A stretch of 64,000 nt of DNA from Dehalococcoides sp. JdFR-56 (GTDB lineage Bacteria > Chloroflexota > Dehalococcoidia > Dehalococcoidales > RBG-16-60-22). The position numbers and the translations under genes are program-made. Below are positions 1-64,000 of the stretch, piece by piece. The notes below the pieces were generated by a model, which was given only the letters and a program-made list of their open reading frames with translations, did not search any database and was not told the DNA's origin. The stretch covers positions 7,371 through 71,370 of the forward strand of contig MTNR01000072.1 of NCBI GenBank assembly GCA_002011495.1, read 5' to 3'. Position 1 is the first letter of the stretch. Each line of letters opens with the position of its first letter.

Positions 1-259
1 TGACCGATTGGGAGTAAATGAATGACTCCGGTAGATATGATGCCAGCCGCCACTTAATTACCTCCGGAGGCTGTGCTGGCGCTGGGGCAGGTGTTGGAGT
101 TGGTGCTGGCGCCGGGGCTGGCGCAGGCGCTGGTGCCGGCGCGGGAGCTGGAGCAGGCGCGGGGGCTGGGGTAGGCGCTGGGGCGGGGGCGGCACAACCA
201 GCCGCGATTAACCCACCTACCAGAACCACCGCCAGAACCACCAATAACTTTCCTTTCAT
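1..259 (-). CDS. Secreted lipoprotein, N-terminal fragment (gene runs off window start); possibly a solute-binding protein
   Basis: Absent from the ORF track because there is no stop in the window. Minus-strand ATG at 259-257 follows AGGAGGAAAA. It translates MKGKLLVVLAVVLVGGLIAAGC (signal peptide plus lipobox), then a ~40-aa PA/PT linker, then EVIKWRLASYLPESF. Track ORFs 18..272(+) and 54..389(-) are other frames of the same low-complexity DNA. Confidence 0.7.
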   Translation of the reverse strand, partial: MKGKLLVVLAVVLVGGLIAAGCAAPAPAPTPAPAPAPAPAPAPAPAPAPAPAPTPTPAPAPAQPPEVIKWRLASYLPESFIYSQSV

Positions 260-469
260 TTTTTCCTCCTAAAATTCGGGACTTAGCCGAGAAATCTTCA
301 CTTTGCCGAAAGCTCTCACCTCCCTTTACTTGTTCTGGACGCTCGCCTGCGATTTTCCTATCCAATGGTCTTGAGGTGATAATTGCCATTTAGTATTGTA
401 ACACACCTTGTCAAGACCGCAGTTCAGCTTCTTAACGGCGGAATATTCTGAAAAGCCTTGCTTTTAGCC

Positions 470-1525
470 TCAATCTAGGGATAGGGGGTATCGGCCATAC
501 TCCCTGATGGCTCTTACCATCTCCGCATAATTTTCCGGACTTACCGCGCCATGGATTGAGTTGCTGGACATGCAGATATACCCACCCCCCTTGCCCGCCT
601 TTCTGATGCAGTCCTTCACCGCCTCACGGACCTCCTCCTTGGTTCCCCAGCTGAGCAGGTTGCCGCAGTCAACATTCCCCAGTAAACACACTTTGTCTCC
701 GTATTTGGCCTTAGCCTCCCCCAGGTCCATGCCGGCCAGCGGGTCAATGGGGTGCACGCCGTCCACCCCGGTGGCAACGATCATGTCAAAAATCTCCCAG
801 ATATTGCCATCGGTGTGCTTGAGGCAAGGCACCCCCCGGCTGTGGCAGTACTCCACTATCTCCCTGAAGACGGGTATGATGAACCTCTCGGTGTACTTGG
901 GGGATACCATTGGCCCATGGGTGAAGGCCCAGTCGGCGGTCTCCATGATGATGTCAACGCCGACGTCAATCAAATTCTTAATATATCTGCGGTAGTAATC
1001 GCTGACGATTTGATTTAGCCGGTCCACCATATCAGGGTCCCGTATCATATCCTTGAATAGTTCGTTCTGGGCGCGCAGGCTGTCCTTGACCGTGGCAAAG
1101 GGCCTGACGGTGGCGATGATCGCTTTTCTACCCTTAAATCTCTTCACCGCCTCCTCCAGCCTCTTGAACCTGGCCGGGAGGTCAGGGTCGGGGCCGACGT
1201 AGCTCTCCAGGTCCTCCTTGCTCTTGATCGCCGGCTCCAGGGTGACGGGCACGCTCATGGAGACTGGCGAATATTGCTTGATGGCGCCCCACTGGTCGCG
1301 AACAATCCCCTTGGCCTTATCTATGACTTGATACTGGTCGGTTCGCGTCTCATGGTAGCAGACCGCGTCCAGGTCCATGTATTCGCAGAAATCCTCATAG
1401 GAGGCGCCGGGCTTTATCGCCTCAATCACCCTCTCGTCAATGTCTATCTCAAAGGTGGGGATGGCGTCAGGTTCCTCCCGTCTGATGGCGGTAAGCATAC
1501 GCTCCAGGTTGGATAATTTCTTCAT
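470..1525 (-). CDS. Uroporphyrinogen-decarboxylase-family methyltransferase (MtaA/CmuA-like, methylcobamide-dependent)
   Basis: 351-aa ORF of URO-D/MtaA-like length and sequence character (recognised by eye). It lies 14 nt downstream of a corrinoid-protein gene on the same strand. Confidence 0.75.
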   Translation of the reverse strand: MKKLSNLERMLTAIRREEPDAIPTFEIDIDERVIEAIKPGASYEDFCEYMDLDAVCYHETRTDQYQVIDKAKGIVRDQWGAIKQYSPVSMSVPVTLEPAIKSKEDLESYVGPDPDLPARFKRLEEAVKRFKGRKAIIATVRPFATVKDSLRAQNELFKDMIRDPDMVDRLNQIVSDYYRRYIKNLIDVGVDIIMETADWAFTHGPMVSPKYTERFIIPVFREIVEYCHSRGVPCLKHTDGNIWEIFDMIVATGVDGVHPIDPLAGMDLGEAKAKYGDKVCLLGNVDCGNLLSWGTKEEVREAVKDCIRKAGKGGGYICMSSNSIHGAVSPENYAEMVRAIREYGRYPLSLD

Positions 1526-1539
1526 TCTGGTTCCCCCTT

Positions 1540-2169
1540 TTATAGAAGACTCTTGGCGATGGCCACGGCCTCGACGGCGTCTCTGGCGTAGGCATCGGCC
1601 CCGATCTGCTGGGCGAAGGCCGGGGTCACCGGGGCGCCGCCGACCATCACCTTGATTTTGCTCCTCAGCCCGGCTTCCTTGAGGGCGCTTATGGTATCGG
1701 CCATCTTGGGCATGGTAAAGGTCAAAAGCGCCGATAGCCCCAGGATGTCAAAGTCACCGCTTTTAACCACGTCACAGAACTGCTCCGGGGCAACGTCAAT
1801 GCCTAGGTCGGTCACCTCCCAGCCATTTCCCTCCAGCATGAGGATGACGATGTTTTTGCCGATATCGTGTAAATCGCCCTGAACCGTGCCGATGGCATAC
1901 CTGCCGGCGTAGGCGGCTCCTTTGGTGGCTAGCTCGGGCCGCAGCAGCTCCAAGGATGCCTTCATGGCATCCCCCGCCATCAATAGCTCGGGGAGGTAAA
2001 TCTCACCCTTCTCGAAGGAGTTGCCCACTATCTCCATGGCGGGGAGAAGGCCTTTATCCAGGACCTCCTTGGCAGCTATCCCGCTATCCAGGGCCCGGCG
2101 GGTGAGGTCACCGGCCTTGGAGACCTCGCCTTCGGCAACGCTATGGGTAAGTTCGGTGAAATCAAACAT
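1540..2169 (-). CDS. Corrinoid (B12-binding) methyltransferase partner protein
   Basis: Has the DxHxxG B12-binding motif (GDLHDIGKN) and the downstream GLSALLT / MVGGAP Rossmann signature. I prefer the start at ATG 2169 (MFDFTEL...) because AGGAGG lies 9 nt upstream. The track ORF extends to 2232. Confidence 0.85.
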   Translation of the reverse strand: MFDFTELTHSVAEGEVSKAGDLTRRALDSGIAAKEVLDKGLLPAMEIVGNSFEKGEIYLPELLMAGDAMKASLELLRPELATKGAAYAGRYAIGTVQGDLHDIGKNIVILMLEGNGWEVTDLGIDVAPEQFCDVVKSGDFDILGLSALLTFTMPKMADTISALKEAGLRSKIKVMVGGAPVTPAFAQQIGADAYARDAVEAVAIAKSLL

Positions 2170-2349
2170 GCTTTGGAACCTCCTAGATATTTTTTCAAGC
2201 CAGGCACATTCAAGGTTACCCATATAATACACGAAGATACAAGCTGCGGTCTAGGGCGCGCTGTGATTAGGTCGTTGTTATCTCTACAAGGGGTAAAAGT
2301 ATATGGCCCAATGCTACAATATTCGGCGATTATTGGGTAGTTTTACCTC

Positions 2350-2378
2350 TTGACAAGGCCTGCCCGAGCCGTTAATAT
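2350..2378 (+). promoter_or_regulatory. Candidate sigma70-type promoter for the 15-heme cytochrome gene
   Basis: TTGACA (2350-2355), a 17-nt spacer, then TAATAT (2373-2378), about 55 nt upstream of the coding start. Confidence 0.4.
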
Positions 2379-2431
2379 AACTTCCAGCGTCTTTTCGTTC
2401 AGGAACTTTCGGCTTGGAGGAATCAGCGATA

Positions 2432-3754
2432 GTGAGTTTGCGCCACTGGCATCGGGTTGGTTGGATTGGACTATTTCTTTTCCTTATCATAGCTTTATTG
2501 CTCGCCGGTTGTGGCCCAAAGGCACCCACACCTACCCCAGCGCCGGCCCCTGCCCCGGCGCCGACAACGCCAGCTCCAGCACCAACCCCGACGCCAACCC
2601 CGGCGCCCACTCCCGCCCCAGCTCCCTCACCTATACCTAAGCCGGCACCACCGAAAACAACGCCAACGTCAATCGGGCCTTACATCGCGCATACTACTGA
2701 AGGTAGAGACGATTGTTTGGCCTGTCACGGTGTCTTCGTGATGTGGCCAGTCCCAGCCACCCATGAGGGCCGCACCAACGAGACCTGTCAGGGATGCCAT
2801 CAGCCCATCCCCGGCGGCCCCACCCTAATAGCCCATGCCGTGGAAGGGCGGAGCCAGTGCGATACCTGTCACTCCGATGAGGGGTTGGTGGCTCTGCCGG
2901 CAGACCACGAGGGACGGACGGCGAAAATCTGCCTCATGTGCCACGAGGTATCTCCCACCATGCCTACCCTCATCGCCCACAAGACAGCGGGCAAGGAGAA
3001 TTGTTCTGCCTGCCATGCTGAGGGGGCGCTGGTTGTCCTGCCTGCTACTCATGAGGGGCGCACCGACCAGATGTGCCTGGCCTGCCATGAGGTCTCGCCG
3101 GTAACCCCAACGCTCATCGCCCACAAGACAGCGGGTAAGGAGAACTGTTCTGCCTGCCATGCTGAGGGGGCGCTGGTTGCCCTGCCTGCTACTCATGAGG
3201 GGCGCACTGACCAGATGTGCCTGGTCTGTCACGAGGTCTCGCCAGTAACGCCACCTCTTATCACGCATAGTCTGGTGGGCCGAGGCACTTGTTCTGCCTG
3301 CCATGCTGATGGCGCGCTGGTCGCGGTGCCGGCCAGCCATAAGGGCAGGACTGACCAGACTTGTCAGGTCTGCCACGAGGTCTCGCCGGTAACTCCAACG
3401 CTCATCGCCCACCGCATTGAGGGAAGGGAAACCTGCTCCACCTGCCACGCTGCAGGCGCGGTGGTGGCTCTGCCTGATACTCATGAGGGGCGCACCGATG
3501 AGATGTGCCTAGTTTGCCACAAGGTGGCTCCGGTGCTGCCGCCGGATGCCCCGCATACGCTGGCAGACCGTCACCCGTGTGCTGACTGCCACGCTGAAGG
3601 GAAACTGGTGGGGGCACTGCCCGAGACCCATGTGGACCGCTCCGATGAGACCTGTGAGCTCTGCCATGAGGTCGTTCCCGGCGGCGTGGCCCAGATACCG
3701 CACAAGCTGGAAGGCCGCACTGATTGCACGCTCTGCCACATCCCCGCCCAATAG
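2432..3754 (+). CDS. Multiheme c-type cytochrome lipoprotein (15 CxxCH motifs)
   Basis: Signal peptide with lipobox (LLLAGCG), a PA/PT-rich linker, then 15 CxxCH motifs that alternate with conserved extra His residues (IAH / THEGRT). The GTG at 2432 has GGAGGA 10 nt upstream. The track uses TTG at 2414. Confidence 0.9.
   Translation: MSLRHWHRVGWIGLFLFLIIALLLAGCGPKAPTPTPAPAPAPAPTTPAPAPTPTPTPAPTPAPAPSPIPKPAPPKTTPTSIGPYIAHTTEGRDDCLACHGVFVMWPVPATHEGRTNETCQGCHQPIPGGPTLIAHAVEGRSQCDTCHSDEGLVALPADHEGRTAKICLMCHEVSPTMPTLIAHKTAGKENCSACHAEGALVVLPATHEGRTDQMCLACHEVSPVTPTLIAHKTAGKENCSACHAEGALVALPATHEGRTDQMCLVCHEVSPVTPPLITHSLVGRGTCSACHADGALVAVPASHKGRTDQTCQVCHEVSPVTPTLIAHRIEGRETCSTCHAAGAVVALPDTHEGRTDEMCLVCHKVAPVLPPDAPHTLADRHPCADCHAEGKLVGALPETHVDRSDETCELCHEVVPGGVAQIPHKLEGRTDCTLCHIPAQ
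2963..3538 (+). repeat. In-frame 144-bp (48-aa) tandem repeat, about 4 copies, inside the 15-heme cytochrome gene
   Basis: The unit PTLIAHKTAGKENCSACHAEGALVVLPATHEGRTDQMCLACHEVSPVT recurs. Copies 1 and 2 are near-identical at the DNA level (2963-3106 versus 3107-3250). Copies 3 and 4 are diverged, and degenerate units flank the array. Confidence 0.85.
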
Positions 3755-3862
3755 CCTGAGCGCCTAGAGCGGTCTCTCGGGGCTGGTCAACCCCGGCATC
3801 TCAGCATTCGTGCCGCGCCTTGCTGGCAAAAACGGGAGAAGACCATCGTCACGGGCTTTTCC

Positions 3863-6800
3863 CTAATGGCAGGGGCCACCTAGGCAGTTATCCTTCGTCC
3901 ATCCTCCGGGGCCAGCCCATGAGGAGATCACCAGCTTGGAGCCGTTGCTGTAAGGCGCTGGGTCGGTGGTCTGCACCACCATAGCCCGGGTCCATCCGCC
4001 ATGGGGGATGGCGCTGTGGCAGTTCTGGCAGCCTTTCACTGCGCTTCGGCCCATATGGAAGGCGTGGAGGTTGGGGCGATCTCCGGAGAAGCTGGTAAGG
4101 CCGGCAGTATTGGAGCCGCCGGCATCATACACATTCGGGTCGTGGCACTGGAGACAGAGGCTATATGATGTGCCCGTGGTAGTATCACTCCAGGTGCCCC
4201 GCAGCAGATAGGCATTATTGGAGCCGTGCGGCCCCCTAGGGTCGGTTGCCGTCTCGCTGGCATGGCAGCTGGAGCAGCCCAGGGGTGTGTCCTTTGACAT
4301 GCCTGAGCCCGGGGTAAAGGTCATGTCTCTGTTGCTGGCATTGGTCCGCGGCGTGTTGCCTGAGGCTGCGGTCAGGTCATTCTCCACCCAGTGGTAGGAG
4401 GCGTTGTTGACGTTGAACTCCTTGGCCTGGTCAGTCTCGGTGATGCCACCGGTGTGGGAGAGGGGTGGCGTAACATCGTAGGCATAGGATGAGTGGCACT
4501 TAAAGCACAGCTGATACTCCTCAGTTATCGGCGAGACCCTGGTATAATTGGCGCTGGTGAGCGCTGTCCACCCGGTGGTGGGGTTGCTCACCGTCACCCC
4601 CCAAACCCGCTCAATGGTTCTGGCCAGGTCACCGAATCCAGGGGTGGAGGCCCCTGTCCAGGCAGCGTGCGGGTTGTGGCAGTCCTCACACTCCACGTGA
4701 CGGTTGGAGGCGGGAAGCCAGTTGTAGTATCCCTCACCGGTTCCGTGGCTCCCCTCGGTGGCGCCGATGGGGTGAGTGTAACTCTTGTTGCTGAACTGGG
4801 AGGCGATGTCAGTTCTGGCGCCGGTGCCATCGTGGCAAGCGTTGCACAGCCCCTCCTCAGGCCATACCTTCCGCAGTTTCTTCCCTGAGGCCGTGTGTGC
4901 CCGGTGGCAGGAGACGCACTTATCAGTATCCGTGGCAAAATTATAGTGTGGGCTAAACGGATTATCATCCTCCCATACCGAGATGGTGGCGTAGTTGGCG
5001 TAGCTGTTAAAGGCGGTTCCGGCATCGGTCAGGCGGAAGGAGTAGGCGGTGTAATACTCAGCATTGGCATTGGCCTGAACGTTAAATTCAATCTCCGTAT
5101 AGGAGCCAGCATCAAGGGAGATAGCCGATGGCGGAGAGGCGTCATACGCGTATCCTGCCTGGGCGATGCCGGTTCCGGTCCCCAGGGCGAAATCGGTGGT
5201 GGCGATGGTGTCCCCGTTGTTGAACTGGCTGGTGGGCGCGATAAAGAAGGGGTCTGTTCCCGAGGTGGTTGGCACCGCCGTCCAAGTACCTCCTGACGAG
5301 AGATACTCCAGTTGAGGTAGCCAGCTCTTGGCGGTGCCGCCGTTATTATACACCTGGAAGCGCACCCGGAAATTGGTGTTTCGTCTGATGCCCCTGGTTT
5401 TGGTATCAGTGGCCTCATACCACTGCATTGAGGAGAGGGGGGTATCCTGGCCGATGCGGTAGTGAGCCTCACGGATGTTACCCGGCGCCGTTGATATCGT
5501 ATAGGCAAGGTCAATCCTAGAGTTCTCCGACGAGGTATCAAAGCCCAGGTAAACGGTGGCGGGGTCAGCGGTGCGCACCCAGAACTCCACCCCGAAGCGC
5601 TCCTCAGGCCCGATGATGGTGCCGGTTGGCACATTCACACTCCAGTTGAATAGGCCGTAGTTCGGATAGGCAGTGAGGTCCTGATTGGTCTTATTGGTAT
5701 CGGAGAAAAGCTCCGTCTTCGTTCCAGAGCTGTCAATTTTATATATCTTCACTATTAGCCGTTTCATGGTAACCACGGGGTCACTGCTGAAGTAGATATT
5801 GAAGGTCCAGGTGCTCCCGATGTCCCACTGCTCGCCCGCCGGGACCGGGTCGGAGACGAAGATGGAGATGCCGTCGGCATCGGCTAGCTTGACATCGGAG
5901 CCTGCTGGTGAGGAGGCGGTAAGCTCAGCTAGGACGCCCACCGGGGCGGTGCTGTTCAGCGTATTATAAGTGACGGAGCCCACCACCACATCGGCAGCGT
6001 GGAGATAGTCCGTCACCGCTGGGTCAGCCACCAGCACCTCCCAGGTGCCGCTGGTGGCTAGGCCCGGGGAATGGCTGATTTCACTCCAGAACCGGTATTT
6101 GGTGGGGGGTATGGTTCTCTCCGGACTGAGCAAGACGTATTCCCGGCTGACGGCTCCCCCGGCGCTTATGTCTCCCACCGCCCACTCAATCTTGTTGGTG
6201 GTCGCGTCCACGGGGGAGACCACGCCTCCACGGGCATCACTGACCACCCACGAGGCAGGGAAGTAGTCAATGAGCTTGACCGAGGTCAGCCCTACCTCCA
6301 CGGAGACTCCTATCCGCATGGTGACCTGGGAATTGGGGGGAACCTTGTGCTGCCCCACCTTCTCGCCAAAGAGGCGCCGCTCAAAGGTAGCCAGTCTACT
6401 GATGGACATAACGCTGAAGCGGGTAAAGTGGCTCACCGGACTGCTGATGGTGTTTGCCGCCGGGTCAACGGTGATGCCTTTAAGCATAACCCACTGGCCG
6501 TTGTTCTCATCCCAGAAGGCGATGAACAGGCTTTCTTCGTTGATCCCTTTGGGGATATCCGCCTCATCATAGGTGAGGGTCATGGTTATCGGCGGATCAA
6601 AGGTGGCGCCGCTGGGCCCAAGCTCATAAGCGGTGCCAATAACGCTGGCGCCCTTGGGCAAGGGTGGCAGCTCAGGCGCCTCAATTATGCTTATTTCAGT
6701 AAGGGGCTTCCCTTCAGCGGTTTTGCCGATGGTTCCTTGGTTGATGGTGAGCCTGAGCTTCCCATCCAGAGATTCAGCGGTGGTGGCGCTGGTGAATACC

Positions 6801-7462
6801 CCCTTGGCATCAACAATGCCCATCAGGTCCTTGAAGCCGGGCGCCAGCGAGCGCCCCGGGGCCACGAGCGCAGCGGAGAGGCTGAACAGGCTGCTGCTTT
6901 GGGTGAAGCTGTCGCCATTGGCGGCGAGCCTAGCATCAATGCGGTAATCGCCGGCGGGCCAGTCGGGCGGGGAGGTCCAGGTGACATCATAGGTTATGGA
7001 GACGGCGCCGGCTCCATAGGCGTAGCTATAGCCGGAGACATAACCCCAGGAATAGGCACCGCTTGGCGCCCAGTAAGCGTACCCGGTGCCGGTGGTATAC
7101 GCCCAGCCATACCCGGGGGTAGCCGTAACGCTGGCAGCACCGCCACCCGTTTCTGCCGTGGTATAGCTTTTGGAGCCTGTGCCCAGGGGGAGGTTGGTCA
7201 GGGTGGCCTGGTAGGTCTCCCGCGCGTCCGCTTTATAAATATATAGGGTGACCTGCTCAATGGGCACCAGCTCCTGGTCCTCAATGGTGATGGTCACGCT
7301 GAAGGAGTGGGTGCCGCCGGCGGTTCCGGAAGCCGGGGGGGCGATGGTTATCTCCAGCGCGCTCGTTGGGGCAGCAAACCACAGCGAGGTGCCGGTGACC
7401 ATCACCAGAATAAGTGCCAGCACTATTCTGGATGCACTCTTCTTAAACCCTTTCATATCCAC
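3863..7462 (-). CDS. Large secreted/surface protein with a C-terminal multiheme cytochrome domain (7 CxxCH plus a terminal CxxxxCH)
   Basis: 1199 aa with an N-terminal signal/TM segment, followed by ~830 aa that are beta-rich and rich in Gly/Thr/Ser/Tyr. The C-terminal ~370 aa carry CVSCHRAH, CNACHDG, CEDCHNPH, CFKCHS, CSSCHA, CLQCHD and CQNCHS. The protein ends in CLGGPCH-stop. Confidence 0.85.
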   Translation of the reverse strand: MDMKGFKKSASRIVLALILVMVTGTSLWFAAPTSALEITIAPPASGTAGGTHSFSVTITIEDQELVPIEQVTLYIYKADARETYQATLTNLPLGTGSKSYTTAETGGGAASVTATPGYGWAYTTGTGYAYWAPSGAYSWGYVSGYSYAYGAGAVSITYDVTWTSPPDWPAGDYRIDARLAANGDSFTQSSSLFSLSAALVAPGRSLAPGFKDLMGIVDAKGVFTSATTAESLDGKLRLTINQGTIGKTAEGKPLTEISIIEAPELPPLPKGASVIGTAYELGPSGATFDPPITMTLTYDEADIPKGINEESLFIAFWDENNGQWVMLKGITVDPAANTISSPVSHFTRFSVMSISRLATFERRLFGEKVGQHKVPPNSQVTMRIGVSVEVGLTSVKLIDYFPASWVVSDARGGVVSPVDATTNKIEWAVGDISAGGAVSREYVLLSPERTIPPTKYRFWSEISHSPGLATSGTWEVLVADPAVTDYLHAADVVVGSVTYNTLNSTAPVGVLAELTASSPAGSDVKLADADGISIFVSDPVPAGEQWDIGSTWTFNIYFSSDPVVTMKRLIVKIYKIDSSGTKTELFSDTNKTNQDLTAYPNYGLFNWSVNVPTGTIIGPEERFGVEFWVRTADPATVYLGFDTSSENSRIDLAYTISTAPGNIREAHYRIGQDTPLSSMQWYEATDTKTRGIRRNTNFRVRFQVYNNGGTAKSWLPQLEYLSSGGTWTAVPTTSGTDPFFIAPTSQFNNGDTIATTDFALGTGTGIAQAGYAYDASPPSAISLDAGSYTEIEFNVQANANAEYYTAYSFRLTDAGTAFNSYANYATISVWEDDNPFSPHYNFATDTDKCVSCHRAHTASGKKLRKVWPEEGLCNACHDGTGARTDIASQFSNKSYTHPIGATEGSHGTGEGYYNWLPASNRHVECEDCHNPHAAWTGASTPGFGDLARTIERVWGVTVSNPTTGWTALTSANYTRVSPITEEYQLCFKCHSSYAYDVTPPLSHTGGITETDQAKEFNVNNASYHWVENDLTAASGNTPRTNASNRDMTFTPGSGMSKDTPLGCSSCHASETATDPRGPHGSNNAYLLRGTWSDTTTGTSYSLCLQCHDPNVYDAGGSNTAGLTSFSGDRPNLHAFHMGRSAVKGCQNCHSAIPHGGWTRAMVVQTTDPAPYSNGSKLVISSWAGPGGWTKDNCLGGPCH

Positions 7463-7600
7463 GTCCCTGCTAAGCCAAGCTTAACCCTGCCCTTCGCCTC
7501 CGGCTTGGATGGAAACCTGAGCCCATCCGCAGTTAGTGAGATGGTAAGTTTTCTGCCATTCTACCATAATCAGCTTGGCCAAATCCCTGCCTTCCCATCC

Positions 7601-7633
7601 AAAAATGAGAGCGGCCCTCTAAGGGCCGCTCTC
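7601..7633 (-). terminator. Rho-independent terminator after hexaheme cytochrome A
   Basis: Perfect 11-bp stem gagagcggccc/gggccgctctc (7607-7633) with a 5-nt loop. On the minus strand it is followed by a U-run (AAAAA on plus, 7601-7605). It sits 46 nt past the stop at 7679. Confidence 0.7.
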
Positions 7634-7678
7634 GGGGTAGCTCCACCAGCTTGAAGCCAGAGTAACCTCAGCTGGCGG

Positions 7679-8632
7679 CTAGTTCTGCGACAAGTCACTG
7701 CTGCTATGGCACTGCAAGCAGACGCCGCGGTTATCCACGGTGAGCAAGCGGCTGTACTGTCCTTCAGTCCCGGTCTGCCAGGTCGCGTTGGCGCTGCCAT
7801 CAGGCCAGGTTGGTCCAGCGGCGTTGCCACTCATGCTGGCTGAGGTACCGTGCGCCACATGGCAGGCCAGACACTCGCCGCTCAGGGTATCAGTATGATG
7901 GCGGTAGTTGAAGGGCGAGCTGCCGGAGTCAGTGCTGCCCGAGCCGGGTGATGCCTTATATCTGGTATGGCACTGGCCGCACCACTCAGCCATCTTGTTG
8001 GTGACGTTGGCGGAGTAGGCGCTCAAGTCACGGTAGTTATTGGCATCATAGGTGATGGTGTAGTTGTCGCTGAGTCCGGCCGTGATGTTCACCGCGGTGA
8101 GGCTGGACCATCCGGAGAGGGAGGTGGGCTTGGGCCTGAGGATGCGGTAATTGGAATTGCCGTGAGGGTTGTGGCAGTTACCGCACTCCAGGGCAACCGT
8201 CTCACCGTTACCCGTGGTTCCCGAGCCCCAGGCGGTGGCGGCGCTGGCTCCCACAGTATGCTTGGAGGTGATATTGCCTGAAGTCACATTGCCCGAGGCT
8301 GAGGTGTCCATATAGGCCTGCTCGAAGCCGCCTCCCCTCAGCCCGGCGTTCTGGACGCCCTGGCTGGTGCCGAGGTAAACACCAGTGGTCACCTTGGTAT
8401 CAGCGGAGGTACCATCATGACAGCTGGTGCACAGGGCATACTGAGTGGTGCTCTTCAGGAGCTTGGCTGCGGTACCAGTGTGCGCCCGGTGACACCCGGC
8501 GCAGGCATCAGTGGTGGCGGTGAATGTCCCCTGGTGCGGCCCTCCCGTGGCGAAAACCGTCGTCGCCATGACTGAAACCAGGGAAACAATTGCGAGGAAG
8601 ACTACGACCGCTCTCCATGTATTGGCTCTCAT
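7679..8632 (-). CDS. Secreted hexaheme c-type cytochrome (paralog A; OmcS-like motif order)
   Basis: Signal peptide, then 6 CxxCH motifs: CAGCHRAH, CTSCHDG, CGNCHNPHG, CGQCHTRY, CLACHVAHG, CLQCHSS. It is collinear with 14190..15110 and shares GLRGGGFEQA, YRILRP, EWCxQCHTRY, FNYRH and a C-terminal LSQN. Confidence 0.9.
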   Translation of the reverse strand: MRANTWRAVVVFLAIVSLVSVMATTVFATGGPHQGTFTATTDACAGCHRAHTGTAAKLLKSTTQYALCTSCHDGTSADTKVTTGVYLGTSQGVQNAGLRGGGFEQAYMDTSASGNVTSGNITSKHTVGASAATAWGSGTTGNGETVALECGNCHNPHGNSNYRILRPKPTSLSGWSSLTAVNITAGLSDNYTITYDANNYRDLSAYSANVTNKMAEWCGQCHTRYKASPGSGSTDSGSSPFNYRHHTDTLSGECLACHVAHGTSASMSGNAAGPTWPDGSANATWQTGTEGQYSRLLTVDNRGVCLQCHSSSDLSQN

Positions 8633-8950
8633 TAGCTACCCCCTTTCTAGTGCTATAACACCTCGGAAGCCGGTGTTAGACTCGAACCGGTACCATCTCC
8701 CGGGCAGGGAAAAGTTCCCAAATCCATCTCAAAATGTACTTCATCATTCTCATTCCTGGGAGGTTCAAGTCTACAAGGAGTTTATATGAGCTACTCTGAA
8801 ATATCTACCGTAATCGAGGGCTCGAATAACCCAATTTTTGTGGGTAGGGGGTACCCAATTCACAGTAACAAGGCCAAAAATGCCTAGAGAAAAGCCAAAA
8901 TTTGCCTAGCGGGTGGGGAAGTATTGGTACTGGGGCAGCTTCGGGCCGGT

Positions 8951-9607
8951 TTACCCTTCGAAGTCTATGAGCCCCTTGCGCAGGGCGTACTTGGTCAGGT
9001 CCTCGCGCCTGGCCAAATTGAGCTTGCGCATCACTGCTTGACGATGTTTTTCCACTGTTCTTATGCTCAAGAACAGCTTCTCCGCCATCTCCCGGTTGGT
9101 GTATCCGGAGGCGGCCAGGCGGAGCACCTCTCTCTCCCTGGGGGTGAGCGAACTATATTTTTCGTCTTGTGGACCGGCGTCCGCCTTGACGAAGCCTTCC
9201 AGAAAGACCTTGGCTATGGCTGGGGAGAGAAAGACCTGCCCCTGACAGACCACATAGATAGCGTAGAGCAGCTCCTGTGGTTCCGCCTCCTTCAGGATAT
9301 AGCCTGATGCCCCAGCTCTGAGCACGGGGAAGAAGAACTCCTCATCGTCGTGCATGGTGAGGACGAGGACATTGATGTCAGGGAACTCCTTTTTGATTTG
9401 GCGGGTGGCCTCAATGCCGTTCATCCCCGGCAGCGCGATGTCCATCAGCACTAGGTCAGGGTGAAGCTCTCTTGCCTTCTCGATGGCCTCTTCTCCATGG
9501 GCTGCCTCACCCGCCACCTCAATGTCAGGCTGGCTCTCCAGGAGCGAGCGTATGCCCGCCCGAACAATCCCGTGGTCATCCACGATCAAAATGCGTATCT
9601 TGCCCAT
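8951..9607 (-). CDS. Response regulator, NarL/FixJ (REC + LuxR-type HTH)
   Basis: REC motifs are present (ILIVDDH, LVLMDIALPGMNG). The C-terminus has LTPREREVL...SIRTVEKH, a LuxR-type HTH. It abuts the kinase gene. Confidence 0.9.
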   Translation of the reverse strand: MGKIRILIVDDHGIVRAGIRSLLESQPDIEVAGEAAHGEEAIEKARELHPDLVLMDIALPGMNGIEATRQIKKEFPDINVLVLTMHDDEEFFFPVLRAGASGYILKEAEPQELLYAIYVVCQGQVFLSPAIAKVFLEGFVKADAGPQDEKYSSLTPREREVLRLAASGYTNREMAEKLFLSIRTVEKHRQAVMRKLNLARREDLTKYALRKGLIDFEG

Positions 9608-9609
9608 GG

Positions 9610-11088
9610 CTAGACACTTCCCAGAGGGATGCGGAACTCGATACTGGTGCCCTTCCCTCGTTTGGATTCTATCTTGAGCTCGCCCCCGAGGATGGCTACC
9701 CTTTCCCGTATGCCGCGCAGCCCCCAGGACTCGGGGGCCTGAAACGCTGCCTCAACATCGAACCCCTTACCGTTATCCTTGATGGTGGTGGTGACCATTG
9801 AGTTTTTCGCCGTTACTTGGATGTTGACCTCCGAGGCGCCAGAGTGGCGGATGATGTTGGTGATCGCCTCCTGAATGATTCTGAACAGCGTAATCTCTAC
9901 TTGGGGAGAGAGCCGGTCCTTCAGGCCGATGAAGCTGAGCTGCGCCTTGATTTTCTGGGCTTCCAGATGGCTCTTGACGTAGGAGCGTAGCGCCGGAACC
10001 AGACCGAGCTGGTCGAGAACTTCAGGGCGAAGGTCGTAGATTAGCTTGCGCAGGTCGGCCAGGGTGCGAGCGGCGAGGGAGCGTGACTGGGCTAGCTTTT
10101 CTTTGGCTTCGGTGGCTTCATCAGGCAAGGCCTCTATCGCCCGGGATAGATTCATCATGATCGCGGAGAGGGCCTGCCCAGCTTCATCATGGAGTTCCCG
10201 GGCCACCCGGCGCCGCTCCTCCTCCTGGGCGGAAATGAGCCTCTGCAGCAGCTGACCACGAACTGCCGCCATCTGCTGCACCTGCTTGGTCCTCTCCTGC
10301 ACCCTTGCCTCCAGCTCTCTCTTGGAATCCTCAAGGGCTCGGGCGTATTGCTCAACCCGCTCCGCCATCTCATTGAAGGTACGGGCCACCATGCCAACCT
10401 CGTCCTCCTTCTCCACCTCAGCCCTGGCGCTGAAGTCGCCTTTCGAAATCCGGCGCGCCGAGGCAGAGAGCTTGGAGAGAGGATTGAGCACCGCTGACCT
10501 GACCATGAAGGCCACCGCTCCCCCCACGGCGATAAAGGTGAGCCCACCAATCAGCGCCATGAGCAGCATCTGCGTCCTCAGTTGCTTCTCAATGGGGCTT
10601 CTGTTCAACCCAATCTCAATCGCCCCCAGCATCTTTGCCTCAGCGCCATGACACGTCTGGCATTCGGGCTTGTTCATTACTGGCATGATCACGCAGAGTT
10701 CGCTCTGCCCATACATTATCTCGGTTCTGGTCACTATCTTCCCTGTGGCCAGGGCCTGGGCGATTTCGGCATCGTGCCTTGTTTTACCGATCTCTGAGAT
10801 CTCGCCTGAGGCATACACTTTTTGGGTGCTGGAGAGGATGACCACCTCATTGATCAGTGGTACCGAGGCAATGCGCGCCACTGCATCTTGGATGTTCTCC
10901 TGCCCGCCCTCCAGCATGTCATGCTCCAGGGTCTCGTGAATCATCTCGGCCATGCTCAGCGCTGACTCTTCAAATTGGGAGAAGGCGGCCTGCCGCTGCA
11001 AGTGCAGCATGATTCCAGCGCCAGCTACCCCGATAACCAGCAGGATGAGAAAGATGAAGAAGGTGATTTTGTATTGAAGTTTCATCAC
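9610..11088 (-). CDS. Sensor histidine kinase (HAMP, HisKA_3, HATPase_c) with a CxxCH motif in the extracytoplasmic domain
   Basis: Two TM segments flank a ~150-aa outer domain that contains PECQTCHG. It also has a HAMP-like linker, an H-box (ARELHDEAGQAL) and a C-terminal ATPase region (DNGKGF...GLRGIRERV). Confidence 0.85.
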   Translation of the reverse strand: MMKLQYKITFFIFLILLVIGVAGAGIMLHLQRQAAFSQFEESALSMAEMIHETLEHDMLEGGQENIQDAVARIASVPLINEVVILSSTQKVYASGEISEIGKTRHDAEIAQALATGKIVTRTEIMYGQSELCVIMPVMNKPECQTCHGAEAKMLGAIEIGLNRSPIEKQLRTQMLLMALIGGLTFIAVGGAVAFMVRSAVLNPLSKLSASARRISKGDFSARAEVEKEDEVGMVARTFNEMAERVEQYARALEDSKRELEARVQERTKQVQQMAAVRGQLLQRLISAQEEERRRVARELHDEAGQALSAIMMNLSRAIEALPDEATEAKEKLAQSRSLAARTLADLRKLIYDLRPEVLDQLGLVPALRSYVKSHLEAQKIKAQLSFIGLKDRLSPQVEITLFRIIQEAITNIIRHSGASEVNIQVTAKNSMVTTTIKDNGKGFDVEAAFQAPESWGLRGIRERVAILGGELKIESKRGKGTSIEFRIPLGSV

Positions 11089-11105
11089 AGCCCACCGTCA
11101 ACCGC

Positions 11106-12992
11106 TCAATATCCCCACACTTGGATTCGGTTGTTCTCACGGTCGGCGATGTACAGCCTCCCCGCAGCGTCAATAGCCAAATCATTGGGGAAGTTGAACT
11201 CGCCGTTGCCTACCCCTCTCTGGCCGAAGGTGAACAGTTGCCTCCCTCCCTGCTCTAGGTCATAGACGCGAATCAGGTGACTGAAGGTATCAATCACATA
11301 GAGATAGTCCCCCTCTATGGCAATCCCCCGGGGGAACCCGACCACTTCCTTGGCACCGCTACCAAGCTCAGCCAGGAGCTGACCCTGGGCATCGAAAATT
11401 TGGACACGGTAGTTGTTGCTGTCAGAGACGTAGATTCGCCCGAGGCTATCCACGGCGACGTCATTGGGGAAGGAAAATTCCCCCTTGCCGTTACCCTCCT
11501 TGCCGAATTCCAGCTTCAGTTTCCCCGAGGCGTCAAATACCATGACCCGGTGCTTGAGGCTGGTCACCTCGGTGACGTAGAAATTGCCGCTGGCATCAAG
11601 GGCTAGGCCAAGGGGAGACCACCGCATCTCCGGATTGTCTCTGGGGGTAAAGGCGCCGAGATAGGCGCCGTCTACGTCATAGATATCTATGGTGCCCCTC
11701 ATCCGGTCAGAGACATACATGGTGCCCATGCGGTCAATGGCCGCATAGGTGGGGGCACGCTCCGCAGGCTCTGTTCCCGGAGGAACCAGAACCAAGATCT
11801 CATTTCCTTCGCCATCGAAAACCCGAGTAACGCGGTCACCCCGGCTCTCGGTAACCACGATGCGCTGCCCCGCCGGGTCAACCGCCACCCCAAGTGGCCG
11901 CTGTATATCGTAGATGGAGAAGAGATACTTGGGCGGGCCCTCCCGCACCACCGGCTTGGTGGGGGTAGCCCAGACTTCAGGGACGGGCAGGACCGGGAAG
12001 AACGGTCTCCGGATGACATCAACTCTGGCGAGGACAATGCCTGGTGCATGCTGTGCCAGAACCTCGTCCCGCTTCTCTTGGTAGTTGGCCGGGAGTGGCG
12101 GAGGCGCGGGAACTCTGGAGGCGGGCTTTATCGCTTTCTTCACCTTGAAAACGGCGGTGCCGGTTTCAGAATTGAGCGCCAGCAGGGAGGCACCGCCTAC
12201 CTTAACGTCGGAGCGGTCCTTGGCCACGGATTTTCTCGCTAGGTTTCTGGCCACGGTCACCAGCCTCTTCAGCACGGCCGGGTCCTCTCGCCATTCCTCA
12301 GGAAGCGGGGGTATGGCCACCACGTCACCGGCGTTGAGGGGAATGAGGGTCACCACCGCCCTCTGCTCACTATCTACAGTTATGGCGCTGACCCTGACGG
12401 CGCCCTGGCTGACCTCAAGGATGGTCTCCTGTGCCTTGCCTACCTTCACCTCAAGCATGGTGCCCTGGACCACTGCCACCTGGTTGAGGGTGAGGAGTTC
12501 AAAGAGAGAATCGGGGTTGGTCTGCCTTACCGCGGCGATGGCCACCCTCCCCTGAACGACCTCCAAGCCGATGGACCTAGCTGCCTCCAGGGGTTGCTCT
12601 TTGAGGCTTCGGCTCCAGGACTGGTGCACTTCAGCCTCGCCTTCAATCTTAACGGTGCTGCCATCAAAGTATTGCAGTACGGCTAGACTATCTGGCTTTG
12701 CTCTGATGTCATTGCCTGCTTCAAGCCAGGTTTTATCAGCTGACCCTAGGAATTCCCCCTGGTGGGTGGCGTAAACTTCCACCTCTCCCTTCAGGATGCG
12801 CAGCATCACCGGCTGCTCAACCCAGACTTCCCTTATCACCAGCCAGTAAATCGCGGCCAAAGCCAATACCAGCGCTGCGGCAATCCCCAGCCAGAGCCTC
12901 TTTCTCTTTCTCCAAGGAAAGCCCTTCGATCTGGAGAGCGCCGAGTTGAAGCTTATCCGCAGTCTGGAGATTAGTGGTGATAGTTTTACCAT
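11106..12992 (-). CDS. Membrane-anchored NHL-repeat beta-propeller protein
   Basis: The C-terminal half holds about 6 NHL-type repeats (e.g. GEFNFPNDLAIDAAGRLYIADRENNRIQVW). There is an N-terminal TM segment. I prefer the start at ATG 12992 (MVKLSPL...), 1 nt after the upstream TGA. The track extends to 13037. Confidence 0.8.
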   Translation of the reverse strand: MVKLSPLISRLRISFNSALSRSKGFPWRKRKRLWLGIAAALVLALAAIYWLVIREVWVEQPVMLRILKGEVEVYATHQGEFLGSADKTWLEAGNDIRAKPDSLAVLQYFDGSTVKIEGEAEVHQSWSRSLKEQPLEAARSIGLEVVQGRVAIAAVRQTNPDSLFELLTLNQVAVVQGTMLEVKVGKAQETILEVSQGAVRVSAITVDSEQRAVVTLIPLNAGDVVAIPPLPEEWREDPAVLKRLVTVARNLARKSVAKDRSDVKVGGASLLALNSETGTAVFKVKKAIKPASRVPAPPPLPANYQEKRDEVLAQHAPGIVLARVDVIRRPFFPVLPVPEVWATPTKPVVREGPPKYLFSIYDIQRPLGVAVDPAGQRIVVTESRGDRVTRVFDGEGNEILVLVPPGTEPAERAPTYAAIDRMGTMYVSDRMRGTIDIYDVDGAYLGAFTPRDNPEMRWSPLGLALDASGNFYVTEVTSLKHRVMVFDASGKLKLEFGKEGNGKGEFSFPNDVAVDSLGRIYVSDSNNYRVQIFDAQGQLLAELGSGAKEVVGFPRGIAIEGDYLYVIDTFSHLIRVYDLEQGGRQLFTFGQRGVGNGEFNFPNDLAIDAAGRLYIADRENNRIQVWGY

Positions 12993-12993
12993 C

Positions 12994-13911
12994 TCACTCT
13001 TTTCCCACCCCCAGCGCCTGCAATTTGGCCTGAGCAAGCCAAATGTCCGGGTCTAAGTTCAGGGCCTGCTGGTAGGCGCTGATGGCTTTCTCAATTTGGC
13101 CTTCCTTCTCATAAGCTAGCCCAAGCCCGAGGTAAGCATCAGCTAGGTCAGGCATGATGGCCACTACCTCCTCCAGCTGCCGCACCGCTTTACCGGTGGC
13201 ACCTGAACTGTAGCTCACCATGGCCTCGGCGTATCGGGCCAGGCCCTCCTGCCCGGTCTTCTTATAGCACTGGGCCAGGCCCTGATAGGCTTCAGCGAAG
13301 TTGGGCACAAAGCGTACCGCCTGCTTAAAGGACTCGATAGCCTTTTCCAGCTCCCCGGTATGCTGGTAGGTGGCCCCCAGCGTGTACCAGGCATCAGCGT
13401 CGGTCCTATCAATGGACAGCGCTTCCTCGAGATATTCAATGGCCTTTTCCGGCTTCTCCAAGTTAAAGTAGGCGACGCCCAGATAGTAGTAAACCCCCTC
13501 CAGCTGGCGGCTGACACCCCGCAGAGGGTTATCTTCATTTAGTTCCACCACTTTGAGGTAAGGCTCGAGGGCCTCCTCATAGCGCCCCTGCTCCATGTAA
13601 ATATCCCCGAGTGCCACCAGTGCCCCTTGATGGGAGCCATCTAGCTCCAGCGCTGCTTTAAGCTGGTCTGTGGCCTGCTCTAGGGAGCCCGCCTCATAAT
13701 AGAAGAGCGCCAGCTCCACCCGCTTGTCCGGGTCATCAGGATTCTGGGCCACCACCTTTTCCAGCCTGGCGACCTCTCTCTCCACAAGCTCCCCCGGCTG
13801 ATCGCGGGAGATGAGAAGGTAGGCGGTCACTCCACCAATCACTATGGCCAAGCCCGCAGCAACAAGTATGCTGAACCTCAGACTGCGCAAACGTCCCAAC
13901 ATCAGATTCAT
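12994..13911 (-). CDS. Membrane-anchored TPR-repeat protein
   Basis: N-terminal TM segment followed by multiple 34-aa TPR-like units (A..YY.LG.AY...G....A...Y..AL..DP). It is first in the TPR-NHL-kinase-regulator gene string. Confidence 0.8.
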   Translation of the reverse strand: MNLMLGRLRSLRFSILVAAGLAIVIGGVTAYLLISRDQPGELVEREVARLEKVVAQNPDDPDKRVELALFYYEAGSLEQATDQLKAALELDGSHQGALVALGDIYMEQGRYEEALEPYLKVVELNEDNPLRGVSRQLEGVYYYLGVAYFNLEKPEKAIEYLEEALSIDRTDADAWYTLGATYQHTGELEKAIESFKQAVRFVPNFAEAYQGLAQCYKKTGQEGLARYAEAMVSYSSGATGKAVRQLEEVVAIMPDLADAYLGLGLAYEKEGQIEKAISAYQQALNLDPDIWLAQAKLQALGVGKE

Positions 13912-14189
13912 CCTGCTGTGGGGGATTTCTTGGCTAACGAGTCTGCCCTCCGCTCCATAGTATACGATAGCGCCCCAAGCTAATCAAGCAATTCGGGGCT
14001 GGGGCAAATGTCCCCCAACCACCGACCTACCTGGGCCCAAGGCGCCTATCTCCCCAGGATGTTTAGGAAATGTTTAGAAATCCCCAGTGAGTTTTAGGCA
14101 TTTGTTTAGCCTCACCCACCTACAATGGGCCCAGAAAGCAGCGCGGTAGTGACCGAACTTTCGCTTTCAAGCCTGAAGTAGGAGGAGTG

Positions 14190-15110
14190 ATGAAAAAGAT
14201 AAGATATATCCTGCCGCTTGTGGTGCTCCTCGCCAGTCTCTTATTTGCTAGTCTAGCTCTTGCCGATAATGGCCCGCATAGTCAGGACAAGATGAGCGAC
14301 CCTGAGCACTGCACGCTGTGTCATCGGTCCCACTCCTCTGCGGGCCCCGGGCTGCTGAGGGAGAGCCAGAATCTGGCCGCTTTCTGTTATACCTGTCACG
14401 GGAGAGACCGCTCCGGGGCGGCCACCAATGTTCAGGATGGCCGGTACTCCAATGGGGAGGGGTTGAGGGGCGGTGGCTTTGAACAGGCAGTGATGGACCC
14501 GGGGCTGACCGGAACTCCCTCAAGCAAAAAGGTGACCTCGGCGCACAGCGTTGATAGCTCCCTGGTGAGAGCCTGGGGCGGCGGCGATATCAGCAGCACC
14601 CCCGATTATGGGAACTTGATAGCGCTGGACTGCACCAGTTGCCATAATCCTCACGGCAATGGCACCTATCGCATGCTGCGCCCCCGGCCCAAGGGGATGT
14701 TCAATGAGGAAAACGCGGAGCCAGTGGTGGTGCCTGATGAAGATTCGCCCACCTATACCATCACCTATGATGAGACCACCCACTACCGTGATACTTCCTA
14801 TGTGCCGGAGAATCTGGATAAATGGTGTGCCCAGTGCCATACCAGGTATTTAGCCGGCCCTGAGGCGGGGCACACCCCGTCTGGTGATGCTATCTTCAAC
14901 TTTCGGCACCCCACTGAAGGCTTGCCTGGTGGCTGTCTAGCCTGTCATGTGGCTCATGGCACCACGGCCACAGTGGGGGAATATGGTGGGGCAGTGAACC
15001 TTCCCGATGGCACCTCCGGTGGCGGCGCCAGCGATAGCCGCCTGCTCCACACCGATGGCCGCGGCGTGTGCCTCCAGTGCCACAGCGCCAGCTCTCTCAC
15101 CCAAAACTAG
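14190..15110 (+). CDS. Secreted hexaheme c-type cytochrome (paralog B; OmcS-like motif order)
   Basis: Signal peptide, then CTLCHRSH, CYTCHG, CTSCHNPHG, CAQCHTRY, CLACHVAHG, CLQCHSAS, ending in LTQN. GGAGGAG lies just upstream of ATG 14190. The track starts at GTG 14187. Confidence 0.9.
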   Translation: MKKIRYILPLVVLLASLLFASLALADNGPHSQDKMSDPEHCTLCHRSHSSAGPGLLRESQNLAAFCYTCHGRDRSGAATNVQDGRYSNGEGLRGGGFEQAVMDPGLTGTPSSKKVTSAHSVDSSLVRAWGGGDISSTPDYGNLIALDCTSCHNPHGNGTYRMLRPRPKGMFNEENAEPVVVPDEDSPTYTITYDETTHYRDTSYVPENLDKWCAQCHTRYLAGPEAGHTPSGDAIFNFRHPTEGLPGGCLACHVAHGTTATVGEYGGAVNLPDGTSGGGASDSRLLHTDGRGVCLQCHSASSLTQN

Positions 15111-15215
15111 TCACATCTCCCGCCCGCGGCCAGGCGAGGGCAAAGCTGGGCTAAAAAGCCCTGCCGGTTGAGAAGGTGGCTTCTGCTCAATATGATATAA
15201 TTTAGGCTAAAAGAG

Positions 15216-16922
15216 GTGAAAAGATTGGCGGTGCTCTCAAGGATGCCAAACTCCGGCCGTTATGCCTTGATTCTCATCATGGCTCTCCTTGTGGTTGTGG
15301 TGCCGCTGGCCGGATGCAGAGAGCTACCGCCTGCCACCCAGCCGGCACCTCCACCAGCGCCAGCTTTTACGCCACCAGCAACACCGGGGCCACCGCCATC
15401 GCCGCTTCCTCCGCCAGTACCGGTTCCTCCACCGGCACCGGTGCCACCGCCATCACCAGCGCCTCCACCGCCTCCACCTCCTCCCATACCTGGGCCACCC
15501 CAGCCACCGCCGGCATATCCTCCACCACCATCACCACCCAGCACACCACCCCCTCCGCCGGCATACGTGCCCCCGGCCCCACCTGAGGTGCCGCTGCTCG
15601 AGATAACCGTCAAGGATGATATACCTGGCGGCAACCAGCGAGCCGTGGATAGCTTCCTCGAGACCTATCCATTTTTGGTCAAATATCTGGGGGAGCCTTT
15701 CACCATCGGCACTGAGGGTGTCAACTGGGAATTTGATGCCGACGCCCCGGGATGGGGCTGGGATGCGGAGACGAATACCGTCTTCCTCAATGGCAATGTT
15801 CTGGAGCAGGGCCCGGAGCAAGCTCCCTACGCCAAGCTTGATGAGTCTTACCAGCATGAAACTGCCCATCTTTTTTACGATGTGGGCGATAGCGCCATCC
15901 GCTTTGATTTCGGGCAGTGGATCTGGGAAGCCCACGCCCTGGCCGGGCAGGCTTTGGCCAATCAGGACGCGCGGGGAGAGCCCACCTTCGGCCAGGTGGC
16001 CACGGGCTATGATACCCAGGCCAATATCGGCTATGAGGTGGTGAATGGTGTGCCCCGGGATGGCGAGAAATGGAACCGCACCATCGTTGACAGCAATGCC
16101 ACCCAGGCCCTGCTCATGCTGGTGGACGTGCTCTCCGCTGATTCTGACCGCGATTTCCTGAAACGGGTGAACGCTCTCCTTTTGGCGCACTACCAGGCTA
16201 CGGGAAGTCCGGATATCTCCGCTGAGACCTACCGCGCTATCCTGAATGAAGCCGCCGCTGGCCGTCAGATTGACGGACAGCCCCCCGGCGACTGGCTGTT
16301 TGCCCAGCCGGTGGCCAACATCGCCGGGAAGACGGGCGACTATCTGGCGGTGGTACCGCTATACAGTGCTGCCTGGGATGGGATGGAGCTGTGCCCCACC
16401 CGCTTTTGGGTCTTTGCCTTCCGGCGGGAAAAGCCGGGGCAGGACTACCGCGAGACCGCTCTGGAGGGCCTTGATATCAAGCTGACGGTATACAACGCTG
16501 CTGGTGAGGTAGAGGGAGAGACCACGGTGCAGAGCACCGGCGGTATAGGCCGGGAGCTAGAAATCTGGGAGCTACTCCCATCAGATCTCAGAGATGGGGC
16601 TTACCTGGTCAAGGCCGAAACCACCTCTGGGGATAAGCCGCTGGTGGCGTATAACTACTTCGTGGTGATGCGCCAGTCCCCGAGGGTTACCATTGAGGAT
16701 GACCGCTTGATTATCGTCCTCACCAATGCCTCAGGGACCGCGCTGGTGTCCGAAATGCCAGTAGGTATGAGCATCACCGGTGGGGAGCTAACCCAGACAC
16801 TGTCCGGCGTGCTGGTGGTGAGCGCCTCGCCGGGGGCTGCCGTCACCTTCCAATTGGACTCTTTCCAGAAAACCATCTCCAAACCGGTAACAGCACGCGT
16901 GGTCTCCCTGCGTCTCCCGTAA
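15216..16922 (+). CDS. Lipoprotein with a ~100-aa polyproline tract and an HExxH motif (putative zinc metallopeptidase-like)
   Basis: Signal peptide with lipobox (PLAGC), an extreme P-rich tract (PPPAPVPPPSPAPPPPPPPP...), then a ~440-aa globular region containing YQHETAHLF (HExxH). The start is uncertain: GTG 15216, TTG 15225 or ATG 15243. Confidence 0.7.
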   Translation: MKRLAVLSRMPNSGRYALILIMALLVVVVPLAGCRELPPATQPAPPPAPAFTPPATPGPPPSPLPPPVPVPPPAPVPPPSPAPPPPPPPPIPGPPQPPPAYPPPPSPPSTPPPPPAYVPPAPPEVPLLEITVKDDIPGGNQRAVDSFLETYPFLVKYLGEPFTIGTEGVNWEFDADAPGWGWDAETNTVFLNGNVLEQGPEQAPYAKLDESYQHETAHLFYDVGDSAIRFDFGQWIWEAHALAGQALANQDARGEPTFGQVATGYDTQANIGYEVVNGVPRDGEKWNRTIVDSNATQALLMLVDVLSADSDRDFLKRVNALLLAHYQATGSPDISAETYRAILNEAAAGRQIDGQPPGDWLFAQPVANIAGKTGDYLAVVPLYSAAWDGMELCPTRFWVFAFRREKPGQDYRETALEGLDIKLTVYNAAGEVEGETTVQSTGGIGRELEIWELLPSDLRDGAYLVKAETTSGDKPLVAYNYFVVMRQSPRVTIEDDRLIIVLTNASGTALVSEMPVGMSITGGELTQTLSGVLVVSASPGAAVTFQLDSFQKTISKPVTARVVSLRLP

Positions 16923-17045
16923 GGGGTAATGAAATAGGTGGTATCGCTCATACTCTCCAGCCATAGCTGATGAGGTAGCTTAGCGGGTAGGATTTATGGT
17001 GCTTCTCAGTGGCGTCCTTGAGGATGACCGGCTATAATCAGTATT

Positions 17046-17693
17046 ATGGGCTGCCTGGGATTGATTCTGGTAATTCTGATAGCTCTGCCGGTTATCTTTC
17101 TTCTTCTTTTCCTCAACATTATCACCCTATCTTTCGGCCAGCTAGGCTTGTCGCCAGAGGCGGCGGTAACGCTGCTGCTGGCCATGGTCCTGGGCAGCAT
17201 GGTGAACATACCAATCTCCCGTCGCCGCATCCTCTATGAGCAGCCGCGCCCTCTATATTTGCGCTTCTTTTTCTATCTACCGCCTCGGGTGAGGCATCAG
17301 GTGATAGCGGTGAATTTAGGTGGGGCGGTAATCCCTGTGGTCTTCGCCTTATACCTGCTGCCGCGGTCTCCGCTGCTGGCCACCCTTGAGGCTACCATAG
17401 TGGTGATAGTGGCCACCAGGCTACTAGCAAAACCGGTGCCTGGAGTTGGCATCGTCATGCCTGCCTGGATTCCCCCAGTCATCTCTGCAGGTCTGGCGCT
17501 CCTTTTGGCGAGGGATAACCCGGCGCCCGTGGCCTATATTTCGGGGACGCTGGGTACTCTCATCGGAGCCGACCTGCTTAACTGGCCGAACTTCAAGAAG
17601 CTTGGGGCTCATCTCATCAGCATTGGAGGGGCTGGGGTCTTCGATGGCATATTCCTGGCGGGGATAATGGCGGTTCTCATTACCTCGCTCTAA
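17046..17693 (+). CDS. Polytopic integral membrane protein, function unknown
   Basis: 215-aa ORF that is hydrophobic throughout, with about 5-6 predicted TM segments by eye. Confidence 0.6.
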   Translation: MGCLGLILVILIALPVIFLLLFLNIITLSFGQLGLSPEAAVTLLLAMVLGSMVNIPISRRRILYEQPRPLYLRFFFYLPPRVRHQVIAVNLGGAVIPVVFALYLLPRSPLLATLEATIVVIVATRLLAKPVPGVGIVMPAWIPPVISAGLALLLARDNPAPVAYISGTLGTLIGADLLNWPNFKKLGAHLISIGGAGVFDGIFLAGIMAVLITSL

Positions 17694-17850
17694 CCCCGCG
17701 ATCGGCTGGTGAGCACGTCATCTGTGGCATACCTCCTTCGCTTTGAGGGAAACCCAGTTCATTGACAAAGTGCTTCCCGTGAACCTACAATGAGATTGCA
17801 AGCCTCAATTCTAGCCTTGGTTCTTTCCTGTTGAGGGAAGGGGGAGGGCG

Positions 17851-19221
17851 GTGAGTCTGAAAATCCTTAAGATAGTAACCATAGTCGGCCCGGCTGTTTT
17901 TATCGCCCTGTTTGAGCTATCCCGGCATATCATATTCGTTGAGCGCCAGCCGATGGTAATAGGGAACCTGCTCGTTTTTGTCGCCGTTATCATCGGCGCC
18001 TTTTTCTTCTCCCGATTTATCTTCGGAATCATTGAGAGAACGCAGCGGGAGAGCCTCCGCCGCAATCAGGAACTTGCCGCCCTGAACAGCGTGGCCCTGG
18101 CGGTAAGCGAATCCCTGAACCTAGATGTGGTCTTGTACCGGGCTCTGGACAAGGTGCTTCAGGTGAGCGGCGCCGAGGCCGGCGAGATGTTCCTGTTTGA
18201 TGAGGAGACCCAGGAGATGGTGCGGCGGGTACATGCTGGGCTTTTCCCCGAGGCCTTTCAGGAGAAGACCAGGTTTCGGTTGGGCGAGGGCTTCGCCGGT
18301 GGGGTTGCCCAGTCAGGTGAGCCGATAGTGCTGCCAGACCTGGCTGATGACGCCAGGCTGCTCAGAGGCAAGGTGAGGGAGCATGGGTTCCGCTCTCTGG
18401 CCTGTGTCCCCCTCAAATTGAAAAACGCCATCATTGGTGCCATCAACGTCTTCAGCCTGAAGCCGGGGCGCTTTGCCCCTGATGATATCCGGCTGCTAGC
18501 CAATATTGGCAACCAGATTGCGGTGGCCATCGAGAATGCCCGCCTCCATGAGAAGGTGCAGGGTATGGCCGCTCTGGAGGAGAGGGAGAGAATCGCCCGG
18601 GAGATGCATGACAGCCTGGCTCAGGTATTGGGCTATGTTAACACCAAGACACAGGCAGCAAGAAAATTTCTTACCTCAGGGCAAAAAGCCAAAGCCAAGG
18701 CGCAGCTTATGGAGCTGGAGAATATCGCCCAGGAAGTTTATGCCGATGTCCGGGAGGCTATTCTGGGTCTCAGAAGCACGGCTACTCCGGAGAGGGACAT
18801 GGTGTCCACTCTTAAGGAGTACGTCTTCCGCTTCAGCCAGATGAGTGGCATCAAGGCTGAGCTGGAAATCGAAAATGGCAACCTCCCCTCCCTGCCCACC
18901 GCCACGGAACTGCAGGTCATCCGCATCATCCAGGAGGCGCTGACCAATGTGAGAAAGCACGCCCGAGCCAGCCACGCCTGGGTGCGAATCTCCACGGACA
19001 ACGAGCACCTTGAGATTATCATTGGGGACAATGGCCAGGGTTTCAACGTCTCCTCAATCAGACGGGCAGACTGGCCGCAGTTCGGTCTGCAAACCATGAA
19101 GGAGCGGGCGGAGAGCGTCAGGGGTACGCTGGATATAAGTTCTGCGCCCAGCAAGGGAACCACGGTGACCCTCAAGATTCCCTTGCAGATTGCCGAATCG
19201 CCTCCCGAATCAGAGGGCTGA
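17851..19221 (+). CDS. Sensor histidine kinase (TM, GAF, HisKA_3, HATPase_c)
   Basis: N-terminal TM segments, a GAF-like region (GEGFAGGVAQSGEPIVLPD), an H-box (AREMHDSLAQVL) and an ATPase region (DNGQGF...GLQTMKERA). A GGGGGAGGG RBS precedes the GTG start. Confidence 0.85.
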   Translation: MSLKILKIVTIVGPAVFIALFELSRHIIFVERQPMVIGNLLVFVAVIIGAFFFSRFIFGIIERTQRESLRRNQELAALNSVALAVSESLNLDVVLYRALDKVLQVSGAEAGEMFLFDEETQEMVRRVHAGLFPEAFQEKTRFRLGEGFAGGVAQSGEPIVLPDLADDARLLRGKVREHGFRSLACVPLKLKNAIIGAINVFSLKPGRFAPDDIRLLANIGNQIAVAIENARLHEKVQGMAALEERERIAREMHDSLAQVLGYVNTKTQAARKFLTSGQKAKAKAQLMELENIAQEVYADVREAILGLRSTATPERDMVSTLKEYVFRFSQMSGIKAELEIENGNLPSLPTATELQVIRIIQEALTNVRKHARASHAWVRISTDNEHLEIIIGDNGQGFNVSSIRRADWPQFGLQTMKERAESVRGTLDISSAPSKGTTVTLKIPLQIAESPPESEG

Positions 19222-19223
19222 CC

Positions 19224-19880
19224 ATGAGAGTATTGCTCGTTGATGACCATGCTTTAGTCCGTGATGGCATCGCCAGCCTGCTGACCGCCAGCGGCATCGA
19301 GGTGGTCGGGGAGGCTAGCGACGGGCTGGAGGCGCTGGAGAAGACCCGCCGGCTGAAACCAGACATCGTCCTCATGGATATCAAAATGCCCCGATGTAAT
19401 GGCCTGGAGGCTACTCGCCTCATCAAAGCCGAGATGCCCAAGGTTAAGATTGTCATCCTTACCGTATCCGATGATGAGGAGGACCTCTTCGAGGCGATAA
19501 AGAGTGGGGCCGAGGGCTACCTGCTGAAGAACATCAAGGCCGAGCAGTTCCTTGCCCTGCTCTCCGGCGTGGACAAGGGTGAGGCTGCCATCTCCCCAGT
19601 GGTCGCCACCAAGATCATGGAGGAGTTCGCCCGCCGCATCAAGGGAGCCGGGCTACCAACCCCGGAGACCGAGCTGACTGACCGGGAAGTTGAGGTGCTG
19701 AAGCTGGTGGCTAGCGGTGCCCTCAACAAGGAGATAGCTGCCACCTTGAACATCACCGAGAATACGGTTAAATATCACCTTCGGAATATTACCGAGAAGC
19801 TTCATCTCAGGAATCGGGCGCAGGTAGCCGCCTACGCGGTGAGCAAAGGGATAACCCCAGCCCCCTTCCCTGAGGAATAG
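19224..19880 (+). CDS. Response regulator, NarL/FixJ (REC + LuxR-type HTH)
   Basis: Has VLLVDDH, IVLMDIKMP and a C-terminal LTDREVEVL...ENTVKYHL HTH. It starts 2 nt after the kinase stop. Confidence 0.9.
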   Translation: MRVLLVDDHALVRDGIASLLTASGIEVVGEASDGLEALEKTRRLKPDIVLMDIKMPRCNGLEATRLIKAEMPKVKIVILTVSDDEEDLFEAIKSGAEGYLLKNIKAEQFLALLSGVDKGEAAISPVVATKIMEEFARRIKGAGLPTPETELTDREVEVLKLVASGALNKEIAATLNITENTVKYHLRNITEKLHLRNRAQVAAYAVSKGITPAPFPEE

Positions 19881-19928
19881 CTACCCCCACCCGAAAGGGT
19901 GGGGGAGAAACCATACTTAATATCTTTT

Positions 19929-19955
19929 GGGCGGTTTACTAGACCGCCCTTTTTT
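19929..19955 (+). terminator. Rho-independent terminator after the GAF-kinase/regulator operon
   Basis: Stem gggcggt/accgccc with a 7-nt loop, followed by TTTTTT (19950-19955). A second perfect 9-bp hairpin (cccccaccc GAAA gggtggggg) lies at 19884-19905, just after the stop codon. Confidence 0.75.
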
Positions 19956-20064
19956 ATATCCCCAGACCACCCGCAGGGGCGGGGTAGCCAGGGGAGAAGG
20001 GTGGGATAATGAAAGTGAGCGTCGCTTTGGTCGAACGCTGATTCAAAAGCAAGCGAGGGGAAAG

Positions 20065-20520
20065 ATGAAAAAGAGAGTATTGATTTTGGGCCTTATTTTG
20101 ACAGCGCTGGTTGTACCTTTTATTTCCGCCTGTGCCCAACCGGCCCCAGCCCCACCTCCTGCGGCCTCAACGCTGGCCTTGCCTGAGGGGGCAGTAAAGC
20201 TCTCCGAACTCGTCCCGGCCATGGGTGAGCACTGGGCTATCCCGGAACAACTGCCCCTTGGCCCTATTTACCTGGTCCATGATGAAGAAGTAGTCGGGAT
20301 AGAGTATATGTGGAGTGAGGACATGCTGCAGGAGGTGAGCACTCCCGAGGGAACCATCAATACGCTGGTGCCTCTTCCCGTAGGGGTGAAGGTGGACCAT
20401 GCCACCGTGGAATTCCTGCCCGAGGGGCACGAAGGCTTTGAAATGCCCCATTGGGACCTGCACCTATACTTCATCTCCCCCGAGGAACGCGAGGAGCTAG
20501 CTCCGCATGAACCTAGGTAG
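20065..20520 (+). CDS. Hypothetical lipoprotein
   Basis: An internal ATG at 20065 gives MKKRVLILGLILTALVVPFISAC (signal peptide plus lipobox), then a PAPAPPP linker. GAGGGG lies upstream. The track ORF begins at 19927. Confidence 0.6.
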   Translation: MKKRVLILGLILTALVVPFISACAQPAPAPPPAASTLALPEGAVKLSELVPAMGEHWAIPEQLPLGPIYLVHDEEVVGIEYMWSEDMLQEVSTPEGTINTLVPLPVGVKVDHATVEFLPEGHEGFEMPHWDLHLYFISPEEREELAPHEPR

Positions 20521-20573
20521 CGCCCTCATTGATGATGGGGAGACGGGAGTAGCCGGGGGAGGAGGAAGACCAG

Positions 20574-21179
20574 TTGAGAAAAATCATCACCGCCTTTTTG
20601 AGCATTCTTATAGTTATCGGAATAGTTCTGGGAAATGGCGTTGCCCTGGCCCACGGGGAGGATGAGGATAAAGAACCTGAGCCTGACGGTGCTGGGACTG
20701 CGGTTACCTTCTCCGCAAGCCCGAGGTTCCCGGTGGCAGGGCAACCGGCAGAGCTTACCTTTACCGTACTCCACCAGGGAGTCCCTGAGGAGGAGTTGCC
20801 GCTTACGGTGGTGCTAACCCCGCTGGGGACTGGACACGGGCACGACGGGGCCCATCACCAGCATTCTGGCGAGGTGGCTGATGAGCACCCTCACGATGAG
20901 GCAGCAGAGCCCCACCATGATGAAGGTTCCGATGAGGAGCTGGAATCTGTAACCATAGCCCCTGCCGAGATAGCCCCCGGAGTCTATACCGCCGAGTATA
21001 CCTTTGATAGCGGGGGCAAGTATCTGGTTACTGCCCAGATAGGAGATGAGCAGAGGGAATTTGAGGTAGCGGTCCGCTCCGCCCCGGTGGCATGGTCATT
21101 CATTATCGGGCTGGGGGCTGTTTCGGTCTTCCTTGCTGGCATGGTGGCGGTGGTCAAGACGGTGCGTAAGGAGTGGTAA
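20574..21179 (+). CDS. Secreted His-rich protein with a C-terminal TM anchor (putative metal-binding, YtkA/FixH-like fold guess)
   Basis: The TTG start follows GGGGGAGGAGGAAG. It has a signal peptide, the tract HGHDGAHHQHSGEVADEHPHDEAAEPHHDE, and a C-terminal TM segment. The stop lies 3 nt before the next gene. Confidence 0.6.
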   Translation: MRKIITAFLSILIVIGIVLGNGVALAHGEDEDKEPEPDGAGTAVTFSASPRFPVAGQPAELTFTVLHQGVPEEELPLTVVLTPLGTGHGHDGAHHQHSGEVADEHPHDEAAEPHHDEGSDEELESVTIAPAEIAPGVYTAEYTFDSGGKYLVTAQIGDEQREFEVAVRSAPVAWSFIIGLGAVSVFLAGMVAVVKTVRKEW

Positions 21180-21182
21180 CCA

Positions 21183-24038
21183 ATGGCGGTAATGAGGAGG
21201 GAAGGCGTTTATAAGGACTTATTGGAGCTGGGCTGGTTCAAGCGCCTGGCGAAGTGGCGTGGGCTCCAGTTCACCTTACAGGTTATCGGGCTTGCTTTTT
21301 TCGGCGTGATCATCTACGCGGGCCTGTTCGGTACCCCGGTGGGCGGCGAGAACGTGGGGTCTACCTTTACCTGGCTTATCTGGTGGACGCTCATCCCGGT
21401 GACCATGCTGGTGGCGGCCCGAGGGTGGTGTCTGGTATGTCCATGGATCGCTCCTGCTGAGTGGCTGCAGCGCCTGGCCTTCTGGTGGAAGGGAAAGCGA
21501 ACTTTAAGCCTGAACTGGAAGGTGCCCAGATTCCTGCAAAACTTCGGGCTGATGCTGGTCTTTTTCCTCATCTTGCACTGGGCGGACTCTACTTTCCATC
21601 TCGCCCTCCGCCCTGAGACCACGGTCTACCTCGCCCTAGGTCTGTTTGGTCTGGCCATAGCCGTTTCCCTAGTTTTTGAGAAGAGAAGCTTCTGCCGCTA
21701 CTTTTGCCCCATCGGCGCCATTATTGCTGCTTATTCGCTGGTGGCGCCAGTGGAAGTCCGCAATAAAGACCCCCAGGTCTGCCGTCGCTGCCACACCCGC
21801 AACTGCTTCAAAGGCAGCGAAAAGGGCTACGGCTGCCCCATGATGACCCACCCCTATGACTTTAACATTGATGAGCGGGGCTACGCACCATGCCGGGCGG
21901 CCTGTCCCGCTGGCGTCCACAGCGATGGCTATATCGCCCTTATCGCCCGGGGCAAGTTCAAGGAAGCCCTTGAGCTGCACCGGCAAACCATGCCCTTCGC
22001 CGGGGTTTGTGGACGCATCTGCATCCATCCCTGCGAGTCACAATGTGAAAGAGCCAAGGTGGATGAGCCAGTGTCTATCCGCAGGCTGAAGCGCTTCATG
22101 GCGGACTATGCGCTCAATAACGGGGGCAGGGGAAATATACTTCCCATTGCCAAGACAAAGGCGGACAAGGTGGCCATAATCGGCTCAGGCCCTGCTGGTC
22201 TGGCCTGCGCCTATGACCTGGTGAGGGAGGGATACCCGGTTACCGTCTTCGAGGCTGCCCCTGAGGCTGGAGGCCTGCTCCGATATGGCATCCCGGAATA
22301 CCGGTTGCCCAAGCGGATTCTGGATAGCGAGATAAGCTACATTGAAGGGCTGGGTGTTGAGATAAGGACAAACACCCCGGTAAGCGACCTCAGCAGCCTG
22401 TTTAGTCAAGGATACAAGGCCATTTTCTTGGCCACCGGGGCTGGCGCTAGCCAAAGGTTGAATATCCCCGGGGAAGAGGCTGAGGGGGTAGTCCATGCCC
22501 TTGATTTCCTCAGGCAGGTGAACTCCGGGGAAAAGGTCAGGATAGGCAGCCGAGTGGCAGTTATCGGCGGAGGTAACGCCGCCATAGATGCCGCCCGGGT
22601 CGCCCGGCGGCTGGGGGCACAGGAGGTCTCTATAATCTACCGGCGTTCCCGGGATGAAATGCCGGCGATCAGGAGTGAAGTTGAGCAGGCCGAGCGCGAG
22701 GGGATCAAGATTCATTTCCAGAAGGCGCCGGTCCAGGTTCTGAGCAAAAATGGTAGACTGACTGGCCTCCAGTGTGTTCAGACTGAGCTAGGCGAACCAG
22801 ATGCCGATGGCCGGCGCCAGCCGATACTCGTTGACGGCTCCCAATTCGATATTGAGCTTGATAATGTCATCATCGCCATCGGTCAAATTGTGCCTGGAAC
22901 AAAATTAACCAGCGGGCTTAAGCATACCGATTGGGGGACCCTCTCCGTTGACCCGGTTACCCTGCAGACAAATGTGGCCGGCGTTTTTGCCGGCGGTGAC
23001 GCCGTGGCTGGCCCGGCCGATGCCATCAGTGCCATTGCTGACGGCAAGGAGGCCGCCATCTCCATCAAACGCTACCTGGGCGGGATGGAAGTGGGGGAGG
23101 GAAGAGCGCCCCGGGCCAGAGTGGCCTCAACCGATGGTTTGGAAGTTAAGGAAAGGGAGGTTATGCCGGCATACGCCCTGGGGAAGCCAGGAGACTTCAG
23201 CGAGGCTGAGCCGGGCTTTGACCCCAAGACGGCGGTCAGCGAAGCCAGACGTTGCTGGAGCTGTGGCACCGGCTCCGATGGCGTAGACCGGAATACTTAC
23301 TGCGTGTTATGCCTGGAGTGCGTTAAAACCTGTCCCAATGATAACGTGGCGCTCAACATCCGAAGGCCCTTCCACGATATTTTCAAGAAAGGCGTGGGCT
23401 TTCTGCGCACCCGCGATATAAAATTCTCCCTCTCCTTGATCGCTATCGTGCTGCTCGGTGTCATTCCCTTCCACAATCTGGAGATGACGAATACCTATAC
23501 CAGCTTAGAGGCCAATCTAGCCAGTGGGCTGGGCATCTCTGAGATGGTGGTACGCACCACCGCCTTTCTCCTGACGGGGCTGATTGCCGTGGCTATCTTC
23601 TTCGGCTTTTCCTGGCTTGCCCAGCGCGCTAGCGGCGATAGGCAGTTCGGCACCAAAGGCATCTTCACCTGGTTTGCTCTGACCTTTATCCCCCTGGCGA
23701 TTAGCTTGCACCTGGCCCACAACTATTTCCATCTGCTGGAAGAGGGGGCGGTGATTATCCCCAACCTCTCTGATCCCTTTGGCTTCGGTTGGGATCTCTT
23801 CGGGACCGCTGGCGCCAGCGTGACCATTCTCCCCGCCACAGTGATAAGTAACCTGCAGTTCATCACCATCGGTCTTGGGTTCCTGGCCTCTGGTTACGCC
23901 CTGTACCGATTGCCCACCAATATGTTCGCCGCGCGGGCGCAAGCCTTGAGGTCCATGGCGCCGATGACGGTGCTTCTCATTGGCATGGCGATTTTCTACC
24001 TGTGGGTGCTGACTATACCCATGAGCATGAGATTTTAG
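21183..24038 (+). CDS. Membrane-bound Fe-S flavoprotein fusion: NapH/NosR-like polyferredoxin membrane module + GltD-like NAD(P)H oxidoreductase + C-terminal polytopic domain
   Basis: N-terminal TM region with CLVCPW and FCRYFCPIGA. The GltD-type Fe-S region reads CRAACPAG...GVCGRICIHPCESQCER, and the dinucleotide fold reads KVAIIGSGPAGLACAYDL...VAVIGGGNAAIDAA. Then YCVLCLECVKTCP and about 6 further TM segments. Confidence 0.8.
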   Translation: MAVMRREGVYKDLLELGWFKRLAKWRGLQFTLQVIGLAFFGVIIYAGLFGTPVGGENVGSTFTWLIWWTLIPVTMLVAARGWCLVCPWIAPAEWLQRLAFWWKGKRTLSLNWKVPRFLQNFGLMLVFFLILHWADSTFHLALRPETTVYLALGLFGLAIAVSLVFEKRSFCRYFCPIGAIIAAYSLVAPVEVRNKDPQVCRRCHTRNCFKGSEKGYGCPMMTHPYDFNIDERGYAPCRAACPAGVHSDGYIALIARGKFKEALELHRQTMPFAGVCGRICIHPCESQCERAKVDEPVSIRRLKRFMADYALNNGGRGNILPIAKTKADKVAIIGSGPAGLACAYDLVREGYPVTVFEAAPEAGGLLRYGIPEYRLPKRILDSEISYIEGLGVEIRTNTPVSDLSSLFSQGYKAIFLATGAGASQRLNIPGEEAEGVVHALDFLRQVNSGEKVRIGSRVAVIGGGNAAIDAARVARRLGAQEVSIIYRRSRDEMPAIRSEVEQAEREGIKIHFQKAPVQVLSKNGRLTGLQCVQTELGEPDADGRRQPILVDGSQFDIELDNVIIAIGQIVPGTKLTSGLKHTDWGTLSVDPVTLQTNVAGVFAGGDAVAGPADAISAIADGKEAAISIKRYLGGMEVGEGRAPRARVASTDGLEVKEREVMPAYALGKPGDFSEAEPGFDPKTAVSEARRCWSCGTGSDGVDRNTYCVLCLECVKTCPNDNVALNIRRPFHDIFKKGVGFLRTRDIKFSLSLIAIVLLGVIPFHNLEMTNTYTSLEANLASGLGISEMVVRTTAFLLTGLIAVAIFFGFSWLAQRASGDRQFGTKGIFTWFALTFIPLAISLHLAHNYFHLLEEGAVIIPNLSDPFGFGWDLFGTAGASVTILPATVISNLQFITIGLGFLASGYALYRLPTNMFAARAQALRSMAPMTVLLIGMAIFYLWVLTIPMSMRF

Positions 24039-24051
24039 AGGAGCTTGGCCC

Positions 24052-24168
24052 TTGAATAAGCTTGACCTCGCTGGAATCGCCATTTACCTGGCTCTTGCCG
24101 GGCTGGTGGTTGGCCTCTTTCTGGTTCTGATAGGGACCATCCTCAAGAGCCTCATCTTCGGCGTTTAA
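24052..24168 (+). CDS. Candidate 38-aa single-TM small protein
   Basis: Below the ORF-track size cutoff. TTG 24052 lies 8 nt after AGAGGAG. It translates (M)NKLDLAGIAIYLALAGLVVGLFLVLIGTILKSLIFGV and sits immediately after the 951-aa fusion gene. Confidence 0.3.
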   Translation: MNKLDLAGIAIYLALAGLVVGLFLVLIGTILKSLIFGV

Positions 24169-24289
24169 CATAGCCATCCCGCTTCCTGCCAAGCTAGGGC
24201 GTATTTGGCACCCATGCCAGCGGTGCCAACTCCAGGGGGTGCTTTAGGGTAACCCTTTGGTTTTGAAGTTTGACCGGGGCTGATAGACG

Positions 24290-25153
24290 ATGGACATACT
24301 GGCGACACTTTTCCGATTCCGGCAGTTCCTATTTGAATTCGGGCCATTCTTCCTAGCTGCCTGGTTTGGGCTGGCGCTGACTACCGGGCTGATAACGGTG
24401 CTCTCCAGTAAGAGGAGCAAATGGCCGAAGCTGGGGAGGTTTCTCTCCGCTATGCTCTACCATCCCGGCGGGAAGGCATGGGCAGTGCCTGCCGCCAGCG
24501 TGCTTTCCCTCTTCAGCCTGGCAACTTCCCTCCCGGCTCTGGTGGTAACCTCTCTCATTGGTATAAATGCCGTCCTGCTGCGGGCGGCCATGGCTGCCCT
24601 TCTAGCACCCTTCCTCAATTGGCTCATCACCTCAATACTATGGCCCAATCCAGGTGAGCGAGAGCCAGAAGCAGAGCAAATAGTGCCATTCTCAATAAAC
24701 AAGAGTGTTTTGGAGGCGGTGCCAGGGTCCAGCTCCCTGGTGCGGGTTAGCTGGAGAAGCTTTACTGGGCAGGTGAGTAGTGCCCTGCTTCCTTTGCTCA
24801 TCGGATTCATTTTGGCTTCAGCCCTCACTGTCCATGTTCCTGCGTATACCATCCGCCCTTGGCTGGGGGATGGGGTCTGGTGGGCGCCCTTCTTGGCGGC
24901 ACTTCTCGCCATTCCCTTCCAGCTAAGTGGGGGAGCCGAGGTGCCTTTGGCTTCGGCGCTGTTGGTCAAGGGAGCCAGCCTGGGGACGGCGCTGAGCGTG
25001 ATGCTGGCCTCCCCGATAGCCACTTCCTCCGCGGTTCGTCGCCTCTTCCAGCCAGCAAGGGTTGGGACAGTGGCCGCGTATTTGCTCACTGTCTGGCTTG
25101 CTGCTGGCTTTCTGGGGGCAGCGGTAGATGGGGCGCAGCGGCTTTTTGCCTGA
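24290..25153 (+). CDS. Polytopic membrane protein (putative permease)
   Basis: 287-aa hydrophobic ORF with several TM segments. The family assignment is not secure from sequence alone. Confidence 0.55.
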   Translation: MDILATLFRFRQFLFEFGPFFLAAWFGLALTTGLITVLSSKRSKWPKLGRFLSAMLYHPGGKAWAVPAASVLSLFSLATSLPALVVTSLIGINAVLLRAAMAALLAPFLNWLITSILWPNPGEREPEAEQIVPFSINKSVLEAVPGSSSLVRVSWRSFTGQVSSALLPLLIGFILASALTVHVPAYTIRPWLGDGVWWAPFLAALLAIPFQLSGGAEVPLASALLVKGASLGTALSVMLASPIATSSAVRRLFQPARVGTVAAYLLTVWLAAGFLGAAVDGAQRLFA

Positions 25154-25179
25154 CCGGATAGGGCAAGTGAGAAAGGCGG

Positions 25180-25923
25180 ATGATGGAGAATTTTGTCGCT
25201 AGCCTAACTAGTCTACTACCGTTCGGATATGCCTTTGGCGCCGGCATGGCGACCGGGGTCAGCCCCTGCGGTATCGCCATGCTGCCCGCCTATGTTTCCC
25301 TCTATCTGGGGGTGGAAGAGGGAGAGCCACTCAGCGGCTCCTCGCCCCGTCGAGTTGCCTGGGCGCTGATAATGAGCGGGGCCGTCACCCTGAGCTTCGT
25401 CGCCCTTTTTGGTGCCATGGGGGGCTTGCTTGCGGCAGGAGGCCAATTCCTGCTCGCCTTTATCCCCTGGATAGCCGTGCTTATTGGTGCGGCGCTTATT
25501 CTTTCGGGCATCTTTCTCCTCACTGGTGCCTCTATCTACAGCAGCCTGCCGGCACGCCTGGTGGCCCGGCTGGGCAGGCCTGACGGCCCTGGGGTAAAAG
25601 GTTTCATCGCCTTCGGTGTGGCCTATGCCATCGCCGCGCTGAGCTGCACGCTGCCCGTTTTCCTGGCGGTGGTGGCGAGCGCCCTGACCACAGGGGGGTT
25701 CGCCTCAGGACTATTTCAGTTTGTCAGCTATGCTTTGGGCATGGGGTTGGTCATCACCGTGGTAGCCATAGGGTCAGTGCTCTTCAGAGAGACGATGAAC
25801 AGATGGCTGCGACGTCTGGTGCCAGTTGTGGCCAGACTCAGCGGTTTGCTGCTTATCTTTGCTGGCGGCTATATTCTCTACTTCTGGTTTGTGGTGGGGG
25901 ACATCCTGAACTGGACATTCTGA
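25180..25923 (+). CDS. ccdA: Cytochrome c biogenesis thiol-disulfide transporter, CcdA/DsbD-TM family
   Basis: 6-TM protein with GVSPCGIAMLPAY and a second Cys-containing TM segment (ALSCTLPVF). A thioredoxin-like gene follows 13 nt downstream. Confidence 0.85.
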   Translation: MMENFVASLTSLLPFGYAFGAGMATGVSPCGIAMLPAYVSLYLGVEEGEPLSGSSPRRVAWALIMSGAVTLSFVALFGAMGGLLAAGGQFLLAFIPWIAVLIGAALILSGIFLLTGASIYSSLPARLVARLGRPDGPGVKGFIAFGVAYAIAALSCTLPVFLAVVASALTTGGFASGLFQFVSYALGMGLVITVVAIGSVLFRETMNRWLRRLVPVVARLSGLLLIFAGGYILYFWFVVGDILNWTF

Positions 25924-25936
25924 GAGGAGGGAAGAG

Positions 25937-26512
25937 ATGGATAAATTACCGGGACGCAGTAAATTATGGTCTCGCCATCTGGCCCTGGTGGTGCTGGCGC
26001 TCTCTATGCTTGTGGCGATACAGGGTTGTGCCGCCAGCCCTCCGGACTCGGGCAGAGGCGCGGGTGCCCGGGCAATCGAGCTCGAGCCTGCCCCCGAGGT
26101 GGGACATCCGGCGCCTGATTTTAGTTTGAAAGACCTGGACGGCAATACAGTTCGCCTGAGAGACCTGCGGGGCAGGGTGGTCTTCATCAACTTCTGGGCT
26201 AGCTGGTGCCCCCCGTGCCGGGCCGAGATGCCTGAGATTGAGGCCGTGCACCAGGAGTACAAGGATAAGGGGGTGGTGGTGATTGGCGTGGATATCTCCG
26301 AGCCGGAGAGCGTGGTCCGCCAGTACATACGGCAAGGCGGTTTTAGCTGGACGATAGTCCTGGACAGCACCGGGGAAGTCGCCAGAGACTATCGGATTAC
26401 TGCCATTCCTACCAGCTTCTTTGTGGATAGAGACGGGGTGATTCGGGCGGTGAACGTTGGTGCCATGACCAAGAGGGCCATGGAGGAAAAGCTGGCCCAG
26501 GCGATGCGATGA
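25937..26512 (+). CDS. Membrane-anchored thioredoxin-like thiol:disulfide oxidoreductase (ResA/TlpA family)
   Basis: Signal anchor with Cys (IQGCAA) and the WCPPC active site (FWASWCPPCRAEMP) in a TlpA-like context. Confidence 0.9.
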   Translation: MDKLPGRSKLWSRHLALVVLALSMLVAIQGCAASPPDSGRGAGARAIELEPAPEVGHPAPDFSLKDLDGNTVRLRDLRGRVVFINFWASWCPPCRAEMPEIEAVHQEYKDKGVVVIGVDISEPESVVRQYIRQGGFSWTIVLDSTGEVARDYRITAIPTSFFVDRDGVIRAVNVGAMTKRAMEEKLAQAMR

Positions 26513-26549
26513 AAAGCATAAATTCAACCCGGTCACGGCTCACTGAGCG

Positions 26550-27272
26550 GTGAATAGTGTATTAGGAGGGGCTCTCGTGGAAGCCAGCGTAGGGATGGCT
26601 TTGCTGCTGGGGTTGCTGTTGGGCGCCAGACACGCCGTGGATGCTGACCACGTGGTGGCGATAACGACCATCATCGGCCGTAATCGTGGCATGCTGCGCT
26701 CAGCGCTGGTCGGCCTAGCCTGGGGAGCGGGTCACAACCTCACTCTTTTTGGGGCGGGCTTTGTGGTGTTAGTTCTTAAGTTGAGCATTCCTCACACGTT
26801 TACTTTATCTGCCGAGTTCGCGGTGGGGGTGTTGCTGGTCATACTGGGGGTACCCTTGGTATGGCAGCTTATGAGGCGTAAGGCTCACGCCCATGTGCAT
26901 CAGCATGATGATGGGAGCCATTTTCACCTCCATTCCCATGCCGATACTCCGCATCACGAGCATGCTCACCTGAGGAAGCCGCTGCTGGTGGGGATGCTCC
27001 ACGGTCTGGCCGGGAGTGGGGCCCTTACCCTAGTGGCGCTCAATACCATGCCCTCGTTGGGGCAGGGCTTGGTCTTCTTGGCAGTCTTTGCCCTGGGGAT
27101 TACGGCGACTATGATAGTGCTCAGTGGTCTCATCGGCCTTCCCTTCAGGCTAGCTGCCCAGATATCAATACGGCTTGGTCAATGGATTCAGGGAGCGGCT
27201 GGAATGGGTAGTATTGCCCTCGGCCTTTTGGTGATGTGGCAAACTGGGCTTGCTGGCAAGCTATTTCATTGA
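26550..27272 (+). CDS. Nickel/cobalt transporter family membrane protein (NiCoT/RcnA-like)
   Basis: HX4DH signature in the first TM region (RHAVDADH), a central His-rich loop (HAHVHQHDDGSHFHLHSHADTPHHEHAH), and about 6 TM segments. Confidence 0.7.
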   Translation: MNSVLGGALVEASVGMALLLGLLLGARHAVDADHVVAITTIIGRNRGMLRSALVGLAWGAGHNLTLFGAGFVVLVLKLSIPHTFTLSAEFAVGVLLVILGVPLVWQLMRRKAHAHVHQHDDGSHFHLHSHADTPHHEHAHLRKPLLVGMLHGLAGSGALTLVALNTMPSLGQGLVFLAVFALGITATMIVLSGLIGLPFRLAAQISIRLGQWIQGAAGMGSIALGLLVMWQTGLAGKLFH

Positions 27273-27340
27273 CCTCGGGCTTCGCCCCTGGCACGTTTTA
27301 TCCGGCGCCGTCTGGTGCCTCTGCTGAAGAAGCCGCAGCT

Positions 27341-28018
27341 CTAAGATATTTTTCTCAAAGCCTCTGGCTTCAAGACAATGATGCGTCGCCCCTCCATTTT
27401 GATGAGGCCGTTTTTCGCCATCCTGCGGAGGGAATTGTTCACCACCTGCCGGGAGCAGCCCAGCACGCAGGCCAGCTGCTCTTGGTTCAGCTGATGAACA
27501 GGAGCTGTGAGCGCCTCGCCACTTTGCTCGCTCGATTGAAGAAGCAATTTGGCCAGGCGTGAGTACACCCGTCTAAAGGAGAAATCCTCCACCGTGTTAA
27601 GGAAAAAGCGGAGCCTCATTGCCAGAATACGTATGATATCCAAAAGCGCCTGAGGGTGGGCATCGAACATTGCCCAGAAATCCGAGGCGGGAATGAGGAG
27701 CACCTCGCTCGCCTCCAGTGCCTCAGCGGTCACCGGGCTGGGGCCGCCGTCGAAGAGGGGCACGCATTCAAAACACCCTCCGCGGCGCACGATGTACATT
27801 ATCTGCTCCTCCCCCTGCGGGGAGGCCCGGAAAAGCTTTACTGAGCCAGATTTAACCAGAAACAAACCTGGGCACTTCTCCCCCTGCAGTATGATGATTT
27901 CCCCCTTGCCGAAGGAGAGTTCTTTGGCACAGCTGAGCAGCCATTCTATGGCCTCGGGACCAAGCCCAGCAAAGCAGGGCAGGGATTCCAAGAGGTCATA
28001 ATGGTGGCTGACTACCAT
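27341..28018 (-). CDS. Crp/Fnr-family transcriptional regulator
   Basis: cNMP-binding-like beta-barrel (GEIIILQGEKCPGLFLVKSGSVKLF) with a C-terminal HTH (NQEQLACVLGCSRQVVNNSLRRM). It is divergent from the oxidase operon. Confidence 0.85.
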   Translation of the reverse strand: MVVSHHYDLLESLPCFAGLGPEAIEWLLSCAKELSFGKGEIIILQGEKCPGLFLVKSGSVKLFRASPQGEEQIMYIVRRGGCFECVPLFDGGPSPVTAEALEASEVLLIPASDFWAMFDAHPQALLDIIRILAMRLRFFLNTVEDFSFRRVYSRLAKLLLQSSEQSGEALTAPVHQLNQEQLACVLGCSRQVVNNSLRRMAKNGLIKMEGRRIIVLKPEALRKIS

Positions 28019-28149
28019 AGTTTACCCTATGAGCAAAGCCAAAAAGTATGTATTAAAGATACACACTCTTCAGTATTTTTGTCAACTTTTTGACAGACAG
28101 GGGGTTCATCTACTGCTAAATTTAAATTCAGGTAAGGAGGGGCTTGCTC

Positions 28150-28254
28150 ATGTTGGTGCAAGAAGCAGTCAGGTTGTTATACATCATCTACTTCGTCGGC
28201 GCCAGTCTGTTCATGGTCTTTTTCATCATTAAGGTCAGAAAAAGGGGTGATTAG
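28150..28254 (+). CDS. Candidate 34-aa single-TM protein preceding the oxidase genes
   Basis: Below the track cutoff. ATG 28150 lies 8 nt after AAGGAGG. It translates MLVQEAVRLLYIIYFVGASLFMVFFIIKVRKRGD. The stop lies 2 nt before the subunit II ATG. Confidence 0.5.
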   Translation: MLVQEAVRLLYIIYFVGASLFMVFFIIKVRKRGD

Positions 28255-28256
28255 CC

Positions 28257-28679
28257 ATGGAGAGGAAAGAGAAGCTCTGGTTTGCCCTGTTGATTTTGAT
28301 CGCGGTCACCTTTAACGCCGTCACCCTTTCCCCATTGATTCCCTGGCAGGAATGGCGTCTGTGGTCTCACCCCACCCCGGAGAAGAGGTTCTTCATAGAG
28401 ATGGAGGACTATGAAATAAGGCTCCCTGAGCAGGGCATTGAGGTCAATGCCGGCGAGTTCGTTGAGTTTGTGGTTACCTCCAAGGACGTGACCTACGGAT
28501 TTGGTGTTTTCCGGCCTGATGGGACTATCGTCTTTCAGATGCAGGTGCTCCCCGGGTGGGAGAACAAGTTTCTCTGGAAATTTGACCATCCCGGCACCTA
28601 TAGCATCCGTTCCACCGAATACTCAGGGCCACGGCACCCTGAGATGTTCCTGAAAGACGCCATCAGGGTTAAATCTTAG
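28257..28679 (+). CDS. Heme-copper oxidase subunit II-like cupredoxin protein lacking the CuA cysteines
   Basis: One N-terminal TM segment plus a cupredoxin-like domain. The canonical CxExCGxxHxxM reads STEYSGPRHPEM, so both Cys are Ser. The upstream DVxHxF reads DVTYGF, so His is Tyr. Confidence 0.75.
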   Translation: MERKEKLWFALLILIAVTFNAVTLSPLIPWQEWRLWSHPTPEKRFFIEMEDYEIRLPEQGIEVNAGEFVEFVVTSKDVTYGFGVFRPDGTIVFQMQVLPGWENKFLWKFDHPGTYSIRSTEYSGPRHPEMFLKDAIRVKS

Positions 28680-28693
28680 AGGAGGAAAGGCAC

Positions 28694-30337
28694 ATGGCGC
28701 AGCTAGGCTTTCTGGAAAAATGGACGCTGAGGTTTGCCGTGGTGGGGCTTCTCTTCCTGGCGCTTTCCGGCCTGGAAGGAGTGCTCATGAGGATAGACCT
28801 GGTCAATGAAGAGGCCCTGCTTGGCCTGCAGGGGGCGCTGAATGTCATCCGGCCACTGGGCCAGGGGGCTTCTCCGGCCGAATATTTTTATGCCACGCTC
28901 ACCGCGCATCCCATCGTCGGCATTTATGGCTTCGCCTATATGGCCATCATGGGCGCTTTCTACTTTTTGGTTCCTTTCCTATTGAAGAAAGAGATACGGT
29001 TTAAGAAGCTGGTCCCGGTCAACTTCTTTCTGCAGATCGCCGGGGTATTGATTTGCTGGGCAGCCGGTTTCTTCCTCCTCTTCAATGGCCTCTATACCCT
29101 TTACTGGCCGCTGCCGGTCTCCTTTGACCGGGTGCCGGTGGCGGGCACGGCCATGTTTGGCTTTGGGCTTCTGCTCATTGAGATTAACATCCTGATATTT
29201 GTTTTCAACCTGTTTGCCACGGTGCTCAGGAGGAGCAACCCCTCCCCGGGATACAGCCTCCGCCGCTACCTGATGGAGGCCTTTGGCCTATCCCGGCTGG
29301 TGAGATTTCTGCTGAGGAAGGAGAAGAGCGAGGACGACCTTCGCTATGAGGAGATGCCGGTGTTCATCGTGGCGGTGGGGCGTGGCTCCATTGATACTGT
29401 GATCAATGCCTTTGTCCTGCTCACCGCCGGCGCTCTCCTCGTGATCTATGCGGTTCCTGCCCTGGCCGCTGGGCTATATCTCAATCCTCAAGCCATAGAC
29501 CCGCTCATTTACAAGAACTGGTTCTGGTGGGGTCTGGACATGGTCGCCGATGGCAATGTGCTCATGTACACCGCGGGAACCTGGTATCTGCTGGTGCCTT
29601 TGCTGGTGGGCAGGAAGCTGTACGGGGAATCGGTGGTCCGGACGGTGATATTGGCTGACCTTTTGATCTCGCTGGGGGTGTGGAGCCATCACCTTCTCGC
29701 CGACCAACCTCAACCTGCCTTTCTGAGACTACTCTCGGGTCAATTCATCACCTGGGGCGAGTTTCTCACCATGGGGCTGACCATTTTTGCCGTCATGATG
29801 ACTATCTGGCTGGCCAGACCAGTCAAGTTTACCCCGCCCTTAAAGTTCATCATGGGCTCCATCTTCAGCTTTGCTGTGGGTGGCGTGGCGGGAGTATTCC
29901 AAGCCAACTACGGCCTCAACGTGGTGGCGCACAATACCCAGTTAATCGTCGGGCCGCACGCCCATACCATGCTCCTCGGCGGGCTGGCTATGCTCATCTT
30001 TGCCGTAATCTATGCCTTGATTCCCATGCTGACCAAGATTGAGATACCCAACAGCCGCTGGGTGGACGTTCATCTATGGGGCTGGCTCCTGGGGGCCTTT
30101 GGCATGACCAGCGCCATGGGCTGGGCCGGCAATCTGGGCATGCTCCGAAGAACGCTTTATCCTGATGGCGCCTATCAGCCCGAGATGGTGGTGGCTCTGA
30201 TCTCCTCCCTCTTGATGGCCATCGCCTTCGCTAGCTTCCTCATCAATATCATCAGGAGTTTAGGATGGCGCAACGTACTCAGCTTGTTCATCCCCCAAGG
30301 ACGCCAAGTCTCTCCCTCCCCGCCATCGGTAACCTAA
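28694..30337 (+). CDS. Heme-copper oxidoreductase subunit I, atypical active site (B-family/NOR-like)
   Basis: 12 or more TM segments. Heme-ligand His residues are present (TLTAHPIVG; AHNTQLIVGPHAH), as is the HH pair (VWSHHLL). Helix VI reads WFWWGLDMVADG instead of WWxGHPxVY. Confidence 0.9.
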   Translation: MAQLGFLEKWTLRFAVVGLLFLALSGLEGVLMRIDLVNEEALLGLQGALNVIRPLGQGASPAEYFYATLTAHPIVGIYGFAYMAIMGAFYFLVPFLLKKEIRFKKLVPVNFFLQIAGVLICWAAGFFLLFNGLYTLYWPLPVSFDRVPVAGTAMFGFGLLLIEINILIFVFNLFATVLRRSNPSPGYSLRRYLMEAFGLSRLVRFLLRKEKSEDDLRYEEMPVFIVAVGRGSIDTVINAFVLLTAGALLVIYAVPALAAGLYLNPQAIDPLIYKNWFWWGLDMVADGNVLMYTAGTWYLLVPLLVGRKLYGESVVRTVILADLLISLGVWSHHLLADQPQPAFLRLLSGQFITWGEFLTMGLTIFAVMMTIWLARPVKFTPPLKFIMGSIFSFAVGGVAGVFQANYGLNVVAHNTQLIVGPHAHTMLLGGLAMLIFAVIYALIPMLTKIEIPNSRWVDVHLWGWLLGAFGMTSAMGWAGNLGMLRRTLYPDGAYQPEMVVALISSLLMAIAFASFLINIIRSLGWRNVLSLFIPQGRQVSPSPPSVT

Positions 30338-31182
30338 AGGCGTACTTTCTGGTCACCAAGCCAACCATGGTCTCCCTGCTGGTGTTTACCGGGGTGGTTG
30401 GCTTTGCCGTGGCCAGCCAGGGCACCTTCCCGGCGCTGCCCTTTCTACTTCTGGTGCTGGCGCTGAGTCTGGGCTGCGCCGGGGCCAATGTGCTCACCGG
30501 CTACATAGATAGAGATATTGACGCCATCATGGCGCGAACCAGACACCGGCCGATTCCCACCTCCCAAATCTCCCCGGATAAGGCGCTCATTTTTGGTCTG
30601 GTCTTGGCAGCTCTCGCCCTGGGTACCTCGCTCCAAATCAATGCGCTAACTTCCGCCCTCATTTTCCTGGGTCTGGTCAATAATGTGGTGATGTACAGTA
30701 TCTGGGCAAAGAGAAGGACTCCCCTCAACATATTGGTGGGCAGCCTCGCCGGAGGGTTGCCGGCGGTGGCGGGATACGCTGCCTATGCCAACGGCATTGG
30801 CCCAGAGGGCCTATTTCTGGGGGCTATCGTGGTGGTGTGGATCCCAGTGCATATATGGAGCCTCGCCCTTAAACACCGAGCTGATTATACAGAAGCGAAT
30901 GTGCCCATGCTGCCGGTGGTGATGGGTAAGAGAAGGGCGGTGCAATTTATCGCCATGGCCTCGGGTCTGCTGGTCCTCTTTTCCCTTGTCCCGGCTGCCC
31001 TTAACCTGTTCGGCTGGCTCTATCTATACAGCGCCCTGAGCCTTGGCCTAGTTCTGCTTTATCGCGGTCTGCGGCTTATGCTCAAGCCTGAGGCAAGTCG
31101 CGCCCTGGGTCTGTTCAAAGTGTCCAACCTCTACCTCGGCCTTCTCTTCCTCAGCGTACTCATTGAGGCGGTGGTCGCTTAA
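30265..31182 (+). CDS. ctaB: Protoheme IX farnesyltransferase (heme O synthase), UbiA superfamily
   Basis: Has LKAYFLVTKPTMVSLLVFTG and an Asp-rich motif (TGYIDRDIDAIMARTRHRP), with about 8 TM segments. The annotated start overlaps subunit I by 73 nt, so the true start may be further downstream. Confidence 0.85.
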   Translation: MAQRTQLVHPPRTPSLSLPAIGNLKAYFLVTKPTMVSLLVFTGVVGFAVASQGTFPALPFLLLVLALSLGCAGANVLTGYIDRDIDAIMARTRHRPIPTSQISPDKALIFGLVLAALALGTSLQINALTSALIFLGLVNNVVMYSIWAKRRTPLNILVGSLAGGLPAVAGYAAYANGIGPEGLFLGAIVVVWIPVHIWSLALKHRADYTEANVPMLPVVMGKRRAVQFIAMASGLLVLFSLVPAALNLFGWLYLYSALSLGLVLLYRGLRLMLKPEASRALGLFKVSNLYLGLLFLSVLIEAVVA

Positions 31183-31264
31183 AAAGCGCATCAGAATACC
31201 TTACCCTTGTCCCTTTTTCCCTTACTAGCAATATGAGCTGCCTATCAGCAAGAGGTGCGGCGTT

Positions 31265-33328
31265 CTATCTGATTTCAACGGGGTGCCACTGCTTCTCCTC
31301 GCCGAGCACATCCCGGGCGAAGTGGTGGTAGAGGTCGCTCTCCGCCTCAGCAAAGATAAAGGCGTCAATCTTCATTCCGCTCTCTAGCTTCAGCTCGGCC
31401 AGCGGGAAGCGCAGGGTGACGAAATCGGCGCCAACGCCGCCGGCAACCAGGGTGCCCTGCCGCCACTCGCCGATCTCTTCAGGTGCCTGGGCATCATAGA
31501 AGGCATACTGGGCGTAGTAATACAGCTCTCCCCTGGCCTCTGGGGGCGAGCCAAACCACGCCTCAAGGGCTAGGTCAGCGCCGGCATACCTCATCGCCTT
31601 TCCGGTTTGCCGGTTCCGGTCCAGATCTATCAGAAAATCCACCATAACTATCCGCACCGTATCGCCGTCGTGGGCTAGCGGCAGAACTGGGAATTCTCCG
31701 TCCATCTCAAATCTGAGGTAGAGATACTGGCTGTCATTCAGCAGCAGCACCCTGACGATGTCCGAGGGCGGGAACTCGATTACCTGAGGTGGCGAACCCT
31801 CCCCCAGCCAGAAATCTCCCCTGGGGTCCTCCCAAACCTGAGCCTGGCTCCAGTCAATCCCGTCCTCCATCTTTGGCTTGCCAAGCCAGGGAGCGGGCCC
31901 TTCCCTGCCCATCGGTTCCTCAGCTGGAGGGCCGCCACACCGCTGCACCATGCTCCAGGGGCCGGTGGCAATGCCGAGGAAAGAATATCCCCTAGCACCG
32001 ACGGTGATGAAGATGAAGGCGCCATCATCCCCCTTCCTGAAGAAGGCGAGGTAAAAAGCGCCTTCCGGCCTATCCGGGGGCGAGAAGCTATCTTCACGCA
32101 CCAGCAGCCACTGGCTTGCGTATGCCTTATACCAGTCCAGTATCTCAGCTGCCGGCGCCCCAACGTGGTACCCGCGGCTCTCAAGACTTTCATCGATGCC
32201 GAACTGTGCCTTCATCTCCTCAGGCAGTTCTGCCTCAGCCGCCATGGGGTATACTGGGAACTCGCCAACGGTGGCTGGTTCTACTTCGGGCGGAGGGCGG
32301 GAGAACCATTCCGCGATGACCTTCTCCCCCTCCCTGCCCTTGAAGCTGAACTCCAGTTCAGACCAGCCCAGAAAATCATAGCCATCAACCTTGCCCCAGG
32401 TCTCCTCAAGTATCGTCCTGAATATCTCGGCCTGAGTGCGCTCATCAACTCTGGCCTTCTCCGCCCCGAGCTCGCCGAAGAAAAAGCCGCGCAGGCCATA
32501 CTGCTTCCTTAGTTCGCCGCCCTTGGCGATGGCTCGTCTCAGGTGCTCCCTCAGTTCATCAAGCCGATTATCCCCCCAGATAATGTCAAAGGCGACATAG
32601 TCATAATGGTCAATTCCCTCAATCTCATCAGGCCCTAGGTCAGCGAATTTCAATACCAGATAGCCGGAGAACAGTGTCCGTAGCTCTCTGGTCTTCCGTA
32701 TCCATTCCGCAATTAAGTCCTGATTACGGCCGAAGAGCAAATCCGGCTCATTCAGCGGCGAGTACAGCTCCACCCCCTCCTCCTCGGCAATAGCCGCCCA
32801 CTCTGAGCTCATAGCAAGGATTTTCTCGATAGATTCAGGGTCACTTAACTGAAGGCCGGCGCCGCCGATAAACAGATTTGGCTCGAGAAACACGGCGAAG
32901 CCCTCATCCTTGGCCTTTCGTATCAGGCTGAGGTAGAACTCTTTGGGACGGAGCAGCCTAAGAGCTCCATCTGTGCTCATTTGGTAGAGAGGGCAGATTC
33001 TGAGGCTGTTGATATTCAGGCTCTTGAGCCGGCTTATCTCCTCATCGTCAAGGATATAATCTCCAGGCTCGCTGGAGACCATTTTGAAGAAGGCGATCTC
33101 TTTCCTCTGCGGTTGCCGTGGAGGTTGGGATAGCTCCTGTTTACCGCTCTCGGTGCCTGGTGCCGGCTGCGGAGTAAGGGAGACTGGCGGTGGCGGCGAT
33201 GGTGTCTGCGCCGGAGCCTCGGTTGGTGTTTCAGGTTCAGGCGGCGCACTCGGGGGAGGGCTGGGAGCTTGGCCGCAGCCCAGGAGGAAGACAAAAATAA
33301 AAGCCAAGATAAGAAGCAGTCCTCTCAT
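31265..33328 (-). CDS. Lipoprotein with a GH5-like (clan GH-A TIM-barrel) domain and a C-terminal unknown domain
   Basis: ATG 33328 gives MRGLLLILAFIFVFLLGC (lipobox) followed by a P-rich linker. Candidate catalytic motifs are YSPLNEPD (NEP acid/base) and FFFGELGAE (nucleophile). The track ORF starts at 33364. Confidence 0.55.
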   Translation of the reverse strand: MRGLLLILAFIFVFLLGCGQAPSPPPSAPPEPETPTEAPAQTPSPPPPVSLTPQPAPGTESGKQELSQPPRQPQRKEIAFFKMVSSEPGDYILDDEEISRLKSLNINSLRICPLYQMSTDGALRLLRPKEFYLSLIRKAKDEGFAVFLEPNLFIGGAGLQLSDPESIEKILAMSSEWAAIAEEEGVELYSPLNEPDLLFGRNQDLIAEWIRKTRELRTLFSGYLVLKFADLGPDEIEGIDHYDYVAFDIIWGDNRLDELREHLRRAIAKGGELRKQYGLRGFFFGELGAEKARVDERTQAEIFRTILEETWGKVDGYDFLGWSELEFSFKGREGEKVIAEWFSRPPPEVEPATVGEFPVYPMAAEAELPEEMKAQFGIDESLESRGYHVGAPAAEILDWYKAYASQWLLVREDSFSPPDRPEGAFYLAFFRKGDDGAFIFITVGARGYSFLGIATGPWSMVQRCGGPPAEEPMGREGPAPWLGKPKMEDGIDWSQAQVWEDPRGDFWLGEGSPPQVIEFPPSDIVRVLLLNDSQYLYLRFEMDGEFPVLPLAHDGDTVRIVMVDFLIDLDRNRQTGKAMRYAGADLALEAWFGSPPEARGELYYYAQYAFYDAQAPEEIGEWRQGTLVAGGVGADFVTLRFPLAELKLESGMKIDAFIFAEAESDLYHHFARDVLGEEKQWHPVEIR

Positions 33329-33516
33329 CTTGACCCACCAAAACGCATCGTTTTCAATCACCATTCTATACGCCGCAGATGACCAGCGTCAAGGGGTGCA
33401 CTTCACCAAGGAATCAAGAAGCTGGTCTCGGCGGGCCTGTATTTGTGGGGTGGACTTAAGACCGGTTTTCCTTGGTCTTTGGGCTGTGAATAGAGCTTTC
33501 ATGCCGGAGAAAAAAT

Positions 33517-33567
33517 TGGCGACCCCGAGGGGATTTGAACCCCTGATCTCCACCGTGACAGGGTGTC
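33517..33567 (-). tRNA. tRNA-Asp(GUC) 3' fragment: anticodon arm to CCA only, truncated and presumably non-functional
   Basis: The minus strand reads ACACC-CTGTCAC-GGTGG (anticodon GTC), AGATC, AGGGG-TTCAAAT-CCCCT, CGGGGTC-G-CCA. No matching 5' acceptor strand (GACCCCG) or D-arm can be placed upstream. Confidence 0.7.
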
Positions 33568-33784
33568 ATGTTGTATTCCCGACCCATCGGCCAAACCGCC
33601 GTCGGCCAACTCGCCGATGGCCAGGTGGATATCCTCCCTGCTGGTTTGGGCTTGTTTCATGCGAGTCTCCTTCGGCGAGCGGTATGGCGGTCTTCCTTGG
33701 TAGTGAGTGTGCTCATTTACCTATCCTCTGCCGATGGTTAGTCTATCAACCAGGCAGACCGGGTGTCAAGGCGGCGGACGAACT

Positions 33785-34447
33785 CTAGTCGAGTTCAAAC
33801 CAATGCTGCCTTAGCGCCTTTGAGACCGCCTCCGTCCTCGAGCTGACGCCCATCTTGCCAAAGATGTTCATAAGATGTTGCCTGACTGTGCGGTCGCCGA
33901 TTCCGAGTTGAGCCGCAATGTGCTTGTTGTTCATCCCCTTGGCTGCCAGCTTCAGCACATCAAGCTCCCGCCGCGTCAGGTGTTCAGCGGAATTGACGGC
34001 GATCGGAAGGCGAACCGTGCGTTTAAAGAGTCTCTGTGCCAGCAGGGGGTCACAGACGAAATCTCCAGCGCGGACAGAACGGATGGCCTGCACCAGTTCG
34101 TCTCCGTGTGCGCTCTTGAGCAGGTAGCCGCCGGCTCCTGCCAGGACAAGCCCGACAATGTGTTCCTCATCCTCAGAGGCAGTCAAAATAAGGACCGCCG
34201 CCCGGGGATGTTCTGCCCTGATGCGCCTGATGGTTTCCGCGCTGTCGAGCTTGGAAATACAGGCTTCCATTACGATTACATCTGGCTTGATCTCACGCGT
34301 CAGCCTGACCGCGTCTAGACCGTTGTCCGCCTCACCAACCACTTCGAAGTCCGCCTCGCTCTCCAGAAGCCGCCGGATGCCCTGTCGCACCAGGTGGTGG
34401 CCGTCGGCAAGGAGTATTCTTGTGTTCCGTCTTGTCTCCCCCGACAT
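33785..34447 (-). CDS. Response regulator, NarL/FixJ (REC + LuxR-type HTH), orphan
   Basis: Has ILLADGH, VIVMEACISKLD and a C-terminal LTRRELDVL...DRTVRQHL HTH. There is no adjacent kinase. Confidence 0.9.
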   Translation of the reverse strand: MSGETRRNTRILLADGHHLVRQGIRRLLESEADFEVVGEADNGLDAVRLTREIKPDVIVMEACISKLDSAETIRRIRAEHPRAAVLILTASEDEEHIVGLVLAGAGGYLLKSAHGDELVQAIRSVRAGDFVCDPLLAQRLFKRTVRLPIAVNSAEHLTRRELDVLKLAAKGMNNKHIAAQLGIGDRTVRQHLMNIFGKMGVSSRTEAVSKALRQHWFELD

Positions 34448-34517
34448 GTTCCCCTCCCTTCATCTTGAGGAAGGGTTAGCGCTGCAATTGCTACCGGGCT
34501 CCTGATGTCTTCGCAGG

Positions 34518-35168
34518 TCATTTATTGGGCGAGCCTTGAGAGTATTTCCTCAGCACACCTATCACTCGTCCTTGCACCTGGACCTCGTGAGGGCGTACAT
34601 AGAGAGGCGCCATGCTGCGATTCGCTGGTTGGAGGCGGATGCGCCCCGGCTCGCGGTAAAGCTTCTTTAAGGTAGCCTCCTGTCTCTCGGGCAGCCAGGC
34701 AGCTACCATCTCACCATCCTCTGCCACGCGGGTGGCCTCCAGGACGACAACATCGCCGTCATCCACAAGGGCATCAATCATCGATGTTCCCTTTACCCGG
34801 AGGGCGTAAGCCCGGGCCTGCCTGGACAGCATTTCCGCCGGCACCTCGATTGTCTCCTGCGCATGCGCAACGCTGTGCCACGTCTCCTCCGTGGGTACCG
34901 GGATGGGCTCGCCAGCGGCGATTGTTCCCAGAAGCGGCACGGCGCGGGCTCTTCTTCCGACCCCGGAGACCTCAATGCCCCTGGCGACCTCGGGCTCTCG
35001 TGTGATGAGGCCCTCTTCCTCAAGTGCGCTGAGGTGATACTTCACCACCGACTTTGAGCTGATGCCTAGTGCCTTTTGTATCTCGCCAATGGTCGGGGCG
35101 TAGCCTCTTTCCTCCACGAAGTTGCGGATAAACTCCACTATGCGCCAGCGGGTGGTGTATATTTTCAT
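34518..35168 (-). CDS. lexA: LexA repressor (winged HTH + S24 peptidase)
   Basis: N-terminus reads RGYAPTIGEIQKALGISSKSVVKYHLSALEEEGLI. The cleavage region reads PLLGTIAAGEPI. The catalytic Ser is in VKGTSMIDA and the Lys in EATLKKLY. Confidence 0.9.
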   Translation of the reverse strand: MKIYTTRWRIVEFIRNFVEERGYAPTIGEIQKALGISSKSVVKYHLSALEEEGLITREPEVARGIEVSGVGRRARAVPLLGTIAAGEPIPVPTEETWHSVAHAQETIEVPAEMLSRQARAYALRVKGTSMIDALVDDGDVVVLEATRVAEDGEMVAAWLPERQEATLKKLYREPGRIRLQPANRSMAPLYVRPHEVQVQGRVIGVLRKYSQGSPNK

Positions 35169-35216
35169 CTTTCACCTCCCGGAACAAGCGGTACCACTGG
35201 TTCATCGTCGGTTCTT

Positions 35217-35244
35217 ATTATAGCACGAAAGTTCTACACGTCAA
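35217..35244 (-). promoter_or_regulatory. lexA promoter with an embedded Cheo-like SOS box candidate
   Basis: The minus strand reads TTGACG (35244-35239), a 16-nt spacer, then TATAAT (35222-35217). The spacer contains AGAACTTTCGTGC, i.e. GAAC-N4-GTGC, one mismatch from GAAC-N4-GTTC. Confidence 0.5.
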
Positions 35245-35714
35245 GCGCTTTTAGGCAAATTTCTAGGGACCTGGCAGCTGATTTTCAGAGCGACTGGTCG
35301 TGCCGGGTCCTAAAATCGACCATTTTCTGGCTGGGAAGAGTGATGGTGAATTTGTAGCCCCCGAGGCTATGCCATGACGCCCCAGGCTTTTTCATCTCTA
35401 CCTTGGTGTCCGGCCGTCCCGGTGCTGATGTTATACCGCAGGGACGAATTAGCCCAATACGTGCTTAGCTCATGGAATGATGCTGAGAAATTGCAGGAAA
35501 AGATGATTGCTTACTGGAGACCGCTACGTCTGCCGATAGAATTTCAACATATGCCGTAATAAGGATCTTGCTTATACAGAACCTTTAGCATAGAATAGGC
35601 TCGTTAATATTAAAACGAGTACCCACGGACAAGCTCTGAAGCGTAATAGCTGAAATTTCCGGCACTCCTTAGATAGTTGGCATCACTTGTCCCCGGGGTG
35701 ATATTCTAACAGGA

Positions 35715-36563
35715 ATGGATATCTCGCAACTAATAAATAATCGACGTTACCCATTACTGTGGCAATTTTTGAAGTACCAGGTAGATATGCAATTTGCGGA
35801 TCTCCGTTGCCTCTTACAGCTTCCCAAAAGCGATCTAAATGCAGGATGCAACTTTGCTGCCGCTGCGGTACTTTTCAACATAATTGCAGGTTTCTCTGTC
35901 TGTTTCTACAATGCTTCCCTACAAGGGCTTAAATCACGAAAGGAACGAGGCGGTAGGTTCAAAGGACTTCTGCGAAAATATTACCCATGGGCAAATGAGC
36001 CTGTTGGGAAAGATACGGGTGTCAAAGTACTTTATGAAGCCGCCAGAAATCCTCTCGCACATAGCCTTGGAGTTTATGAGCCTGGAGCGGAGTGGCGGGT
36101 CATGCTTGGGAAGGATGCACTAACCGCATCACAAATTGAAACAATGGAAAATAGTAAGTCTCGACCAGTGTGGCTGCCTCCGACTATATCTAAGACGGAA
36201 TTAGCCTTTCAAATTTACATTCCCACTCTGTATTGGGGCGTACATTGCTTGGTGCGACGCCTGCTAAACGAGACAAAGCAGGCAGAGAGCGCAGAGAAAT
36301 TCCATATGGAGCTAAGTATAGAGTATGACCTCATAGCCGTGGAATCAAAGGTTTCACAACTGCAGACTTTTCTAAATGGCTCACCCAGCAAGCTTGGTCC
36401 TGAGTATGCAGAGAAGGTCAATGAGATCAATGTCATACTAGATAAGTTGGTGACACTTAGGAACATGACTCAGGAGCAAAACGAGAAAGTTACATGTTTG
36501 CAGCGTTCTTATCAAAGAATTCGTGATCAGATAGCCAAGGCAAAACTGTTCCCGGGTATGTGA
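35715..36563 (+). CDS. Hypothetical protein with a HEPN-like Rx4H motif and a C-terminal coiled coil
   Basis: 282-aa AT-rich ORF. It has LYEAARNPLAHSLG (R-x4-H) and a heptad-like C-terminal ~80 aa. Confidence 0.6.
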   Translation: MDISQLINNRRYPLLWQFLKYQVDMQFADLRCLLQLPKSDLNAGCNFAAAAVLFNIIAGFSVCFYNASLQGLKSRKERGGRFKGLLRKYYPWANEPVGKDTGVKVLYEAARNPLAHSLGVYEPGAEWRVMLGKDALTASQIETMENSKSRPVWLPPTISKTELAFQIYIPTLYWGVHCLVRRLLNETKQAESAEKFHMELSIEYDLIAVESKVSQLQTFLNGSPSKLGPEYAEKVNEINVILDKLVTLRNMTQEQNEKVTCLQRSYQRIRDQIAKAKLFPGM

Positions 36564-36762
36564 CACTTTGCGGGGAGGTAATATTCTGGCTGATTGTTAG
36601 ACGAACGTGGCGTGACATCCGTCGAAGTAAATGATAGACTTGGTTGCGACGCCCCATCTACCGCCATGACATGGTCTTTGTTCCTTCCGCCCGAAAATAC
36701 CCAGAGAACAGGCAGATAATCAACTTGCCTGACCAGCTACAGATGCGGAGAGGAGCTTCAAA

Positions 36763-37425
36763 ATGGACATAGCTGAGGCTAGAAAAGTCGGCAGGACATT
36801 CCTTGTAAGCTTGGATGAATTTCTGGCAGCCAACTACCAAAGGCTCAAGTGTCGGGAAATCTGCGACATATACTATCAGTTTTGGCACGATTTAAAGTAT
36901 TTTAGAGGCACTGCAACTGGTTTCACAGGCCTTTCGGAGTTCCTCATCTTTAGATTTCTGTACCACCAACTGGGCGGCGGTTTCGAGAGGAAGGATATTA
37001 GCCGCGATTTGAGTGAATTTGTAAGACGTGAGATTAGAATGGGCCAAGGTATACCTGTGCAATTAGGAGAGACAAAACGTACTCGGCCTGACATAGTTCT
37101 TTATCACGAAGAAAGACTCGTGGCTGTTGTCCAAATCAAACTGTTTGTCACTGGTGGATTAAAGGAAATAGAAAGGGAAATGAGAACCCTAAAGGGGCTC
37201 AAGCAGGCTAATCCTAACAATTTCCGCGCTCTGCTAGTAATCTATTCTCACTGTCCACCAGAAGGTAAGGTGCCGCTGGAACTTAGGAAGCATAAAGACA
37301 CGAATACTTGGTTCGACTACGTAATTCTCGAAGACAATGAGGAATTGCTGCAACAAAGAGTGAATAGTGCTCTCTCATTGGATCGCCTAGGATTGTACCG
37401 GCCCGACTCGCACAGTGGCCCATAG
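36763..37425 (+). CDS. Hypothetical protein, possible PD-(D/E)xK-like nuclease fold
   Basis: A GGAGAGGAG RBS lies 8 nt upstream. The sequence ...LSEFLIF...RPDIVLYHEERLVAVVQIKLF resembles the E...PD...(E/Q)xK arrangement. The family is not recognised. Confidence 0.55.
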   Translation: MDIAEARKVGRTFLVSLDEFLAANYQRLKCREICDIYYQFWHDLKYFRGTATGFTGLSEFLIFRFLYHQLGGGFERKDISRDLSEFVRREIRMGQGIPVQLGETKRTRPDIVLYHEERLVAVVQIKLFVTGGLKEIEREMRTLKGLKQANPNNFRALLVIYSHCPPEGKVPLELRKHKDTNTWFDYVILEDNEELLQQRVNSALSLDRLGLYRPDSHSGP

Positions 37426-37644
37426 TAAAGGGTCATCGGCCACCTTTACACTCTGACGATAGGTACAGTCCGAGAAGTGCCTTGGAAAGCCCAATAGTGA
37501 GGTTGTTAGAGTCGGGTAACGCGTGCCTTTCAGGACAGTTCCCCAATTTCTATTTGAGAACAAGCGACTTATTCCCGCGCTACAGCAACTTCTAATGTTG
37601 CACCATACTTTCCGATGGTTGGTGCTGTTGCATTTAATCTCCAA

Positions 37645-38313
37645 TTATCCCTGTTTTGGAACTATCGATACAATATCACGAGGTCCCTGTTGCTTAAAAC
37701 TATAGTCAATTTCTGGAACTTTTATTTGCCAATTCAAGTTTGTAAAAACATTTACTGGTTTAACTTCAGAAATGCATTTCTGTAATTCTTCTATCGCGTC
37801 GTCTTTTTCTGGGAAATACAAAGTACAAGTTAAGTTCTGTCCTGCATAACAAGTTAAGTTTATATTTGATGAAATGTGATTAAGTTCAATGTCCTTTAAT
37901 TTGGCATTTCCATTCACAGATTCAAATTGCACTTCAAAGACCGACCCATTAAACCACTCTACATCTAATCTTATCTCGTTATTTCCACAAAGATAGAGTT
38001 GCGAAAATCGTGGATGTAAGAACTGACTTATATTCTGCCTCTCATATTCTATAAGTCCCAATTTGGTTGTATCACGCTTCCATACACTCTCTGATGCTCT
38101 GAAAAAGGAAATTAACAAGAATACCGTAAAGAAGACGGATATGCCTATCATTGTGTATCGTACACTTCCACCCCATAGAATCGCAGTGACTATAGTAGGT
38201 AAAATGCCGAGAACGGAAAACCAAACAGTGAAACTATAGATACGACGTCGATTAAACCCATGTAATTGACGCCACATCTCCCATACCTCTCTAAAATAAC
38301 CTTTTCTGACCAT
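37645..38313 (-). CDS. Hypothetical 2-TM membrane protein with a beta-rich C-terminal domain
   Basis: 222 aa with two N-terminal hydrophobic helices (FTVWFSVLGILPTIVTAILW; MIGISVFFTVFLLISFF). No motif was recognised. Confidence 0.55.
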   Translation of the reverse strand: MVRKGYFREVWEMWRQLHGFNRRRIYSFTVWFSVLGILPTIVTAILWGGSVRYTMIGISVFFTVFLLISFFRASESVWKRDTTKLGLIEYERQNISQFLHPRFSQLYLCGNNEIRLDVEWFNGSVFEVQFESVNGNAKLKDIELNHISSNINLTCYAGQNLTCTLYFPEKDDAIEELQKCISEVKPVNVFTNLNWQIKVPEIDYSFKQQGPRDIVSIVPKQG

Positions 38314-38619
38314 ACTCCCACCTCCATATTTGCGGTGGAAGTAGTATAAGACAAGCTAAATCGTAATGCAACAGAACCGGGTGGTTCGTTTGCTTGGCAT
38401 CAGACGAATATAGCAGGCTTTCTCTCTTAGCCAATTCCAACGACAGGCTTGTGTCATGATTCCAGACCAACGTATAATAGCTTGGCGGAACCGCAAACCA
38501 CCCGCAAGACGAAGTGGTGACCACCGCTATCCATACGAGGACAAGATCGCCCAGATGGCGAGCAGCACTTGGCGCCATCATGGCAGACATAATAGTTACC
38601 ACACGGAAAGGAGGATAAA

Positions 38620-39556
38620 GTGACGAGTCCACAATCCATTGAGACGACGAACCACCTCATTGCCTGGCTCAAACTGAGCCGGGTGCCTTTCCATACCGTA
38701 GGGTTTTTTTCCCTTTCTGCTGGGAATGGTGATTGCCTGGAGCCAGGGTTATCCCTTCAACTGGGGAGTGGGCACTCTCTCCACCCTGGCGGTGATTCTG
38801 ATAATGCTCGCCACCTATTACTCTGGCGAATATTACGACTACGACACGGACTCTCTGAACAGGGAATACAACAAGTTCAGCGGCGGCACCAGAGTCCTGC
38901 AGGCGGGATTAGTCCCCAAGAAGCAGGTTCTTTTGGCTGCCCTCCTAGCTCTGGCAGCAGCGGGAATTATCGGACTTATTCTTCAGTTTTATTTTAAGAC
39001 GGGACCCTTTACCATACCGCTCGGTGCTTTCGGCATGCTGTGTGGTTACTTCTATACCTCAAAGCCCCTGCGCTGGGCCTATAGAGGTGTAGGGGAGGTA
39101 CTGATAGGCATCTGCTATGGTTGGCTCGCCGTCAGCACTGCCTATTATCTTCAAACCGGTACCTTTGGGCTGATACCGACGCTGGCCTCCATACCTATCA
39201 GCATCAGCATTTTCCTGGTGATTCTGATCAACGAGTTCCCCGACTATACCTCGGACCGGGCGTCAGGCAAGAACAACCTGGTAGTGAGGCTGGGGCGTGA
39301 CAGAGCTGCCCTGTTGTATGCTAGCCTGGCGGCCATCTGTTTTCTGTCGATCGTGCTTGGCGTTCTGGCCGGGATACCCAGGCTCATGGCTTTCCTATCG
39401 GTAATACCGCTGGGACTGATAGTTCGCAACCTGCTGGCGTTGAAAAAGCGGGAATACAGGGAGAAGCAGGCTCTAGAAAAGATTTGCTCCAGAACGCTCC
39501 TACTCAATCTGGGCACAACCGCCTTGTATATTCTCGCTTTTGTCTTGTGGATATGA
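38620..39556 (+). pseudogene. UbiA-superfamily (MenA-like) prenyltransferase interrupted by a +1 frameshift in a T7 run
   Basis: GTG 38620 follows GGAAAGGAGG and gives MTSPQSIETTNHLIAWLKLSRVPFHTVGFF. The frame then breaks at T7 (38704-38710). Removing one T restores GFFPFLLGMVIAWSQG, which continues into track ORF 38726..39556 (Asp-rich motif EYYDYDTD). Confidence 0.7.
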
Positions 39557-40761
39557 AGGAAATTAATAGGTTAAGAAGAATAGTCAAGCCTTTCTATATG
39601 GCGCCGTCGCTGGTTGCCAAGCAGGCACTGAGTGCCTTGTATTTCGGCTATCTCACCCAGTGGCGCAGGTTACCCCAGTGGCTTCTCAAAGGAGGCAAAA
39701 CGCTTCCCACCGCCGCTGGGGCTATCGGCATGGGTTGTATCGGCTTTCCCATTCACCCGGTATGGGAGGTCACCACTGCCTGCAATCTGAGGTGCCGGCA
39801 CTGCCATGCCAGCGCGGGCAAGCGTCAGGAGGAGCTGAACACGGAGGAGGGCAAGAAGCTCCTTGACGAGATAGCCTCTGTGCCTGAATTCCGCATGCTG
39901 GTGCTGACCGGGGGCGAGCCCCTGGTACGTCCTGACATCATTGAGCTGGTGCAGTACGCCTCGGCTCTGGGACTCAAGGTGGCGATAGCCACCAATGGCA
40001 CCCTTATTGATACCCAGATGGCAAAGAAACTCAAGCGGGCGGGTGTCTGTGACCTTGCCATGGGGCTTGACGCTGCCACCCCGGACCTCCACGATTTTAT
40101 TCGCGATACCCCCGGCAGTTATGAGCGTACCCTGCGAGGCATTCGCGCCTGCCGAGAGGCAGGTATGTGTCTCCAAATAAATGTCACGGTGATGAAATAT
40201 AACTACTCGGAAATACCTAGGATACTTGACCTCGCCGATGAACTGGAGGCAGAGATCGTTCTTCTCTATCAGGTGGTGCCTCAGGGAAGGGGTGGCGGAA
40301 ATGGCCTGGAGCTGACAAAGGAGGAATACGCTCATCTGATGGATTTCGTCGCTGGGAAACAGGCGAGTGCCGTGCCCATTATTGAACCTACCTGCTCTCC
40401 TCAGTACTGGGCTTACTTGCTCAACAAAAGGCAAGTAAGTCATTGGGAACTGGGGCTGGCCCGCAAGGTGTTCCGGGGCTGTGCCGCGGGTTGGGGCCTC
40501 TGCTATATTAAACCCAATGGTGAGGTCTGGCCTTGTCCCTTCGTCCCTGTGAGCGGAGGGAATGTGCGCCAGATGCCCCTAACCCAGATATGGCATGAAG
40601 GGGGGCCATTCCGAAAGCTGCGGAATAGGGAGAAAAACCTTAGAGGAAGCTGCGCTACCTGTCATTGGCAGTCTGTATGTGGGGGGTGCCGCGGGAGGGC
40701 TTACGCTCACTCCGGTGATTATCTGGCAGAAGACCCCCTCTGCTTCCTTCACGACTGTTAA
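39553..40761 (+). CDS. Radical SAM enzyme with a C-terminal SPASM domain
   Basis: Has CNLRCRHC (CxxxCxxC), GGEPL, and SPASM cysteines (CAAGWGLCYIKPNGEVWPCPF; CATCHWQSVCGGCRGRAY). ATG 39553 overlaps the UbiA stop as ATGA. The track ORF starts at 39484. Confidence 0.85.
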   Translation: MKEINRLRRIVKPFYMAPSLVAKQALSALYFGYLTQWRRLPQWLLKGGKTLPTAAGAIGMGCIGFPIHPVWEVTTACNLRCRHCHASAGKRQEELNTEEGKKLLDEIASVPEFRMLVLTGGEPLVRPDIIELVQYASALGLKVAIATNGTLIDTQMAKKLKRAGVCDLAMGLDAATPDLHDFIRDTPGSYERTLRGIRACREAGMCLQINVTVMKYNYSEIPRILDLADELEAEIVLLYQVVPQGRGGGNGLELTKEEYAHLMDFVAGKQASAVPIIEPTCSPQYWAYLLNKRQVSHWELGLARKVFRGCAAGWGLCYIKPNGEVWPCPFVPVSGGNVRQMPLTQIWHEGGPFRKLRNREKNLRGSCATCHWQSVCGGCRGRAYAHSGDYLAEDPLCFLHDC

Positions 40762-40941
40762 TGCGGGTTAAGACAGCGACCTAGGTAGCTCCCAGTGCAT
40801 GAAGCCAAGCCTCTGCCGTGCCACAGACCGGTAGAGTCGACTCGATCATACCGAAATTGTCTTAAACGGTTTGCGGGACAGACATGCTCTTGTTGCGGGT
40901 ATTATACCGGCACCGGAAATCTTACCCTCTATGCTAGAGGT

Positions 40942-42135
40942 TCACAGCCCGATGACATTGAGTAGTATGCTGACTAATATTCCACCAATTAAGACTTCTA
41001 TAGCCCACTTCTTTGTTCGGCGCGTCGCATTATCAATGATGATCTTATTATTTCTGTAGCCCCTCACGACCGAGTCCCAAAAGAGACTAATTGAGATGAC
41101 TGCCATGCTAGCAAGGATTATGCAAAGAATTGCGGACCGTAGTGAGGGGATCACGCGGGCACTCACAGCATCCGCTTGAATTGCTCCTAGCCAGCCGATT
41201 TGCCATAGATACCACCCTAGCCAGGTGTCAAAGCCCAGTATTAGAAAAGACACAATGCCTCCTATTCTCGTCAGCAAAGGCAGGCCACCCAGCTCTTCCT
41301 TTGAAACCCTAACTGTCTCGGTGCCGAAATTTGTAGCTAGGTCGAGACTTGCTGCAACCAGAATCTTCGATACACCCCTTTTCGAGTCTGCGCCATAAAC
41401 GTTTCTTATAGATGAGTTGGCCGCTTGTGTCTGGAAGAACGCAGGAATGTTTCGTAGGGTCGTATCCACGAATTCTCTTAAAATTGCGATGTCGTTCTTT
41501 TCCCTAAATTGCCTGTAGTTCCATAGGACCCATGCATAGTACACAGCATCATCGGAACGAACCTTGTTTTTCGATACTGCTTTAAAGCAATAGTCGACTA
41601 CTTCCTTAAGCTTCTCATCGTTTCCCAGCTTTTCAAAGAGGAGCGCTGTAAATAAGAGATTTTTGGGGTCGTTGAAAACTGCAGATTCGGTGACTTCCTT
41701 CTCAAGCTGCTTAAGTACCTCGTTAAACGGGGGGACTTTGTTCCTTATGTCGGCCAATGATAGCAAGATGATCGCCGTATAAGCTATATTGTTGAATAGG
41801 GATCTATTTACAACATGTTTGCTAACAATGTCAGCCAACTGTTTTGCTTCAACGTTAACGCTAAGCCTCTTGTACCGTTTCAGACAGTAGGAGGCAAGCA
41901 CCGCTGAAGTAAGCTCCCTGTCAACAAACCTGCCAAATTTCTCCTGATTTATCTTTTGGTCAATCCAAGCGTTCATCCAGTCTACCAGGTTATCTGTCCC
42001 GGGACTTTCCACACCGTTCTTGAGAAGAAAGAAGAGATATATGGCGAACCCGAGCGGGTCAGTCGCCAAATCGGTTTGCGTTTCTTCCTCTATCCAGCTT
42101 CTCAGTTTCTCCCTCAGTACCTCTACCGAATCCAT
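40942..42135 (-). CDS. pAgo-associated membrane protein: ~290-aa helical N-terminal domain + 3 C-terminal TM helices (candidate effector)
   Basis: Third gene of the pAgo operon, with a 10-nt gap. TM segments are GGIVSFLILGFDTWLGWYLWQIGWLGAI, AILCIILASMAVISISLFW and WAIEVLIGGILVSILLNVIGL. No enzymatic motif was recognised. Confidence 0.7.
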   Translation of the reverse strand: MDSVEVLREKLRSWIEEETQTDLATDPLGFAIYLFFLLKNGVESPGTDNLVDWMNAWIDQKINQEKFGRFVDRELTSAVLASYCLKRYKRLSVNVEAKQLADIVSKHVVNRSLFNNIAYTAIILLSLADIRNKVPPFNEVLKQLEKEVTESAVFNDPKNLLFTALLFEKLGNDEKLKEVVDYCFKAVSKNKVRSDDAVYYAWVLWNYRQFREKNDIAILREFVDTTLRNIPAFFQTQAANSSIRNVYGADSKRGVSKILVAASLDLATNFGTETVRVSKEELGGLPLLTRIGGIVSFLILGFDTWLGWYLWQIGWLGAIQADAVSARVIPSLRSAILCIILASMAVISISLFWDSVVRGYRNNKIIIDNATRRTKKWAIEVLIGGILVSILLNVIGL

Positions 42136-42145
42136 ATGACTACCT

Positions 42146-43453
42146 TTAAATAAACCAAGGTCTTCGATTCAAGATCTCATTCACCTCAGGACTTGTCATA
42201 CCCTGCCATTCTTGTGCAGATATCGCCGCTGTAAGATAGGCAAGCTCCTGGGAGAATTGTAGGGTTATCGGCTGACGTACTAAAGGCGTCGCCGTTGCCC
42301 AGTCCAACTTGGTAAGGCCGAGTACTTGGAGTGCCAAGTCGTCCGCATCAAGAAACTTGACCGGGTGCTGTTCCGATCTGATATGTAGCAACTTTGGTGT
42401 CCCCATTCTTCTCCCGGCGATATCGGTATATCCTGTCGTAGAAAGCAGAACCTCATTTTCATTCCAATAAACGTAGTAACCCCTGGGGAAGCTCCCATCA
42501 TCAACCTTCAGGTCGTACATCCTGAACGGATGTGAGTCGTCAATGGATACAAAGGCTACATTGTAGTCCTTGACACGCTCGTCCAAGAACCGCTTGACGC
42601 CATCAATCTCCTCTCTTGCAAATTTTTTGTAGCAGTGTATTACTATGCTGCGAGGGGCTTGCCCTTTTTCAGCTTCAAATTTTGTTATCGCGCTGGAGAG
42701 CAACTCATGAAGTCTTTCTGCCTTCTGTTCCTTCTCGTACAGTTTCGCCGTCCCTTCAAAGAACATCCACCGACCGTAGCTATCGAACACGTTAACGTAT
42801 CCTACGAACTGGGGCAGTTCGCCGGCTCTGTGTTTATATGACACACAATTAGAGATAGACAGGCCAAGAATCATGTCTGTGTTCTTCATTTCGCTTTCTA
42901 GGACCCACGGGATGCCACCGGCCTTTGAGAAGATGGCTGAAGCTAGATTAAGATAGGACCAGCGTAGGTTCTCAAATGTCGACTCGGTGATCATTTGACT
43001 TGTGAACCCGTGAGACGCAAGCATAGCTTTAAGACGATAATACGGGGTTCTTGCAAAATACCTGCTGGTCTTGGGCACGTAGGCTAAAACGGTATCCACT
43101 TTCCTTGGGTCTTCGGCGGCAACCAACTCGTCAGCCTTCTTCTCGTATTCGTCGACGTCAAGTGATTCGGTTATGTATTCGCCTACTATCTCAATATTGC
43201 ACCTAAAAAACTGAGGCATTCCGCCGGGAAAAATCGGCGTGCCCACATTCAGTTCCCTAATAAGCGCATCTACCTGTTGCTTATGTGCTTCTGGGCAAAT
43301 CAGGACCATCCTCACCTTGGAGAGCCCCTTGTCGTACGGCCCAAACTGCCTCAGTCCCCAATACACCTGGGGATGGACACATGAAGTATCAACCTTGTCA
43401 AATAGCAAGCTGGGCTCGCTATCAATTCTATTTCCCTCAAGATACGTCGGCAT
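42146..43453 (-). CDS. Short prokaryotic Argonaute (MID + PIWI only), catalytically inactive
   Basis: 435 aa. The MID 5'-end pocket pattern is Y-x3-K...Q...K (YYRLK, TSQMI, FSKAGG). PIWI hallmarks are AIFSKAGGIPWVL, GTPKLLHI and a C-terminal PWFI. DEDX positions are degenerate (ILGLSIS for GxDV; IHCYKK for HRDG). Confidence 0.8.
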   Translation of the reverse strand: MPTYLEGNRIDSEPSLLFDKVDTSCVHPQVYWGLRQFGPYDKGLSKVRMVLICPEAHKQQVDALIRELNVGTPIFPGGMPQFFRCNIEIVGEYITESLDVDEYEKKADELVAAEDPRKVDTVLAYVPKTSRYFARTPYYRLKAMLASHGFTSQMITESTFENLRWSYLNLASAIFSKAGGIPWVLESEMKNTDMILGLSISNCVSYKHRAGELPQFVGYVNVFDSYGRWMFFEGTAKLYEKEQKAERLHELLSSAITKFEAEKGQAPRSIVIHCYKKFAREEIDGVKRFLDERVKDYNVAFVSIDDSHPFRMYDLKVDDGSFPRGYYVYWNENEVLLSTTGYTDIAGRRMGTPKLLHIRSEQHPVKFLDADDLALQVLGLTKLDWATATPLVRQPITLQFSQELAYLTAAISAQEWQGMTSPEVNEILNRRPWFI

Positions 43454-43457
43454 TGCC

Positions 43458-44300
43458 TTACACCCTTATCACAACAGGTTCACTGTCGAGACTTACTTTG
43501 AACTTACCAAATCTCAGTGGAAAGACATTTCTTCGGAGCTCTGTTATAATTGCTAACGTTCTCATAAGTCTATCTCTGGACGCTGTGAAACTGTCTAAAA
43601 ATGATTGTTTCCTCTGAAGGGCAATCACATTAAATCGTCGGCTCAAGTGCTCTAGCACTCGCTGTATGAGTTCTGGCTTGGGCTCTGGCAAAACATTTTC
43701 GGCAGGTACGTCCTCTTGTTTGAAGTCACGATAGTTCTTCACTTTGCATAGTGCCTGCCCGGAATCCGATATCCGGGTCTCGATCAGGTAACCATCAATC
43801 CTGTACCTTTCCTCCCTCCTGTAGTTAACAGAGAAGTCAGACAAGTCGGCCGGGCTCATGCCTTTCTCTAAGAGCTGACCGATAGTGCAATTGCTCCTGA
43901 AGATCAAATGTGGATCGACACATAATAATATCCCATTGGTGAGGTTGACGACTCGAAACTCGAATCCGTCATAGATGCAAAAGATGTCTTTGCAAGGCTG
44001 ATCCAATTCATCTTGCTCGCGGTACACTATATAACGTCCTTTTAAGCAATAACCGGCTTCTTTGAGTCCCAAGACAAACTGTTTCGTTACCAGCCTCATC
44101 AACATAGGCAGGGTTACCTCAATTGGCTGGAGTCCTTCCTTAGATTCGTGAGTAAAGTACTTCCCGTCATAATAGATCGTCTTTGCCTTCTCGTGCGGCG
44201 AGGGTGGGCCGTCCAGTTGATACAACATGCCTTGTTGGACTGTTAGGCCAAAGAGATTGCCAAATCTGTCGTACATTCTAAAGATATCTGGGCCTTGCAT
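43458..44300 (-). CDS. Stand-alone APAZ-like (Argonaute N/L1/L2-like) protein with no fused effector domain
   Basis: 280 aa, and first gene of the operon. Its stop lies 4 nt before the pAgo ATG. The mixed beta/alpha sequence (FEFRVVNLTNGILLCVDPHLIF...) and its position match APAZ partners of short pAgos. It is too short to carry a SIR2, TIR or Mrr module. Confidence 0.55.
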   Translation of the reverse strand: MQGPDIFRMYDRFGNLFGLTVQQGMLYQLDGPPSPHEKAKTIYYDGKYFTHESKEGLQPIEVTLPMLMRLVTKQFVLGLKEAGYCLKGRYIVYREQDELDQPCKDIFCIYDGFEFRVVNLTNGILLCVDPHLIFRSNCTIGQLLEKGMSPADLSDFSVNYRREERYRIDGYLIETRISDSGQALCKVKNYRDFKQEDVPAENVLPEPKPELIQRVLEHLSRRFNVIALQRKQSFLDSFTASRDRLMRTLAIITELRRNVFPLRFGKFKVSLDSEPVVIRV

Positions 44301-44401
44301 TCTTATCCCCCAGCCTTAAAGGTCTTTCCTTTTTCCTAGGATTTGAACTGCTCTTGCCAAGTCGGTCATGGCAATAATAGGCTGGAGCACGCTTTGATTG
44401 A

Positions 44402-44430
44402 ATTGTAGCGCCAACCGAATAGGATTTCAA
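44402..44430 (-). promoter_or_regulatory. Candidate promoter of the pAgo operon
   Basis: The minus strand reads TTGAAA (44430-44425), a 17-nt spacer, then TACAAT (44407-44402), about 100 nt upstream of ATG 44300. Confidence 0.4.
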
Positions 44431-44627
44431 TCGCGCTCACTGGGGGCACAGACATGTGAAGACTAGACTGCGCCCGAAAGAAGCTGTCATAACTGCAACA
44501 CAATGGTTTGAATAAACAATGGGATGAAAAGTACACCCGGGTGCCGGAGCGCCTCCGATATTGCGGCATCAATCTAGCGAGAGTAGAATTTGAGAAATGG
44601 CACAGAATTAGTCGGAGGAGGGTTCAC

Positions 44628-44825
44628 ATGACCTTTCGAGATGCGGTTAGGCAAGCACTACAGATAAAGCCTGAAATGACGCTAGAAGAGGTTGCTAATG
44701 TCTTTAACCAAAAGAGGTTATACGCTAGGAGAAATGGGGAACCAGTGGATGCCAAATTGGTCGGCTTACGAGCTATTAATAACCTGGATATGCTGAAAGT
44801 CACGATTCAACTAAGAAACAGATAG
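44628..44825 (+). CDS. Small (65-aa) winged-helix / HARE-HTH-like protein
   Basis: ATG 44628 follows GGAGGAGGG. The pattern of MTFRDAVRQALQIKPEMTLEEVANVFNQKRLYARRNGEPVDAKLVGLRAI resembles HARE-HTH N-terminal domains of restriction-associated proteins. The track ORF starts at 44508. Confidence 0.5.
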   Translation: MTFRDAVRQALQIKPEMTLEEVANVFNQKRLYARRNGEPVDAKLVGLRAINNLDMLKVTIQLRNR

Positions 44826-45048
44826 TACGAGGCCAGACTTCAAATTCAGGATTGAGGATATTTCTCGTATCGAGTCCGTCGTTTGATCTGAAAAGATCCG
44901 AATGCACAGAGTGGCTAATTGTTCACAACAGCCCGCAGACACAATGCCTTATAGTCTGTACAGTCGCCACTGCAAGTATTAGAATTGCAATTATGTATGA
45001 TGCGAGGTATCACCATCAACGTAGTGGAAGAAACAGCTCTAGAGGTGT

Positions 45049-46143
45049 ATGTACAAGATGATGACCGACAAAATAGCGGCCGATGTACGAGTGCAGTTGT
45101 TACTGCCTGCCAATCTTCACTTCCCTGAGCAACGCGGCATTGTAGAAAGCGTCAGGTTAGCCGATACTGAGGATTTTCAAATAACACTGAAGCACTCCGA
45201 CGGACCACAAGGAGACCTGCTCAAGAAATGGCGTAAGCGACGCCGTGATTTTGCAGGTGATAGTGACTACGAGGCACTTATCAACCATCTTGAGCGAACC
45301 CTGATCGTTCCACAGGTAGAAATCGTCTTGAAAAAACGGACTTTCGTAAAAGAGGAGCTGAGTATTCGAGACGGCAGGATCTTGATTCGAGGGGACGACC
45401 CTAAAAAGGCCAATTGGTTCCAGATAGCTAAGGAAATCGTCATTGTGTATGACTCATTGATTAATCATCTGTTCACGATGTTCGCCAACAAACCTTGGAA
45501 GAGGTTGGAATCTCTTAGCCTCAGCCCCAGTGGTCCGTTTGCAAATCTTTCGGATTTCGCACGCTGCTTACAATCTTGGAACGTCGAGTTCAGAGAAGTG
45601 TCTGGAGACGAGTGGGTCGGAGGCTTTTCCTTCCTCTCTGAGGCAGAGTCTTTGGAACGAGTGAGTTTGCAAATAGCAAGTGCTGATATCGGTTCTGAAC
45701 AACTACAAACTATCGCTGAAGGCCTGAAGTCGCTGATTGGCAACAAAGCGAGTTTGCCAACTGGATGGGAGTACCTGTACCTTGCATCTCTTCACCTCAA
45801 TAGAGGTGACGTCAGAAACACAATTATTGATCTAGACATAGCGGTCGATTATCTAGTTAAACGATACATCCGAGATAGAGTAAGCATATGCGAGGAAGCC
45901 ATTAATATAATCTTTGAAAAATCTTCCACAGGCAATCTGCTCACTATCGCGAAAATGCTGTCAAGTAGTGATAGTGAATCTGCCATGTGGGACGCATTTG
46001 AGAAACTCCACGGTTTCAGAAATGAAGTGTTACACAATTACCGAAGGCGTTTTGGTGCCTCGGAGCTGAAGATAATTGAAAGGTCACAAAACGACATATT
46101 ATCGCTATTGAGAGATCTTGCTGTAAGTTCAAGCACAGGGTGA
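45049..46143 (+). CDS. Hypothetical protein with a C-terminal HEPN-like domain (Rx4H)
   Basis: 364 aa. The C-terminal helical region has FEKLHGFRNEVLHNYRR (R-x4-H). The start may be ATG 45058, which has better spacing to AGAGGTG. Confidence 0.6.
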   Translation: MYKMMTDKIAADVRVQLLLPANLHFPEQRGIVESVRLADTEDFQITLKHSDGPQGDLLKKWRKRRRDFAGDSDYEALINHLERTLIVPQVEIVLKKRTFVKEELSIRDGRILIRGDDPKKANWFQIAKEIVIVYDSLINHLFTMFANKPWKRLESLSLSPSGPFANLSDFARCLQSWNVEFREVSGDEWVGGFSFLSEAESLERVSLQIASADIGSEQLQTIAEGLKSLIGNKASLPTGWEYLYLASLHLNRGDVRNTIIDLDIAVDYLVKRYIRDRVSICEEAINIIFEKSSTGNLLTIAKMLSSSDSESAMWDAFEKLHGFRNEVLHNYRRRFGASELKIIERSQNDILSLLRDLAVSSSTG

Positions 46144-46411
46144 GCTGTTAGAATTGAGTAGTCTGTGAGTGTAGCCAACTCGCAGATGCTTCAGCAATTT
46201 GACGGTTTGTGACCCGGGCTGGGTGCGTGGCGGACTTAGGTACACCTGACCCGAAGTGGCAAATTTCTTCGGATACAGTAGCCTTTTCCCTCAGTCGTAG
46301 CAAATTCGCCCAGCAACACCATAAGAAGAGAGTTTGACAAAATTGTTATAGGAAACAGGAGCTTGGCAGACTATAGGTGGATGCCTGAGCGCATATAAGG
46401 GGAGGCAGGCA

Positions 46412-46555
46412 ATGGGGTTACGAAGTTCTCTCTACAAGATAGCTAGAATAATGGGCGACGTTAACGCCATCCAGAAGGGTAAGGTCGGCAAAAGGGTAGC
46501 AAGGCGAGTGTGCGGCAAGGTTACTGGCAGAACGCTCCAGAAGTTAATAAAGTAA
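46412..46555 (+). CDS. Candidate 47-aa highly basic small protein
   Basis: Below the track cutoff. AAGGGGAGG lies 7 nt upstream of ATG 46412. It translates MGLRSSLYKIARIMGDVNAIQKGKVGKRVARRVCGKVTGRTLQKLIK. Confidence 0.35.
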   Translation: MGLRSSLYKIARIMGDVNAIQKGKVGKRVARRVCGKVTGRTLQKLIK

Positions 46556-46599
46556 CGTGCAGAATCATCATATCAGCACACGGCGCCGGGGAAGGGTGA

Positions 46600-48354
46600 C
46601 TAACACCAACCTAGTCTGGAAACTGCGTTAGCGTATTCAACAGCAATTTCCTCAAAGCGCGAGTAATCTCCGCCAAAGAGGCCTTGTCTTAAGGGTTCCC
46701 ATGACTCTTTTCGCTGTTTCGCTTCAGCTAATAGGTCTTTTAAGGGATTCTGCCCCTCGCTATTCCCTAATTTATAGCCAAACCTTCCGATTGGTCCCCA
46801 TATGCGTTTTCGTTCTTTGTTGAACAAATCAGCGTAAACCAAGGCAAACAGACATTCGAACCGGTCAAATGTTCTTTCATAAGTAACGTCGTCAGCCAAG
46901 AACTCCCGGAGCGGATTACGAAGTACGCGAGCCAGATGCTCACTAACCGGTGTATAAAAGTTTTGTCCCAGTATCTGGTTCATCGCTTTTTGGTCAGCTA
47001 TTTCCGCGGGGACTAGTTTCAAGGCGAGAGGCCTTCTTTCCCCATTATCGTTATACATTGGACCAGCCAGTAAGGCTGACAGAGTATCATATTTGTCTGC
47101 GGCTACCGCTGCAAGTCCCGATGTGTAGAGCAGCAAGAGGGCAGGATAGAGTCTGAGATTGAGCCAGACAACTAGTCCACCCTTACCGCCTTGCGGGTTT
47201 CCGATTCTCTCCAGGACTTTCACCCATAGTTTATGGTGAGCCGAGTTTCCCCAGTAACATCCTGTTGCCATTAGTGAGACAAGTGTTTCCAAGTTAGCCT
47301 CGTATTTGGCCAGGCGCTTCTTTAATTCTTCAACACTGAAGCCAACTCCCTCCACAGGAAAGTTGGTTTCAGATAGGATTCCATATGCTCTTTCTGTCTC
47401 TTCCATTACCAAGTCGTGCAAACGAATCTGATAACGCTCGTCCGTGAGATACCGTTTGGCACGGGCGATGGCCGCCTTGGTTGATAGCGGATGTGGCCGG
47501 GCATATTCTTCAAGCGCCATTACCTTTTCTGTTAGGTCACGAAAGAAGGTGTCTGCATCCTGTATCTCAATACGCTGGGCGCGGCGCAGTGTCATAATGC
47601 GCTGGGCGGAAGGGCTATCCTCGCCAAGAGACGTCCAGTAAGTAGTGAACCTGTGGCTCTGGCACCTCTCCAGTGCAGCCCGGAGCGCCGTATCCCACTC
47701 AGCAGACCATCCGCAAATGATAAGTCCAAACTCGTCGAAAATCCGGTCAAGGAGCGCATTCATTCTGTCATCAAACTGCGCCAGCTCCTCCGGGGTGTTC
47801 TTAATACGGGTATCCAAATAATCACCATGCACCTTTATTATGGTACACGACGTATGTACAATAGGAATAGCCCCCTCCGCAGCGTCGGGTGTGCTGATAA
47901 CAGTGGGCGTTACGCCCACATTCTCAAGTGCCGTTTCCAGCAGGCGATCAAAATTTGTGGTAATAATGACTCGGATATAGCCGTTGGCCACAAGCTCAGC
48001 AATGGCTTTATGGGCCTCAGTCGGGGTTTTAAGACCTTGCTCCCGCTCTTCTTCGTTCGGCTCGAAGTAGGTTCTCAATAAGCTGGCTCTTTCCGCCGGG
48101 GAACCCGCGGCTATTTCAAGTAATCTGGCATAGTCAGGATATGTGCCGAATTTGCTCTGATACCAATCCACAGGGTCAGCCTCACAATCTTCGCCCTGGA
48201 GATGAGCCACTTTACGTATCAGGTCAAGGATGACCTCCCATCCTGTAGGAATACCTGCTGCCCTAGATACCCCTGAACCTAGGAGCAGAGCATAAACGCC
48301 TTTCCCGCCATGTATTGAGAAAGCCAATGAAATTATCGGGTCAATCAGGGTCAT
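46600..48354 (-). CDS. SIR2-family (SIR2_2-like) protein with a ~320-aa C-terminal domain of unknown function
   Basis: The N-terminus has LLLGSGVSRAAGIPTGWE, TTNFDRLLE and IIKVHGD, so the SIR2-type Gly-rich loop, Asn and His are present. It starts 7 nt after the upstream RM gene stop. Confidence 0.8.
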   Translation of the reverse strand: MTLIDPIISLAFSIHGGKGVYALLLGSGVSRAAGIPTGWEVILDLIRKVAHLQGEDCEADPVDWYQSKFGTYPDYARLLEIAAGSPAERASLLRTYFEPNEEEREQGLKTPTEAHKAIAELVANGYIRVIITTNFDRLLETALENVGVTPTVISTPDAAEGAIPIVHTSCTIIKVHGDYLDTRIKNTPEELAQFDDRMNALLDRIFDEFGLIICGWSAEWDTALRAALERCQSHRFTTYWTSLGEDSPSAQRIMTLRRAQRIEIQDADTFFRDLTEKVMALEEYARPHPLSTKAAIARAKRYLTDERYQIRLHDLVMEETERAYGILSETNFPVEGVGFSVEELKKRLAKYEANLETLVSLMATGCYWGNSAHHKLWVKVLERIGNPQGGKGGLVVWLNLRLYPALLLLYTSGLAAVAADKYDTLSALLAGPMYNDNGERRPLALKLVPAEIADQKAMNQILGQNFYTPVSEHLARVLRNPLREFLADDVTYERTFDRFECLFALVYADLFNKERKRIWGPIGRFGYKLGNSEGQNPLKDLLAEAKQRKESWEPLRQGLFGGDYSRFEEIAVEYANAVSRLGWC

Positions 48355-48361
48355 TTCTCTC

Positions 48362-51300
48362 TTACTCCATCGGCCATCCCGGTATCAGCTCGTCAATCTC
48401 TTCCATCAGCCTAATCGTCTTTTTAATAGCAACCACTATCTTCTGATAATGCTGGGCTTCATCTAGAGTCAGGTTGCGCCCCTTGCGGTCTTTGAGCCAC
48501 TTCTGGCAGACCTGGTAGCCGCCGATGTGGAAGTTCCAGACCTCCGGCGGCACGCCCTCAAAATACTGTGCCTTGTTTATATAGACCCGCTGGTTATTCT
48601 CATCATAGGTTACCTTTTCAACCGTGTTGGTGCCGGTTACCGGGTATCTGGTAATCAGGTTATTAAGCACAGGGGATTCCATCAGGTGCAGGGATACCAG
48701 CTCAGCACCTTTTGCCACCAGTTTACTAAACAGCTCTTTATCCGAAGTCAGCGGCAGGCGCGGGAAGTCTATCTTCAAGAACTCGGCATAGCGGGTACGG
48801 TAGGTGGGCGAGTGGAAGACAGCATAGGCATAGTGGAAGATGTCCTCCGGGCCGAAGGTCTCGGTAAGGTCTCCCCTACCATCCTCAACAGGCTCCAGCC
48901 CCAGCTTCTTCGAGAAAGCTTTGATGAAGTCCGGCTTCAGGTTGGGACGGCGTTTGCCTCCTTCAAACTGCATCTCGCCCTCAGCAGCGTAAAGATAGAG
49001 CGGAAAGTTGACATTCCCTCCGCGGTAGAACAAGTTGAAGTCTTGTATTGAATCGGAGCAATATATAATGTCCCATAGCTCTGGCCCCACCACTTGCCCC
49101 GCTCTTCCTATACAGAGAGCCAGGTTCTCTCCCGCCAGCATGTGGCGCATGACCTCGAGGCGGGGCATACAGTGGAATCCCCTTGAGTGCCCAGTATAGT
49201 AGGTGTACCTGGTGTCAAACGGACGGTAGAGTATGGGAACCACCTTTTCTGCTTTCAAGCCTGAATCTTTAAGGTCTTTTTGCGCCAGGGCAACTTTCCA
49301 GTCACGAACGTCGCTGCCAAGATTGTATCTCTCCCTAGCTTCCTCGGTAGGAAGAGAGGCAAACTCAGTGACGACAGTCTGTACCTCTGCCTGAGACCAG
49401 CGTATAGCTAGCTCATCTCTGGCCGTCACAATGCCAACACTGTTAACAGGGAAGATATCGGTTATCTTCCAGCCTTTCTCATATTCGCTCAACAGACCTT
49501 GCTCAACGGGCACAAAGAGGTAAAACGGACTGCTCGGCGTAAGCTCTAACCACTCAGTCTTATCTATGTCTGTTTCCAGCAAGGTGTGATACTTTGTGCC
49601 TTCCCGAGGGTTAGGCCACTCACCGCGCTTTCCCCACAGCTCGGCATAGTGGACTGTGGCGGGGCCGGTTCTGCCTGGTTCCTTAATGAAAATACCAATA
49701 GCTACCCCTTGCTGGATATCAAAAACATTTTCATCTTTGCTACCATCTGGAGCAACCTCCTTTTTCTTCACGTTGCCGTGGAGATTGAGGATGTAAATGT
49801 CAGTAAAGCTATTCATCAGGGACTGGCGCATGCCGCGGAAGGTGGGGTTATCCAGGTAAGAATGATTGGTAATAAAGGCCAGGATACCCTGTCCTGTAAG
49901 CTCTATCCGCCACTGTCCAAAACGAATGAATTTAACATAGTCATCCTGAAGCCATTTCGGGTTTTTCTCCTTCAATAACTGGTTATCAACAATTTTGTAA
50001 TCTTCTATAAGCCTACCGATAAAGGTCTTTACACGCTTTTTTATTGGGGAAGTTGCTTTTATTTCTACCGGTGACCAGTAGACTTTTTCCTCGCCATCTT
50101 TAAGCGTCATGATTTTAAGTTCCAAGTGGTCAACGTATGTCTGCCCTGGTTGAATTTCCATTTCAACTTCGCTTCTATTAACTGAATGTCCGGAATAAGG
50201 AGGATTTCCCAGCACCACCATTATTGGCTTTTCTTTCTTAATTTGGGCAGCAGCGTTGGCTTCCTCCACGATGTACTCGTTGAAACCGGCCAGTTGCTCA
50301 GATTTTTTGAATGCCTCCTCAAGCGTATTGGTGAGGTAGATTCCCAGACGCTGCTCGCCCTGGAAATGGTAGCCCGTTTCCTGAAGCAGAAGCTCTAGCT
50401 TGAGGTGGGCGACGGCATAGGGAGCCATCAAAAGCTCAAAACCGAAAAGACGCGGCAGAAGCTTCTCTTCTACATACTCGCTCCACCAGCTCTGCTGCCC
50501 TTGGCTGATGATGGTCTGGTGAATCTCATTTATCACCATGTACAGGAATGTGGCAGTGCCCGCCGCCGGGTCAAGAATAAGTGTCTTCTCATCGGCTAGG
50601 CCCTGCGGGCGCTTGAAGCGCGTTTTCAAAAGATGGTCAATAGACCGCACGATGTAGGAGACCACCGGTTCCGGAGTATAGTAAACGCCGCGCATCTCCC
50701 GTATCTTCGGGTCGTACTCCTTGAGGAAAGTCTCGTAGAAATGGACTACTGCGTCCTCTTTGGCAGTGCGCTTGCCAAAATCTTTGCGGATTGCCTCCAT
50801 ATCAGCTTTGGCAAGGAGCTGCACCAAGTCATCAACCAGCCAGGCAATGCGATCATCTAATTCGAATGCGATATGATAGAACAGTTTCCGCAAAAAGGGA
50901 TTAGTTTTACGCACCAAGTAGGCAGCGCTCTGGCGGGTGAAGGATGTACCACCGTCGGAAGCGCAGCGTGCAGCAAAATACCCGTAGGCGATAGTCTGAG
51001 CATACATATCGGCGAACTGCTCCACCGAGAGGTCGGGGATAAGGTTGTCACGGAAGGCAGACAGCTGCACGTGCAGACTCTCGCTCTCTGGCTCTTTCTG
51101 GAAAGCGGCAACGATGAAGCTGCGAATCATCTGAGCTAGGCGTGCCATGCGCAGCGCAAGCTCCTTGGGCGTGCCTATTCCCTCAGCCCTGTGTGCAAGA
51201 AATTCGCCCAACAGCTCACCAACAGCCTTCTCCCCATCTTTGTCACGCTTAATTTTGCCTTCCTTGGTCAATCTACCTAGAGTTGCCGAAAGACGATACG

Positions 51301-51661
51301 CTCCATTGACGTACCACCGAAACTCCAGGTAGTTAGTGAGGACCAAGTTGGGCAGGGAAGACAAGTAGCGTTGAAATCTTTCTCCGTCTGACCCCTTTCC
51401 TTGCTCAATCTCGTCAAGAGGCTTACCGACATCCTTGGCCTCCAAGTAGCCAACCGTGGTGCTATCCTTAGTAATAACAAAATCAGGTGCGCCGCACTCG
51501 ATACGACTCGGCAAGCTGGTTGCGGATATCCCTTCGCCCAAAGACTCGAGCAGTACTTTCAACGACGGATAATGGGAGCCCTCGCTAGCATAACCCGCTG
51601 CCAGAGTCGTTTGAATACTTTTCAAATAAGCAGCAAATACACTAAGTTCACCCGGATTCAT
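48362..51661 (-). CDS. Type IIG/IIL-like single-chain restriction-modification enzyme (PD-ExK nuclease + gamma-class N6-adenine MTase + C-terminal specificity domain)
   Basis: 1099 aa. N-terminus has GAPDFVI...GYLEAKDVG (PD...ExK). MTase motif I is LDPAAGTATFL and motif IV is LGNPPYSG. The C-terminal FHIGGYQVCQKWLKDRKGRNL is typical of type-ISP-like specificity domains. Confidence 0.8.
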   Translation of the reverse strand: MNPGELSVFAAYLKSIQTTLAAGYASEGSHYPSLKVLLESLGEGISATSLPSRIECGAPDFVITKDSTTVGYLEAKDVGKPLDEIEQGKGSDGERFQRYLSSLPNLVLTNYLEFRWYVNGAYRLSATLGRLTKEGKIKRDKDGEKAVGELLGEFLAHRAEGIGTPKELALRMARLAQMIRSFIVAAFQKEPESESLHVQLSAFRDNLIPDLSVEQFADMYAQTIAYGYFAARCASDGGTSFTRQSAAYLVRKTNPFLRKLFYHIAFELDDRIAWLVDDLVQLLAKADMEAIRKDFGKRTAKEDAVVHFYETFLKEYDPKIREMRGVYYTPEPVVSYIVRSIDHLLKTRFKRPQGLADEKTLILDPAAGTATFLYMVINEIHQTIISQGQQSWWSEYVEEKLLPRLFGFELLMAPYAVAHLKLELLLQETGYHFQGEQRLGIYLTNTLEEAFKKSEQLAGFNEYIVEEANAAAQIKKEKPIMVVLGNPPYSGHSVNRSEVEMEIQPGQTYVDHLELKIMTLKDGEEKVYWSPVEIKATSPIKKRVKTFIGRLIEDYKIVDNQLLKEKNPKWLQDDYVKFIRFGQWRIELTGQGILAFITNHSYLDNPTFRGMRQSLMNSFTDIYILNLHGNVKKKEVAPDGSKDENVFDIQQGVAIGIFIKEPGRTGPATVHYAELWGKRGEWPNPREGTKYHTLLETDIDKTEWLELTPSSPFYLFVPVEQGLLSEYEKGWKITDIFPVNSVGIVTARDELAIRWSQAEVQTVVTEFASLPTEEARERYNLGSDVRDWKVALAQKDLKDSGLKAEKVVPILYRPFDTRYTYYTGHSRGFHCMPRLEVMRHMLAGENLALCIGRAGQVVGPELWDIIYCSDSIQDFNLFYRGGNVNFPLYLYAAEGEMQFEGGKRRPNLKPDFIKAFSKKLGLEPVEDGRGDLTETFGPEDIFHYAYAVFHSPTYRTRYAEFLKIDFPRLPLTSDKELFSKLVAKGAELVSLHLMESPVLNNLITRYPVTGTNTVEKVTYDENNQRVYINKAQYFEGVPPEVWNFHIGGYQVCQKWLKDRKGRNLTLDEAQHYQKIVVAIKKTIRLMEEIDELIPGWPME

Positions 51662-51910
51662 CTTGACCCCGAAATTGTCTTATGTTAATCGCATTATACT
51701 ATATGAGTATGAGAATGAGTAGCACCACAAGGTGACACAAATCAAGAGCATCTGCAGCTATGAAGGTCACTTAGGCGATTACCCAATCATTGCGCGATAA
51801 CAGGTACGACACGAACAATTTACTCCAACCTTAGAGCACGAGAAATGCGATAGTTTGTTGGCTTTCTGTTGGATTCCACATATTTGCTATAATTAAGTCG
51901 GGGGCAAGAC

Positions 51911-53164
51911 ATGCGAGTTCTAATCCTTTCAGCCACTATAGACAGGATGCAAAAATTTGGTAATCCACCCTATCATCCCCCGTATGACGTACACGTGGAC
52001 ACAGACGACCTGAACAGAGAAGATTTCAATTTTAGTGTGTTTGACTACGATGTCTCCATTGTTCATATTTGTGAGGGCCCCTACCACACGATAGGCTACT
52101 ATGCTAACCTTCCTAAATTACTTCGAGATTCAGCACTGGCCCTCGAACATGGCCATTCCGTCATTTGCCTGCCCCATTCGAGAAACTTTATTTCGAAGAG
52201 GCTTGACGAGAGAGGAATGTCAGCCTACGAATGGTTAGAGAAATTCGGAGTTCAGCTTCAAGACAACGAGGGCGAAAATATCAAACCTACAGGAGCTGGC
52301 CGTGCACAAGTAATTCAAGAATATCTCAATCATGCATTTAAGTACTATCAAATAGTGACTGAGTTCCCACCCACTTCAAGCAACAAATTGGCCGTGGTCG
52401 ATGATACTGAAATCGTGGTTGGGTTAGAATGCCAAGTAGGAAAAGGAAGTCTGGTTATTCTTCCACCACCCACATTTCATGAGAGCGAGTATTACTTGAT
52501 GATGTCACGAATGTTAGCCGTTGCACGTCGCTATTATGACCGTTCACAGCGCTACCTGGCTATAGGCGACGTTCCCGATTGGGTCAGCAATTACTTAGTG
52601 CCACGCGCTAAAGTTTTAGAAGAGCAAATTAGCAAGCTGTCAGAAGAAAAGGCGAAATATGACAAGTTAGCTTACGTTCTTTATGGAACAGGGGATGAGT
52701 TGGTGACTAGTGTTACTCTGCTACTCGACGAGTTAGGCCTTGAGGTTCAGCCACAACCACGTGGTGCCAATATCGACCTGAAAGCGAAGCATCCCGGACT
52801 GAATATTGGGTTTGCGATCGAGGTCACGGGGACAAAAGATATCATTCGCAAAGATAGTAATAAAATCGCGCAAGCCCGGCAGTATCTGAGCGAGCGGGCA
52901 GGGACTCCCGAAGAGAATGACAGACTTATAATAGTTGCCAACAGCCAGTATCACCTCGATCCGAAGGAAAGAAACAACGCAGGCTTTAGCCCAGAGGTTG
53001 TGAGACTACTCGGTAACACCGGAGTTCTAATGATTACTTCTTTGCAGCTTTATGAACAGTGGAAGGCAGTCCACGAGGGACACAAGTCATCTGATGACCT
53101 CATTCGGGAGTTGCACAGTAGTTCAGGCCTGTTTGGAAAGTCCTCACAGCCTGAGGTACTGTAG
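51911..53164 (+). CDS. Hypothetical protein; the C-terminal part is possibly restriction-endonuclease-like
   Basis: 417-aa AT-rich ORF with a central coiled coil (LEEQISKLSEEKAKYDKL). The C-terminus has ELGLEV...ANIDLKAK...FAIEVTGTKD...LIIVAN, resembling a D...ExK core. Confidence 0.5.
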   Translation: MRVLILSATIDRMQKFGNPPYHPPYDVHVDTDDLNREDFNFSVFDYDVSIVHICEGPYHTIGYYANLPKLLRDSALALEHGHSVICLPHSRNFISKRLDERGMSAYEWLEKFGVQLQDNEGENIKPTGAGRAQVIQEYLNHAFKYYQIVTEFPPTSSNKLAVVDDTEIVVGLECQVGKGSLVILPPPTFHESEYYLMMSRMLAVARRYYDRSQRYLAIGDVPDWVSNYLVPRAKVLEEQISKLSEEKAKYDKLAYVLYGTGDELVTSVTLLLDELGLEVQPQPRGANIDLKAKHPGLNIGFAIEVTGTKDIIRKDSNKIAQARQYLSERAGTPEENDRLIIVANSQYHLDPKERNNAGFSPEVVRLLGNTGVLMITSLQLYEQWKAVHEGHKSSDDLIRELHSSSGLFGKSSQPEVL

Positions 53165-53506
53165 GACAGGGCGAGCCAGACGGTTAAGAAGTCCTTATGG
53201 TTTATTTTGCTTTTCATTCCTCGTCCACTCAGGAGTTGACAAAAGCAAGAAATAATCCCACAACAAACAAGAGGCCTCCCAAAGCGAAAGAGATAAACTT
53301 TACCCTTATCGTAATGCCTGTGATACCAATGATACCTCCTAGCAATATAAGGCTATAACCGATTTCTTCTTTGGAGGCAGTAGCAAACCAATTTACTATT
53401 TTGGCAATGGATCCATTGGAAAGGCCCCCCTTTCAACACAGAGGGTGGTGACACCTCAAGCATTCAGTCTGCTTTAAGACTTCAGCTGTTGCTTACGCCT
53501 GCAATT

Positions 53507-54211
53507 TCAAGCGGCAGCCCTTCTTCTAATCACAAGAAACAATACAACTCCTATTAGTATGACCCCCGCAATGATGCCTATCGCAACCCAATTAATATAT
53601 CTAGTGTGAACCATCATGTAGCGGCCTGTTTCCACTGATTCAACATCAAAATACCAGGTTGCAGATTCATCATCGTGAACGTCTGCATTGGTTTCAACAA
53701 TCCGTCCCGGCAGATCGAGCGTCCAAGACATATTGAACACGGATTTCATCATCGCCTTGCCGAGTTCAGCAAATTCATCTTGTTCCTCAAGGCCTATAGC
53801 AGTTCCAGGAATTGTCACTTCGAAGTAATATTCTTTATACACCAATCTATCTTTCTCATAAAACACCGCATCTTGAAAACTTATTTCTGAACTATCTTCA
53901 CCGAAACCGGGGATTGCAATTTCCTCCCCTTCTTCAAAATCCTTCGTAGCGATAAGAGAAGCAGAGCCTTCAGAATGGCTAGTGGTAACTTCCCAACCAT
54001 CCTTTTTGAACTCTTGAATTATGTCTGAGCTGACAACAAGGTTGCCCATCATCCCCGTCCCACTGATTTGCACCTGCTGCCTGACATCTCCAGTTGGTTT
54101 CACTTTCGTATATAGGTCAATTGACACAGTGCCACAGCCCAGCGGGAATAACGCTAATACCAATTGGAGGATGAGTAACAATTTGAGATATCTAGAATAT
54201 GGGGCTTTCAT
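53507..54211 (-). CDS. Hypothetical lipoprotein with a C-terminal TM anchor
   Basis: Signal peptide with lipobox (LFPLGCG), a ~180-aa domain, then a TM segment (WVAIGIIAGVILIGVVLFLVI) followed by RRRAAA. Confidence 0.6.
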   Translation of the reverse strand: MKAPYSRYLKLLLILQLVLALFPLGCGTVSIDLYTKVKPTGDVRQQVQISGTGMMGNLVVSSDIIQEFKKDGWEVTTSHSEGSASLIATKDFEEGEEIAIPGFGEDSSEISFQDAVFYEKDRLVYKEYYFEVTIPGTAIGLEEQDEFAELGKAMMKSVFNMSWTLDLPGRIVETNADVHDDESATWYFDVESVETGRYMMVHTRYINWVAIGIIAGVILIGVVLFLVIRRRAAA

Positions 54212-54453
54212 TTTACGCTCCCTTCACGTTCAATTTTTGTAAGCTAATTGTCTATGTCTTCCAGTGATTTGTCAATAGGCATGCCAAGAAATAGTGGACA
54301 AATTGGCAGAGTGTCTCAACCACGATTTATTGGAACCCCAAAAGTGCCGGAAATGCGACAGCTTCTGGCTGAATCTCCAGGAATCTTGGCCGTATTAGGA
54401 GAGAAGCGCACTAAACGAGAATTAACTAAAACTGGTGGCCTAGACGGGGTTTT

Positions 54454-54885
54454 CTAGAGGAGATGTGGTTGCACTTCTAGCAAGAAATCGGTACCACTAA
54501 TACATCGAATCCCAAGGGACTCTGCTACTTTTCTAGCTCGCCCTTCATCCACCACATAGGTTCCGTTTCGATAGTAAGCAAGAACGATGCCTTGAATGTC
54601 GGGGTCTTCTAGAAGTTTCTCTTGCACACGTAGCCTCATAAACATCCTACGTTCATCATTTGTCACAAAGTCGGTGGGTTTACCACTGTTCAGCCAATTC
54701 TTCGTCTCAGCTGGGGCACCAGAGCTGTTAACCTGCTTCGCTACCTTGTAAGGAACGACCAGCCATTTTCCGGGGCGCTCTGGCATATCTCGGAGACCTC
54801 TCCCATTTGGTCTTCGCTCTATTTCAATTAGAGAGGAAGAATCAAATACATAACATGGAGGAGGCGAACCCGATAACATCTTCAT
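54454..54885 (-). CDS. PIN-like domain protein (DUF4411-like), probable toxin partner
   Basis: 143 aa with an N-terminal YVFDSSSLIEI (PIN-type acidic residue) and a C-terminal IVLAYYRNGTYVVDEGRARKVAESLGIRCI. It lies 14 nt downstream of the HTH-ImmA/IrrE gene. Confidence 0.55.
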   Translation of the reverse strand: MKMLSGSPPPCYVFDSSSLIEIERRPNGRGLRDMPERPGKWLVVPYKVAKQVNSSGAPAETKNWLNSGKPTDFVTNDERRMFMRLRVQEKLLEDPDIQGIVLAYYRNGTYVVDEGRARKVAESLGIRCISGTDFLLEVQPHLL

Positions 54886-54899
54886 TCGGATGGTTTTAC

Positions 54900-56015
54900 T
54901 TACTCTGAGCGAGCACTCCTAGCCTGCCGCACCACTTCCAATACGTCCCTCAAATCCAATCCGAAGTAGCGAGCCAATTTGCTTGCGGATAAATGTCCGG
55001 CTGAATAAGCGCTCAGAGCTAATGAGACAAAATCTTCGCCGAGCTGCCGACGCCATTTGGGACCCCGAGGAGCCCGAAAACGGGTCGGCCTTTTTTCCCA
55101 GTCAGCAATACGCGAGTCTGTAGTTCCCTCAGGAATTAGGCCTAGTTCTTCTAGTCTTCTTCCCGCTGCCTCCAGACTCACCCCGAAGTGCCTGGCAAGC
55201 CTGCCCAGAGCTTGGTCAGTAGGCAATGAACCAGGTGGCCCGATGATTTTTAGGAAGAGGTCCCTCATAGCGCGGGCTGGCATGAGAAAGACGGTAGCAA
55301 AACGGTTGGCAAAGCGTTCCTCAGGAATTTCCAACATGTACGCACAGGCTGTAGGGGAATCATTGCAGAGAAGGTGAACATACTCGTGTGCTATGGTAAA
55401 GGAGCGACGGCCAGCATTGTTGCGCCCATTGATTAGCATGCAGGGACCGTATTCTTCGTGCCACCAAGATATACCGGAAAGCTCTATCGGGGAGACATCC
55501 GGTATAGGAAGTACGAAGACCCTTACTCCTTGGCTTGCAATGAGATTGCGAACATCTCTAATAGGATTTTCTCCTAGGCCAAGTCTCCTTCTTTCTCTTT
55601 CTGCAAGCTCCTCGGGAGCACACTCACAAGAGGACCTTTTGATGAGAATCTCACGTTTTCTCTGAAGCGCTTCTTCTAGTTCAAACTCGGCCCGGCAGAG
55701 TTCCTCAAAACGTACAATAACTTTCCGAACCGCATGAGGCAAATCCTTTAGCACCCGGTGATGTTTTAACCTAAAATTGAGACGTTCAGGTAGTGCAGGT
55801 AGTGTTCTCAAGAAGTAGTCTGTACTCCGCTGATATAACTCTGCCAAATCCCATAATGCTTCCAACGGTGGTTCGGAAACACCCCTCTCCCACTCTTCCA
55901 GTTTTTTCTCGTCAATTCTTAGAGTCTCGGCAACTTCCTTGCGCCCTAGCCCAAGGCTCTCCCTTGCTTTGCTAAGCTGATCTGGAATCACTATAATCCT
56001 ATCTGCTTCCGGCAC
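54900..56015 (-). CDS. XRE-type HTH + ImmA/IrrE-family zinc metallopeptidase fusion
   Basis: The N-terminal HTH reads LGLGRKEVAETLRIDEKKLEEWERG. The central region has FTIAHEYVHLL (HExxH) in an ImmA/IrrE-like context. Confidence 0.8.
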   Translation of the reverse strand: MPEADRIIVIPDQLSKARESLGLGRKEVAETLRIDEKKLEEWERGVSEPPLEALWDLAELYQRSTDYFLRTLPALPERLNFRLKHHRVLKDLPHAVRKVIVRFEELCRAEFELEEALQRKREILIKRSSCECAPEELAERERRRLGLGENPIRDVRNLIASQGVRVFVLPIPDVSPIELSGISWWHEEYGPCMLINGRNNAGRRSFTIAHEYVHLLCNDSPTACAYMLEIPEERFANRFATVFLMPARAMRDLFLKIIGPPGSLPTDQALGRLARHFGVSLEAAGRRLEELGLIPEGTTDSRIADWEKRPTRFRAPRGPKWRRQLGEDFVSLALSAYSAGHLSASKLARYFGLDLRDVLEVVRQARSARSE

Positions 56016-56048
56016 CGTAGCCTCCTCCTATCTGCCCTTTACCACGTG

Positions 56049-56426
56049 TTACGTAAAGAATCGAACTTCGTTGCCGATAATGGTATATGTTTGCAAGTTA
56101 ATATCTAGTCCTCTGATAAATCGTCGGGCTACGTCTACACGACTTGCCGGCACAATCAAATTGAATTTGTACCCCAACCCGAGATAAGGTTTCCACTGGG
56201 TATCACACTCGTCCTGTGTTACGGAACTTTCAGTCTCAATCTCCTCGATGATAATCGATCCATCCGGTTTTTTGACGATAACATCAGGATAGAGACCTTT
56301 CGCCGAATAATTCTTCTCAGTCCCAGGATTTACGTACGCTTCCATGCCCTCTTTCTTGAAGGTGGATGCAGATTCCATTACAACTCGATCATGCTCTGCT
56401 TGTTCTTTGTCTCCCCTTAAAGCCAT
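56049..56426 (-). CDS. Small hypothetical protein, possible PD-(D/E)xK nuclease fold
   Basis: 125 aa. GLYPDVIVKKPDGSIIIEEIETES fits a PD...ExE/K-like core. There is no other recognisable motif. Confidence 0.45.
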   Translation of the reverse strand: MALRGDKEQAEHDRVVMESASTFKKEGMEAYVNPGTEKNYSAKGLYPDVIVKKPDGSIIIEEIETESSVTQDECDTQWKPYLGLGYKFNLIVPASRVDVARRFIRGLDINLQTYTIIGNEVRFFT

Positions 56427-57057
56427 TTCCCACTACCCCTGCTTACCAATATTTGCAATCTCACACAGATTATACCATCTGCTAATTCATACTCACCTCA
56501 GCCAGATGGTCGTATTTTATAACATCGCATTATCTAAGTCACTACCCACCGAAAAGTACTTAGCTTGAGCGCTCAACTATGCTTTAATGCAACCCTCCGC
56601 CGATGTCACTTAAACTCCCTGTACGAGTATGCATTCCGCTTGCGCCCCGAAATGTACCGCAGTGCCGAATTAATCCGCCGACACACTTCCCTCTCCGTCA
56701 TGCACAGCGGGGTAAACAGGATTGACCACTACCGCCCCCACATACTGAGCAAGTTCGCTTTCTACGGAGTACGGACCACCGGCAGCAAGGAAATCCCGGC
56801 AACTCCGCTCAGTGCTCGGGCAGAGGCAGGCAACGTTAAGCTGGTGAGGGAATGGGCTACGACGAGGACGATTATTTGAATGGTCATTGGTGGAGAGCAG
56901 ATGCTGAGCAGAAAATGATGGATAATTTCAATGGACAAGTAAAGGACGGTAAGTCATTAAAGGGGCGGTTAGTTATGGTCGACAGAACAGTGGAATGGAC
57001 TGGACAGTCACGCAGAATGTTCAGCTGGGCACGGTGCGCTGCAGCGAGATAACCTCC

Positions 57058-57830
57058 CTAGACCTTCAAACGAGATGCGCGACAAAGTGATTGATTGAAA
57101 ATTTTTATTGAACATTGAGGGGCGAGTCGGATAAGTACCAGGCCGAATACGATCAGGCAAGAACCGAGAGCACGACCTTTACCGAAGGGTTCCCCAAGCA
57201 TCAAGGTGCCGAAGAAAAGTCCGATGACTGTCCCCACCCCCGGTGCTGGTGTAATGTAACTGACCCTAGAAAATTGCAGCGCAAACAAAATTAAGCCATA
57301 GGCAATGAACATCAGAAGACCAGACATGATAATGCTGCCAGTCTTCTCTTTTCATTTCGGTGCCTATTGCCTTAATGCCGTGAACCCGACGTACATATGG
57401 TACAAGAAACAGAGCCCTACCTAGCACTAAGCAGTACATATACAAAAAGGGACTAACATAGCTGATACCCACTTTATCCCATACTGAATACACCGTGATA
57501 ACCAAGCCCGCAAGTAAAGCATACCATGCCCCAGCTTCCCGGAAAAACCAGAAGGGTCATGGAAAACCTTCCGAAACTGCCCCCACCAGTGGACGGTAAA
57601 TCTACTAAACCGATAAAGGGAACCGAAACAATCTGTTTCTCCGCTTGCTACCCGGCCCTAAGGTTGTTGACGATGACCATAGCAAGTAGTATGGTGTTAC
57701 ATAGGCAGTGTAAGTAGACCTGCACCGCTGGTAATTCAGCGAGCAGTGAAATTGCTGGTCGTTTTGTGGAGTCCGCCACATGAGGGATGTAAATAGAACC
57801 AAAGAGCAGTTCATAATCAACAGCTAGAAG
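57058..57830 (-). pseudogene. Decayed EamA/DMT-family transporter gene (multiple frameshifts and stops)
   Basis: Three frame fragments read as one DMT protein: ...PFWFFREAGAWYALLAGLVITVYSVWDKVGISYVSPFLYMY...DWQ / IIMSGLLMFIAYGLILFALQFSRVSYITP...GEPFGKGRALGSCLIVFGLVLI. The upstream N-terminal part is further broken. Confidence 0.55.
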
Positions 57831-57877
57831 TAGGCCAACGAATTACTTAGATAGAAGCGGCAGGTGTTGAGTGGGGG

Positions 57878-59701
57878 ATGAAGGTTAAGAGCACACGTCG
57901 CAAAAGGATAATAAGCGCGGTAGGCAAAGGGGTATTGGCCGGAATCGGACTGGCAGCACTCTACTGGGTGCTTGATTCGGTCATGCATATCTTCTTATTT
58001 CATGAGGGCACGTTTATTAAAGCAGCATTCCCTCTGGCAGAACCCCACGTCATCTGGGAACGTTCGTTGGTGGTATCCCTCCTAGTTGTTTTCAGTATCT
58101 TTGCCCAACTCATTATCAACAAGCGCAAGTGGGCAGAAGAGGCACTGAGCGAGTCAGAGGAGAGGTATCGCGCCCTTGTGCAACTCGGCGCCCAGGTGGG
58201 CGAGGCGGTTGTCATGTTGCAGGACACCGAACAGGGTGAAGGCATCCAGACGTTTGTCAGCGACGAGTGGCTGCGTATTACCGGCTATTCCCGAGACGAA
58301 CTACTGGGCAAGCCCTTCTTTGATCTTGTTAGCCCCCAAGACCGAGCCGCTTCTCTAGAGAGACACCGCAGGAAGATGTCCGGGGAAGCCCTGCCCGGTC
58401 TGTATGAGATGAGCATTATGAGGAAGGATGCGACCGAAGTCCCTATCGAGCTTACCAGTGCCTACACAACATACAAGGGTAAGAAGGCCAACGTCGCCTA
58501 CATCAGGGACATAACCGAGCGCAAGCGGGCCGAGGCAGAGAGACGAGAGCTTGAGCGCAGAGCCCACCTCGCTAGTCGGCTGGCCACGGTTGGCCAGATG
58601 GCAGCCGGCATCGCTCACGAGATAAACAATCCCCTGACCGCCTTAGTCGGTTTCGTGCAGCTACTTATGGCCAGAAAGCTGCCTGAAGACGTCATGAAAG
58701 ATCTCAGGGTTATCAGCGAGAGTGCCCAGCGGGTAACTGATATCGTGAGGAGACTACTGACCTTTGCCCGCCAGTACCAGCCAGAACGGAGCCGGCTCAA
58801 TATTAATGAGCTAATCAAGGCCACACTTGAGCTGCGGGCCTACGAGCTGAGGACAGGTAATATAAAGGTTACCACCGAGCTTGACCCGGAGCTGCCCGAG
58901 ACGGTAGCTGACGGCGGTCAGCTGCAGCAGGTCTTCCTCAATTTGATTATCAATGCTGAAACCGAGATGACCAGCGCCCACGGCAGAGGCAACCTGCTGA
59001 TTAAGACCGAAACGATAGATGGCGCTATCCGCATTTCATTTCAGGATGATGGTCCGGGAATTCCTAAGGAGAATCTGGAGAGAATATTTGAGCCTTTCTT
59101 CAGTACTAGGAAAGCAGGCAAGGGTACGGGATTGGGCTTGAGCATCTGCCACGGGATCATAACGGGCCATGGCGGCCGGATATACGCCGAAAGCGAGCCA
59201 GGCAAGGGAGCCACCTTCATTGTGGAACTTCCCGTGGTAGCCGAGGAGAAAGAGGCGAAGCCCGCAGAGATGGCTGCCGAGGAAGCCAGGCCTCCTGTCA
59301 AGGCCAAGATACTGGTGGTAGACGATGAACCGGCGATTACCCAGTTCTTGAGCCGGGTGCTCACGGGCGAAGGATATGAAGTGAAAACAATAGATAATGG
59401 CGAAACCGCCCTGAAGCTGATTGAGCGTGAAAGGTACAGCCTTATCCTGCTTGATATCAAGCTGCCTGGTATGAGCGGCTTTGAGTTGTATCAGCACCTT
59501 GAGCAGATGGACAAGTCTTTGGCACGGAGAATAGTTTTTATCACTGGCGATGCTTTAGGAACCGACACCAGGGATTTCCTTTCCCGGACCAAATCCCCTT
59601 ATATCACCAAGCCCTTTAATATTGAGCAACTACAGGAGGAAATAAACCGCATATTGTGCCATGGTGAGCAGAATACGCATGATGCTGCTCATTCATGCTG
59701 A
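57878..59701 (+). CDS. Hybrid sensor histidine kinase (2 TM, PAS, HisKA, HATPase_c, REC)
   Basis: H-box AAGIAHEINNPL, ATPase region DDGPGI...GTGLGLSICHGI, and a C-terminal receiver (ILVVDDEP...LILLDIKLPGMSG). Confidence 0.85.
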   Translation: MKVKSTRRKRIISAVGKGVLAGIGLAALYWVLDSVMHIFLFHEGTFIKAAFPLAEPHVIWERSLVVSLLVVFSIFAQLIINKRKWAEEALSESEERYRALVQLGAQVGEAVVMLQDTEQGEGIQTFVSDEWLRITGYSRDELLGKPFFDLVSPQDRAASLERHRRKMSGEALPGLYEMSIMRKDATEVPIELTSAYTTYKGKKANVAYIRDITERKRAEAERRELERRAHLASRLATVGQMAAGIAHEINNPLTALVGFVQLLMARKLPEDVMKDLRVISESAQRVTDIVRRLLTFARQYQPERSRLNINELIKATLELRAYELRTGNIKVTTELDPELPETVADGGQLQQVFLNLIINAETEMTSAHGRGNLLIKTETIDGAIRISFQDDGPGIPKENLERIFEPFFSTRKAGKGTGLGLSICHGIITGHGGRIYAESEPGKGATFIVELPVVAEEKEAKPAEMAAEEARPPVKAKILVVDDEPAITQFLSRVLTGEGYEVKTIDNGETALKLIERERYSLILLDIKLPGMSGFELYQHLEQMDKSLARRIVFITGDALGTDTRDFLSRTKSPYITKPFNIEQLQEEINRILCHGEQNTHDAAHSC

Positions 59702-59724
59702 TTAATTGGCAGGGGGAGGTAAGC

Positions 59725-60099
59725 ATGGAGAAGAAAGCGCATATCCTGGTGGTGGATGATGAGCAACACGTGCTAGAGTTGGTTAAGAGGACCTTGGAGC
59801 CAGAAGGGTATGCTGTTACCTTGGCTGCTGACGGCAACTCAGCCCTTGCCCAGCTAACGGAGCGCATGCCAGACCTGGTTCTGCTTGATATCAGGATGCC
59901 TGACCTCGATGGCTATCAAGTTCTAGTGCGCATAAGGGAGAAGTCTGACGTTCCCGTGATCATGCTCACCGGAGTGCTTGAACCAACTGCAGTAGGACAG
60001 AGCCTCGGTCTTGGAGCAGACGATTATATAAGAAAACCGTTTCACCAGCGGGTGCTTCTCGCTCGTATAGAGGCGAAGCTAAGACGTGCCAGGTCATGA
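59725..60099 (+). CDS. Stand-alone CheY-like receiver protein
   Basis: ATG 59725 gives MEKKAHILVVDDEQHV...LVLLDIRMPDLDG...KPF. There is no output domain. The track ORF starts at 59695. Confidence 0.85.
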   Translation: MEKKAHILVVDDEQHVLELVKRTLEPEGYAVTLAADGNSALAQLTERMPDLVLLDIRMPDLDGYQVLVRIREKSDVPVIMLTGVLEPTAVGQSLGLGADDYIRKPFHQRVLLARIEAKLRRARS

Positions 60100-60392
60100 G
60101 CTTCATCCCATACGTGAAAAAGGAATCCACCCCTGCGGCTAATTACCAACTTGCGCTGGATGTGTTGTCTGCGTTCCCTACACGAGAGTCCATTTGGTGT
60201 TACCGGTAACAATTGCCTATTTTGCCTAGTCACAGTCTAAAAATAGGCCGAACATATCCCTCCGAAGAGGTGCCCCCAATTTTTACCCGGGCTAACTTTT
60301 TAGGTAGAATTCGTTTATATTTTGTGTAAGATAGCTGTGATACTTTCTTCATTTCAGCGTACATATGAATAGAAGCAACCTCGAGGAGTGCT

Positions 60393-60941
60393 GTGAGACA
60401 GCCAGAAGACAGCCCAAGAGCATATACTCGTGAGAGGGCAAGGGAGGCTTTTGCGGAACTCTACGAGCAGCATTTTCCAAAGGTCTTCCGCTACATAAGT
60501 TACAGGGTAAACAATATCCAGCTGGCCGAGGATCTCACATCGGAAGTGTTCGTAAAAGCGCTAAAGGGTTTCAGCAACTATCGCTCAGATAGGGCCTCAT
60601 TCTCGACATGGATTATGTCTATCGCCAGGCATACCGTCATTGACTATTACCGGGTGGGCGCGAAAAGGAAGGCGGTTTCTCTAGAGCAGGTAGCCGGGGC
60701 ATCATCCGAAGGGATAGCCGAGGAGGAAACCGTCAGAAAGGAAGAGCTTTATAGGCTACAAGCATGCCTAGCACGACTTGCCCAGCAGGAACAGGAAATT
60801 ATCTCGCTCAAGTTTGGGGCTGAGCTTACCAACCGCCAGATTGCCGGAATGCTCAATATCTCCGAATCCAACGTGGGAACGATACTCTACCGGGCGGTTC
60901 GCAAGCTGAGAGACTGCTTCAGGGAGTGGCAGAATGGGTGA
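60393..60941 (+). CDS. ECF-type sigma-70 family RNA polymerase sigma factor
   Basis: Region 2 reads FAELYEQHFPKVFRYISYRV...AEDLTSEVF. Region 4 HTH reads ELTNRQIAGMLNISESNVGTILYRAVRKLR. The GTG start follows GAGGAG. Confidence 0.85.
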   Translation: MRQPEDSPRAYTRERAREAFAELYEQHFPKVFRYISYRVNNIQLAEDLTSEVFVKALKGFSNYRSDRASFSTWIMSIARHTVIDYYRVGAKRKAVSLEQVAGASSEGIAEEETVRKEELYRLQACLARLAQQEQEIISLKFGAELTNRQIAGMLNISESNVGTILYRAVRKLRDCFREWQNG

Positions 60942-60951
60942 GGAAGTCAAC

Positions 60952-62220
60952 ATGGAAAGGGAGTTTTCAAAATATCTGGACAGGATGCTGGCTGGTGAGG
61001 AAGTCAAGGTCGGTGCCGAAGTAGAGCCTGACTTTGGGACGGTGCTAGATTTTGCCCAAAAGATGGCGCAGCTTCGGGCCGTCCCATCACCATCTTTCAA
61101 AGCACAGCTCAAAGAGAGACTGCTCCGGCAGTTAAGTGAAGGCGCGGCTGAAGTTGGGGAAAAACGGAACTGGTTCTGGGAGGACTTAAGACGTCTGGTC
61201 CCGCGGAGCGCCGCCTGGCGCGCTGCGGTGACTTCAGCTGTGGTCATTGTCCTGGCAATTGTGGGAGTGGTCTGGTATATGGGCGGATTCGCTCAAGCCC
61301 CGCCTCCGATGCCAGCACCTGTGCCAAGGCCGGCACCAGCACCTGCGCCAGCACCTGCTCCAGCTCCTGCTCCGACGCCAACGCCGGCTCCCGGGCCGCC
61401 GCCCAGGCTTGTAGAGCTTAGCGCGTCTCCCGCCCGAACCGTCTATCTCCCGGGGGAAGAGGTAGAGATTGATTTTAGATTTACCAACGTGGCTTCGGAA
61501 GCGGTCGTGGTAAGCCCTTATCCTCCACGAATCAGGATACTCATGCCCTCGCTGCCCGGGCCTTACGAGGAAGATATCGTCCGGTCGTTCCCTCCCGGCG
61601 CTGAGGAGCTTAAGCTCGAGCCGGGCGAGTCGGCAAGTTACACCTTTATTTGGGACCAGCGTGATGAAGGCGGCCAGCAGGTAAACCCTGGCTGGTACGA
61701 GGTCGAGGTCAAACATACGGTGAGAAAAGCTGCTGAGGCGGAAGAGGGCTACTCGATTACCGGCACCGAGGCGAGGATCCTCATCCAGTACCCCCAGGGA
61801 GCTATGGAGAAGACCATCGAGGTGAACCAGTCCCAAACAGCAACGGGCCTGCCTTTCACCTGGAAGCGGGAAGAGCTAGCGATTGACGTGACCATAACCC
61901 TTGAGCGAGTGGAACTCAGCGTGGAGGGTGTCAGGTTCAGGGCTCTCGTCACTTCGCCCAGCTACACCCTGCCCCAGGGTCCCCTCCTGCCGCCGCCTCA
62001 ATGGATGCTTGCCGCGTATGCCCACTATACCGTCGATGGCGTCACGAAGGACGCTGGCGTTGCCGGTATGCGGCCGCTCGAGGACGGCCTTCAATTGCGT
62101 TGGGGCTATGCCCCTGCCAGACTCGACCCGGTCCCCGGCGACGCCAGGAAGCTGACCTTTACCATAACGAGGCTCGGCGACTGGGAAGGCCTCTGGGAGT
62201 TCCAAGTGCCACTCGAGTAG
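60952..62220 (+). CDS. Single-pass membrane protein downstream of the ECF sigma (putative anti-sigma factor) with a PA-rich linker and an extracytoplasmic domain
   Basis: Overlaps or abuts the sigma gene. It has a ~95-aa cytoplasmic N-terminus, a TM segment (VTSAVVIVLAIVGVVWYMGGF), a linker (PPPMPAPVPRPAPAPAPAPAPAPAPTPTPAPGPPP), then a ~270-aa beta-rich domain. An alternative start is ATG 60934. Confidence 0.7.
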   Translation: MEREFSKYLDRMLAGEEVKVGAEVEPDFGTVLDFAQKMAQLRAVPSPSFKAQLKERLLRQLSEGAAEVGEKRNWFWEDLRRLVPRSAAWRAAVTSAVVIVLAIVGVVWYMGGFAQAPPPMPAPVPRPAPAPAPAPAPAPAPTPTPAPGPPPRLVELSASPARTVYLPGEEVEIDFRFTNVASEAVVVSPYPPRIRILMPSLPGPYEEDIVRSFPPGAEELKLEPGESASYTFIWDQRDEGGQQVNPGWYEVEVKHTVRKAAEAEEGYSITGTEARILIQYPQGAMEKTIEVNQSQTATGLPFTWKREELAIDVTITLERVELSVEGVRFRALVTSPSYTLPQGPLLPPPQWMLAAYAHYTVDGVTKDAGVAGMRPLEDGLQLRWGYAPARLDPVPGDARKLTFTITRLGDWEGLWEFQVPLE

Positions 62221-62249
62221 TTGAGAGCAAATTTCAGGGAGGTCAGTAA

Positions 62250-63374
62250 ATGAAGAAGCTGATAATAGTTTTGGTAGCAGTACTTTTGGTCTTGGTGCCT
62301 GTTGCCTGCGCTAAACAAGCACCAGTCCCGCGGCCAGCACCAGCGCCAACTCCCGTGCCTGCTCCTGCGCCAGCGCCGATGCCAGCACCAGCTCCTGCTC
62401 CGACCCCGAAACCAGCACCAGCAAGAGGAGAGGAGATAGTCGTAACCGGGGCTGAGGTTGGCGAAACCTGGGCTGCCGAGCGCATGATTGTGCGCACGGG
62501 GAACATACAGCTGGTGGTAAATGACGTCCCTCAGACCCTGGAGCGAATTGCTGAGCTGGCCGAGAGCTTCGATGGATACGTAGTTTCTTCCAAACAGTGG
62601 AAGGAAGGGGAAAGACTCGCCGGTACCATCACCATTCGTGTGGTGGCCAGGTATTTCGATGATGCCCTGAGGGCGCTGCGCGAACTGGCAATTGAGGTAA
62701 CTTCTGAAAGCACGTCAGCCAAGGATGTGACCGAGGAATACGTGGACCTGAGCGCCAAGCTGAAAAACCTCGAGGCCACCGAAGAACAGCTGCTGCGGAT
62801 AATGGAGAAGGCGGAGAAGGTGGAAGATGTCCTGGCAGTCCAGCGAGAGCTCTCCAAAGTGAGAGGCGAAATTGAGCAGACCAAGGGCCGCATGCAGTAT
62901 CTGGAGCGGACCTCCGAGACTTCACTTATCGAGGTGCGCTTGGAGCAGGCCAAGCTCGATGTCAACTTCACTGCCAGCAAAGCGAGGGTGAAGGAGGGGG
63001 AGGAGGTGTGGTTCGACAGCCGGGTTGCTGGTGGGTTTGCGCCATATAGCTATGAGTGGGATTTCGGCGATGGTGAGACAAGCACCGCGAACAGTCCAGC
63101 CCATGCGTATAAAGCTCCTGGAAGCTATACGGTGACCCTCAAGGTGACAGACGATAAGGGTAACACTGATACCGAGACCAGAAAGGACTATATCACCGTC
63201 CTGCCCGGCTGGAGTGCGGGTAGTGTTGCCAGCAGCGCCTGGAATGGTCTGGTCACCTTTAGTCATGCGCTGGCCGACATTTTCATCTGGGTGGGCATCT
63301 TCAGCCCGGTGTGGGTAGTTATTGGTGGCCTGGTATACTGGTTCTGGTGGCGAAGACGCAGGAAGACAGCTTAG
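62250..63374 (+). CDS. Lipoprotein with a DUF4349-like domain, a PKD domain and a C-terminal TM anchor
   Basis: Lipobox (VPVACA), a PA linker, and a DUF4349-like pattern (ERMIVRTGNIQLVVNDV...FDGYVVSS...ITIRV...DVTEEYVDLSAKLKNLE). The PKD motif is YSYEWDFGDGETS...YTVTLKVTDDKGN. The terminal TM segment is followed by WWRRRRK. Confidence 0.8.
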   Translation: MKKLIIVLVAVLLVLVPVACAKQAPVPRPAPAPTPVPAPAPAPMPAPAPAPTPKPAPARGEEIVVTGAEVGETWAAERMIVRTGNIQLVVNDVPQTLERIAELAESFDGYVVSSKQWKEGERLAGTITIRVVARYFDDALRALRELAIEVTSESTSAKDVTEEYVDLSAKLKNLEATEEQLLRIMEKAEKVEDVLAVQRELSKVRGEIEQTKGRMQYLERTSETSLIEVRLEQAKLDVNFTASKARVKEGEEVWFDSRVAGGFAPYSYEWDFGDGETSTANSPAHAYKAPGSYTVTLKVTDDKGNTDTETRKDYITVLPGWSAGSVASSAWNGLVTFSHALADIFIWVGIFSPVWVVIGGLVYWFWWRRRRKTA

Positions 63375-63585
63375 GAACCCAATCAGTCGCTAGAGGACCG
63401 GGACAGGTAAGTAGCAACGGGTTTCTTGGACAAAAGCGGTGCTGATCATAATGCGCTTTGGTGGAATTGGCGTCCTGACCCAGGTGAGCCAGGAGAGTCT
63501 GAATTGGTACTGTGAGCATGTAATAGGATTCCGGAACAAGAACTGGTAAAGGTCGCCCGGTCTGTGCGTTAGTGAGGGGGATTCT

Positions 63586-64000
63586 ATGACTTTACTGAGA
63601 AGGATTTTGGGCATATTAGCCGTTATTCTTCTATTATGCACAGTACTTGCCGGCTGTGTAGTGCAGTCTCTGTCTTTAAGCATAGACTCACCTGAAGATG
63701 GGTCGGAACTTGATGTTAATGTGATAAAGGTAAGAGGTAGGGTCTCTGACCATCGAGCCATGGTAACAGTAAACGGTATTGCAGCGAGGGTAGCCCAAGA
63801 TGGCAGCTTCTCCAGCTGGGTCCAACTGATGACGGGGCCCAATACCATTGAAGTAGTTGCAACGCTCGGTGATAAAGACATCAGCAAGACTATCACTGTT
63901 GCCTTTAATCCTGCATTGGCCGTTTATCTCGAGATGCCGCGACCCGAGATCGGTACTGACCATACTAAGATTCCACTGAGAGTGAGTGGCACTGTGTCTA
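63586..64000 (+). CDS. Lipoprotein, N-terminal fragment (continues past window end)
   Basis: Absent from the track because there is no stop in the window. ATG 63586 follows GAGGGGG. It translates MTLLRRILGILAVILLLCTVLAGC (lipobox), then an Ig-like beta-rich sequence. The overlapping minus-strand track ORFs look spurious. Confidence 0.65.
   Translation, partial: MTLLRRILGILAVILLLCTVLAGCVVQSLSLSIDSPEDGSELDVNVIKVRGRVSDHRAMVTVNGIAARVAQDGSFSSWVQLMTGPNTIEVVATLGDKDISKTITVAFNPALAVYLEMPRPEIGTDHTKIPLRVSGTVS

Follow-up and report, generated by a model that had tools for sequence, protein, structure and literature searches.

A distant, shortened relative of the cytochrome OmcS in a probable electron-export gene set conserved across three phyla of single-membrane bacteria

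Cytochrome filaments resolved by cryo-electron microscopy (cryo-EM) are known from only a few organisms, among them Geobacter, Desulfuromonas, and two archaea. In OmcS, heme 5 takes a histidine from the neighboring subunit (PMC6584659), so that 11 of the heme ligands are provided in cis and one, on heme 5, in trans (PMC6584659). The use of such filaments by single-membrane bacteria to cross a thick wall has so far been addressed only by a homology model of CwcA ("cell-wall cytochrome A"; TherJR_1122/Tfer_0075) of Thermincola (PMC7911101). The closest structural template of CwcA is OmcS (18% identity; PMC7911101). In 2021, CwcA was proposed to pass electrons through the wall to a surface cytochrome, and it was suggested that it might do so as a polymer like that of OmcS, in which heme 5 takes a trans histidine (PMC7911101). 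The protein was assigned to the cell wall, was insoluble when expressed in Escherichia coli, and is part of a multi-cytochrome electron-export pathway (PMC7911101). The idea of an OmcS-like polymer in single-membrane bacteria is therefore not new, since CwcA was already modeled in this way (PMC7911101). Relatives of TherJR_1122 were placed near the "bacillary hexahemes" by Gavrilov et al.

Here we describe hexaheme cytochrome A (hexaheme A), which is encoded in the window (i.e., the whole 64-kb stretch of DNA analyzed) together with a paralog, B. Paralog B shares 42 to 43% identity with hexaheme A and is identical to a protein (P0098) from a metagenome-assembled genome (MAG) that NCBI labels as a Dehalococcoidia bacterium, which places the host outside the Geobacterales, as the preliminary description of this DNA had supposed. 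From general knowledge of the phylum, we take the host to have a single membrane. The relevant features of the window are as follows.

2414..3754, plus strand: 15-heme lipoprotein (lipobox LLLAGC; Pfam Cytochrome_C7 and Paired_CXXCH_1)
3863..7462, minus strand: 1199-aa cytochrome directly downstream of hexaheme A (sequence and motif counts)
7607..7633, minus strand: terminator-like hairpin (consensus scan match), a 12-bp stem with 9 G-C pairs, then ATTTTTGG
7679..8632, minus strand: hexaheme cytochrome A, a single ORF with an ATG start, 317 aa
8951..9607, minus strand: LuxR/NarL-type response regulator (Pfam Response_reg and GerE on the identical gene in locus L001)
9610..11088, minus strand: sensor histidine kinase (Pfam HAMP, HisKA_3, and HATPase_c on the identical gene in L001)
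11106..13037, minus strand: membrane-anchored FecR + NHL-repeat beta-propeller protein (Pfam NHL, 1e-31; FecR, 1e-6)
12994..13911, minus strand: membrane-anchored TPR protein, 305 aa (Pfam TPR, ~1e-42; N-terminal hydrophobic segment)
14187..15110, plus strand: hexaheme paralog B, 307 aa, with six CxxCH motifs, divergent from the TPR operon
25180..26512, plus strand: DsbD_TM/CcdA-like membrane protein and thioredoxin (AhpC-TSA/Redoxin), from Pfam matches only

Hexaheme A starts with a Sec-type signal peptide (aa 1 to 28) that is likely cleaved after VFA and before TGGPH, leaving a mature protein of ~289 aa. It has no lipobox, and the N-terminal stretch is its sole hydrophobic segment. The translation contains exactly six CxxCH motifs, and the six heme motifs that had been read from the DNA proved correct in order and flanking residues. 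Identical proteins occur on three other public contigs, and more than 1,872 clusters (90% identity) match hexaheme A at an E value of ≤1e-3. The matching representatives at 50% identity number 4131 (E ≤ 1e-3), 1702 (E ≤ 1e-10), and 549 (E ≤ 1e-30). Given the identical copies, the many homologues, and the conservation of the motifs, hexaheme A is not a chance ORF. Public records label the family only as "cytochrome c3 family," and our search of the literature for OmcS-like or hexaheme cytochromes of Chloroflexi retrieved no paper on it. The top Pfam matches (E ≤ 1) are generic heme families only, including Paired_CXXCH_1 (PF09699; 3e-20; 72 bits against a gathering threshold of 20.6) over four stretches. 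Paired_CXXCH_1 is a generic module, and OmcS too matches its NCBIfam counterpart, TIGR01905. NCBIfam holds no OmcS-specific model, and OmcS itself matches generic families only.

In an alignment of 59 homologues, all six heme motifs are invariant or nearly so. Outside the motifs, exactly six further histidines are conserved (H33, H51, H125, H157, H245, and H261), i.e., one per heme, and each of them has a counterpart in OmcS. The sites are listed below in the order of the protein.

8534..8536, minus strand: H33 in a GPH motif near the mature N-terminus, invariant in 59 homologues
8480..8503, minus strand: heme 1, CAGCH followed by RAH (aa 44-51); C44, C47, and H48 invariant, H51 at least 90% conserved
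8417..8431, minus strand: heme 2, CTSCH (aa 68-72; CTSCH-DG, 68-74), invariant and preceded by LLKSTTQ
8258..8260, minus strand: H125, candidate distal heme ligand, invariant, with GGGF upstream
8162..8185, minus strand: heme 3, CGNCHNPH (aa 150-157), then G and YRIL; C, C, H, P, H, G, Y, R, and L invariant
7967..7981, minus strand: heme 4, CGQCH (aa 218-222) with EW before it (E-W-CGQCH-TRY, 216-225), aligned with OmcS SEWCANCHT
7898..7912, minus strand: FNYRH (aa 241-245); H245, candidate distal ligand, invariant and R244 nearly so
7850..7873, minus strand: heme 5, CLACHVAH (aa 254-261; G at 262), invariant and aligned with OmcS CLSCHRAH
7706..7720, minus strand: heme 6, CLQCH (aa 305-309; CLQCH-SS to 311), invariant, with R-G-V before it

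The correspondence with OmcS runs along the whole protein. In the hhalign alignment, H33 pairs with the histidine of OmcS FHSGG, and a histidine 4 to 16 residues before heme 1 is found in 100% of the members of the hexaheme A, OmcS, and Bacillaceae hexaheme families. Heme 1 aligns with OmcS CEGCHTMH, which brings H51 to the position of OmcS His16. Ahead of heme 2, the LLxxxxQxxxC spacing equals that of OmcS LLQGATQSSSC. H125 aligns with the invariant GH-N of OmcS (H135, precursor numbering) and GGGF with OmcS GGDF, while the heme 3 region aligns with OmcS CSSCHDPHG and YRIL. The tryptophan before heme 4 occurs in 99% of the hexaheme A family and 88% of the OmcS family. The FNYRH element noted earlier between hemes 4 and 5 is present at aa 241 to 245, and its OmcS counterpart is the invariant histidine of LRHP. 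Heme 6, which lies eight residues from the C-terminus, aligns with OmcS R-A-L-CNKCH; the tail after heme 6 has a median of 3 residues in both families. The OmcS motif order given in the preliminary description agrees with both the 6ef8_A alignment and the consensus of the OmcS family. No distal histidine is missing and no CxxCK-type catalytic heme motif is present; all six hemes of hexaheme A are probably ligated by two histidines. Hexaheme A carries the histidine signature of the OmcS-related superfamily, which we define as OmcS/OmcT/OmcJ/GSU2501, the short OmcS-like hexahemes of diderms, and the monoderm hexahemes.

The preliminary description had suggested that the likeness to OmcS extends beyond the heme motifs, and profile, decoy, and bridging-protein evidence all bear this out. 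Since a single-sequence phmmer search of hexaheme A against the PDB returned no OmcS at an E value of ≤10, a family profile (A1) was needed. With this profile, OmcS (6ef8_A) was matched in the PDB at an E value of 2.5e-5, in a single 179-position stretch that spans hemes 2 to 4 and includes CHDPHG, YRIL, and EWCxxCHT. When OmcS was given to hhalign as a single sequence, only hemes 1 and 2 were aligned, and we therefore built an OmcS family alignment (A2). A1 and A2 aligned with 99.5% probability (E = 5e-23), or 98.9% (E = 1.6e-17) without the signal peptides, and in global mode the six hemes were all colinear. Masking all CxxCH columns reduced the hhalign signal to 15% probability; thus, much of the profile-profile score rests on the motifs and their spacing. 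Because this control is harsh, it was replaced by segment-shuffled decoys in which composition and CxxCH positions are preserved. The A1 profile scored a mean of 31.0 bits on 38 real OmcS-family proteins and 0.6 ± 6.1 bits on 760 decoys, a loss of ~30 bits, which indicates that this score depends on the order of residues outside the CxxCH motifs. A Coriobacteriia hexaheme (L029) bridges the two families, with 29% identity to hexaheme A over 414 aa (E = 2e-32) and 24% to OmcS over 452 aa (E = 1e-13). Diderm "mini" OmcS-like hexahemes (279 to 337 aa) are picked up by both profiles, with 58 to 69 bits for the two highest-scoring ones (279 and 304 aa). On the basis of these comparisons, hexaheme A is genuinely, if remotely, related to OmcS and shorter than it, and the kinship is one of homology and not merely of shared motifs.

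The surroundings of the gene agree with the earlier view that it lies inside a cluster of extracytoplasmic multiheme cytochromes, as borne out by the heme counts, Pfam matches, and sequence features of the neighbors. The 1199-aa protein has a signal peptide or anchor, ~820 aa of heme-free, beta-sandwich-like sequence, and a C-terminal heme domain with 7 CxxCH motifs and 1 CxxxxCH motif. This 7-heme domain had no match in the PDB, so a link to OcwA is unsupported by sequence. The hairpin lies between this gene and hexaheme A, 45 nt past the hexaheme A stop; hairpins of a similar kind are found after 21 of 56 family genes, among them most tandem paralogs of Neobacillus/Bacillus. In the 15-heme lipoprotein, the lipobox is followed by a Pro/Thr/Ala linker of ~70 aa and then by tandem c7-like repeats, and this protein is a candidate for the membrane-anchored electron donor of the module. 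The NHL protein has a transmembrane-like segment (aa 46 to 64) and resembles the NHL protein encoded immediately upstream of omcS in Geobacter (BLASTP, 1e-12; phmmer, 66 bits). The DsbD_TM/CcdA-like and thioredoxin genes plausibly supply thiol reduction for cytochrome c maturation, although their tie to the module, which we infer from function and proximity, is uncertain. A heme-copper oxidase is also encoded in the window, so an obligately metal-reducing lifestyle is not the obvious one for the host.

The order TPR, NHL, and hexaheme(s) is kept in 34 of the 35 loci with enough upstream sequence, the TPR gene lying directly before the NHL gene. The module has one to three hexahemes and then a larger ~7-heme cytochrome; in most of these loci the gene after the hexaheme genes is a homologue of the 7-heme domain at the C-terminus of the 1199-aa protein. 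These loci belong to Chloroflexota, Actinomycetota, and Bacillota, plus one MAG labeled Deinococcus, and the cultured carriers are Neobacillus drentensis, N. niacini, N. vireti, and Bacillus sp. OK048. The Bacillaceae hexahemes belong to the hexaheme A family. Hexaheme A is a member of a probable electron-export gene set that is conserved across three monoderm phyla. An NHL propeller is also encoded directly upstream of omcS in Geobacter and beside OmcS-like hexahemes of other double-membrane bacteria. Two kinds of relatives depart from the simple hexaheme. In relatives with 12 to 16 hemes, a single hexaheme module at the N-terminus precedes hemes unrelated to it; these proteins are not tandem hexaheme duplications, which would have argued for head-to-tail stacking. 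In relatives 57 to 62% identical to hexaheme A, ~210 aa of beta-sandwich repeats immediately precede the N-terminal histidine.

We consider hexaheme A likely to be a secreted, unanchored electron relay, i.e., a shortened OmcS homologue acting within a conserved monoderm module. It would be a small, probably abundant component of this module, which comprises a membrane-anchored TPR protein, a membrane-anchored NHL protein, one to three hexahemes, and a ~7-heme cytochrome with surface-type beta-sandwich domains, and which here also takes in the two-component system and the 15-heme lipoprotein. In the predicted geometry, the six hemes are probably lined up in a single chain that follows their order in the sequence, as they are in OmcS. 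This chain probably relays electrons through the envelope, between membrane-anchored cytochromes and a surface cytochrome or external acceptors or donors, a role that would parallel the CwcA proposal in Thermincola. End-to-end stacking or true polymerization of hexaheme A would be possible in such a relay. A full OmcS-type homopolymer is a more tentative proposal, and one we rather doubt. Subunits would be arranged head to tail, with heme 6 on the next heme 1 and H51 as the trans ligand of the neighbor's heme 5, and the TPR and NHL proteins would assemble or anchor the wall-spanning or extracellular filament. In its favor, H51 is positionally equal to OmcS His16, the six conserved non-motif histidines map one-to-one onto OmcS (if the fold is conserved, conservation of the trans ligation is the simplest reading), heme 6 is C-terminal as in OmcS, and the secreted protein has no anchor while its host has a single membrane. 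The tandem paralogs and the strong terminator-like hairpin suggest a highly expressed structural subunit, and CwcA was both modeled as a polymer and found to be insoluble (PMC7911101). Also in its favor, the AlphaFold model of hexaheme A is least confident near heme 1 and past heme 5, and a control model of OmcS, of similar confidence, is likewise poor in the N-terminal heme 1 segment. However, the OmcS control matched 6ef8_A by Foldseek (TM, 0.81 to 0.86; aided by 94% sequence identity), whereas the hexaheme A model (pLDDT, 74.6; no hemes in the model) had no match in the PDB, 6EF8 included. Moreover, ~120 aa of OmcS are missing, a cis-only assignment (six histidines for six hemes) is numerically just as possible, and OmcS alone among the four Geobacter paralogs is known to polymerize. 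The 12- to 16-heme relatives keep the H51 equivalent even though hemes beyond heme 6 would block 6-to-1 stacking, and the beta-sandwich of the 57 to 62% identical relatives precedes the very histidine at the N-terminus. The CxxCHxxH spacing, which had been taken as a signature of ligation between subunits, does not serve as one. It is indeed present in paralog B (CTLCHRSH) and the 1199-aa protein (CVSCHRAH), as first noted, but it occurs on hemes 1, 3, and 5 in 97 to 100% of the members of the hexaheme A, OmcS, and Bacillaceae families (on heme 1, 97% of the hexaheme A and 100% of the OmcS family) and on hemes 2, 4, and 6 in 0 to 3%. It is therefore not diagnostic of filaments; it forms the core of the generic Paired_CXXCH_1, which is common to MtrA/DmsE. 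For trans ligation, only the positional equivalence of H51 to OmcS His16 would carry weight, as judged by homology.

It is improbable that hexaheme A is instead a monomeric shuttle, soluble in the extracytoplasmic space, or the redox partner of an enzyme such as the NHL protein or a 951-aa FAD/FeS oxidoreductase, and not a dedicated extracellular conduit. Such a role would fit the signal peptide without an anchor, the local resemblance of the profile to octaheme nitrite reductase around hemes 3 and 4 (E = 5.6e-5), the FAD/FeS oxidoreductase and heme-copper oxidase within 20 kb, and the fact that most OmcS paralogs are without a known filament role. Yet the conserved partners are multiheme cytochromes with surface-type domains and lipoprotein spacers, with no catalytic subunits among them, and the oxidoreductase and oxidase fall outside the gene order conserved in other phyla. 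The absence of a CxxCK-type motif, with every distal histidine in place, also speaks against a shuttle, and a freely soluble secreted protein would escape from a single-membrane cell. Finally, the likeness to OmcS might be coincidental, hexaheme A being one more generic cytochrome with paired CXXCH motifs, akin to MtrA/DmsE or NrfB. The top PDB match of the family profile is in fact MtrA (6r2q_A; E = 7e-8), the Pfam and NCBIfam matches are to generic Paired_CXXCH_1 and DmsE-family models, and CxxCH masking strips most of the hhalign signal. The MtrA match, however, consists of short repeated pieces (17 to 51 profile positions) as opposed to the single long OmcS stretch, and the decoy test assigns ~30 bits to residue order outside CxxCH. 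In addition, the bridging alignments are full length, the non-heme LLxxxxQ, GG(G/D)F, YRIL, and EW before heme 4 are common to both proteins, and the NHL neighbor gene is common to Geobacter omcS. Convergence of motifs is largely refuted by this evidence, and we regard it as very improbable.

A bolder extension of the relay reading seems to us a long shot, if a somewhat better one than the shuttle. In it, the TPR-NHL-hexaheme-7-heme set would be an ancient system dedicated to making OmcS-type polymers that pass through the monoderm envelope or extend past it. The TPR and NHL proteins would provide the platform for assembly or anchoring, and the NHL-hexaheme pairing would be older than the split from Geobacter OmcS. 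If this reading were true, nanowires would be common throughout Chloroflexota, Actinomycetota, and Bacillota, and cultivable Neobacillus would have them too. Even without polymerization, the family would remain a marker of a likely route for electron export in the abundant Chloroflexota of the subsurface. In either case, the shortened relatives of OmcS form a large, previously unrecognized group that numbers at least 549 clusters (50% identity; E ≤ 1e-30), and the relatives of hexaheme A have a fixed gene order in three single-membrane phyla, with an NHL neighbor in common with Geobacter omcS. The sequence signature and the gene-order rule can be used to find such systems in metagenomes, the TPR and NHL proteins are candidate accessory factors, and the cultured Neobacillus and Bacillus carriers make filament formation and electron export testable.

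Compared with known systems, hexaheme A shares with OmcS (GSU2504; PDB 6EF8/6NEF; Geobacter sulfurreducens) six CxxCH motifs in the same order, the N-terminal histidine, CxxCHxxH on hemes 1, 3, and 5, the histidines between hemes 2 and 3 and between hemes 4 and 5, and the C-terminal heme 6. The non-heme residues LLxxxxQ, GG(G/D)F, YRIL, and EW-C are also common to the two proteins. In both, Sec cleavage leaves a conserved histidine near the mature N-terminus, and an NHL-propeller gene is nearby. The identity between them is only about 24%, however, and mature hexaheme A is ~120 aa shorter (289 versus 407 aa), with inter-heme spacings (1-2 to 5-6) of 24, 82, 68, 36, and 46 to 51 against OmcS-family medians of 38, 94, 100, 93, and 73. 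The extra conserved histidine of OmcS (SYHIS) is absent, and the host, unlike that of OmcS, is single-membraned. Around omcS, a spermine-synthase-like gene sits between omcT and the third hexaheme, and a YncE-type propeller gene and a gene for a 718-aa protein lie downstream; none of these three has a homologue in the 64-kb window. With the maturation/secretion block downstream in Geobacter (GSU2500-2493) compared through its first genes only, the matches of the omcS locus in the window are limited to TPR repeats, the NHL propeller, and kinase/regulator proteins of a generic kind. Length, spacing, and the failure to find the omcS neighbors compared here rule out hexaheme A as an OmcS orthologue.

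The MtrA/DmsE decahemes (TIGR03508) resemble hexaheme A in their doubled CxxCHxxH...CxxCH unit, but they have ten hemes rather than six, and the likeness is confined to short repeated units. They sit in an outer-membrane porin, for which a single-membrane host has no equivalent. Against TIGR03508, hexaheme A scores 47.3 bits (cut-off, 192.2), which leaves it outside that family. Diderm NHL clusters are similar in that an NHL gene lies beside multiheme genes. In D. ferrophilus, NHL propellers accompany the cytochrome clusters DFE_0448-0451 and DFE_0461-0465 (PMC5815863), and in Geobacter, 26-heme, 16-heme, NHL, and OmcS-like genes lie together. Diderm loci with an NHL gene by an OmcS-like hexaheme are L042, L049-L053, L073, and L077. 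These clusters differ from the monoderm module in their very large cytochromes (16 to 42 hemes) and in having no TPR gene at that position. By analogy, the closest precedent for hexaheme A is CwcA of Thermincola, likewise a signal-peptide hexaheme of a single-membrane host. The sequence link is indirect, via the Bacillaceae hexahemes; the best 120 matches in a homologue search from a Neobacillus member were all Bacillaceae. The host of CwcA belongs to Bacillota, whereas that of hexaheme A belongs to Chloroflexota. In the manner of CwcA, hexaheme A is a secreted, unanchored, OmcS-homologous hexaheme, encoded among extracytoplasmic multiheme cytochromes in a host that is monoderm by phylum.

The hexaheme A gene, located at 7679-8632 on the minus strand in the ORF listing of the window, encodes a 317-aa protein with six CxxCH motifs (i.e., CAGCHRAH, CTSCHDG, CGNCHNPHG, EWCGQCHTRY, CLACHVAHG, and CLQCHSS); the sequence separating hemes 4 and 5 contains FNYRH. 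The ORF translation agreed exactly with the preliminary description of the six motifs, their order, and their flanks. At its N terminus, the protein has a typical Sec signal peptide (MRANTWRAVVVFLAIVSLVSVMATTVFA, followed by TGGPH), and inspection of the sequence revealed neither a lipobox nor a second hydrophobic segment. A protein identical to hexaheme A occurs on three other public contigs, and paralog B, the second hexaheme of the window, is identical to an NCBI protein labeled Dehalococcoidia MAG; this label assigns the host to the Chloroflexota.

A phmmer search of the PDB with the single hexaheme A sequence did not reach OmcS. The profile of a 59-sequence alignment of the hexaheme A family matched OmcS (6ef8_A) at an E value of 2.5e-5, in one stretch of 179 profile positions running from heme 2 through heme 4 and including the residues CHDPHG, YRIL, and EWCxxCHT. 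MtrA outscored OmcS for this profile (7e-8), but via short repeated paired-CXXCH pieces only. For profile-profile comparison, an OmcS family alignment (38 sequences) was built. The two alignments were matched by hhalign with 99.5% probability (E = 5e-23; 98.9% and E = 1.6e-17 without signal peptides), and all six hemes were colinear under relaxed alignment settings. Masking every CxxCH column reduced the hhalign probability to 15%; thus, much of the score comes from the motifs and their spacing. As a fairer control than masking, we used 760 decoys in which the CxxCH positions and composition were kept and the residues in between were shuffled. The hexaheme A family profile scored real OmcS-family proteins at a mean of 31.0 bits (range, 16 to 45) and the decoys at 0.6 ± 6.1 bits (maximum, 23.6); the reciprocal test gave 9.9 for real proteins versus -5.9 ± 5.1 for decoys.

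Bridging sequences were also found. In small local databases, a Coriobacteriia hexaheme (L029) aligned both with hexaheme A (29% over 414 aa; E = 2e-32) and with OmcS (24% over 452 aa; E = 1e-13). Short OmcS-like hexahemes (279 to 337 aa) from Thermoanaerobaculia, Zixibacteria, and a MAG labeled deltaproteobacterium scored with both family profiles, the best two (279 and 304 aa) at 58 to 69 bits, again in small local databases. When the hexaheme A family, the OmcS family, and 118 Bacillaceae hexahemes were compared, a His just upstream of heme 1 was present in 100% of all three sets, and CxxCHxxH occurred on hemes 1, 3, and 5 in 97 to 100% of sequences but was practically absent from hemes 2, 4, and 6. 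Heme 6 lies approximately three residues from the C terminus in both the hexaheme A family and OmcS. Since a significant alignment to OmcS exists beyond the heme motifs, the homology stands, and hexaheme A is, as judged from sequence, homologous to OmcS.

The family is large. A word-indexed homologue search with hexaheme A returned >1,872 clusters at 90% identity; the named members are almost all Chloroflexota (Dehalococcoidia and Anaerolineae), and in public records they carry no more specific names than "cytochrome c3 family protein" and "predicted CXXCH cytochrome." In an exhaustive HMMER search against 1.84 billion 50%-identity representatives, 4131, 1702, and 549 proteins were recovered at E values of ≤1e-3, ≤1e-10, and ≤1e-30, respectively. 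Pfam and NCBIfam matches of hexaheme A are generic (Paired_CXXCH_1, c7/c3, and a sub-threshold DmsE); NCBIfam holds no OmcS-specific model, and OmcS itself matches only the same generic NCBIfam families. Across the 59-sequence alignment, variation is absent or nearly so at all six CxxCH motifs and at six further histidines (H33, H51, H125, H157, H245, and H261), giving exactly one candidate distal ligand per heme.

Hexaheme A is not an OmcS orthologue. Its mature form is ~120 aa shorter, and the gaps between hemes 3 and 4, 4 and 5, and 5 and 6 are 68, 36, and 46 residues, versus 100, 93, and 73 in OmcS. An AlphaFold2 model of hexaheme A (pLDDT, 74.6; pTM, 0.73) had no Foldseek match in the PDB, a search that is weak on mostly-loop folds. 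The control OmcS model produced in the same manner (pLDDT, 71.5) retrieved 6ef8_A at a TM score of 0.81 to 0.86, helped by 94% sequence identity.

Read on the minus strand, the gene order in the window is TPR, NHL, kinase, regulator, hexaheme A, and 1199-aa cytochrome. These genes and the neighboring lipoprotein and paralog genes are as follows.

Genes around hexaheme A
12994-13911 (-), membrane-anchored TPR protein
11106-13037 (-), membrane-anchored FecR/NHL beta-propeller protein
Between the NHL gene and hexaheme A (-), HAMP/HisKA_3 kinase, then LuxR-type regulator
After hexaheme A (-), 1199-aa cytochrome in which ~820 aa of beta-sandwich-like sequence lacking hemes precede a C-terminal 7-heme domain
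14187-15110 (+), hexaheme paralog B, divergently transcribed
15216-16922 (+), 568-aa lipoprotein (PLAGC) directly after paralog B, with a proline-rich linker of ~110 aa
2414-3754 (+), 446-aa lipoprotein (lipobox LLLAGC) with a Pro/Thr/Ala-rich spacer of ~70 aa, then 15 CxxCH motifs

The 15 CxxCH motifs of the 446-aa lipoprotein lie in approximately seven near-identical tandem repeats of ~45 aa each, and this protein is a candidate for the module's membrane-tethered electron donor. The C-terminal domain of the 568-aa lipoprotein had no Pfam match. CcdA/thioredoxin-type genes are located near the cytochrome cluster.

Homologues were examined in their own contigs and in a scan of one genome per species, with ORFs called and then searched by phmmer and hmmsearch. 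Among the 35 loci whose upstream sequence extends for ≥2.5 kb, 34 have the order TPR, NHL propeller, and one to three hexahemes; most loci with this order have a 7-heme-domain homologue downstream. Such loci occur in Chloroflexota, Actinomycetota (Solirubrobacterales, Micrococcales, and Coriobacteriia), Bacillota, and one MAG labeled Deinococcus. The Bacillota isolates are Neobacillus drentensis, N. niacini, N. vireti, and Bacillus sp. OK048; the Neobacillus/Bacillus isolate loci (L031, L032, L034, L037, L039, and L041) carry TPR, NHL, and two or three tandem hexahemes, and five of these six loci also encode the 7-heme protein. A Chloroflexota locus (L023, 5511-14904) holds two full TPR-NHL-hexaheme sets arranged in tandem, which suggests duplication of the whole module. 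The proposal of a multi-cytochrome electron-export cluster is upheld by the neighboring extracytoplasmic multiheme cytochromes and the conserved gene set; the hexaheme A gene belongs to a conserved set encoding extracytoplasmic cytochromes and two membrane-anchored scaffold-type proteins.

An NHL propeller also adjoins OmcS-like hexahemes in double-membrane bacteria (Geobacter L073 and L077, Thermodesulfobacteriota, and Zixibacteria). Directly upstream of omcS in omcS-bearing Geobacter genomes is a 315-aa NHL propeller resembling the NHL protein of the window (BLASTP, 1e-12; phmmer, 66 bits). NHL propellers were noted earlier in D. ferrophilus cytochrome clusters (PMC5815863). The examined omcS neighbors have counterparts in the window only in the NHL propeller and in generic kinase, regulator, and TPR proteins; the spermine-synthase-like membrane protein, YncE-type propeller, and 718-aa protein near omcS have none there. 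The downstream Geobacter block GSU2500-2493 was linked to nanowire maturation and secretion (PMC12977616). In six loci of Acidobacteriota, Zixibacteria, and Thermodesulfobacteriota (L042, L048, L049, L052, L053, and L065), an NHL propeller gene paired with a short OmcS-like hexaheme gene adjoins giant cytochromes (42 CxxCH motifs; about 1,000 to 1,250 aa) with paired-CXXCH repeats.

Polymerization of hexaheme A in the manner of OmcS, as previously proposed, appears rather unlikely. In its favor, H51 occupies the position of OmcS His16, and each of the six conserved histidines pairs with one conserved histidine of OmcS, which has a seventh without a counterpart in hexaheme A. Six histidines for six hemes are equally compatible with cis-only ligation. 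CxxCHxxH fails as a filament diagnostic, being generic on hemes 1, 3, and 5 throughout the OmcS-related hexaheme families and in the Paired_CXXCH_1 domain. A C-terminal heme 6 and the lack of an anchor are in favor of polymerization, yet Chloroflexota relatives with 12 to 16 hemes (661 to 840 aa; L009, 7953-12538; L010, 3167-5152; L012, 7881-10190) retain the H51 equivalent while their chain runs from heme 6 straight into more hemes. These proteins contain one complete N-terminal hexaheme module and then, beginning only 11 to 12 residues past heme 6, 6 to 10 CxxCH motifs of a different type; they are putative natural single-chain extensions of the hexaheme wire. Relatives 57 to 62% identical to hexaheme A, in which the N-terminal His is immediately preceded by ~210 aa of beta-sandwich repeats, likewise argue against polymerization; in P0026 and P0015 (also L008, 10001-11599), which are 58 to 62% identical to hexaheme A, these repeats resemble the N terminus of the 1199-aa cytochrome. 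Among four Geobacter paralogs, the only known wire former is OmcS.

Tandem hexaheme paralogs are common across loci, which favors polymerization, as does a GC-rich, 12-bp terminator-like hairpin (consensus match) 3' of the hexaheme A gene. This hairpin would be consistent with production of more hexaheme subunit than downstream cytochrome. Similar hairpins lie 3' of 21 of 56 family genes, including most Neobacillus and Bacillus paralogs, where the tandem hexaheme genes are mostly followed by a 12- to 14-bp stem with a T-rich tail. The heme 1 segment was poorly predicted in the AlphaFold models of both hexaheme A and OmcS, which might also be in line with polymerization. We conclude that hexaheme A is an OmcS-homologous, secreted, unanchored cytochrome with one candidate distal His per heme.

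Elsewhere in the window, a URO-D/MtaA-like methyltransferase gene adjoins a B12-binding corrinoid protein gene, forming a predicted methyl-transfer system beside the cytochrome cluster. The G+C content is 0.44 to 0.51 at 36000-58000, versus 0.57 to 0.60 in the first 35 kb. Several ORFs at 36000-58000 had no Pfam match, and this region looks like a horizontally acquired defense island. The heme-copper oxidase and UbiA-family genes indicate that the host is probably not a strict anaerobe.

Other genes in the window
470-2232 (-), URO-D/MtaA-like methyltransferase and B12-binding corrinoid protein
21183-24038 (+), 951-aa membrane protein with Fer4 and FAD/NAD(P)-oxidoreductase domains
28694-31182 (+), heme-copper oxidase subunit I and UbiA-family (heme O synthase-like) gene
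46600-48354 (-), SIR2_2-domain protein adjoining the Type ISP enzyme
48362-51661 (-), Type ISP restriction-modification enzyme

Hexaheme A belongs with the known OmcS/CwcA-like hexahemes. A single distant homologue of OmcS had been reported from a Coriobacteriales genome in 2020 (PMC7399161), and CwcA of Thermincola was described in 2021. The literature searched did not describe how large this Chloroflexota-centered family is, that it extends to three single-membrane phyla (cultured Neobacillus among their members), that the TPR-NHL-hexaheme order is fixed, or that the family and omcS have an NHL neighbor in common. In OmcS, the heme stacking order is the motif order (PMC6584659); by analogy, the six hemes of hexaheme A would form a linear chain in sequence order. 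The protein may carry electrons through the envelope, connecting the lipoprotein cytochrome(s) with the surface cytochrome or with external partners. CwcA, a hexaheme assigned to the cell wall whose best structural template was OmcS (18% identity), stayed insoluble when expressed in E. coli and was modeled as an OmcS-like polymer in which a trans His ligates heme 5 (PMC7911101). Gavrilov et al. placed relatives of TherJR_1122 (CwcA) beside "bacillary hexahemes," which would fit a place for CwcA in the hexaheme A family but proves nothing. The envelope electron relay suggested here for hexaheme A is the role proposed for CwcA.

Follow-up and report, generated by a model that had tools for sequence, protein, structure and literature searches.

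A gNOR-type operon of the heme-copper oxidase superfamily with aspartates at the helix VI histidine and tyrosine positions, and its proposed role in quinol-driven NO reduction

Organization of the locus

Positions 28150-31182 on the plus strand of the window (the whole 64-kb stretch of DNA that was analyzed) hold four tightly packed ORFs with a Shine-Dalgarno site ahead of each, and a regulator gene lies divergently upstream. The genes and the sites discussed below are as follows.

27341..28018, minus strand: divergent Crp/Fnr-family regulator, 225 aa, assigned by Pfam matches
28080..28095, no strand assigned: perfect palindrome TGTCAACTTTTTGACA (TGTCA-N6-TGACA) in the divergent promoter region, candidate Crp/Fnr-family site
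28150..28254, plus strand: 34-aa single-transmembrane ORF, MLVQEAVRLLYIIYFVGASLFMVFFIIKVRKRGD, with ATG at 28150 and stop at 28254
28257..28679, plus strand: subunit II, 140 aa, one transmembrane helix and a cupredoxin domain
28611..28646, plus strand: degenerate CuA loop, translated as STEYSGPRHPEM (canonical form, C-x-E-x-C-G-x-x-H-x-x-M)
28694..30337, plus strand: subunit I, 547 aa, catalytic subunit of the heme-copper oxidase (HCO) superfamily, gNOR type
28907..28909, plus strand: H72, helix II axial ligand of the low-spin heme, invariant and aligned with the helix II His of all outgroups
29537..29551, plus strand: D282-M-V-A-D286, by translation and MAFFT L-INS-i alignment an Asp at the CuB/FeB-His position and an Asp at the cross-link-Tyr (cNOR Glu) position
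29687..29692, plus strand: H332-H333, helix VII ligands of the non-heme metal, invariant and aligned with the outgroup HH pair
29957..29965, plus strand: H422-A-H424, helix X ligands of the high-spin and low-spin hemes, both invariant
30265..31182, plus strand: ctaB/cyoE, heme O synthase, 305 aa

The 34-aa ORF, for which an alternative 36-aa listing begins at TTG 28144, carries AAGGAGG approximately 9 nt 5' of its ATG, and its stop is separated by 2 nt from the ATG of the subunit II gene. GAGGAGG is located ahead of the subunit I start (28694) and AGGAG is located 6 nt 5' of the ctaB ATG (30265), the start of ctaB overlapping the 3' end of the subunit I gene by 73 nt. The ctaB product scored 265 bits on the heme o synthase model TIGR01473, as compared with a cutoff of 210. 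Among related loci, ctaB was also found directly downstream of subunit I in L001 and L031, and within 6 kb of the gNOR gene in 8 of the 80 loci (approximately 10%). The single-transmembrane ORF with its strong ribosome-binding site, ctaB and the divergent Crp/Fnr gene are thus placed as the initial annotation had described them.

Active-site residues of subunit I and features of subunit II

Subunit I matched Pfam COX1 (PF00115) with an E-value of 1e-64 and scored far under every cutoff of the NCBIfam oxidase equivalogs (ccoN, CtaD, CyoB and SoxB), including 42 bits versus a cutoff of 583 for ccoN (TIGR00780). Its motifs were read directly as TLTAHPIVG, WFWWGLDMVADG, WSHHLL and GPHAH, and a multiple alignment revealed a one-residue insertion in gNOR right before the helix X motif (VGPHAH versus VG-HFH). 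The heme-propionate Arg pair, R485/R486, is conserved, as are all heme ligands and the HH pair. An AF2 model showed an HCO fold of 12-13 helices, with TM-scores of 0.65-0.78 to bo3, aa3 and ba3 and with low confidence at helix VI and the HH loop (pLDDT 51-60). The E. coli bo3 oxidase was the best PDB match in sequence (E = 4e-13) and likewise in fold.

Helix VI reads WWGLDMVADG, nucleotides 29522-29557 being translated as FWWGLDMVADGN. When subunit I was aligned with 31 other HCO representatives using MAFFT L-INS-i, the His of GHPxVY was matched by D282 and its Tyr by D286. Both Asp residues were invariant in 20 sequences; in a larger set of 162 bacterial and archaeal family members, they and all motif His showed at least 97% conservation, suggesting that the helix VI motifs did not arise by chance and that the gene is not decayed. 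The proposed equivalence of D282 with the His depends on the placement of a one-residue gap: pairwise HMMER alignments with PDB chains were anchored on the Gly and set L281 opposite the His, a register shifted by one residue. In either register (L281/A285 or D282/D286), the two positions hold neither His nor Tyr. Since the conserved W278 lies four residues before D282, and the canonical Trp-to-His spacing is also four, D282 and D286 are the residues on the Trp face of the helix.

No His was found in helix VI, which spans residues 270-305 of the AF2 model. The only conserved His in the family are H72, H332, H333, H413, H422, H424 and H460, all aligned with His of ordinary HCOs, and neither the 162 sequences nor the multiple alignment contained a spare conserved His to replace the helix VI ligand. 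The C-family Tyr position, six residues before the HH pair, is occupied by a conserved Ser (S326). Taken together, these data bear out the initial annotation, which had listed the helix II His, the HH pair and the helix X His pair, all of which stand at canonical positions, and an Asp/Asp helix VI devoid of His; a His supplied to the CuB site from elsewhere, which would have altered that picture, was looked for among the seven conserved His and not found.

The closest solved relatives of subunit II were the Thermus ba3 subunit II and its CuA domain (E ~1e-6). In the alignment with this domain, the upstream His ligand was matched by Y78 and the two Cys ligands by S119 and S123, the same replacements as had been noted beforehand, and the downstream CuA His and Met are kept (H127 and M130). 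The RSTEYSGP motif was invariant in more than 70 loci with one exception, the archaeal locus L061, which still carries CuA ligands (H...CTEYCGFRHSEM). The NCBIfam CoxB model gave 32.7 bits versus a cutoff of 147.7, and the subunit II gene adjoins that of subunit I in 75 of the 80 loci. As judged from these residues, subunit II is a cupredoxin without a CuA center. Many Chloroflexota and archaeal loci have a homologous 34-aa ORF in this place. In other loci, from archaea, Campylobacterales, Bacteroidota and Firestonebacteria, the helix forms the N-terminus of subunit II itself, which is then 181-191 aa long. The ORF thus appears to be a detached first helix of subunit II, analogous to Thermus ba3 subunit IIa, a 34-aa protein that we take to be its counterpart.

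Family membership and comparison with known enzymes

Hemp and Gennis reportedly proposed, in 2008, a "gNOR" family in which one active-site His is replaced by Asp. We found that subunit I was 40-44% identical to proteins with the same motifs from Sulfurimonas, Sulfurovum, Persephonella and Nitrosophilus; no other HCO representative tested exceeded 28% identity. In a distance-based neighbor-joining tree, in which homologues bearing the genus names Sulfurimonas, Sulfurovum and Persephonella served as gNOR reference points, subunit I and the gNOR homologues formed a clade in 200 of 200 bootstraps, apart from the ordinary B-family oxidases, and the nearest outgroups carried the B-type GHPVVY. Subunit I belongs to a Chloroflexota subclade, with 60-86% identity within it. 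At least 548 species genomes encode a homologue, and the hosts include many presumed strict anaerobes (Anaerolineae, Dehalococcoidia and Bathyarchaeia). An identical protein is deposited in GenBank as HEY83279.1, where it is mislabelled "cbb3-type cytochrome c oxidase subunit I"; its JGI annotation is "cytochrome c oxidase subunit 1".

All of the sequence-level gNOR features were found here, namely Asp for the helix VI His, Asp at the Tyr position, a CuA-less cupredoxin subunit and B-family affinity, and the heme ligands and HH pair are kept as in published gNORs. The gNOR-defining features and genera match those in the literature (PMC11214002, PMC8756737, PMC6094997), where "D" is tabulated as the gNOR residue at the active-site Tyr/Glu/Asn/Gln position (PMC8756737). 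Published examples include Sulfurimonas, Sulfurovum, Persephonella and Ca. Methylomirabilis oxyfera Damo_1118-1119 (PMC11214002; also Hemp & Gennis 2008, Sievert et al. 2008), and Murali et al. (PNAS 2024, PMC11214002) reported the family from 156 GTDB genomes, with 913 hits in metagenomes. On its sequence features, the operon is one ordinary member of this published family, whose features are already in print, and the tentative "gNOR-like" label given to it at first is supported. Since the outgroups carry GHPVVY, subunit II is ba3-like, the genes follow the order IIa-II-I and L061 retains CuA ligands, gNOR appears to be derived from the B-family.

The operon differs from published gNORs in several respects. 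The first-named subclade is from Campylobacterota/Aquificota, whereas the present protein is in the Chloroflexota subclade; a 34-aa gene of its own encodes the first transmembrane helix of subunit II, and ctaB is part of the operon. In Campylobacterales and Bacteroidota gNORs the CuA-loop remnant reads PKGAKM, in contrast to PRHPEM here, with His and Met kept.

The Thermus thermophilus ba3 oxidase (PDB 1EHK, 3S8F), to whose CuA domain subunit II is nearest, resembles the present system in its gene order, a small one-helix subunit followed by II and I (cbaD-cbaB-cbaA), and in its fold (TM-score ~0.65-0.68 with the AF2 model). However, gNOR is without the His-Tyr cofactor, the third His ligand and CuA, and the K-channel residues of ba3 are not recognizably conserved in gNOR helix VIII, where the P-S-x-x-T-x-x-T pattern is replaced by T353, E356 and T359. 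Because all of these are missing, O2 reduction by gNOR would not be expected. Identity as a ba3-type B-family O2 reductase does not fit the lack of a GHPxVY cofactor (WWGLDMVADG) and the replacement of both CuA Cys and the first His. Similarly, a C-family cbb3 oxidase, with CcoO and CcoP cytochrome c subunits, does not fit the ccoN score (42 versus 583), S326 at the Tyr position and the absence of a cytochrome c gene from the operon.

The E. coli bo3 oxidase (CyoABCD and CyoE) is similar in its CuA-less cupredoxin subunit II, its operon-encoded heme O synthase and its quinol donor, which for gNOR is the probable one. Unlike gNOR, bo3 belongs to the A-family O2 reductases: its CuB site is a full His3-Tyr site, it has D and K channels, and it includes subunits III and IV. 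The quinol-site residues of bo3 are R71, D75, H98 and Q101; the gNOR-specific polar residues E28, R230, D234 and E356 are only candidates for a quinol site.

Both cNOR (NorBC, e.g., Pseudomonas aeruginosa, PDB 3O0R) and qNOR (Geobacillus, Neisseria) share with gNOR the lack of an active-site Tyr and the proposed heme b3-type/non-heme iron NO chemistry, and qNOR shares the use of quinol as electron donor, which is probable for gNOR. In helix VI of cNOR, the numbering is H207 and E211, and a carboxylate lies four residues past the first ligand in either enzyme (H207...E211-G in cNOR, D282...D286-G in gNOR). On the other hand, cNOR and qNOR have three His and a Glu, whereas gNOR has two His and an Asp (plus a second Asp). 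Their origin is also different: cNOR and qNOR descend from the C-family branch and carry either a cytochrome c subunit or an N-terminal domain fused to the protein, in contrast to the B-family-derived gNOR with its cupredoxin subunit (PMC11214002). Identity as a cNOR or qNOR does not fit the two-His-plus-Asp site, the cupredoxin subunit II and the A-/B-family best matches. Other B-family-derived, Tyr-less HCOs with cupredoxin subunits are bNOR (qCuANOR, Bacillus azotoformans) and eNOR, which are demonstrated NO reductases, and sNOR and nNOR, which are proposed ones (PMC11214002). These four keep three His ligands, have Asn, Gln or Glu for Tyr, and in most cases possess CuA, whereas gNOR alone replaces a His ligand.

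Regulation, proposed mechanism and alternative explanations

The divergent protein matched the Pfam families cNMP_binding (E = 8e-22) and HTH_Crp_2 (E = 2e-14), and its translation contains no FNR-type N-terminal Cys cluster. The TGTCA-N6-TGACA palindrome, centered ~62 bp 5' of ATG 28150, was the sole match in the 64-kb window, versus 0.03 expected by chance, and may be bound by a Crp/Fnr-family regulator. The divergent protein is likely to be the local regulator of the gNOR operon and would probably turn on its transcription via this palindrome. Crp/Fnr genes lie ~5 kb or closer to gNOR genes in 8-10 of the 80 related loci, and FNR- or CRP-like boxes are also present upstream of gNOR genes in L011, L041, L070 and L071. 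The nearest neighbors in the 80 loci are mostly redox/NO-type regulators (Rrf2 with three Cys, Crp/Fnr, hemerythrin-PAS and archaeal HTH_10). Control by Rrf2 and Crp/Fnr proteins is typical of NO-detoxifying genes (NsrR, Dnr/NnrR), and these neighbors lend indirect support to an NO-related role. No nirK, nirS, nar or nos gene was found in the window or among the 129 nearest-neighbor genes of related loci, and the operon is thus not linked to a denitrification pathway.

We consider it probable, with a likelihood of roughly three in four, that the locus encodes a gNOR-family, B-family-derived HCO that works by the proposed quinol-driven NO-reducing mechanism. Its function, following a literature hypothesis, is probably quinol-dependent NO reduction at a heme/non-heme-iron center. 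By analogy with known enzymes, the complex would consist of IIa (the 34-aa helix), II and I. Since subunit II has no CuA to take electrons from a soluble carrier, the electron source would be a membrane quinol, probably menaquinol in the Chloroflexota host. Electrons would pass from quinol to the low-spin heme (H72, H424) and then to a binuclear center made up of the high-spin heme (H422), probably heme O because the heme O synthase gene is co-transcribed, and a non-heme metal held by H332, H333 and the D282 carboxylate. D286 may serve as a fourth ligand or a proton relay, the role of Glu211 in cNOR. Four-electron O2 reduction would be excluded because there is neither an active-site Tyr nor a His to cross-link; the 2-His/carboxylate site would favor iron, and the reaction would be 2 NO + 2 e- + 2 H+ -> N2O + H2O. 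This proposal matches the hedged view in the initial annotation that the enzyme is an NO reductase or another non-O2 reductase rather than an oxidase. NO reduction by gNOR rests on a bioinorganic mimic and on analogy, no member having been purified or assayed (PMC11214002), and our literature search for a later biochemical characterization of a gNOR found none.

A gNOR-family protein might instead act on another oxidant, such as N2O, NO by dismutation, peroxide/peroxynitrite, or O2 in a non-canonical manner, the heme/2-His-2-carboxylate center then serving detoxification or respiration in anaerobes of sulfidic habitats. We regard this as unlikely, although the missing denitrification genes in the window and the 129 neighbor genes and the many presumed strict anaerobes among the hosts (Anaerolineae, Dehalococcoidia, Bathyarchaeia) would be in keeping with it, and hemerythrin-domain neighbors equally suit the sensing of O2, NO or oxidative stress. 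The composition of the site is nearest to that of cNOR FeB, with His/carboxylate ligation and a carboxylate four residues on, and Rrf2 and Crp/Fnr control would point to NO detoxification. NO dismutation or N2O reduction has been proposed for related HCO families; however, every characterized Tyr-less HCO is an NO reductase, and NO is reduced by a synthetic compound that mimics the gNOR site (all as described or cited in PMC11214002).

Hardly any credence can be given to an ordinary terminal oxidase (B-family or "cbb3-type") reducing O2 at a heme-CuB site, in which the odd motifs would be alignment artefacts. The database names of the identical protein, the COX1 match, the adjoining ctaB, as in oxidase operons, and the one-residue helix VI shift in pairwise alignments could be read in its favor, but neither register yields a His or Tyr, the C-family Tyr position is the conserved S326, and no spare conserved His is available. 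Moreover, both CuA Cys are missing from subunit II with no cytochrome c subunit present, the ccoN, CtaD, CyoB and SoxB scores are far under their cutoffs, and the clade stands apart from GHPxVY-bearing sequences. Also very improbable is a catalytically dead relic, or an oxidase-derived heme-binding scaffold or sensor without redox turnover at the binuclear site. The loss of the CuA center and of a metal ligand conserved universally elsewhere, the variable genomic context and the regulators that often adjoin the gene could be read in its favor; nevertheless, the replacement residues are themselves nearly invariant (at least 97% conservation in 162 sequences spanning two domains of life), and the heme ligands, HH pair and R485/R486 are all conserved. 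The strong ribosome-binding sites, the dedicated heme O synthase gene in the operon and the presence of the family in at least 548 species genomes likewise argue for a working enzyme.

Operon layout and the split first helix of subunit II

Four plus-strand ORFs lie head to tail within positions 28150-31182 of the window, each with a good Shine-Dalgarno sequence at a suitable distance. The initial annotation had described a 34-aa ORF with a strong ribosome-binding site, ctaB downstream and a divergent Crp/Fnr gene upstream, and both the coordinates and the profile matches agree with this layout:

27341-28018, minus strand: divergent Crp/Fnr-type regulator (Pfam family match)
28080-28095, between the Crp/Fnr gene and the operon: perfect TGTCA-N6-TGACA palindrome TGTCAACTTTTTGACA, candidate operator
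28150 (ATG) to 28254 (stop), plus strand: IIa, 34 aa; AAGGAGG about 9 nt before the start
28257-28679, plus strand: subunit II, 140 aa; GGGG run before the start, ATG 2 nt past the IIa stop
28694-30337, plus strand: subunit I, 547 aa; GAGGAGG before the start; Pfam COX1, E = 1e-64
30265-31182, plus strand: ctaB, heme O synthase, 305 aa; AGGAG 6 nt before the start; TIGR01473, 265 bits (cutoff, 210)

The mechanical ORF listing begins the IIa ORF at TTG 28144, two codons before ATG 28150. The IIa, II and I genes are encoded together and the heme O synthase gene is co-transcribed with them, and we infer that IIa, II and I assemble into one complex. The 34-aa ORF is a real gene. Homologous ORFs of 34 aa are found at this place in many loci, from Chloroflexota and archaea, of gNOR, the published heme-copper oxidoreductase (HCO) family with Asp in place of the metal-ligand His of helix VI. 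Comparison across the family loci showed that the IIa gene occurs either separate from or fused to subunit II, and in archaeal, Campylobacterales, Bacteroidota and Firestonebacteria loci its helix forms the N-terminus of a two-helix subunit II of 181-191 aa. Since the same helix is fused to subunit II in these other lineages, IIa is the split-off first helix of subunit II, as known for subunit IIa of Thermus ba3, and this is a further B-family trait. Being compact and accompanied by a regulator and a candidate operator, the IIa-II-I-ctaB operon makes a convenient expression construct and a reasonable starting point.

Active site of subunit I and loss of CuA from subunit II

The subunit I motifs TLTAHPIVG, WFWWGLDMVADG, WSHHLL and GPHAH, as quoted in the initial annotation, were all found by translation. 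When subunit I was aligned by MAFFT L-INS-i with 31 full-length sequences that represent other HCO lineages, YKNWFWWGLDMVADG was aligned to AKNMLWFFGHPVVY, so that D282 falls on the helix VI His and D286 on the helix VI Tyr, whereas pairwise HMMER alignments against PDB chains were anchored on the Gly and put L281, instead of D282, opposite the His. The two registers disagree because a one-residue deletion is placed differently. The distance from the conserved Trp, W278, to D282 is four residues, the canonical Trp-to-His spacing, and therefore D282 and D286 share the Trp face, given a continuous helix. Whichever register is taken, helix VI has neither His nor Tyr at the active-site positions. 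Two invariant Asp residues stand in for the His and the Tyr. A census of 162 family members found only seven conserved His residues (H72, H332, H333, H413, H422, H424 and H460), all of which align with His residues of ordinary oxidases as well. No His of another helix can stand in for the missing helix VI ligand. The position of the alternative Tyr of the C family is occupied by a conserved Ser, S326. The three heme ligands, the two helix VII His residues and the heme-propionate Arg pair (R485 and R486) are conserved.

Conserved polar residues specific to gNOR (E28, R230, D234, K274, D337, Q340, T353, E356, T359 and Q403) are candidates for the quinol site and a proton path, and no mapping of them onto known sites was obtained. 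An equivalence of helix VIII residues to those of the ba3 K-channel is not proposed: T353, E356 and T359 have the right spacing, but they are not aligned with the P-S-x-x-T-x-x-T motif. An AF2 model of subunit I, built from a 20-sequence alignment, had a mean pLDDT of 72.9; in the surroundings of helix VI and of the HH loop the value was as low as 51-60, the model being weakest at the active site and uninformative about the residues that face the heme. A Foldseek search of this model against the PDB recovered the generic HCO fold only and did not tell the A family from the B family.

A one-residue insertion was observed in gNOR just ahead of the H-x-H of helix X (HNTQLIVGPHAH versus HNTLWIVG-HFH; window 29927-29965, residues 412-424). 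A 2019 preprint (10.1101/592808) reported a His-to-Glu change of a heme ligand in gNOR. This change is absent here, H72, H422 and H424 being at least 97% conserved, and the helix X insertion may have displaced the alignment behind that report.

In subunit II, the CuA loop STEYSGPRHPEM was likewise recovered by translation. Among solved structures, this subunit comes closest to Thermus thermophilus cytochrome ba3, namely to its subunit II and CuA domain (E about 1e-6). In the ba3 alignment the CuA ligands are lost in the manner first described, with Y78 opposite the first His and S119 and S123 opposite the two Cys; the second His and the Met of the loop are kept. The window complex is thus without CuA. 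A Thermofilaceae locus (L061) serves as a natural control: in these columns its subunit II reads DVTHGF...CTEYCGFRHSEM where all others read DVTYGF...STEYSGP. In this locus (L061:1713-3827; archaeal MAG JALURH010000216.1), subunit I has WWGLDLVADG and subunit II has every CuA ligand (DVTHGF...RCTEYCGFRHSEM). L061 encodes a CuA-containing gNOR and is likely an evolutionary intermediate, which suggests that not all family members use the same electron donor.

Family membership and distribution

A search with subunit I returned relatives in 2534 clusters at E<=1e-10, and when one genome was scanned for each GTDB species, at least 548 gNOR loci turned up, in Chloroflexota, several lineages of archaea (Bathyarchaeia, Aigarchaeota and Thermoproteota), Campylobacterales, Bacteroidota, Myxococcales and Actinomycetota. 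Clustered at 50%, gNOR comes down to roughly three representatives of full length, at 52% and 40% identity, beyond which similarity was 30% or less, to proteins with normal GHPxVY motifs. A Campylobacterales-type query retrieved proteins of Sulfurimonas, Sulfurovum, Persephonella and Nitrosophilus, all with WWGLDLIADG. A published table (PMC8756737) lists gNOR genera with the diagnostic active-site residue 'D', and the window protein is tied to the named gNORs because the genera returned are those of this table. According to Murali et al. (PNAS 2024, PMC11214002), gNOR is the sole HCO family in which an active-site His is replaced, by Asp; the family is derived from the B family and probably oxidizes quinol, has a cupredoxin subunit without CuA residues, occurs mainly in sulfidic habitats, and was counted in 156 genomes of GTDB and in 913 sequences from metagenomes.

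A neighbor-joining distance tree, in which the distances of saturated pairs were capped, united the 25 sequences with the Asp-Asp pair, among them the window protein and those of the named genera, in one clade in 200/200 bootstraps. Identities are at least 40% between clade members and do not exceed 28% to sequences outside. The gNOR-like identity suspected by the initial annotation is therefore supported as family membership, by the motifs and by the 200/200 clade shared with Sulfurimonas, Sulfurovum and Persephonella. Subunit I falls in a subclade of Chloroflexota proteins, and the genome that matches it best is a Dehalococcoidales MAG (85%). The nearest non-gNOR relatives in the tree were two unusual HCO proteins, P0278 (WWGLHSYVN, with the His kept, Asn at the Tyr position, and FHH) and P0319 (WVALRFYLQ and WQH, with two of the three metal-ligand His residues missing).

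A sequence identical to subunit I is deposited in GenBank from a Dehalococcoidia MAG as 'cbb3-type cytochrome c oxidase subunit I' (HEY83279.1); this entry and the G4O01_08355 record are identical to window 28694-30337 and 28257-28679, subunit II being labelled 'hypothetical protein'. These misleading labels are repeated across the NCBI entries of the family. The cbb3-type assignment of subunit I finds no support, the score with the ccoN model being 42 bits against a cutoff of 583. The window locus conceptually adds nothing to the published description of gNOR and is itself of modest interest; the family is a good biochemical target.

Gene neighborhood and proposed function

Among 80 related gNOR loci of other genomes, only subunits II and I were consistently linked (75/80). 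ctaB lay within 6 kb of the gNOR genes in 8 of the 80, directly downstream in the closest relatives. The recurrent neighbors were regulators: Crp/Fnr proteins in 8-10 loci, archaeal HTH_10 regulators in 10, and DUF438-hemerythrin-PAS_10 proteins in 13, the last in both domains of life (Chloroflexota, Firestonebacteria, Bacteroidota, Bathyarchaeia and Thermoproteota). No description of this architecture turned up in the literature search; its genes lie within about 3 kb of gNOR (e.g., L016:6114-7520, L027:3309-4730, L054:8581-9864 and L077:4117-5319). In six Bacteroidota and Actinomycetota loci, a three-Cys Rrf2 protein is encoded immediately upstream on the same strand. This Fe-S Rrf2 gene is located 30-106 bp upstream of subunit II (L074, L076, L077, L078, L079 and L080, at about 4700-5300); the regulator may be NsrR-like, and it scores below all NCBIfam equivalog cutoffs. 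The TGTCA-N6-TGACA palindrome of the window is the sole match in 64 kb, versus 0.03 expected by chance, and FNR- or CRP-like boxes were found upstream of gNOR genes in four other loci.

The biochemical function of the window gNOR stands as a published hypothesis. Electrons would enter from menaquinol, the non-heme metal would be iron with H332, H333 and D282 as ligands, D286 would act as a fourth ligand or as a proton relay like Glu211 of cNOR, 2 NO would be converted to N2O at the binuclear site, and the Crp/Fnr regulator would turn on expression under low O2 or NO. The neighboring regulators are as compatible with a general response to redox or oxidative stress as with NO detoxification. Gene context gave no link to denitrification: only II and I are conserved together, and neither the 64-kb window nor the 129 nearest neighbors of the 80 loci include nir, nar, nap or nos genes. 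If gNOR is an NO reductase, anaerobes such as Anaerolineae, Dehalococcoidia and Bathyarchaeia would have an unaccounted N2O-producing or NO-detoxifying capacity, one that standard annotation misses because the GenBank labels read 'cbb3-type oxidase' and 'hypothetical'. We consider it unlikely, with a probability of roughly 0.15, that gNOR goes beyond a simple NO detoxifier and represents a new kind of heme/2-His-2-carboxylate catalyst. Such a catalyst may be a menaquinol:NO oxidoreductase that tolerates sulfide, conserves energy and has a proton path of its own, the candidates for this path being the gNOR-specific helix VIII residues E356, T353 and T359 together with E28, R230 and D234, or it may act on another substrate entirely. 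If either version were true, anaerobic Chloroflexota, Bathyarchaeia and others would possess an unrecognized respiratory or protective capability.

In several Chloroflexota loci (L011:5336-7027, L012:2346-3662, L018:7741-9120 and L030:6376-7752), a gene 13-134 bp downstream of subunit I encodes a polytopic membrane protein, of median length 459 aa, that matches nothing in Pfam or NCBIfam. This protein, absent from the 64-kb window, may be a further subunit or may serve in assembly. Upstream of the operon on the same strand (21183-27272), a 951-aa protein joins a polytopic Fe-S membrane domain to a GltD-like NAD(P)H flavoprotein. After it come genes for an ArsP/SO_0444-like permease, a CcdA-like DsbD_TM protein, a ResA/TlpA-like thioredoxin and a His-rich NicO-like transporter. 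The genes of this region adjoin gNOR in 0-1 of the 80 loci, and on this ground the CcdA, ResA-like, NicO-like and ArsP-like permease genes (24290-27272) were rejected as accessory factors.

Other features of the window were as follows:

470-2232: corrinoid/URO-D methyltransferase genes
38726-40761: radical SAM/SPASM protein beside a second UbiA-family gene
46600-48354, minus strand: SIR2_2-domain protein
48362-51661, minus strand: Type ISP restriction-modification enzyme

A multiheme c-type cytochrome cluster (2414-8632 and 14187-15110), beside two-component regulators, has among its members a protein of 1199 aa whose domains are MtrC/OmcA-like, as well as two NapC/NirT-like proteins. Between 36000 and 57000 the GC content drops from about 58% to 44-50% and many ORFs are without a Pfam match; this region, which also holds the radical SAM/SPASM, UbiA-family, SIR2_2 and Type ISP genes listed above, looks like an acquired defence island.

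Follow-up and report, generated by a model that had tools for sequence, protein, structure and literature searches.

Three tightly packed minus-strand genes coding for proteins of 280, 435 and 397 aa, located in the 64 000-nt stretch of Dehalococcoides sp. JdFR-56 DNA that we analysed (here termed the window), probably constitute an abortive-infection-type defence system built on a split, PAZ-less and catalytically dead long-B Argonaute (pAgo) with a guide-triggered membrane effector. The functional picture drawn in the initial annotation of this DNA, in which a guide-binding dead pAgo, a separate effector-less N-L1-L2/APAZ-equivalent protein and a separate membrane effector form one conserved module in a defence island, is retained in our analysis.

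The same annotation had put the operon forward as a poorly described or undescribed system, and this claim does not survive. Split long-B pAgos flanked by an N-protein gene upstream and an effector gene downstream are known from archaea and bacteria, and their effectors consist of a common alpha-helical region joined to a TM, HEPN, TIR or PD-(D/E)XK module (Manakova et al., NAR 2024, PMC10954474). With the layout already known from computational work published in 2024, the locus adds an example to an existing kind of system and leaves the current picture of pAgo immunity unchanged. The annotation had foreseen that, should the operon join described families, its function would stand and its novelty would fall, and this is largely what we found. 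Split long-B ('pseudo-short') systems with membrane effectors are represented by computational descriptions only, save for the structure of the AfAgo-N/AfAgo heterodimer. The locus offers a compact, intact and bacterial-encoded case whose promoter and ribosome-binding sites are of bacterial type, and it may lend itself to testing in E. coli more readily than the archaeal versions.

The open reading frames (Table 1) agree with the gene packing originally reported, with a gap of 4 nt (TAA-GGCA-ATG) between genes 1 and 2 and of 10 nt between genes 2 and 3. All three proteins have strong homologs, and therefore the reading frames are not products of chance; Shine-Dalgarno-like sequences precede the start codons. 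The TTGAAA-N17-TACAAT promoter claimed previously is also present. Since promoter-like sites are not enriched in the region (7 found versus 5.4 expected from shuffles), it is the position of this candidate that argues for it.

Table 1. Features of the split Argonaute operon, in window coordinates
Feature	Coordinates	Strand	Remarks
Gene 1, 280-aa N-L1-L2 subunit without effector domain	43458-44300	-	Detached N-terminal Argonaute half; APAZ/Aga1/AfAgo-N equivalent
Gene 2, 435-aa MID-PIWI Argonaute	42146-43453	-	Catalytically inactive; YKQK 5′-phosphate pocket
Gene 3, 397-aa effector, whole ORF	40942-42135	-	
Gene 3 residues 1-281, alpha-helical (alpha/alpha-toroid-like) cytoplasmic domain	41293-42135	-	Presumed pAgo-coupling module
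Gene 3 residues 282-397 and stop, three predicted transmembrane helices	40942-41292	-	Presumed toxic module
Sigma-70-like promoter candidate, TTGAAA-N17-TACAAT	44402-44430	-	10/12 matches; ~100 nt upstream of first ATG

The two halves of the Argonaute

The protein encoded by gene 1 shares 33% identity (E = 2e-41) with a 729-aa single-chain pAgo over residues 9-285 of the latter, aligns in the same manner with the first ~285 residues of its ~726-aa single-chain relatives, and matches positions 506-689 of the PADLOC pAgo model PDLC02394 (E = 1.3e-13). Searches of Pfam, PADLOC and NCBIfam found no effector domain in it, and it has 17 homologs of 280-295 aa. The AlphaFold model (pLDDT 91) is N-L1-L2-like over the whole predicted structure. 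A Foldseek comparison returned the likeness to this region of Argonaute that the initial annotation had anticipated, with the long-B pAgo RsAgo as the top match (E = 6e-9, TMq 0.6) and no APAZ protein among the top 50 matches. The protein had originally been taken for an effector-less, N/L1/L2-like APAZ module; the domain searches and the model uphold its N/L1/L2-like and effector-less character, and we now read it as one half, N-L1-L2, of a long Argonaute that lacks PAZ.

Gene 2 encodes a protein that matches the PADLOC pAgo model PDLC02436 (E = 2.4e-89) and has homologs in more than 130 clusters, including the ~726-aa single-chain relatives, which share 40-46% identity. It aligns across the MID-PIWI portions of EcAgo and RsAgo and carries no further domains. 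In agreement with the features first noted for this protein, the YYRLK, SQM, SKAGGIPWVL, GTPKLLHI and C-terminal PWFI motifs are all present, and the 5′-phosphate pocket residues Y138, K142, Q153 and K177 are invariant across 38 family members. The catalytic DEDX residues are lost, with S, K and Q in their places: GLD has become GLS, the position of the RDG aspartate lies within CYKKF, and the last position aligns with the Q of QFSQ.

The best PDB match of gene 2 is EcAgo, a long-B pAgo. Scored against the PDB, the family profile gives 146 bits with EcAgo, 104 with RsAgo, 103 with GsSPARSA Ago, 95-98 with SPARTA, 97 with CpAgo, 60 with AfAgo and 41 with SiAgo (8ZNJ). The two top scores belong to long-B pAgos, of which EcAgo alone stands well clear of the short pAgos. 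Because of the EcAgo and RsAgo profile scores, the homology of gene 1 to single-chain proteins and the RsAgo fold match, we assign the operon pAgo, as far as such scores can place it, to the split PAZ-less long-B, or 'pseudo-short', type exemplified by AfAgo.

The label of short Argonaute used in the initial annotation would imply a genuine short pAgo system of the S2B-like kind, whose APAZ protein had lost the effector domain and which had gained a separate membrane effector. We regard this as an unlikely alternative, if the best of those we considered. The scores of GsSPARSA Ago and SPARTA lie near that of RsAgo, and PDLC02394, which ranks second among the PADLOC models, joins an additional N-terminal domain to N-L1-L2 and MID-PIWI in ~1120 aa; a Rubrobacter plasmid protein has this fused form as well, and both resemble effector-APAZ-pAgo fusions. 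EcAgo is nevertheless the clear best match of the profile, the full-length PADLOC models of 'Class II' score higher than the short ones of 'Class I' (171 versus 113 bits), and gene 1 corresponds to the N-terminus of the ~726-aa single chains, which together with a separate downstream effector represent a long-B architecture. The structural matches of gene 1, headed by RsAgo rather than by an APAZ protein, point in the same direction.

The predicted membrane effector

The initial description of the 397-aa protein as a helical soluble domain followed by three C-terminal TM helices is borne out by its structural model and by hydropathy. The helical domain is modelled with confidence (pLDDT ~90 over residues 1-235), hydrophobic segments span residues 282-302, 323-357 and 376-397, and the TM part is modelled as long helices at low confidence. 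Several positions, mostly acidic or polar, are invariant or nearly so, among them D26 and G29 (of a DPLG motif), D72, N159 and D196. Neither domain searches nor PDB fold comparison revealed a recognizable catalytic motif in the helical domain, and comparison of the model with the PDB yielded nothing significant, just weak resemblances to transcobalamin, GH105 and C3d (TMq 0.40-0.46).

Sequence comparisons set gene 3 apart from the experimentally tested membrane effectors EabAgaM and SiAga2. The gene 3 profile scores ~0 bits against EabAgaM in hmmsearch, which places the protein outside the bAgaM (og_100) family by sequence, and sequence-level hhalign comparison with EabAgaM yields a probability of 0.1% with an 8-sequence profile and of at most 2% with a 68-sequence profile. 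The similarity to Aga2 that had been thought possible for this protein was not detectable by sequence, as the profile scores ~2 bits against translated SiAga2, a sequence taken from a machine-read supplement with frame errors. There is also no detectable sequence similarity to the helical domain of EcbAgaN.

The effector family is rare, comprising 96 clusters, and its helical domain is kept across members whose C-termini differ. Most clusters carry three TM helices, and some carry soluble tails with Rx4H (HEPN-type) motifs. The joining of one helical domain to either TM helices or HEPN-motif tails argues that the N-terminal domain is a coupling module and the C-terminus the toxic part. In one related locus (L005), a single-chain relative of gene 2 is accompanied by a member of the same effector family. 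Because it is small and shows clear swapping of TM and HEPN modules, the family is well suited to asking how one adaptor couples target recognition by Argonaute to varied toxic outputs.

RsAgo-type long-B pAgos are able to repress plasmids without an effector. The membrane protein might be an anchor or regulator, holding the Argonaute complex at the membrane, for instance to intercept incoming DNA, with immunity arising from guide-directed binding alone. The lack of a recognizable catalytic motif in the helical domain is consistent with such a role, as is the finding that EabAgaM alone is non-toxic and forms no stable complex with its Ago (PMC10620215). Even so, we hold this reading to be improbable, since the replacement of the TM tail by HEPN-motif tails on the same helical domain fits interchangeable toxic modules rather than anchors, and killing by both EaBPAM and SiAga2 is TM-dependent (PMC10620215; bioRxiv 10.1101/2021.12.09.471704).

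More speculatively, and with perhaps one chance in several of being right, gene 3 may belong to a separate family of membrane effectors under Argonaute control, one with no relationship, even in fold, to bAgaM, SiAga2 and Af1317. Its ~280-aa helical domain could then be a general adaptor that allows split or single-chain dead pAgos to drive interchangeable toxic modules (TM or HEPN), and its activation could differ from the EcBPAN octamer and SiAga2 lipid-pocket model. If this were true, the Dehalococcoidia copy would record a recent archaea-to-bacteria transfer of a whole immune module.

Conservation and genomic setting

The three genes are conserved together, as would be expected of the single module proposed originally. 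The order N-protein, Ago, effector recurs at every one of 12 related loci, most of them archaeal, with the genes spaced just as tightly. The helical effector is present each time, and the identity of all three proteins drops in parallel across these loci. The nearest relatives of the operon proteins are archaeal, and the operon itself is found in a bacterial metagenome-assembled genome. It lies in an island with a GC content of 0.45-0.48, versus 0.55-0.60 in the flanks, where the neighbouring genes include those for a type IIG restriction-modification (R-M) enzyme, an RmrA-like protein and a SIR2 protein that corresponds to PDC-S65, in keeping with the AT-rich defence island reported earlier.

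The low GC content of the island, the archaeal affinity of the closest relatives and the occurrence of decayed copies elsewhere (loci L008 and L011) would also fit a horizontally acquired, non-functional remnant in a bacterial genome. This possibility appears slight, given that all three reading frames are intact and of full length, that every family-invariant residue is kept, and that ribosome-binding sequences and a plausible bacterial promoter accompany the genes. Scarcely credible is a BPAS-like arrangement with the SIR2 protein encoded nearby (46600-48354) as its true effector and the membrane protein as a bystander. Sir2-like proteins do form the second major class of long-B pAgo effector (PMC10954474) and the SIR2 domain is common to pAgo-associated SIR2-APAZ models (PDLC02419, E = 1.3e-33), but two genes on the opposite strand separate the SIR2 gene from the operon, it lies 8 nt downstream of the type IIG R-M gene, its product gives a full-length match to PDC-S65, a candidate system that stands alone (PADLOC, E = 1e-223), and none of the 12 related loci combines a SIR2 gene with the module.

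Proposed mechanism and relation to known systems

In the mechanism that we propose for the split long-B system, the 280-aa and 435-aa proteins would pair up as a heterodimer that corresponds to a single-chain pAgo of ~720 aa. The AfAgo-N/AfAgo and SiAgo/Aga1 pairs serve as analogies for this association, the former being the precedent for a split long-B pAgo (PMC10954474), and the strict co-occurrence of the two genes and the existence of fused relatives are consistent with it. The heterodimer would load a 5′-phosphorylated small guide, which is likely to be RNA by analogy with RsAgo, EcAgo, fAfAgo and SiAgo, and would base-pair through this guide with invader DNA. Once bound to its target, the complex would engage the effector at the helical N-terminal domain, the effector's three C-terminal TM helices would oligomerize or rearrange so that the membrane is compromised, and the infected cell would die or arrest ahead of invader spread.

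Because the effector has no detectable similarity to EabAgaM, EcbAgaN or SiAga2 and no significant PDB match, this mechanism rests on architecture rather than on homology. Target-bound EcAgo recruits the helical N-terminal domain of its effector, leading to oligomerization of the toxic domain (PMC13535254), and SiAga2, which is bound only by guide- and target-loaded SiAgo-Aga1, depolarizes the membrane (PMC11788926). Cell killing by EaBPAM requires the TM region, and no stable Ago-effector complex was detected for this system (PMC10620215); direct recruitment of the effector is therefore not universal.

Among known systems, SPARTA, SPARSA, SPARDA and SPARHA likewise pair a dead MID-PIWI protein with an N-L1-L2/APAZ-type partner as a heterodimer (predicted here) and follow an abortive-infection logic. 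In those systems, however, APAZ is fused to a TIR, SIR2, DREN/Mrr or HNH effector, whereas the 280-aa partner in our operon is effector-less and the membrane protein is a separate third component. The SiAgo-Aga1-Aga2 system of Sulfolobus islandicus (bioRxiv 10.1101/2021.12.09.471704, PMC11788926) has the same three-component logic of a MID-PIWI protein, an N-L1-L2-like partner and a membrane effector. Its SiAgo belongs to a different clade, as reflected in the low score with the gene 2 profile, and Aga1 and Aga2 have no detectable sequence match to the profiles of the operon proteins. SiAga2 carries two TM helices rather than three and is encoded upstream of SiAga1 (PMC11788926), whereas in our operon the effector gene follows that of the pAgo and comes last.

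The EcBPAN system (EcAgo and EcbAgaN; PMC10620215, PMC13535254) includes the closest solved relative of gene 2, and the region of EcAgo preceding MID, at ~300 aa, is comparable in size to the gene 1 protein. It differs in that EcAgo is a single chain and in that the module of EcbAgaN is a PD-(D/E)XK nuclease instead of TM helices. BPAM systems such as EaBPAM (Song et al., Nat Commun 2023, PMC10620215) share with the operon a dead pAgo of long-B affinity and a separate downstream effector in which a helical part precedes a C-terminal TM region of ~100 aa, and an abortive-infection outcome is expected in both. The BPAM pAgo is a single chain, a form that relatives of the operon pAgo also take elsewhere, and EabAgaM is 301 aa long versus 397 aa for the gene 3 protein with its ~280-aa helical domain and three TM helices.

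The nearest counterpart in gene plan is the AfAgo type (AfAgo-N, AfAgo and Af1317). AfAgo itself is distant, with less than half the EcAgo score against the gene 2 profile, the gene 1 profile has no sequence match to AfAgo-N, and Af1317 is itself uncharacterized. In both operons, which each lie in a low-GC island, an effector-less N-L1-L2 protein, a dead MID-PIWI protein and a downstream protein with helical and TM parts are encoded in the same order, and the combination of a helical region with a variable module (PMC10954474) is seen here too, in the form of TM or Rx4H tails.

Layout and surroundings of the operon

The three genes are recovered as ORFs on the minus strand, separated by gaps of 4 and 10 nt (see the table), and a purine-rich Shine-Dalgarno-like stretch precedes each start codon. 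This agrees with the packed arrangement described in the initial annotation, which also placed a TTGAAA-N17-TACAAT promoter upstream of the first gene. The promoter candidate is indeed present. Because promoter-like sites around the operon are not enriched (7 found versus 5.4 expected), it is position alone that argues for it. In the database, the three proteins (HEY83289-91, Dehalococcoidia MAG) are named only 'hypothetical protein'.

Features of the operon and of its defence neighbours
Feature	Position	Strand	Evidence or remark
N-protein gene, 280 aa	43458-44300	-	ORF
pAgo gene, 435 aa	42146-43453	-	ORF
Effector gene, 397 aa	40942-42135	-	ORF
Promoter candidate TTGAAA-N17-TACAAT	44430-44402	-	10/12 matches, ~100 nt upstream of first ATG
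Type IIG R-M enzyme	48362-51661	-	PADLOC, E = 4.5e-296
SIR2 protein, 584 aa	46600-48354	-	PADLOC candidate system PDC-S65, full-length match, E = 1e-223
RmrA-like HTH/M78 (IrrE-like) peptidase protein	54900-56015	-	PADLOC RmrA models

The operon has a GC content of 0.45-0.48 against 0.55-0.60 in its flanks and its neighbours are defence genes (type IIG R-M, SIR2 and RmrA-like), as expected of the AT-rich defence island proposed earlier. Searches of the island edges for tRNA genes, Rfam families and bounding repeats found none. With respect to mobility, the sole match in a scan of viral contigs was a fused relative of about 1140 aa, and plasmid matches are distant (identity <=30%).

Several other features of the window were noted. 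The R-M gene (1099 aa) is followed after 8 nt by the SIR2 gene (46600-51661, minus strand). The two look like one operon, which suggests that PDC-S65 may work together with the R-M enzyme. Divergent from the pAgo operon lies a 364-aa ORF (45049-46143, plus strand) with no family match; its C-terminal 'GFRNEVLHN' fits the Rx4H pattern typical of HEPN nucleases, so the ORF may encode a defence protein or toxin of its own. Two ORFs adjoining the RmrA-like gene (51911-53164 and 53507-54211) gave no family matches. A second low-GC patch (35000-38500, GC 0.41-0.47) carries three ORFs without family matches, and a 222-aa protein within it has N-terminal hydrophobic segments and a borderline match to the PADLOC 'CARF, 2 TMs' model (E = 1e-3).

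A split Argonaute

The 435-aa protein matches PADLOC pAgo models (PDLC02436, E = 2.4e-89) and solved Argonautes in the PDB. Aligned residue by residue with CpAgo and CbAgo, which are catalytically active, it carries GLS in place of GLD, 'CYKKF' at the site of the 'RDG' aspartate, and the Q of 'QFSQ' at the last catalytic position. Within the family alignment (n = 38), the residues of the MID 5′-phosphate pocket (Y138, K142, Q153 and K177) are invariant and the C-terminal W-F is almost so. As the catalytic positions are replaced and the pocket is kept, the alignments identify this protein as a guide-binding, non-cleaving pAgo, in line with the initial annotation.

No Pfam or NCBIfam match was obtained for the 280-aa N-protein, and its sole PADLOC match is to positions 506-689 of the 1121-aa pAgo model PDLC02394 (E = 1.3e-13); the 435-aa protein matches positions 705-1121, directly after this stretch. 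Single-chain relatives of the pAgo of about 726 aa (identity 40-46%) show the same division: against one of them the N-protein aligns over residues 9-285 (33% identity, E = 2e-41), and residues 304-729 are covered by the 435-aa protein. When the confident AlphaFold model of the N-protein (pLDDT 91, pTM 0.85) was compared with PDB structures by Foldseek, RsAgo, a long-B pAgo, ranked first through its N-terminal half (E = 6e-9, TMq 0.6), ahead of KmAgo, TtAgo and eukaryotic Argonaute/PIWI proteins. Sequence searches of the PDB, single and profile, gave no match, including to AfAgo-N, SiAga1, EcAgo and RsAgo, and hhalign comparisons with the N-terminal halves of EcAgo and EaAgo were negative, so that structure comparison is the only link to solved Argonautes. 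Such searches usually fail for the fast-evolving N-L1-L2 region. A length of 280 aa leaves no space for a PAZ or effector domain, and Pfam, NCBIfam and PADLOC detected no effector domain, as the initial annotation had anticipated. Alignments and model together identify the 280-aa protein as the detached N-L1-L2 half of a pAgo.

To place the pair among Argonautes, solved structures were scored against the pAgo family profile. EcAgo (long-B, from EcBPAN) scored highest at 146 bits, followed by RsAgo (long-B, 104 bits), GsSPARSA Ago (short, 103 bits), SPARTA Agos (short, 95-98 bits), CpAgo (long-A, 97 bits), AfAgo (truncated long-B, 60 bits) and SiAgo (8ZNJ, SiAgo-like, 41 bits). In EcAgo the MID domain starts near residue 300, giving a pre-MID region equal in size to the N-protein, and PADLOC 'Class II' full-length models score above 'Class I' short-pAgo models. 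On these three lines of evidence the pair is taken to be a long-B-type pAgo that lacks PAZ and is split in two, a description that fits better than the earlier 'short pAgo/APAZ' label. The clade is only probable because RsAgo is barely ahead of one short pAgo; a true short-pAgo origin, which that near-tie would suit and the EcAgo score would not, is unlikely.

The effector and the conserved module

The 397-aa effector has no match in Pfam, NCBIfam or PADLOC. Only 8 homologs were retrieved by word index, and when 1.84 billion representatives were searched exhaustively with a profile, the family came to 96 clusters. In its model, residues 1-235 form an all-helical domain predicted with confidence (pLDDT about 90), the long helices beyond are of low confidence, and hydropathy reveals three TM segments, which upholds the proposed architecture of a helical domain with three C-terminal TM helices. 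Sequence, profile and Foldseek searches of the PDB gave no significant match; weak, non-significant Foldseek resemblances were to the alpha/alpha-toroid proteins transcobalamin, GH105 and C3d (TMq 0.40-0.46). Most family members keep the helical domain and the TM helices. In a minority, soluble tails without Pfam matches replace the TM tail, some bearing Rx4H motifs ('RNIAxH', 'LRNKKIH') that make them putative HEPN domains and others a conserved 'SERAHIEKR' segment. The protein could instead be a membrane anchor and not a toxin, an option we regard as improbable.

Synteny of the three genes, a prediction of the earlier reading, holds throughout: the order N-protein, pAgo, effector recurs in 12/12 related loci, with nearly identical tiny gaps, and the identities of the three proteins drop together from locus to locus. 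These loci include Nitrososphaerota, Bathyarchaeota and a Fervidobacterium-labelled MAG, and a genome-collection scan with the effector alignment, using one restrictive pattern, returned three loci, all archaeal. In one bacterium, of the Pyrinomonadaceae, the pAgo is a single chain of 729 aa, and the next gene encodes a 433-aa protein of the same effector family. The idea of a conserved upstream regulator was rejected, as the small upstream genes, which are divergent, vary from locus to locus, and the module thus comprises three genes. A haloarchaeal plasmid (Haloplanus rallus, 3009-6615) carries the same plan at about 25% identity, with products of 329 aa, 436 aa (a Piwi protein) and 438 aa. 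The last is helical with TM segments at its C-terminus, and it weakly matches the effector profile in the N-terminal 'DPL' region; the plan therefore reaches well beyond the family in the window. At two loci the module has decayed: Ago and effector are frameshifted in L008 (3900-6750), and the effector is reduced to a 94-aa stub in L011 (5320-5610). That the operon, with its three confirmed ORFs, is likewise a non-functional remnant seems very unlikely.

The surroundings of relatives vary. The Pyrinomonadaceae pAgo and TM effector (L005/L006, 1-8600) adjoin tnsA-, tnsB- and tniB-like genes, a possible case of Tn7-like transposon cargo. In L003, L004 and L010, a module with a soluble-tail effector lies directly upstream of BREX brxA, brxB and brxC; contigs under the labels Nitrososphaerota and Fervidobacterium share this arrangement, a hint of mis-binning or very recent transfer. 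Single polypeptides of about 1140 aa (L014, Rubrobacter radiotolerans plasmid 3, 1838-5254; L013, 699-4124), of the PDLC02394 type, begin with a domain annotated 'RNA-binding domain', at a guess Schlafen-like, that is fused to N-L1-L2 and MID-PIWI. Of these, one is plasmid-borne, next to a Tn3 transposase, and the other comes from an IMG/VR contig.

Proposed function and known systems

We consider it likely that the split pAgo senses an invader and that the effector's TM helices disrupt the membrane, with abortive infection as the outcome. In this model the N-protein and the 435-aa protein would pair into a heterodimer that corresponds to a PAZ-less pAgo like EcAgo, load a 5′-phosphorylated guide, probably RNA, and recognize invader DNA; the loaded complex would then engage the helical domain of the effector, whose three TM helices would damage the membrane. 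The functional reading of the initial annotation is reasonable; heterodimer formation, guide type, effector recruitment and membrane damage are the steps that we infer. The SIR2 neighbour is most implausible as the real effector, given its context and its absence from related loci.

The initial annotation regarded the system as possibly undescribed. This claim is not supported, because the architecture is already published: AfAgo has been shown to partner an N-L1-L2 protein encoded upstream, and 'truncated' long-B pAgos of archaea and bacteria are reported to be split systems of the same architecture as the window's operon (Manakova et al. 2024, PMC10954474). A literature search found no later characterization of an AfAgo-type effector. 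Among tested systems, 'BPAM' names a long-B pAgo with a TM protein whose killing is TM-dependent (Song et al. 2023, PMC10620215); the SiAga2 membrane effector is bound only by guide- and target-loaded SiAgo-Aga1; and in the 2026 EcBPAN structure target-bound EcAgo docks the N-terminal helical domain of its effector, driving oligomerization of the toxic domain (PMC13535254). The deep profile of the effector family (Neff about 7) showed no similarity at the sequence level to EabAgaM (EaBPAM), EcbAgaN (EcBPAN) or SiAga2, all taken from the supplements of the papers, and the suggested likeness to Aga2 was thus not found at that level. What the operon adds to the literature is an effector family with few members and a copy, in a bacterium, of a module found mostly in archaea.
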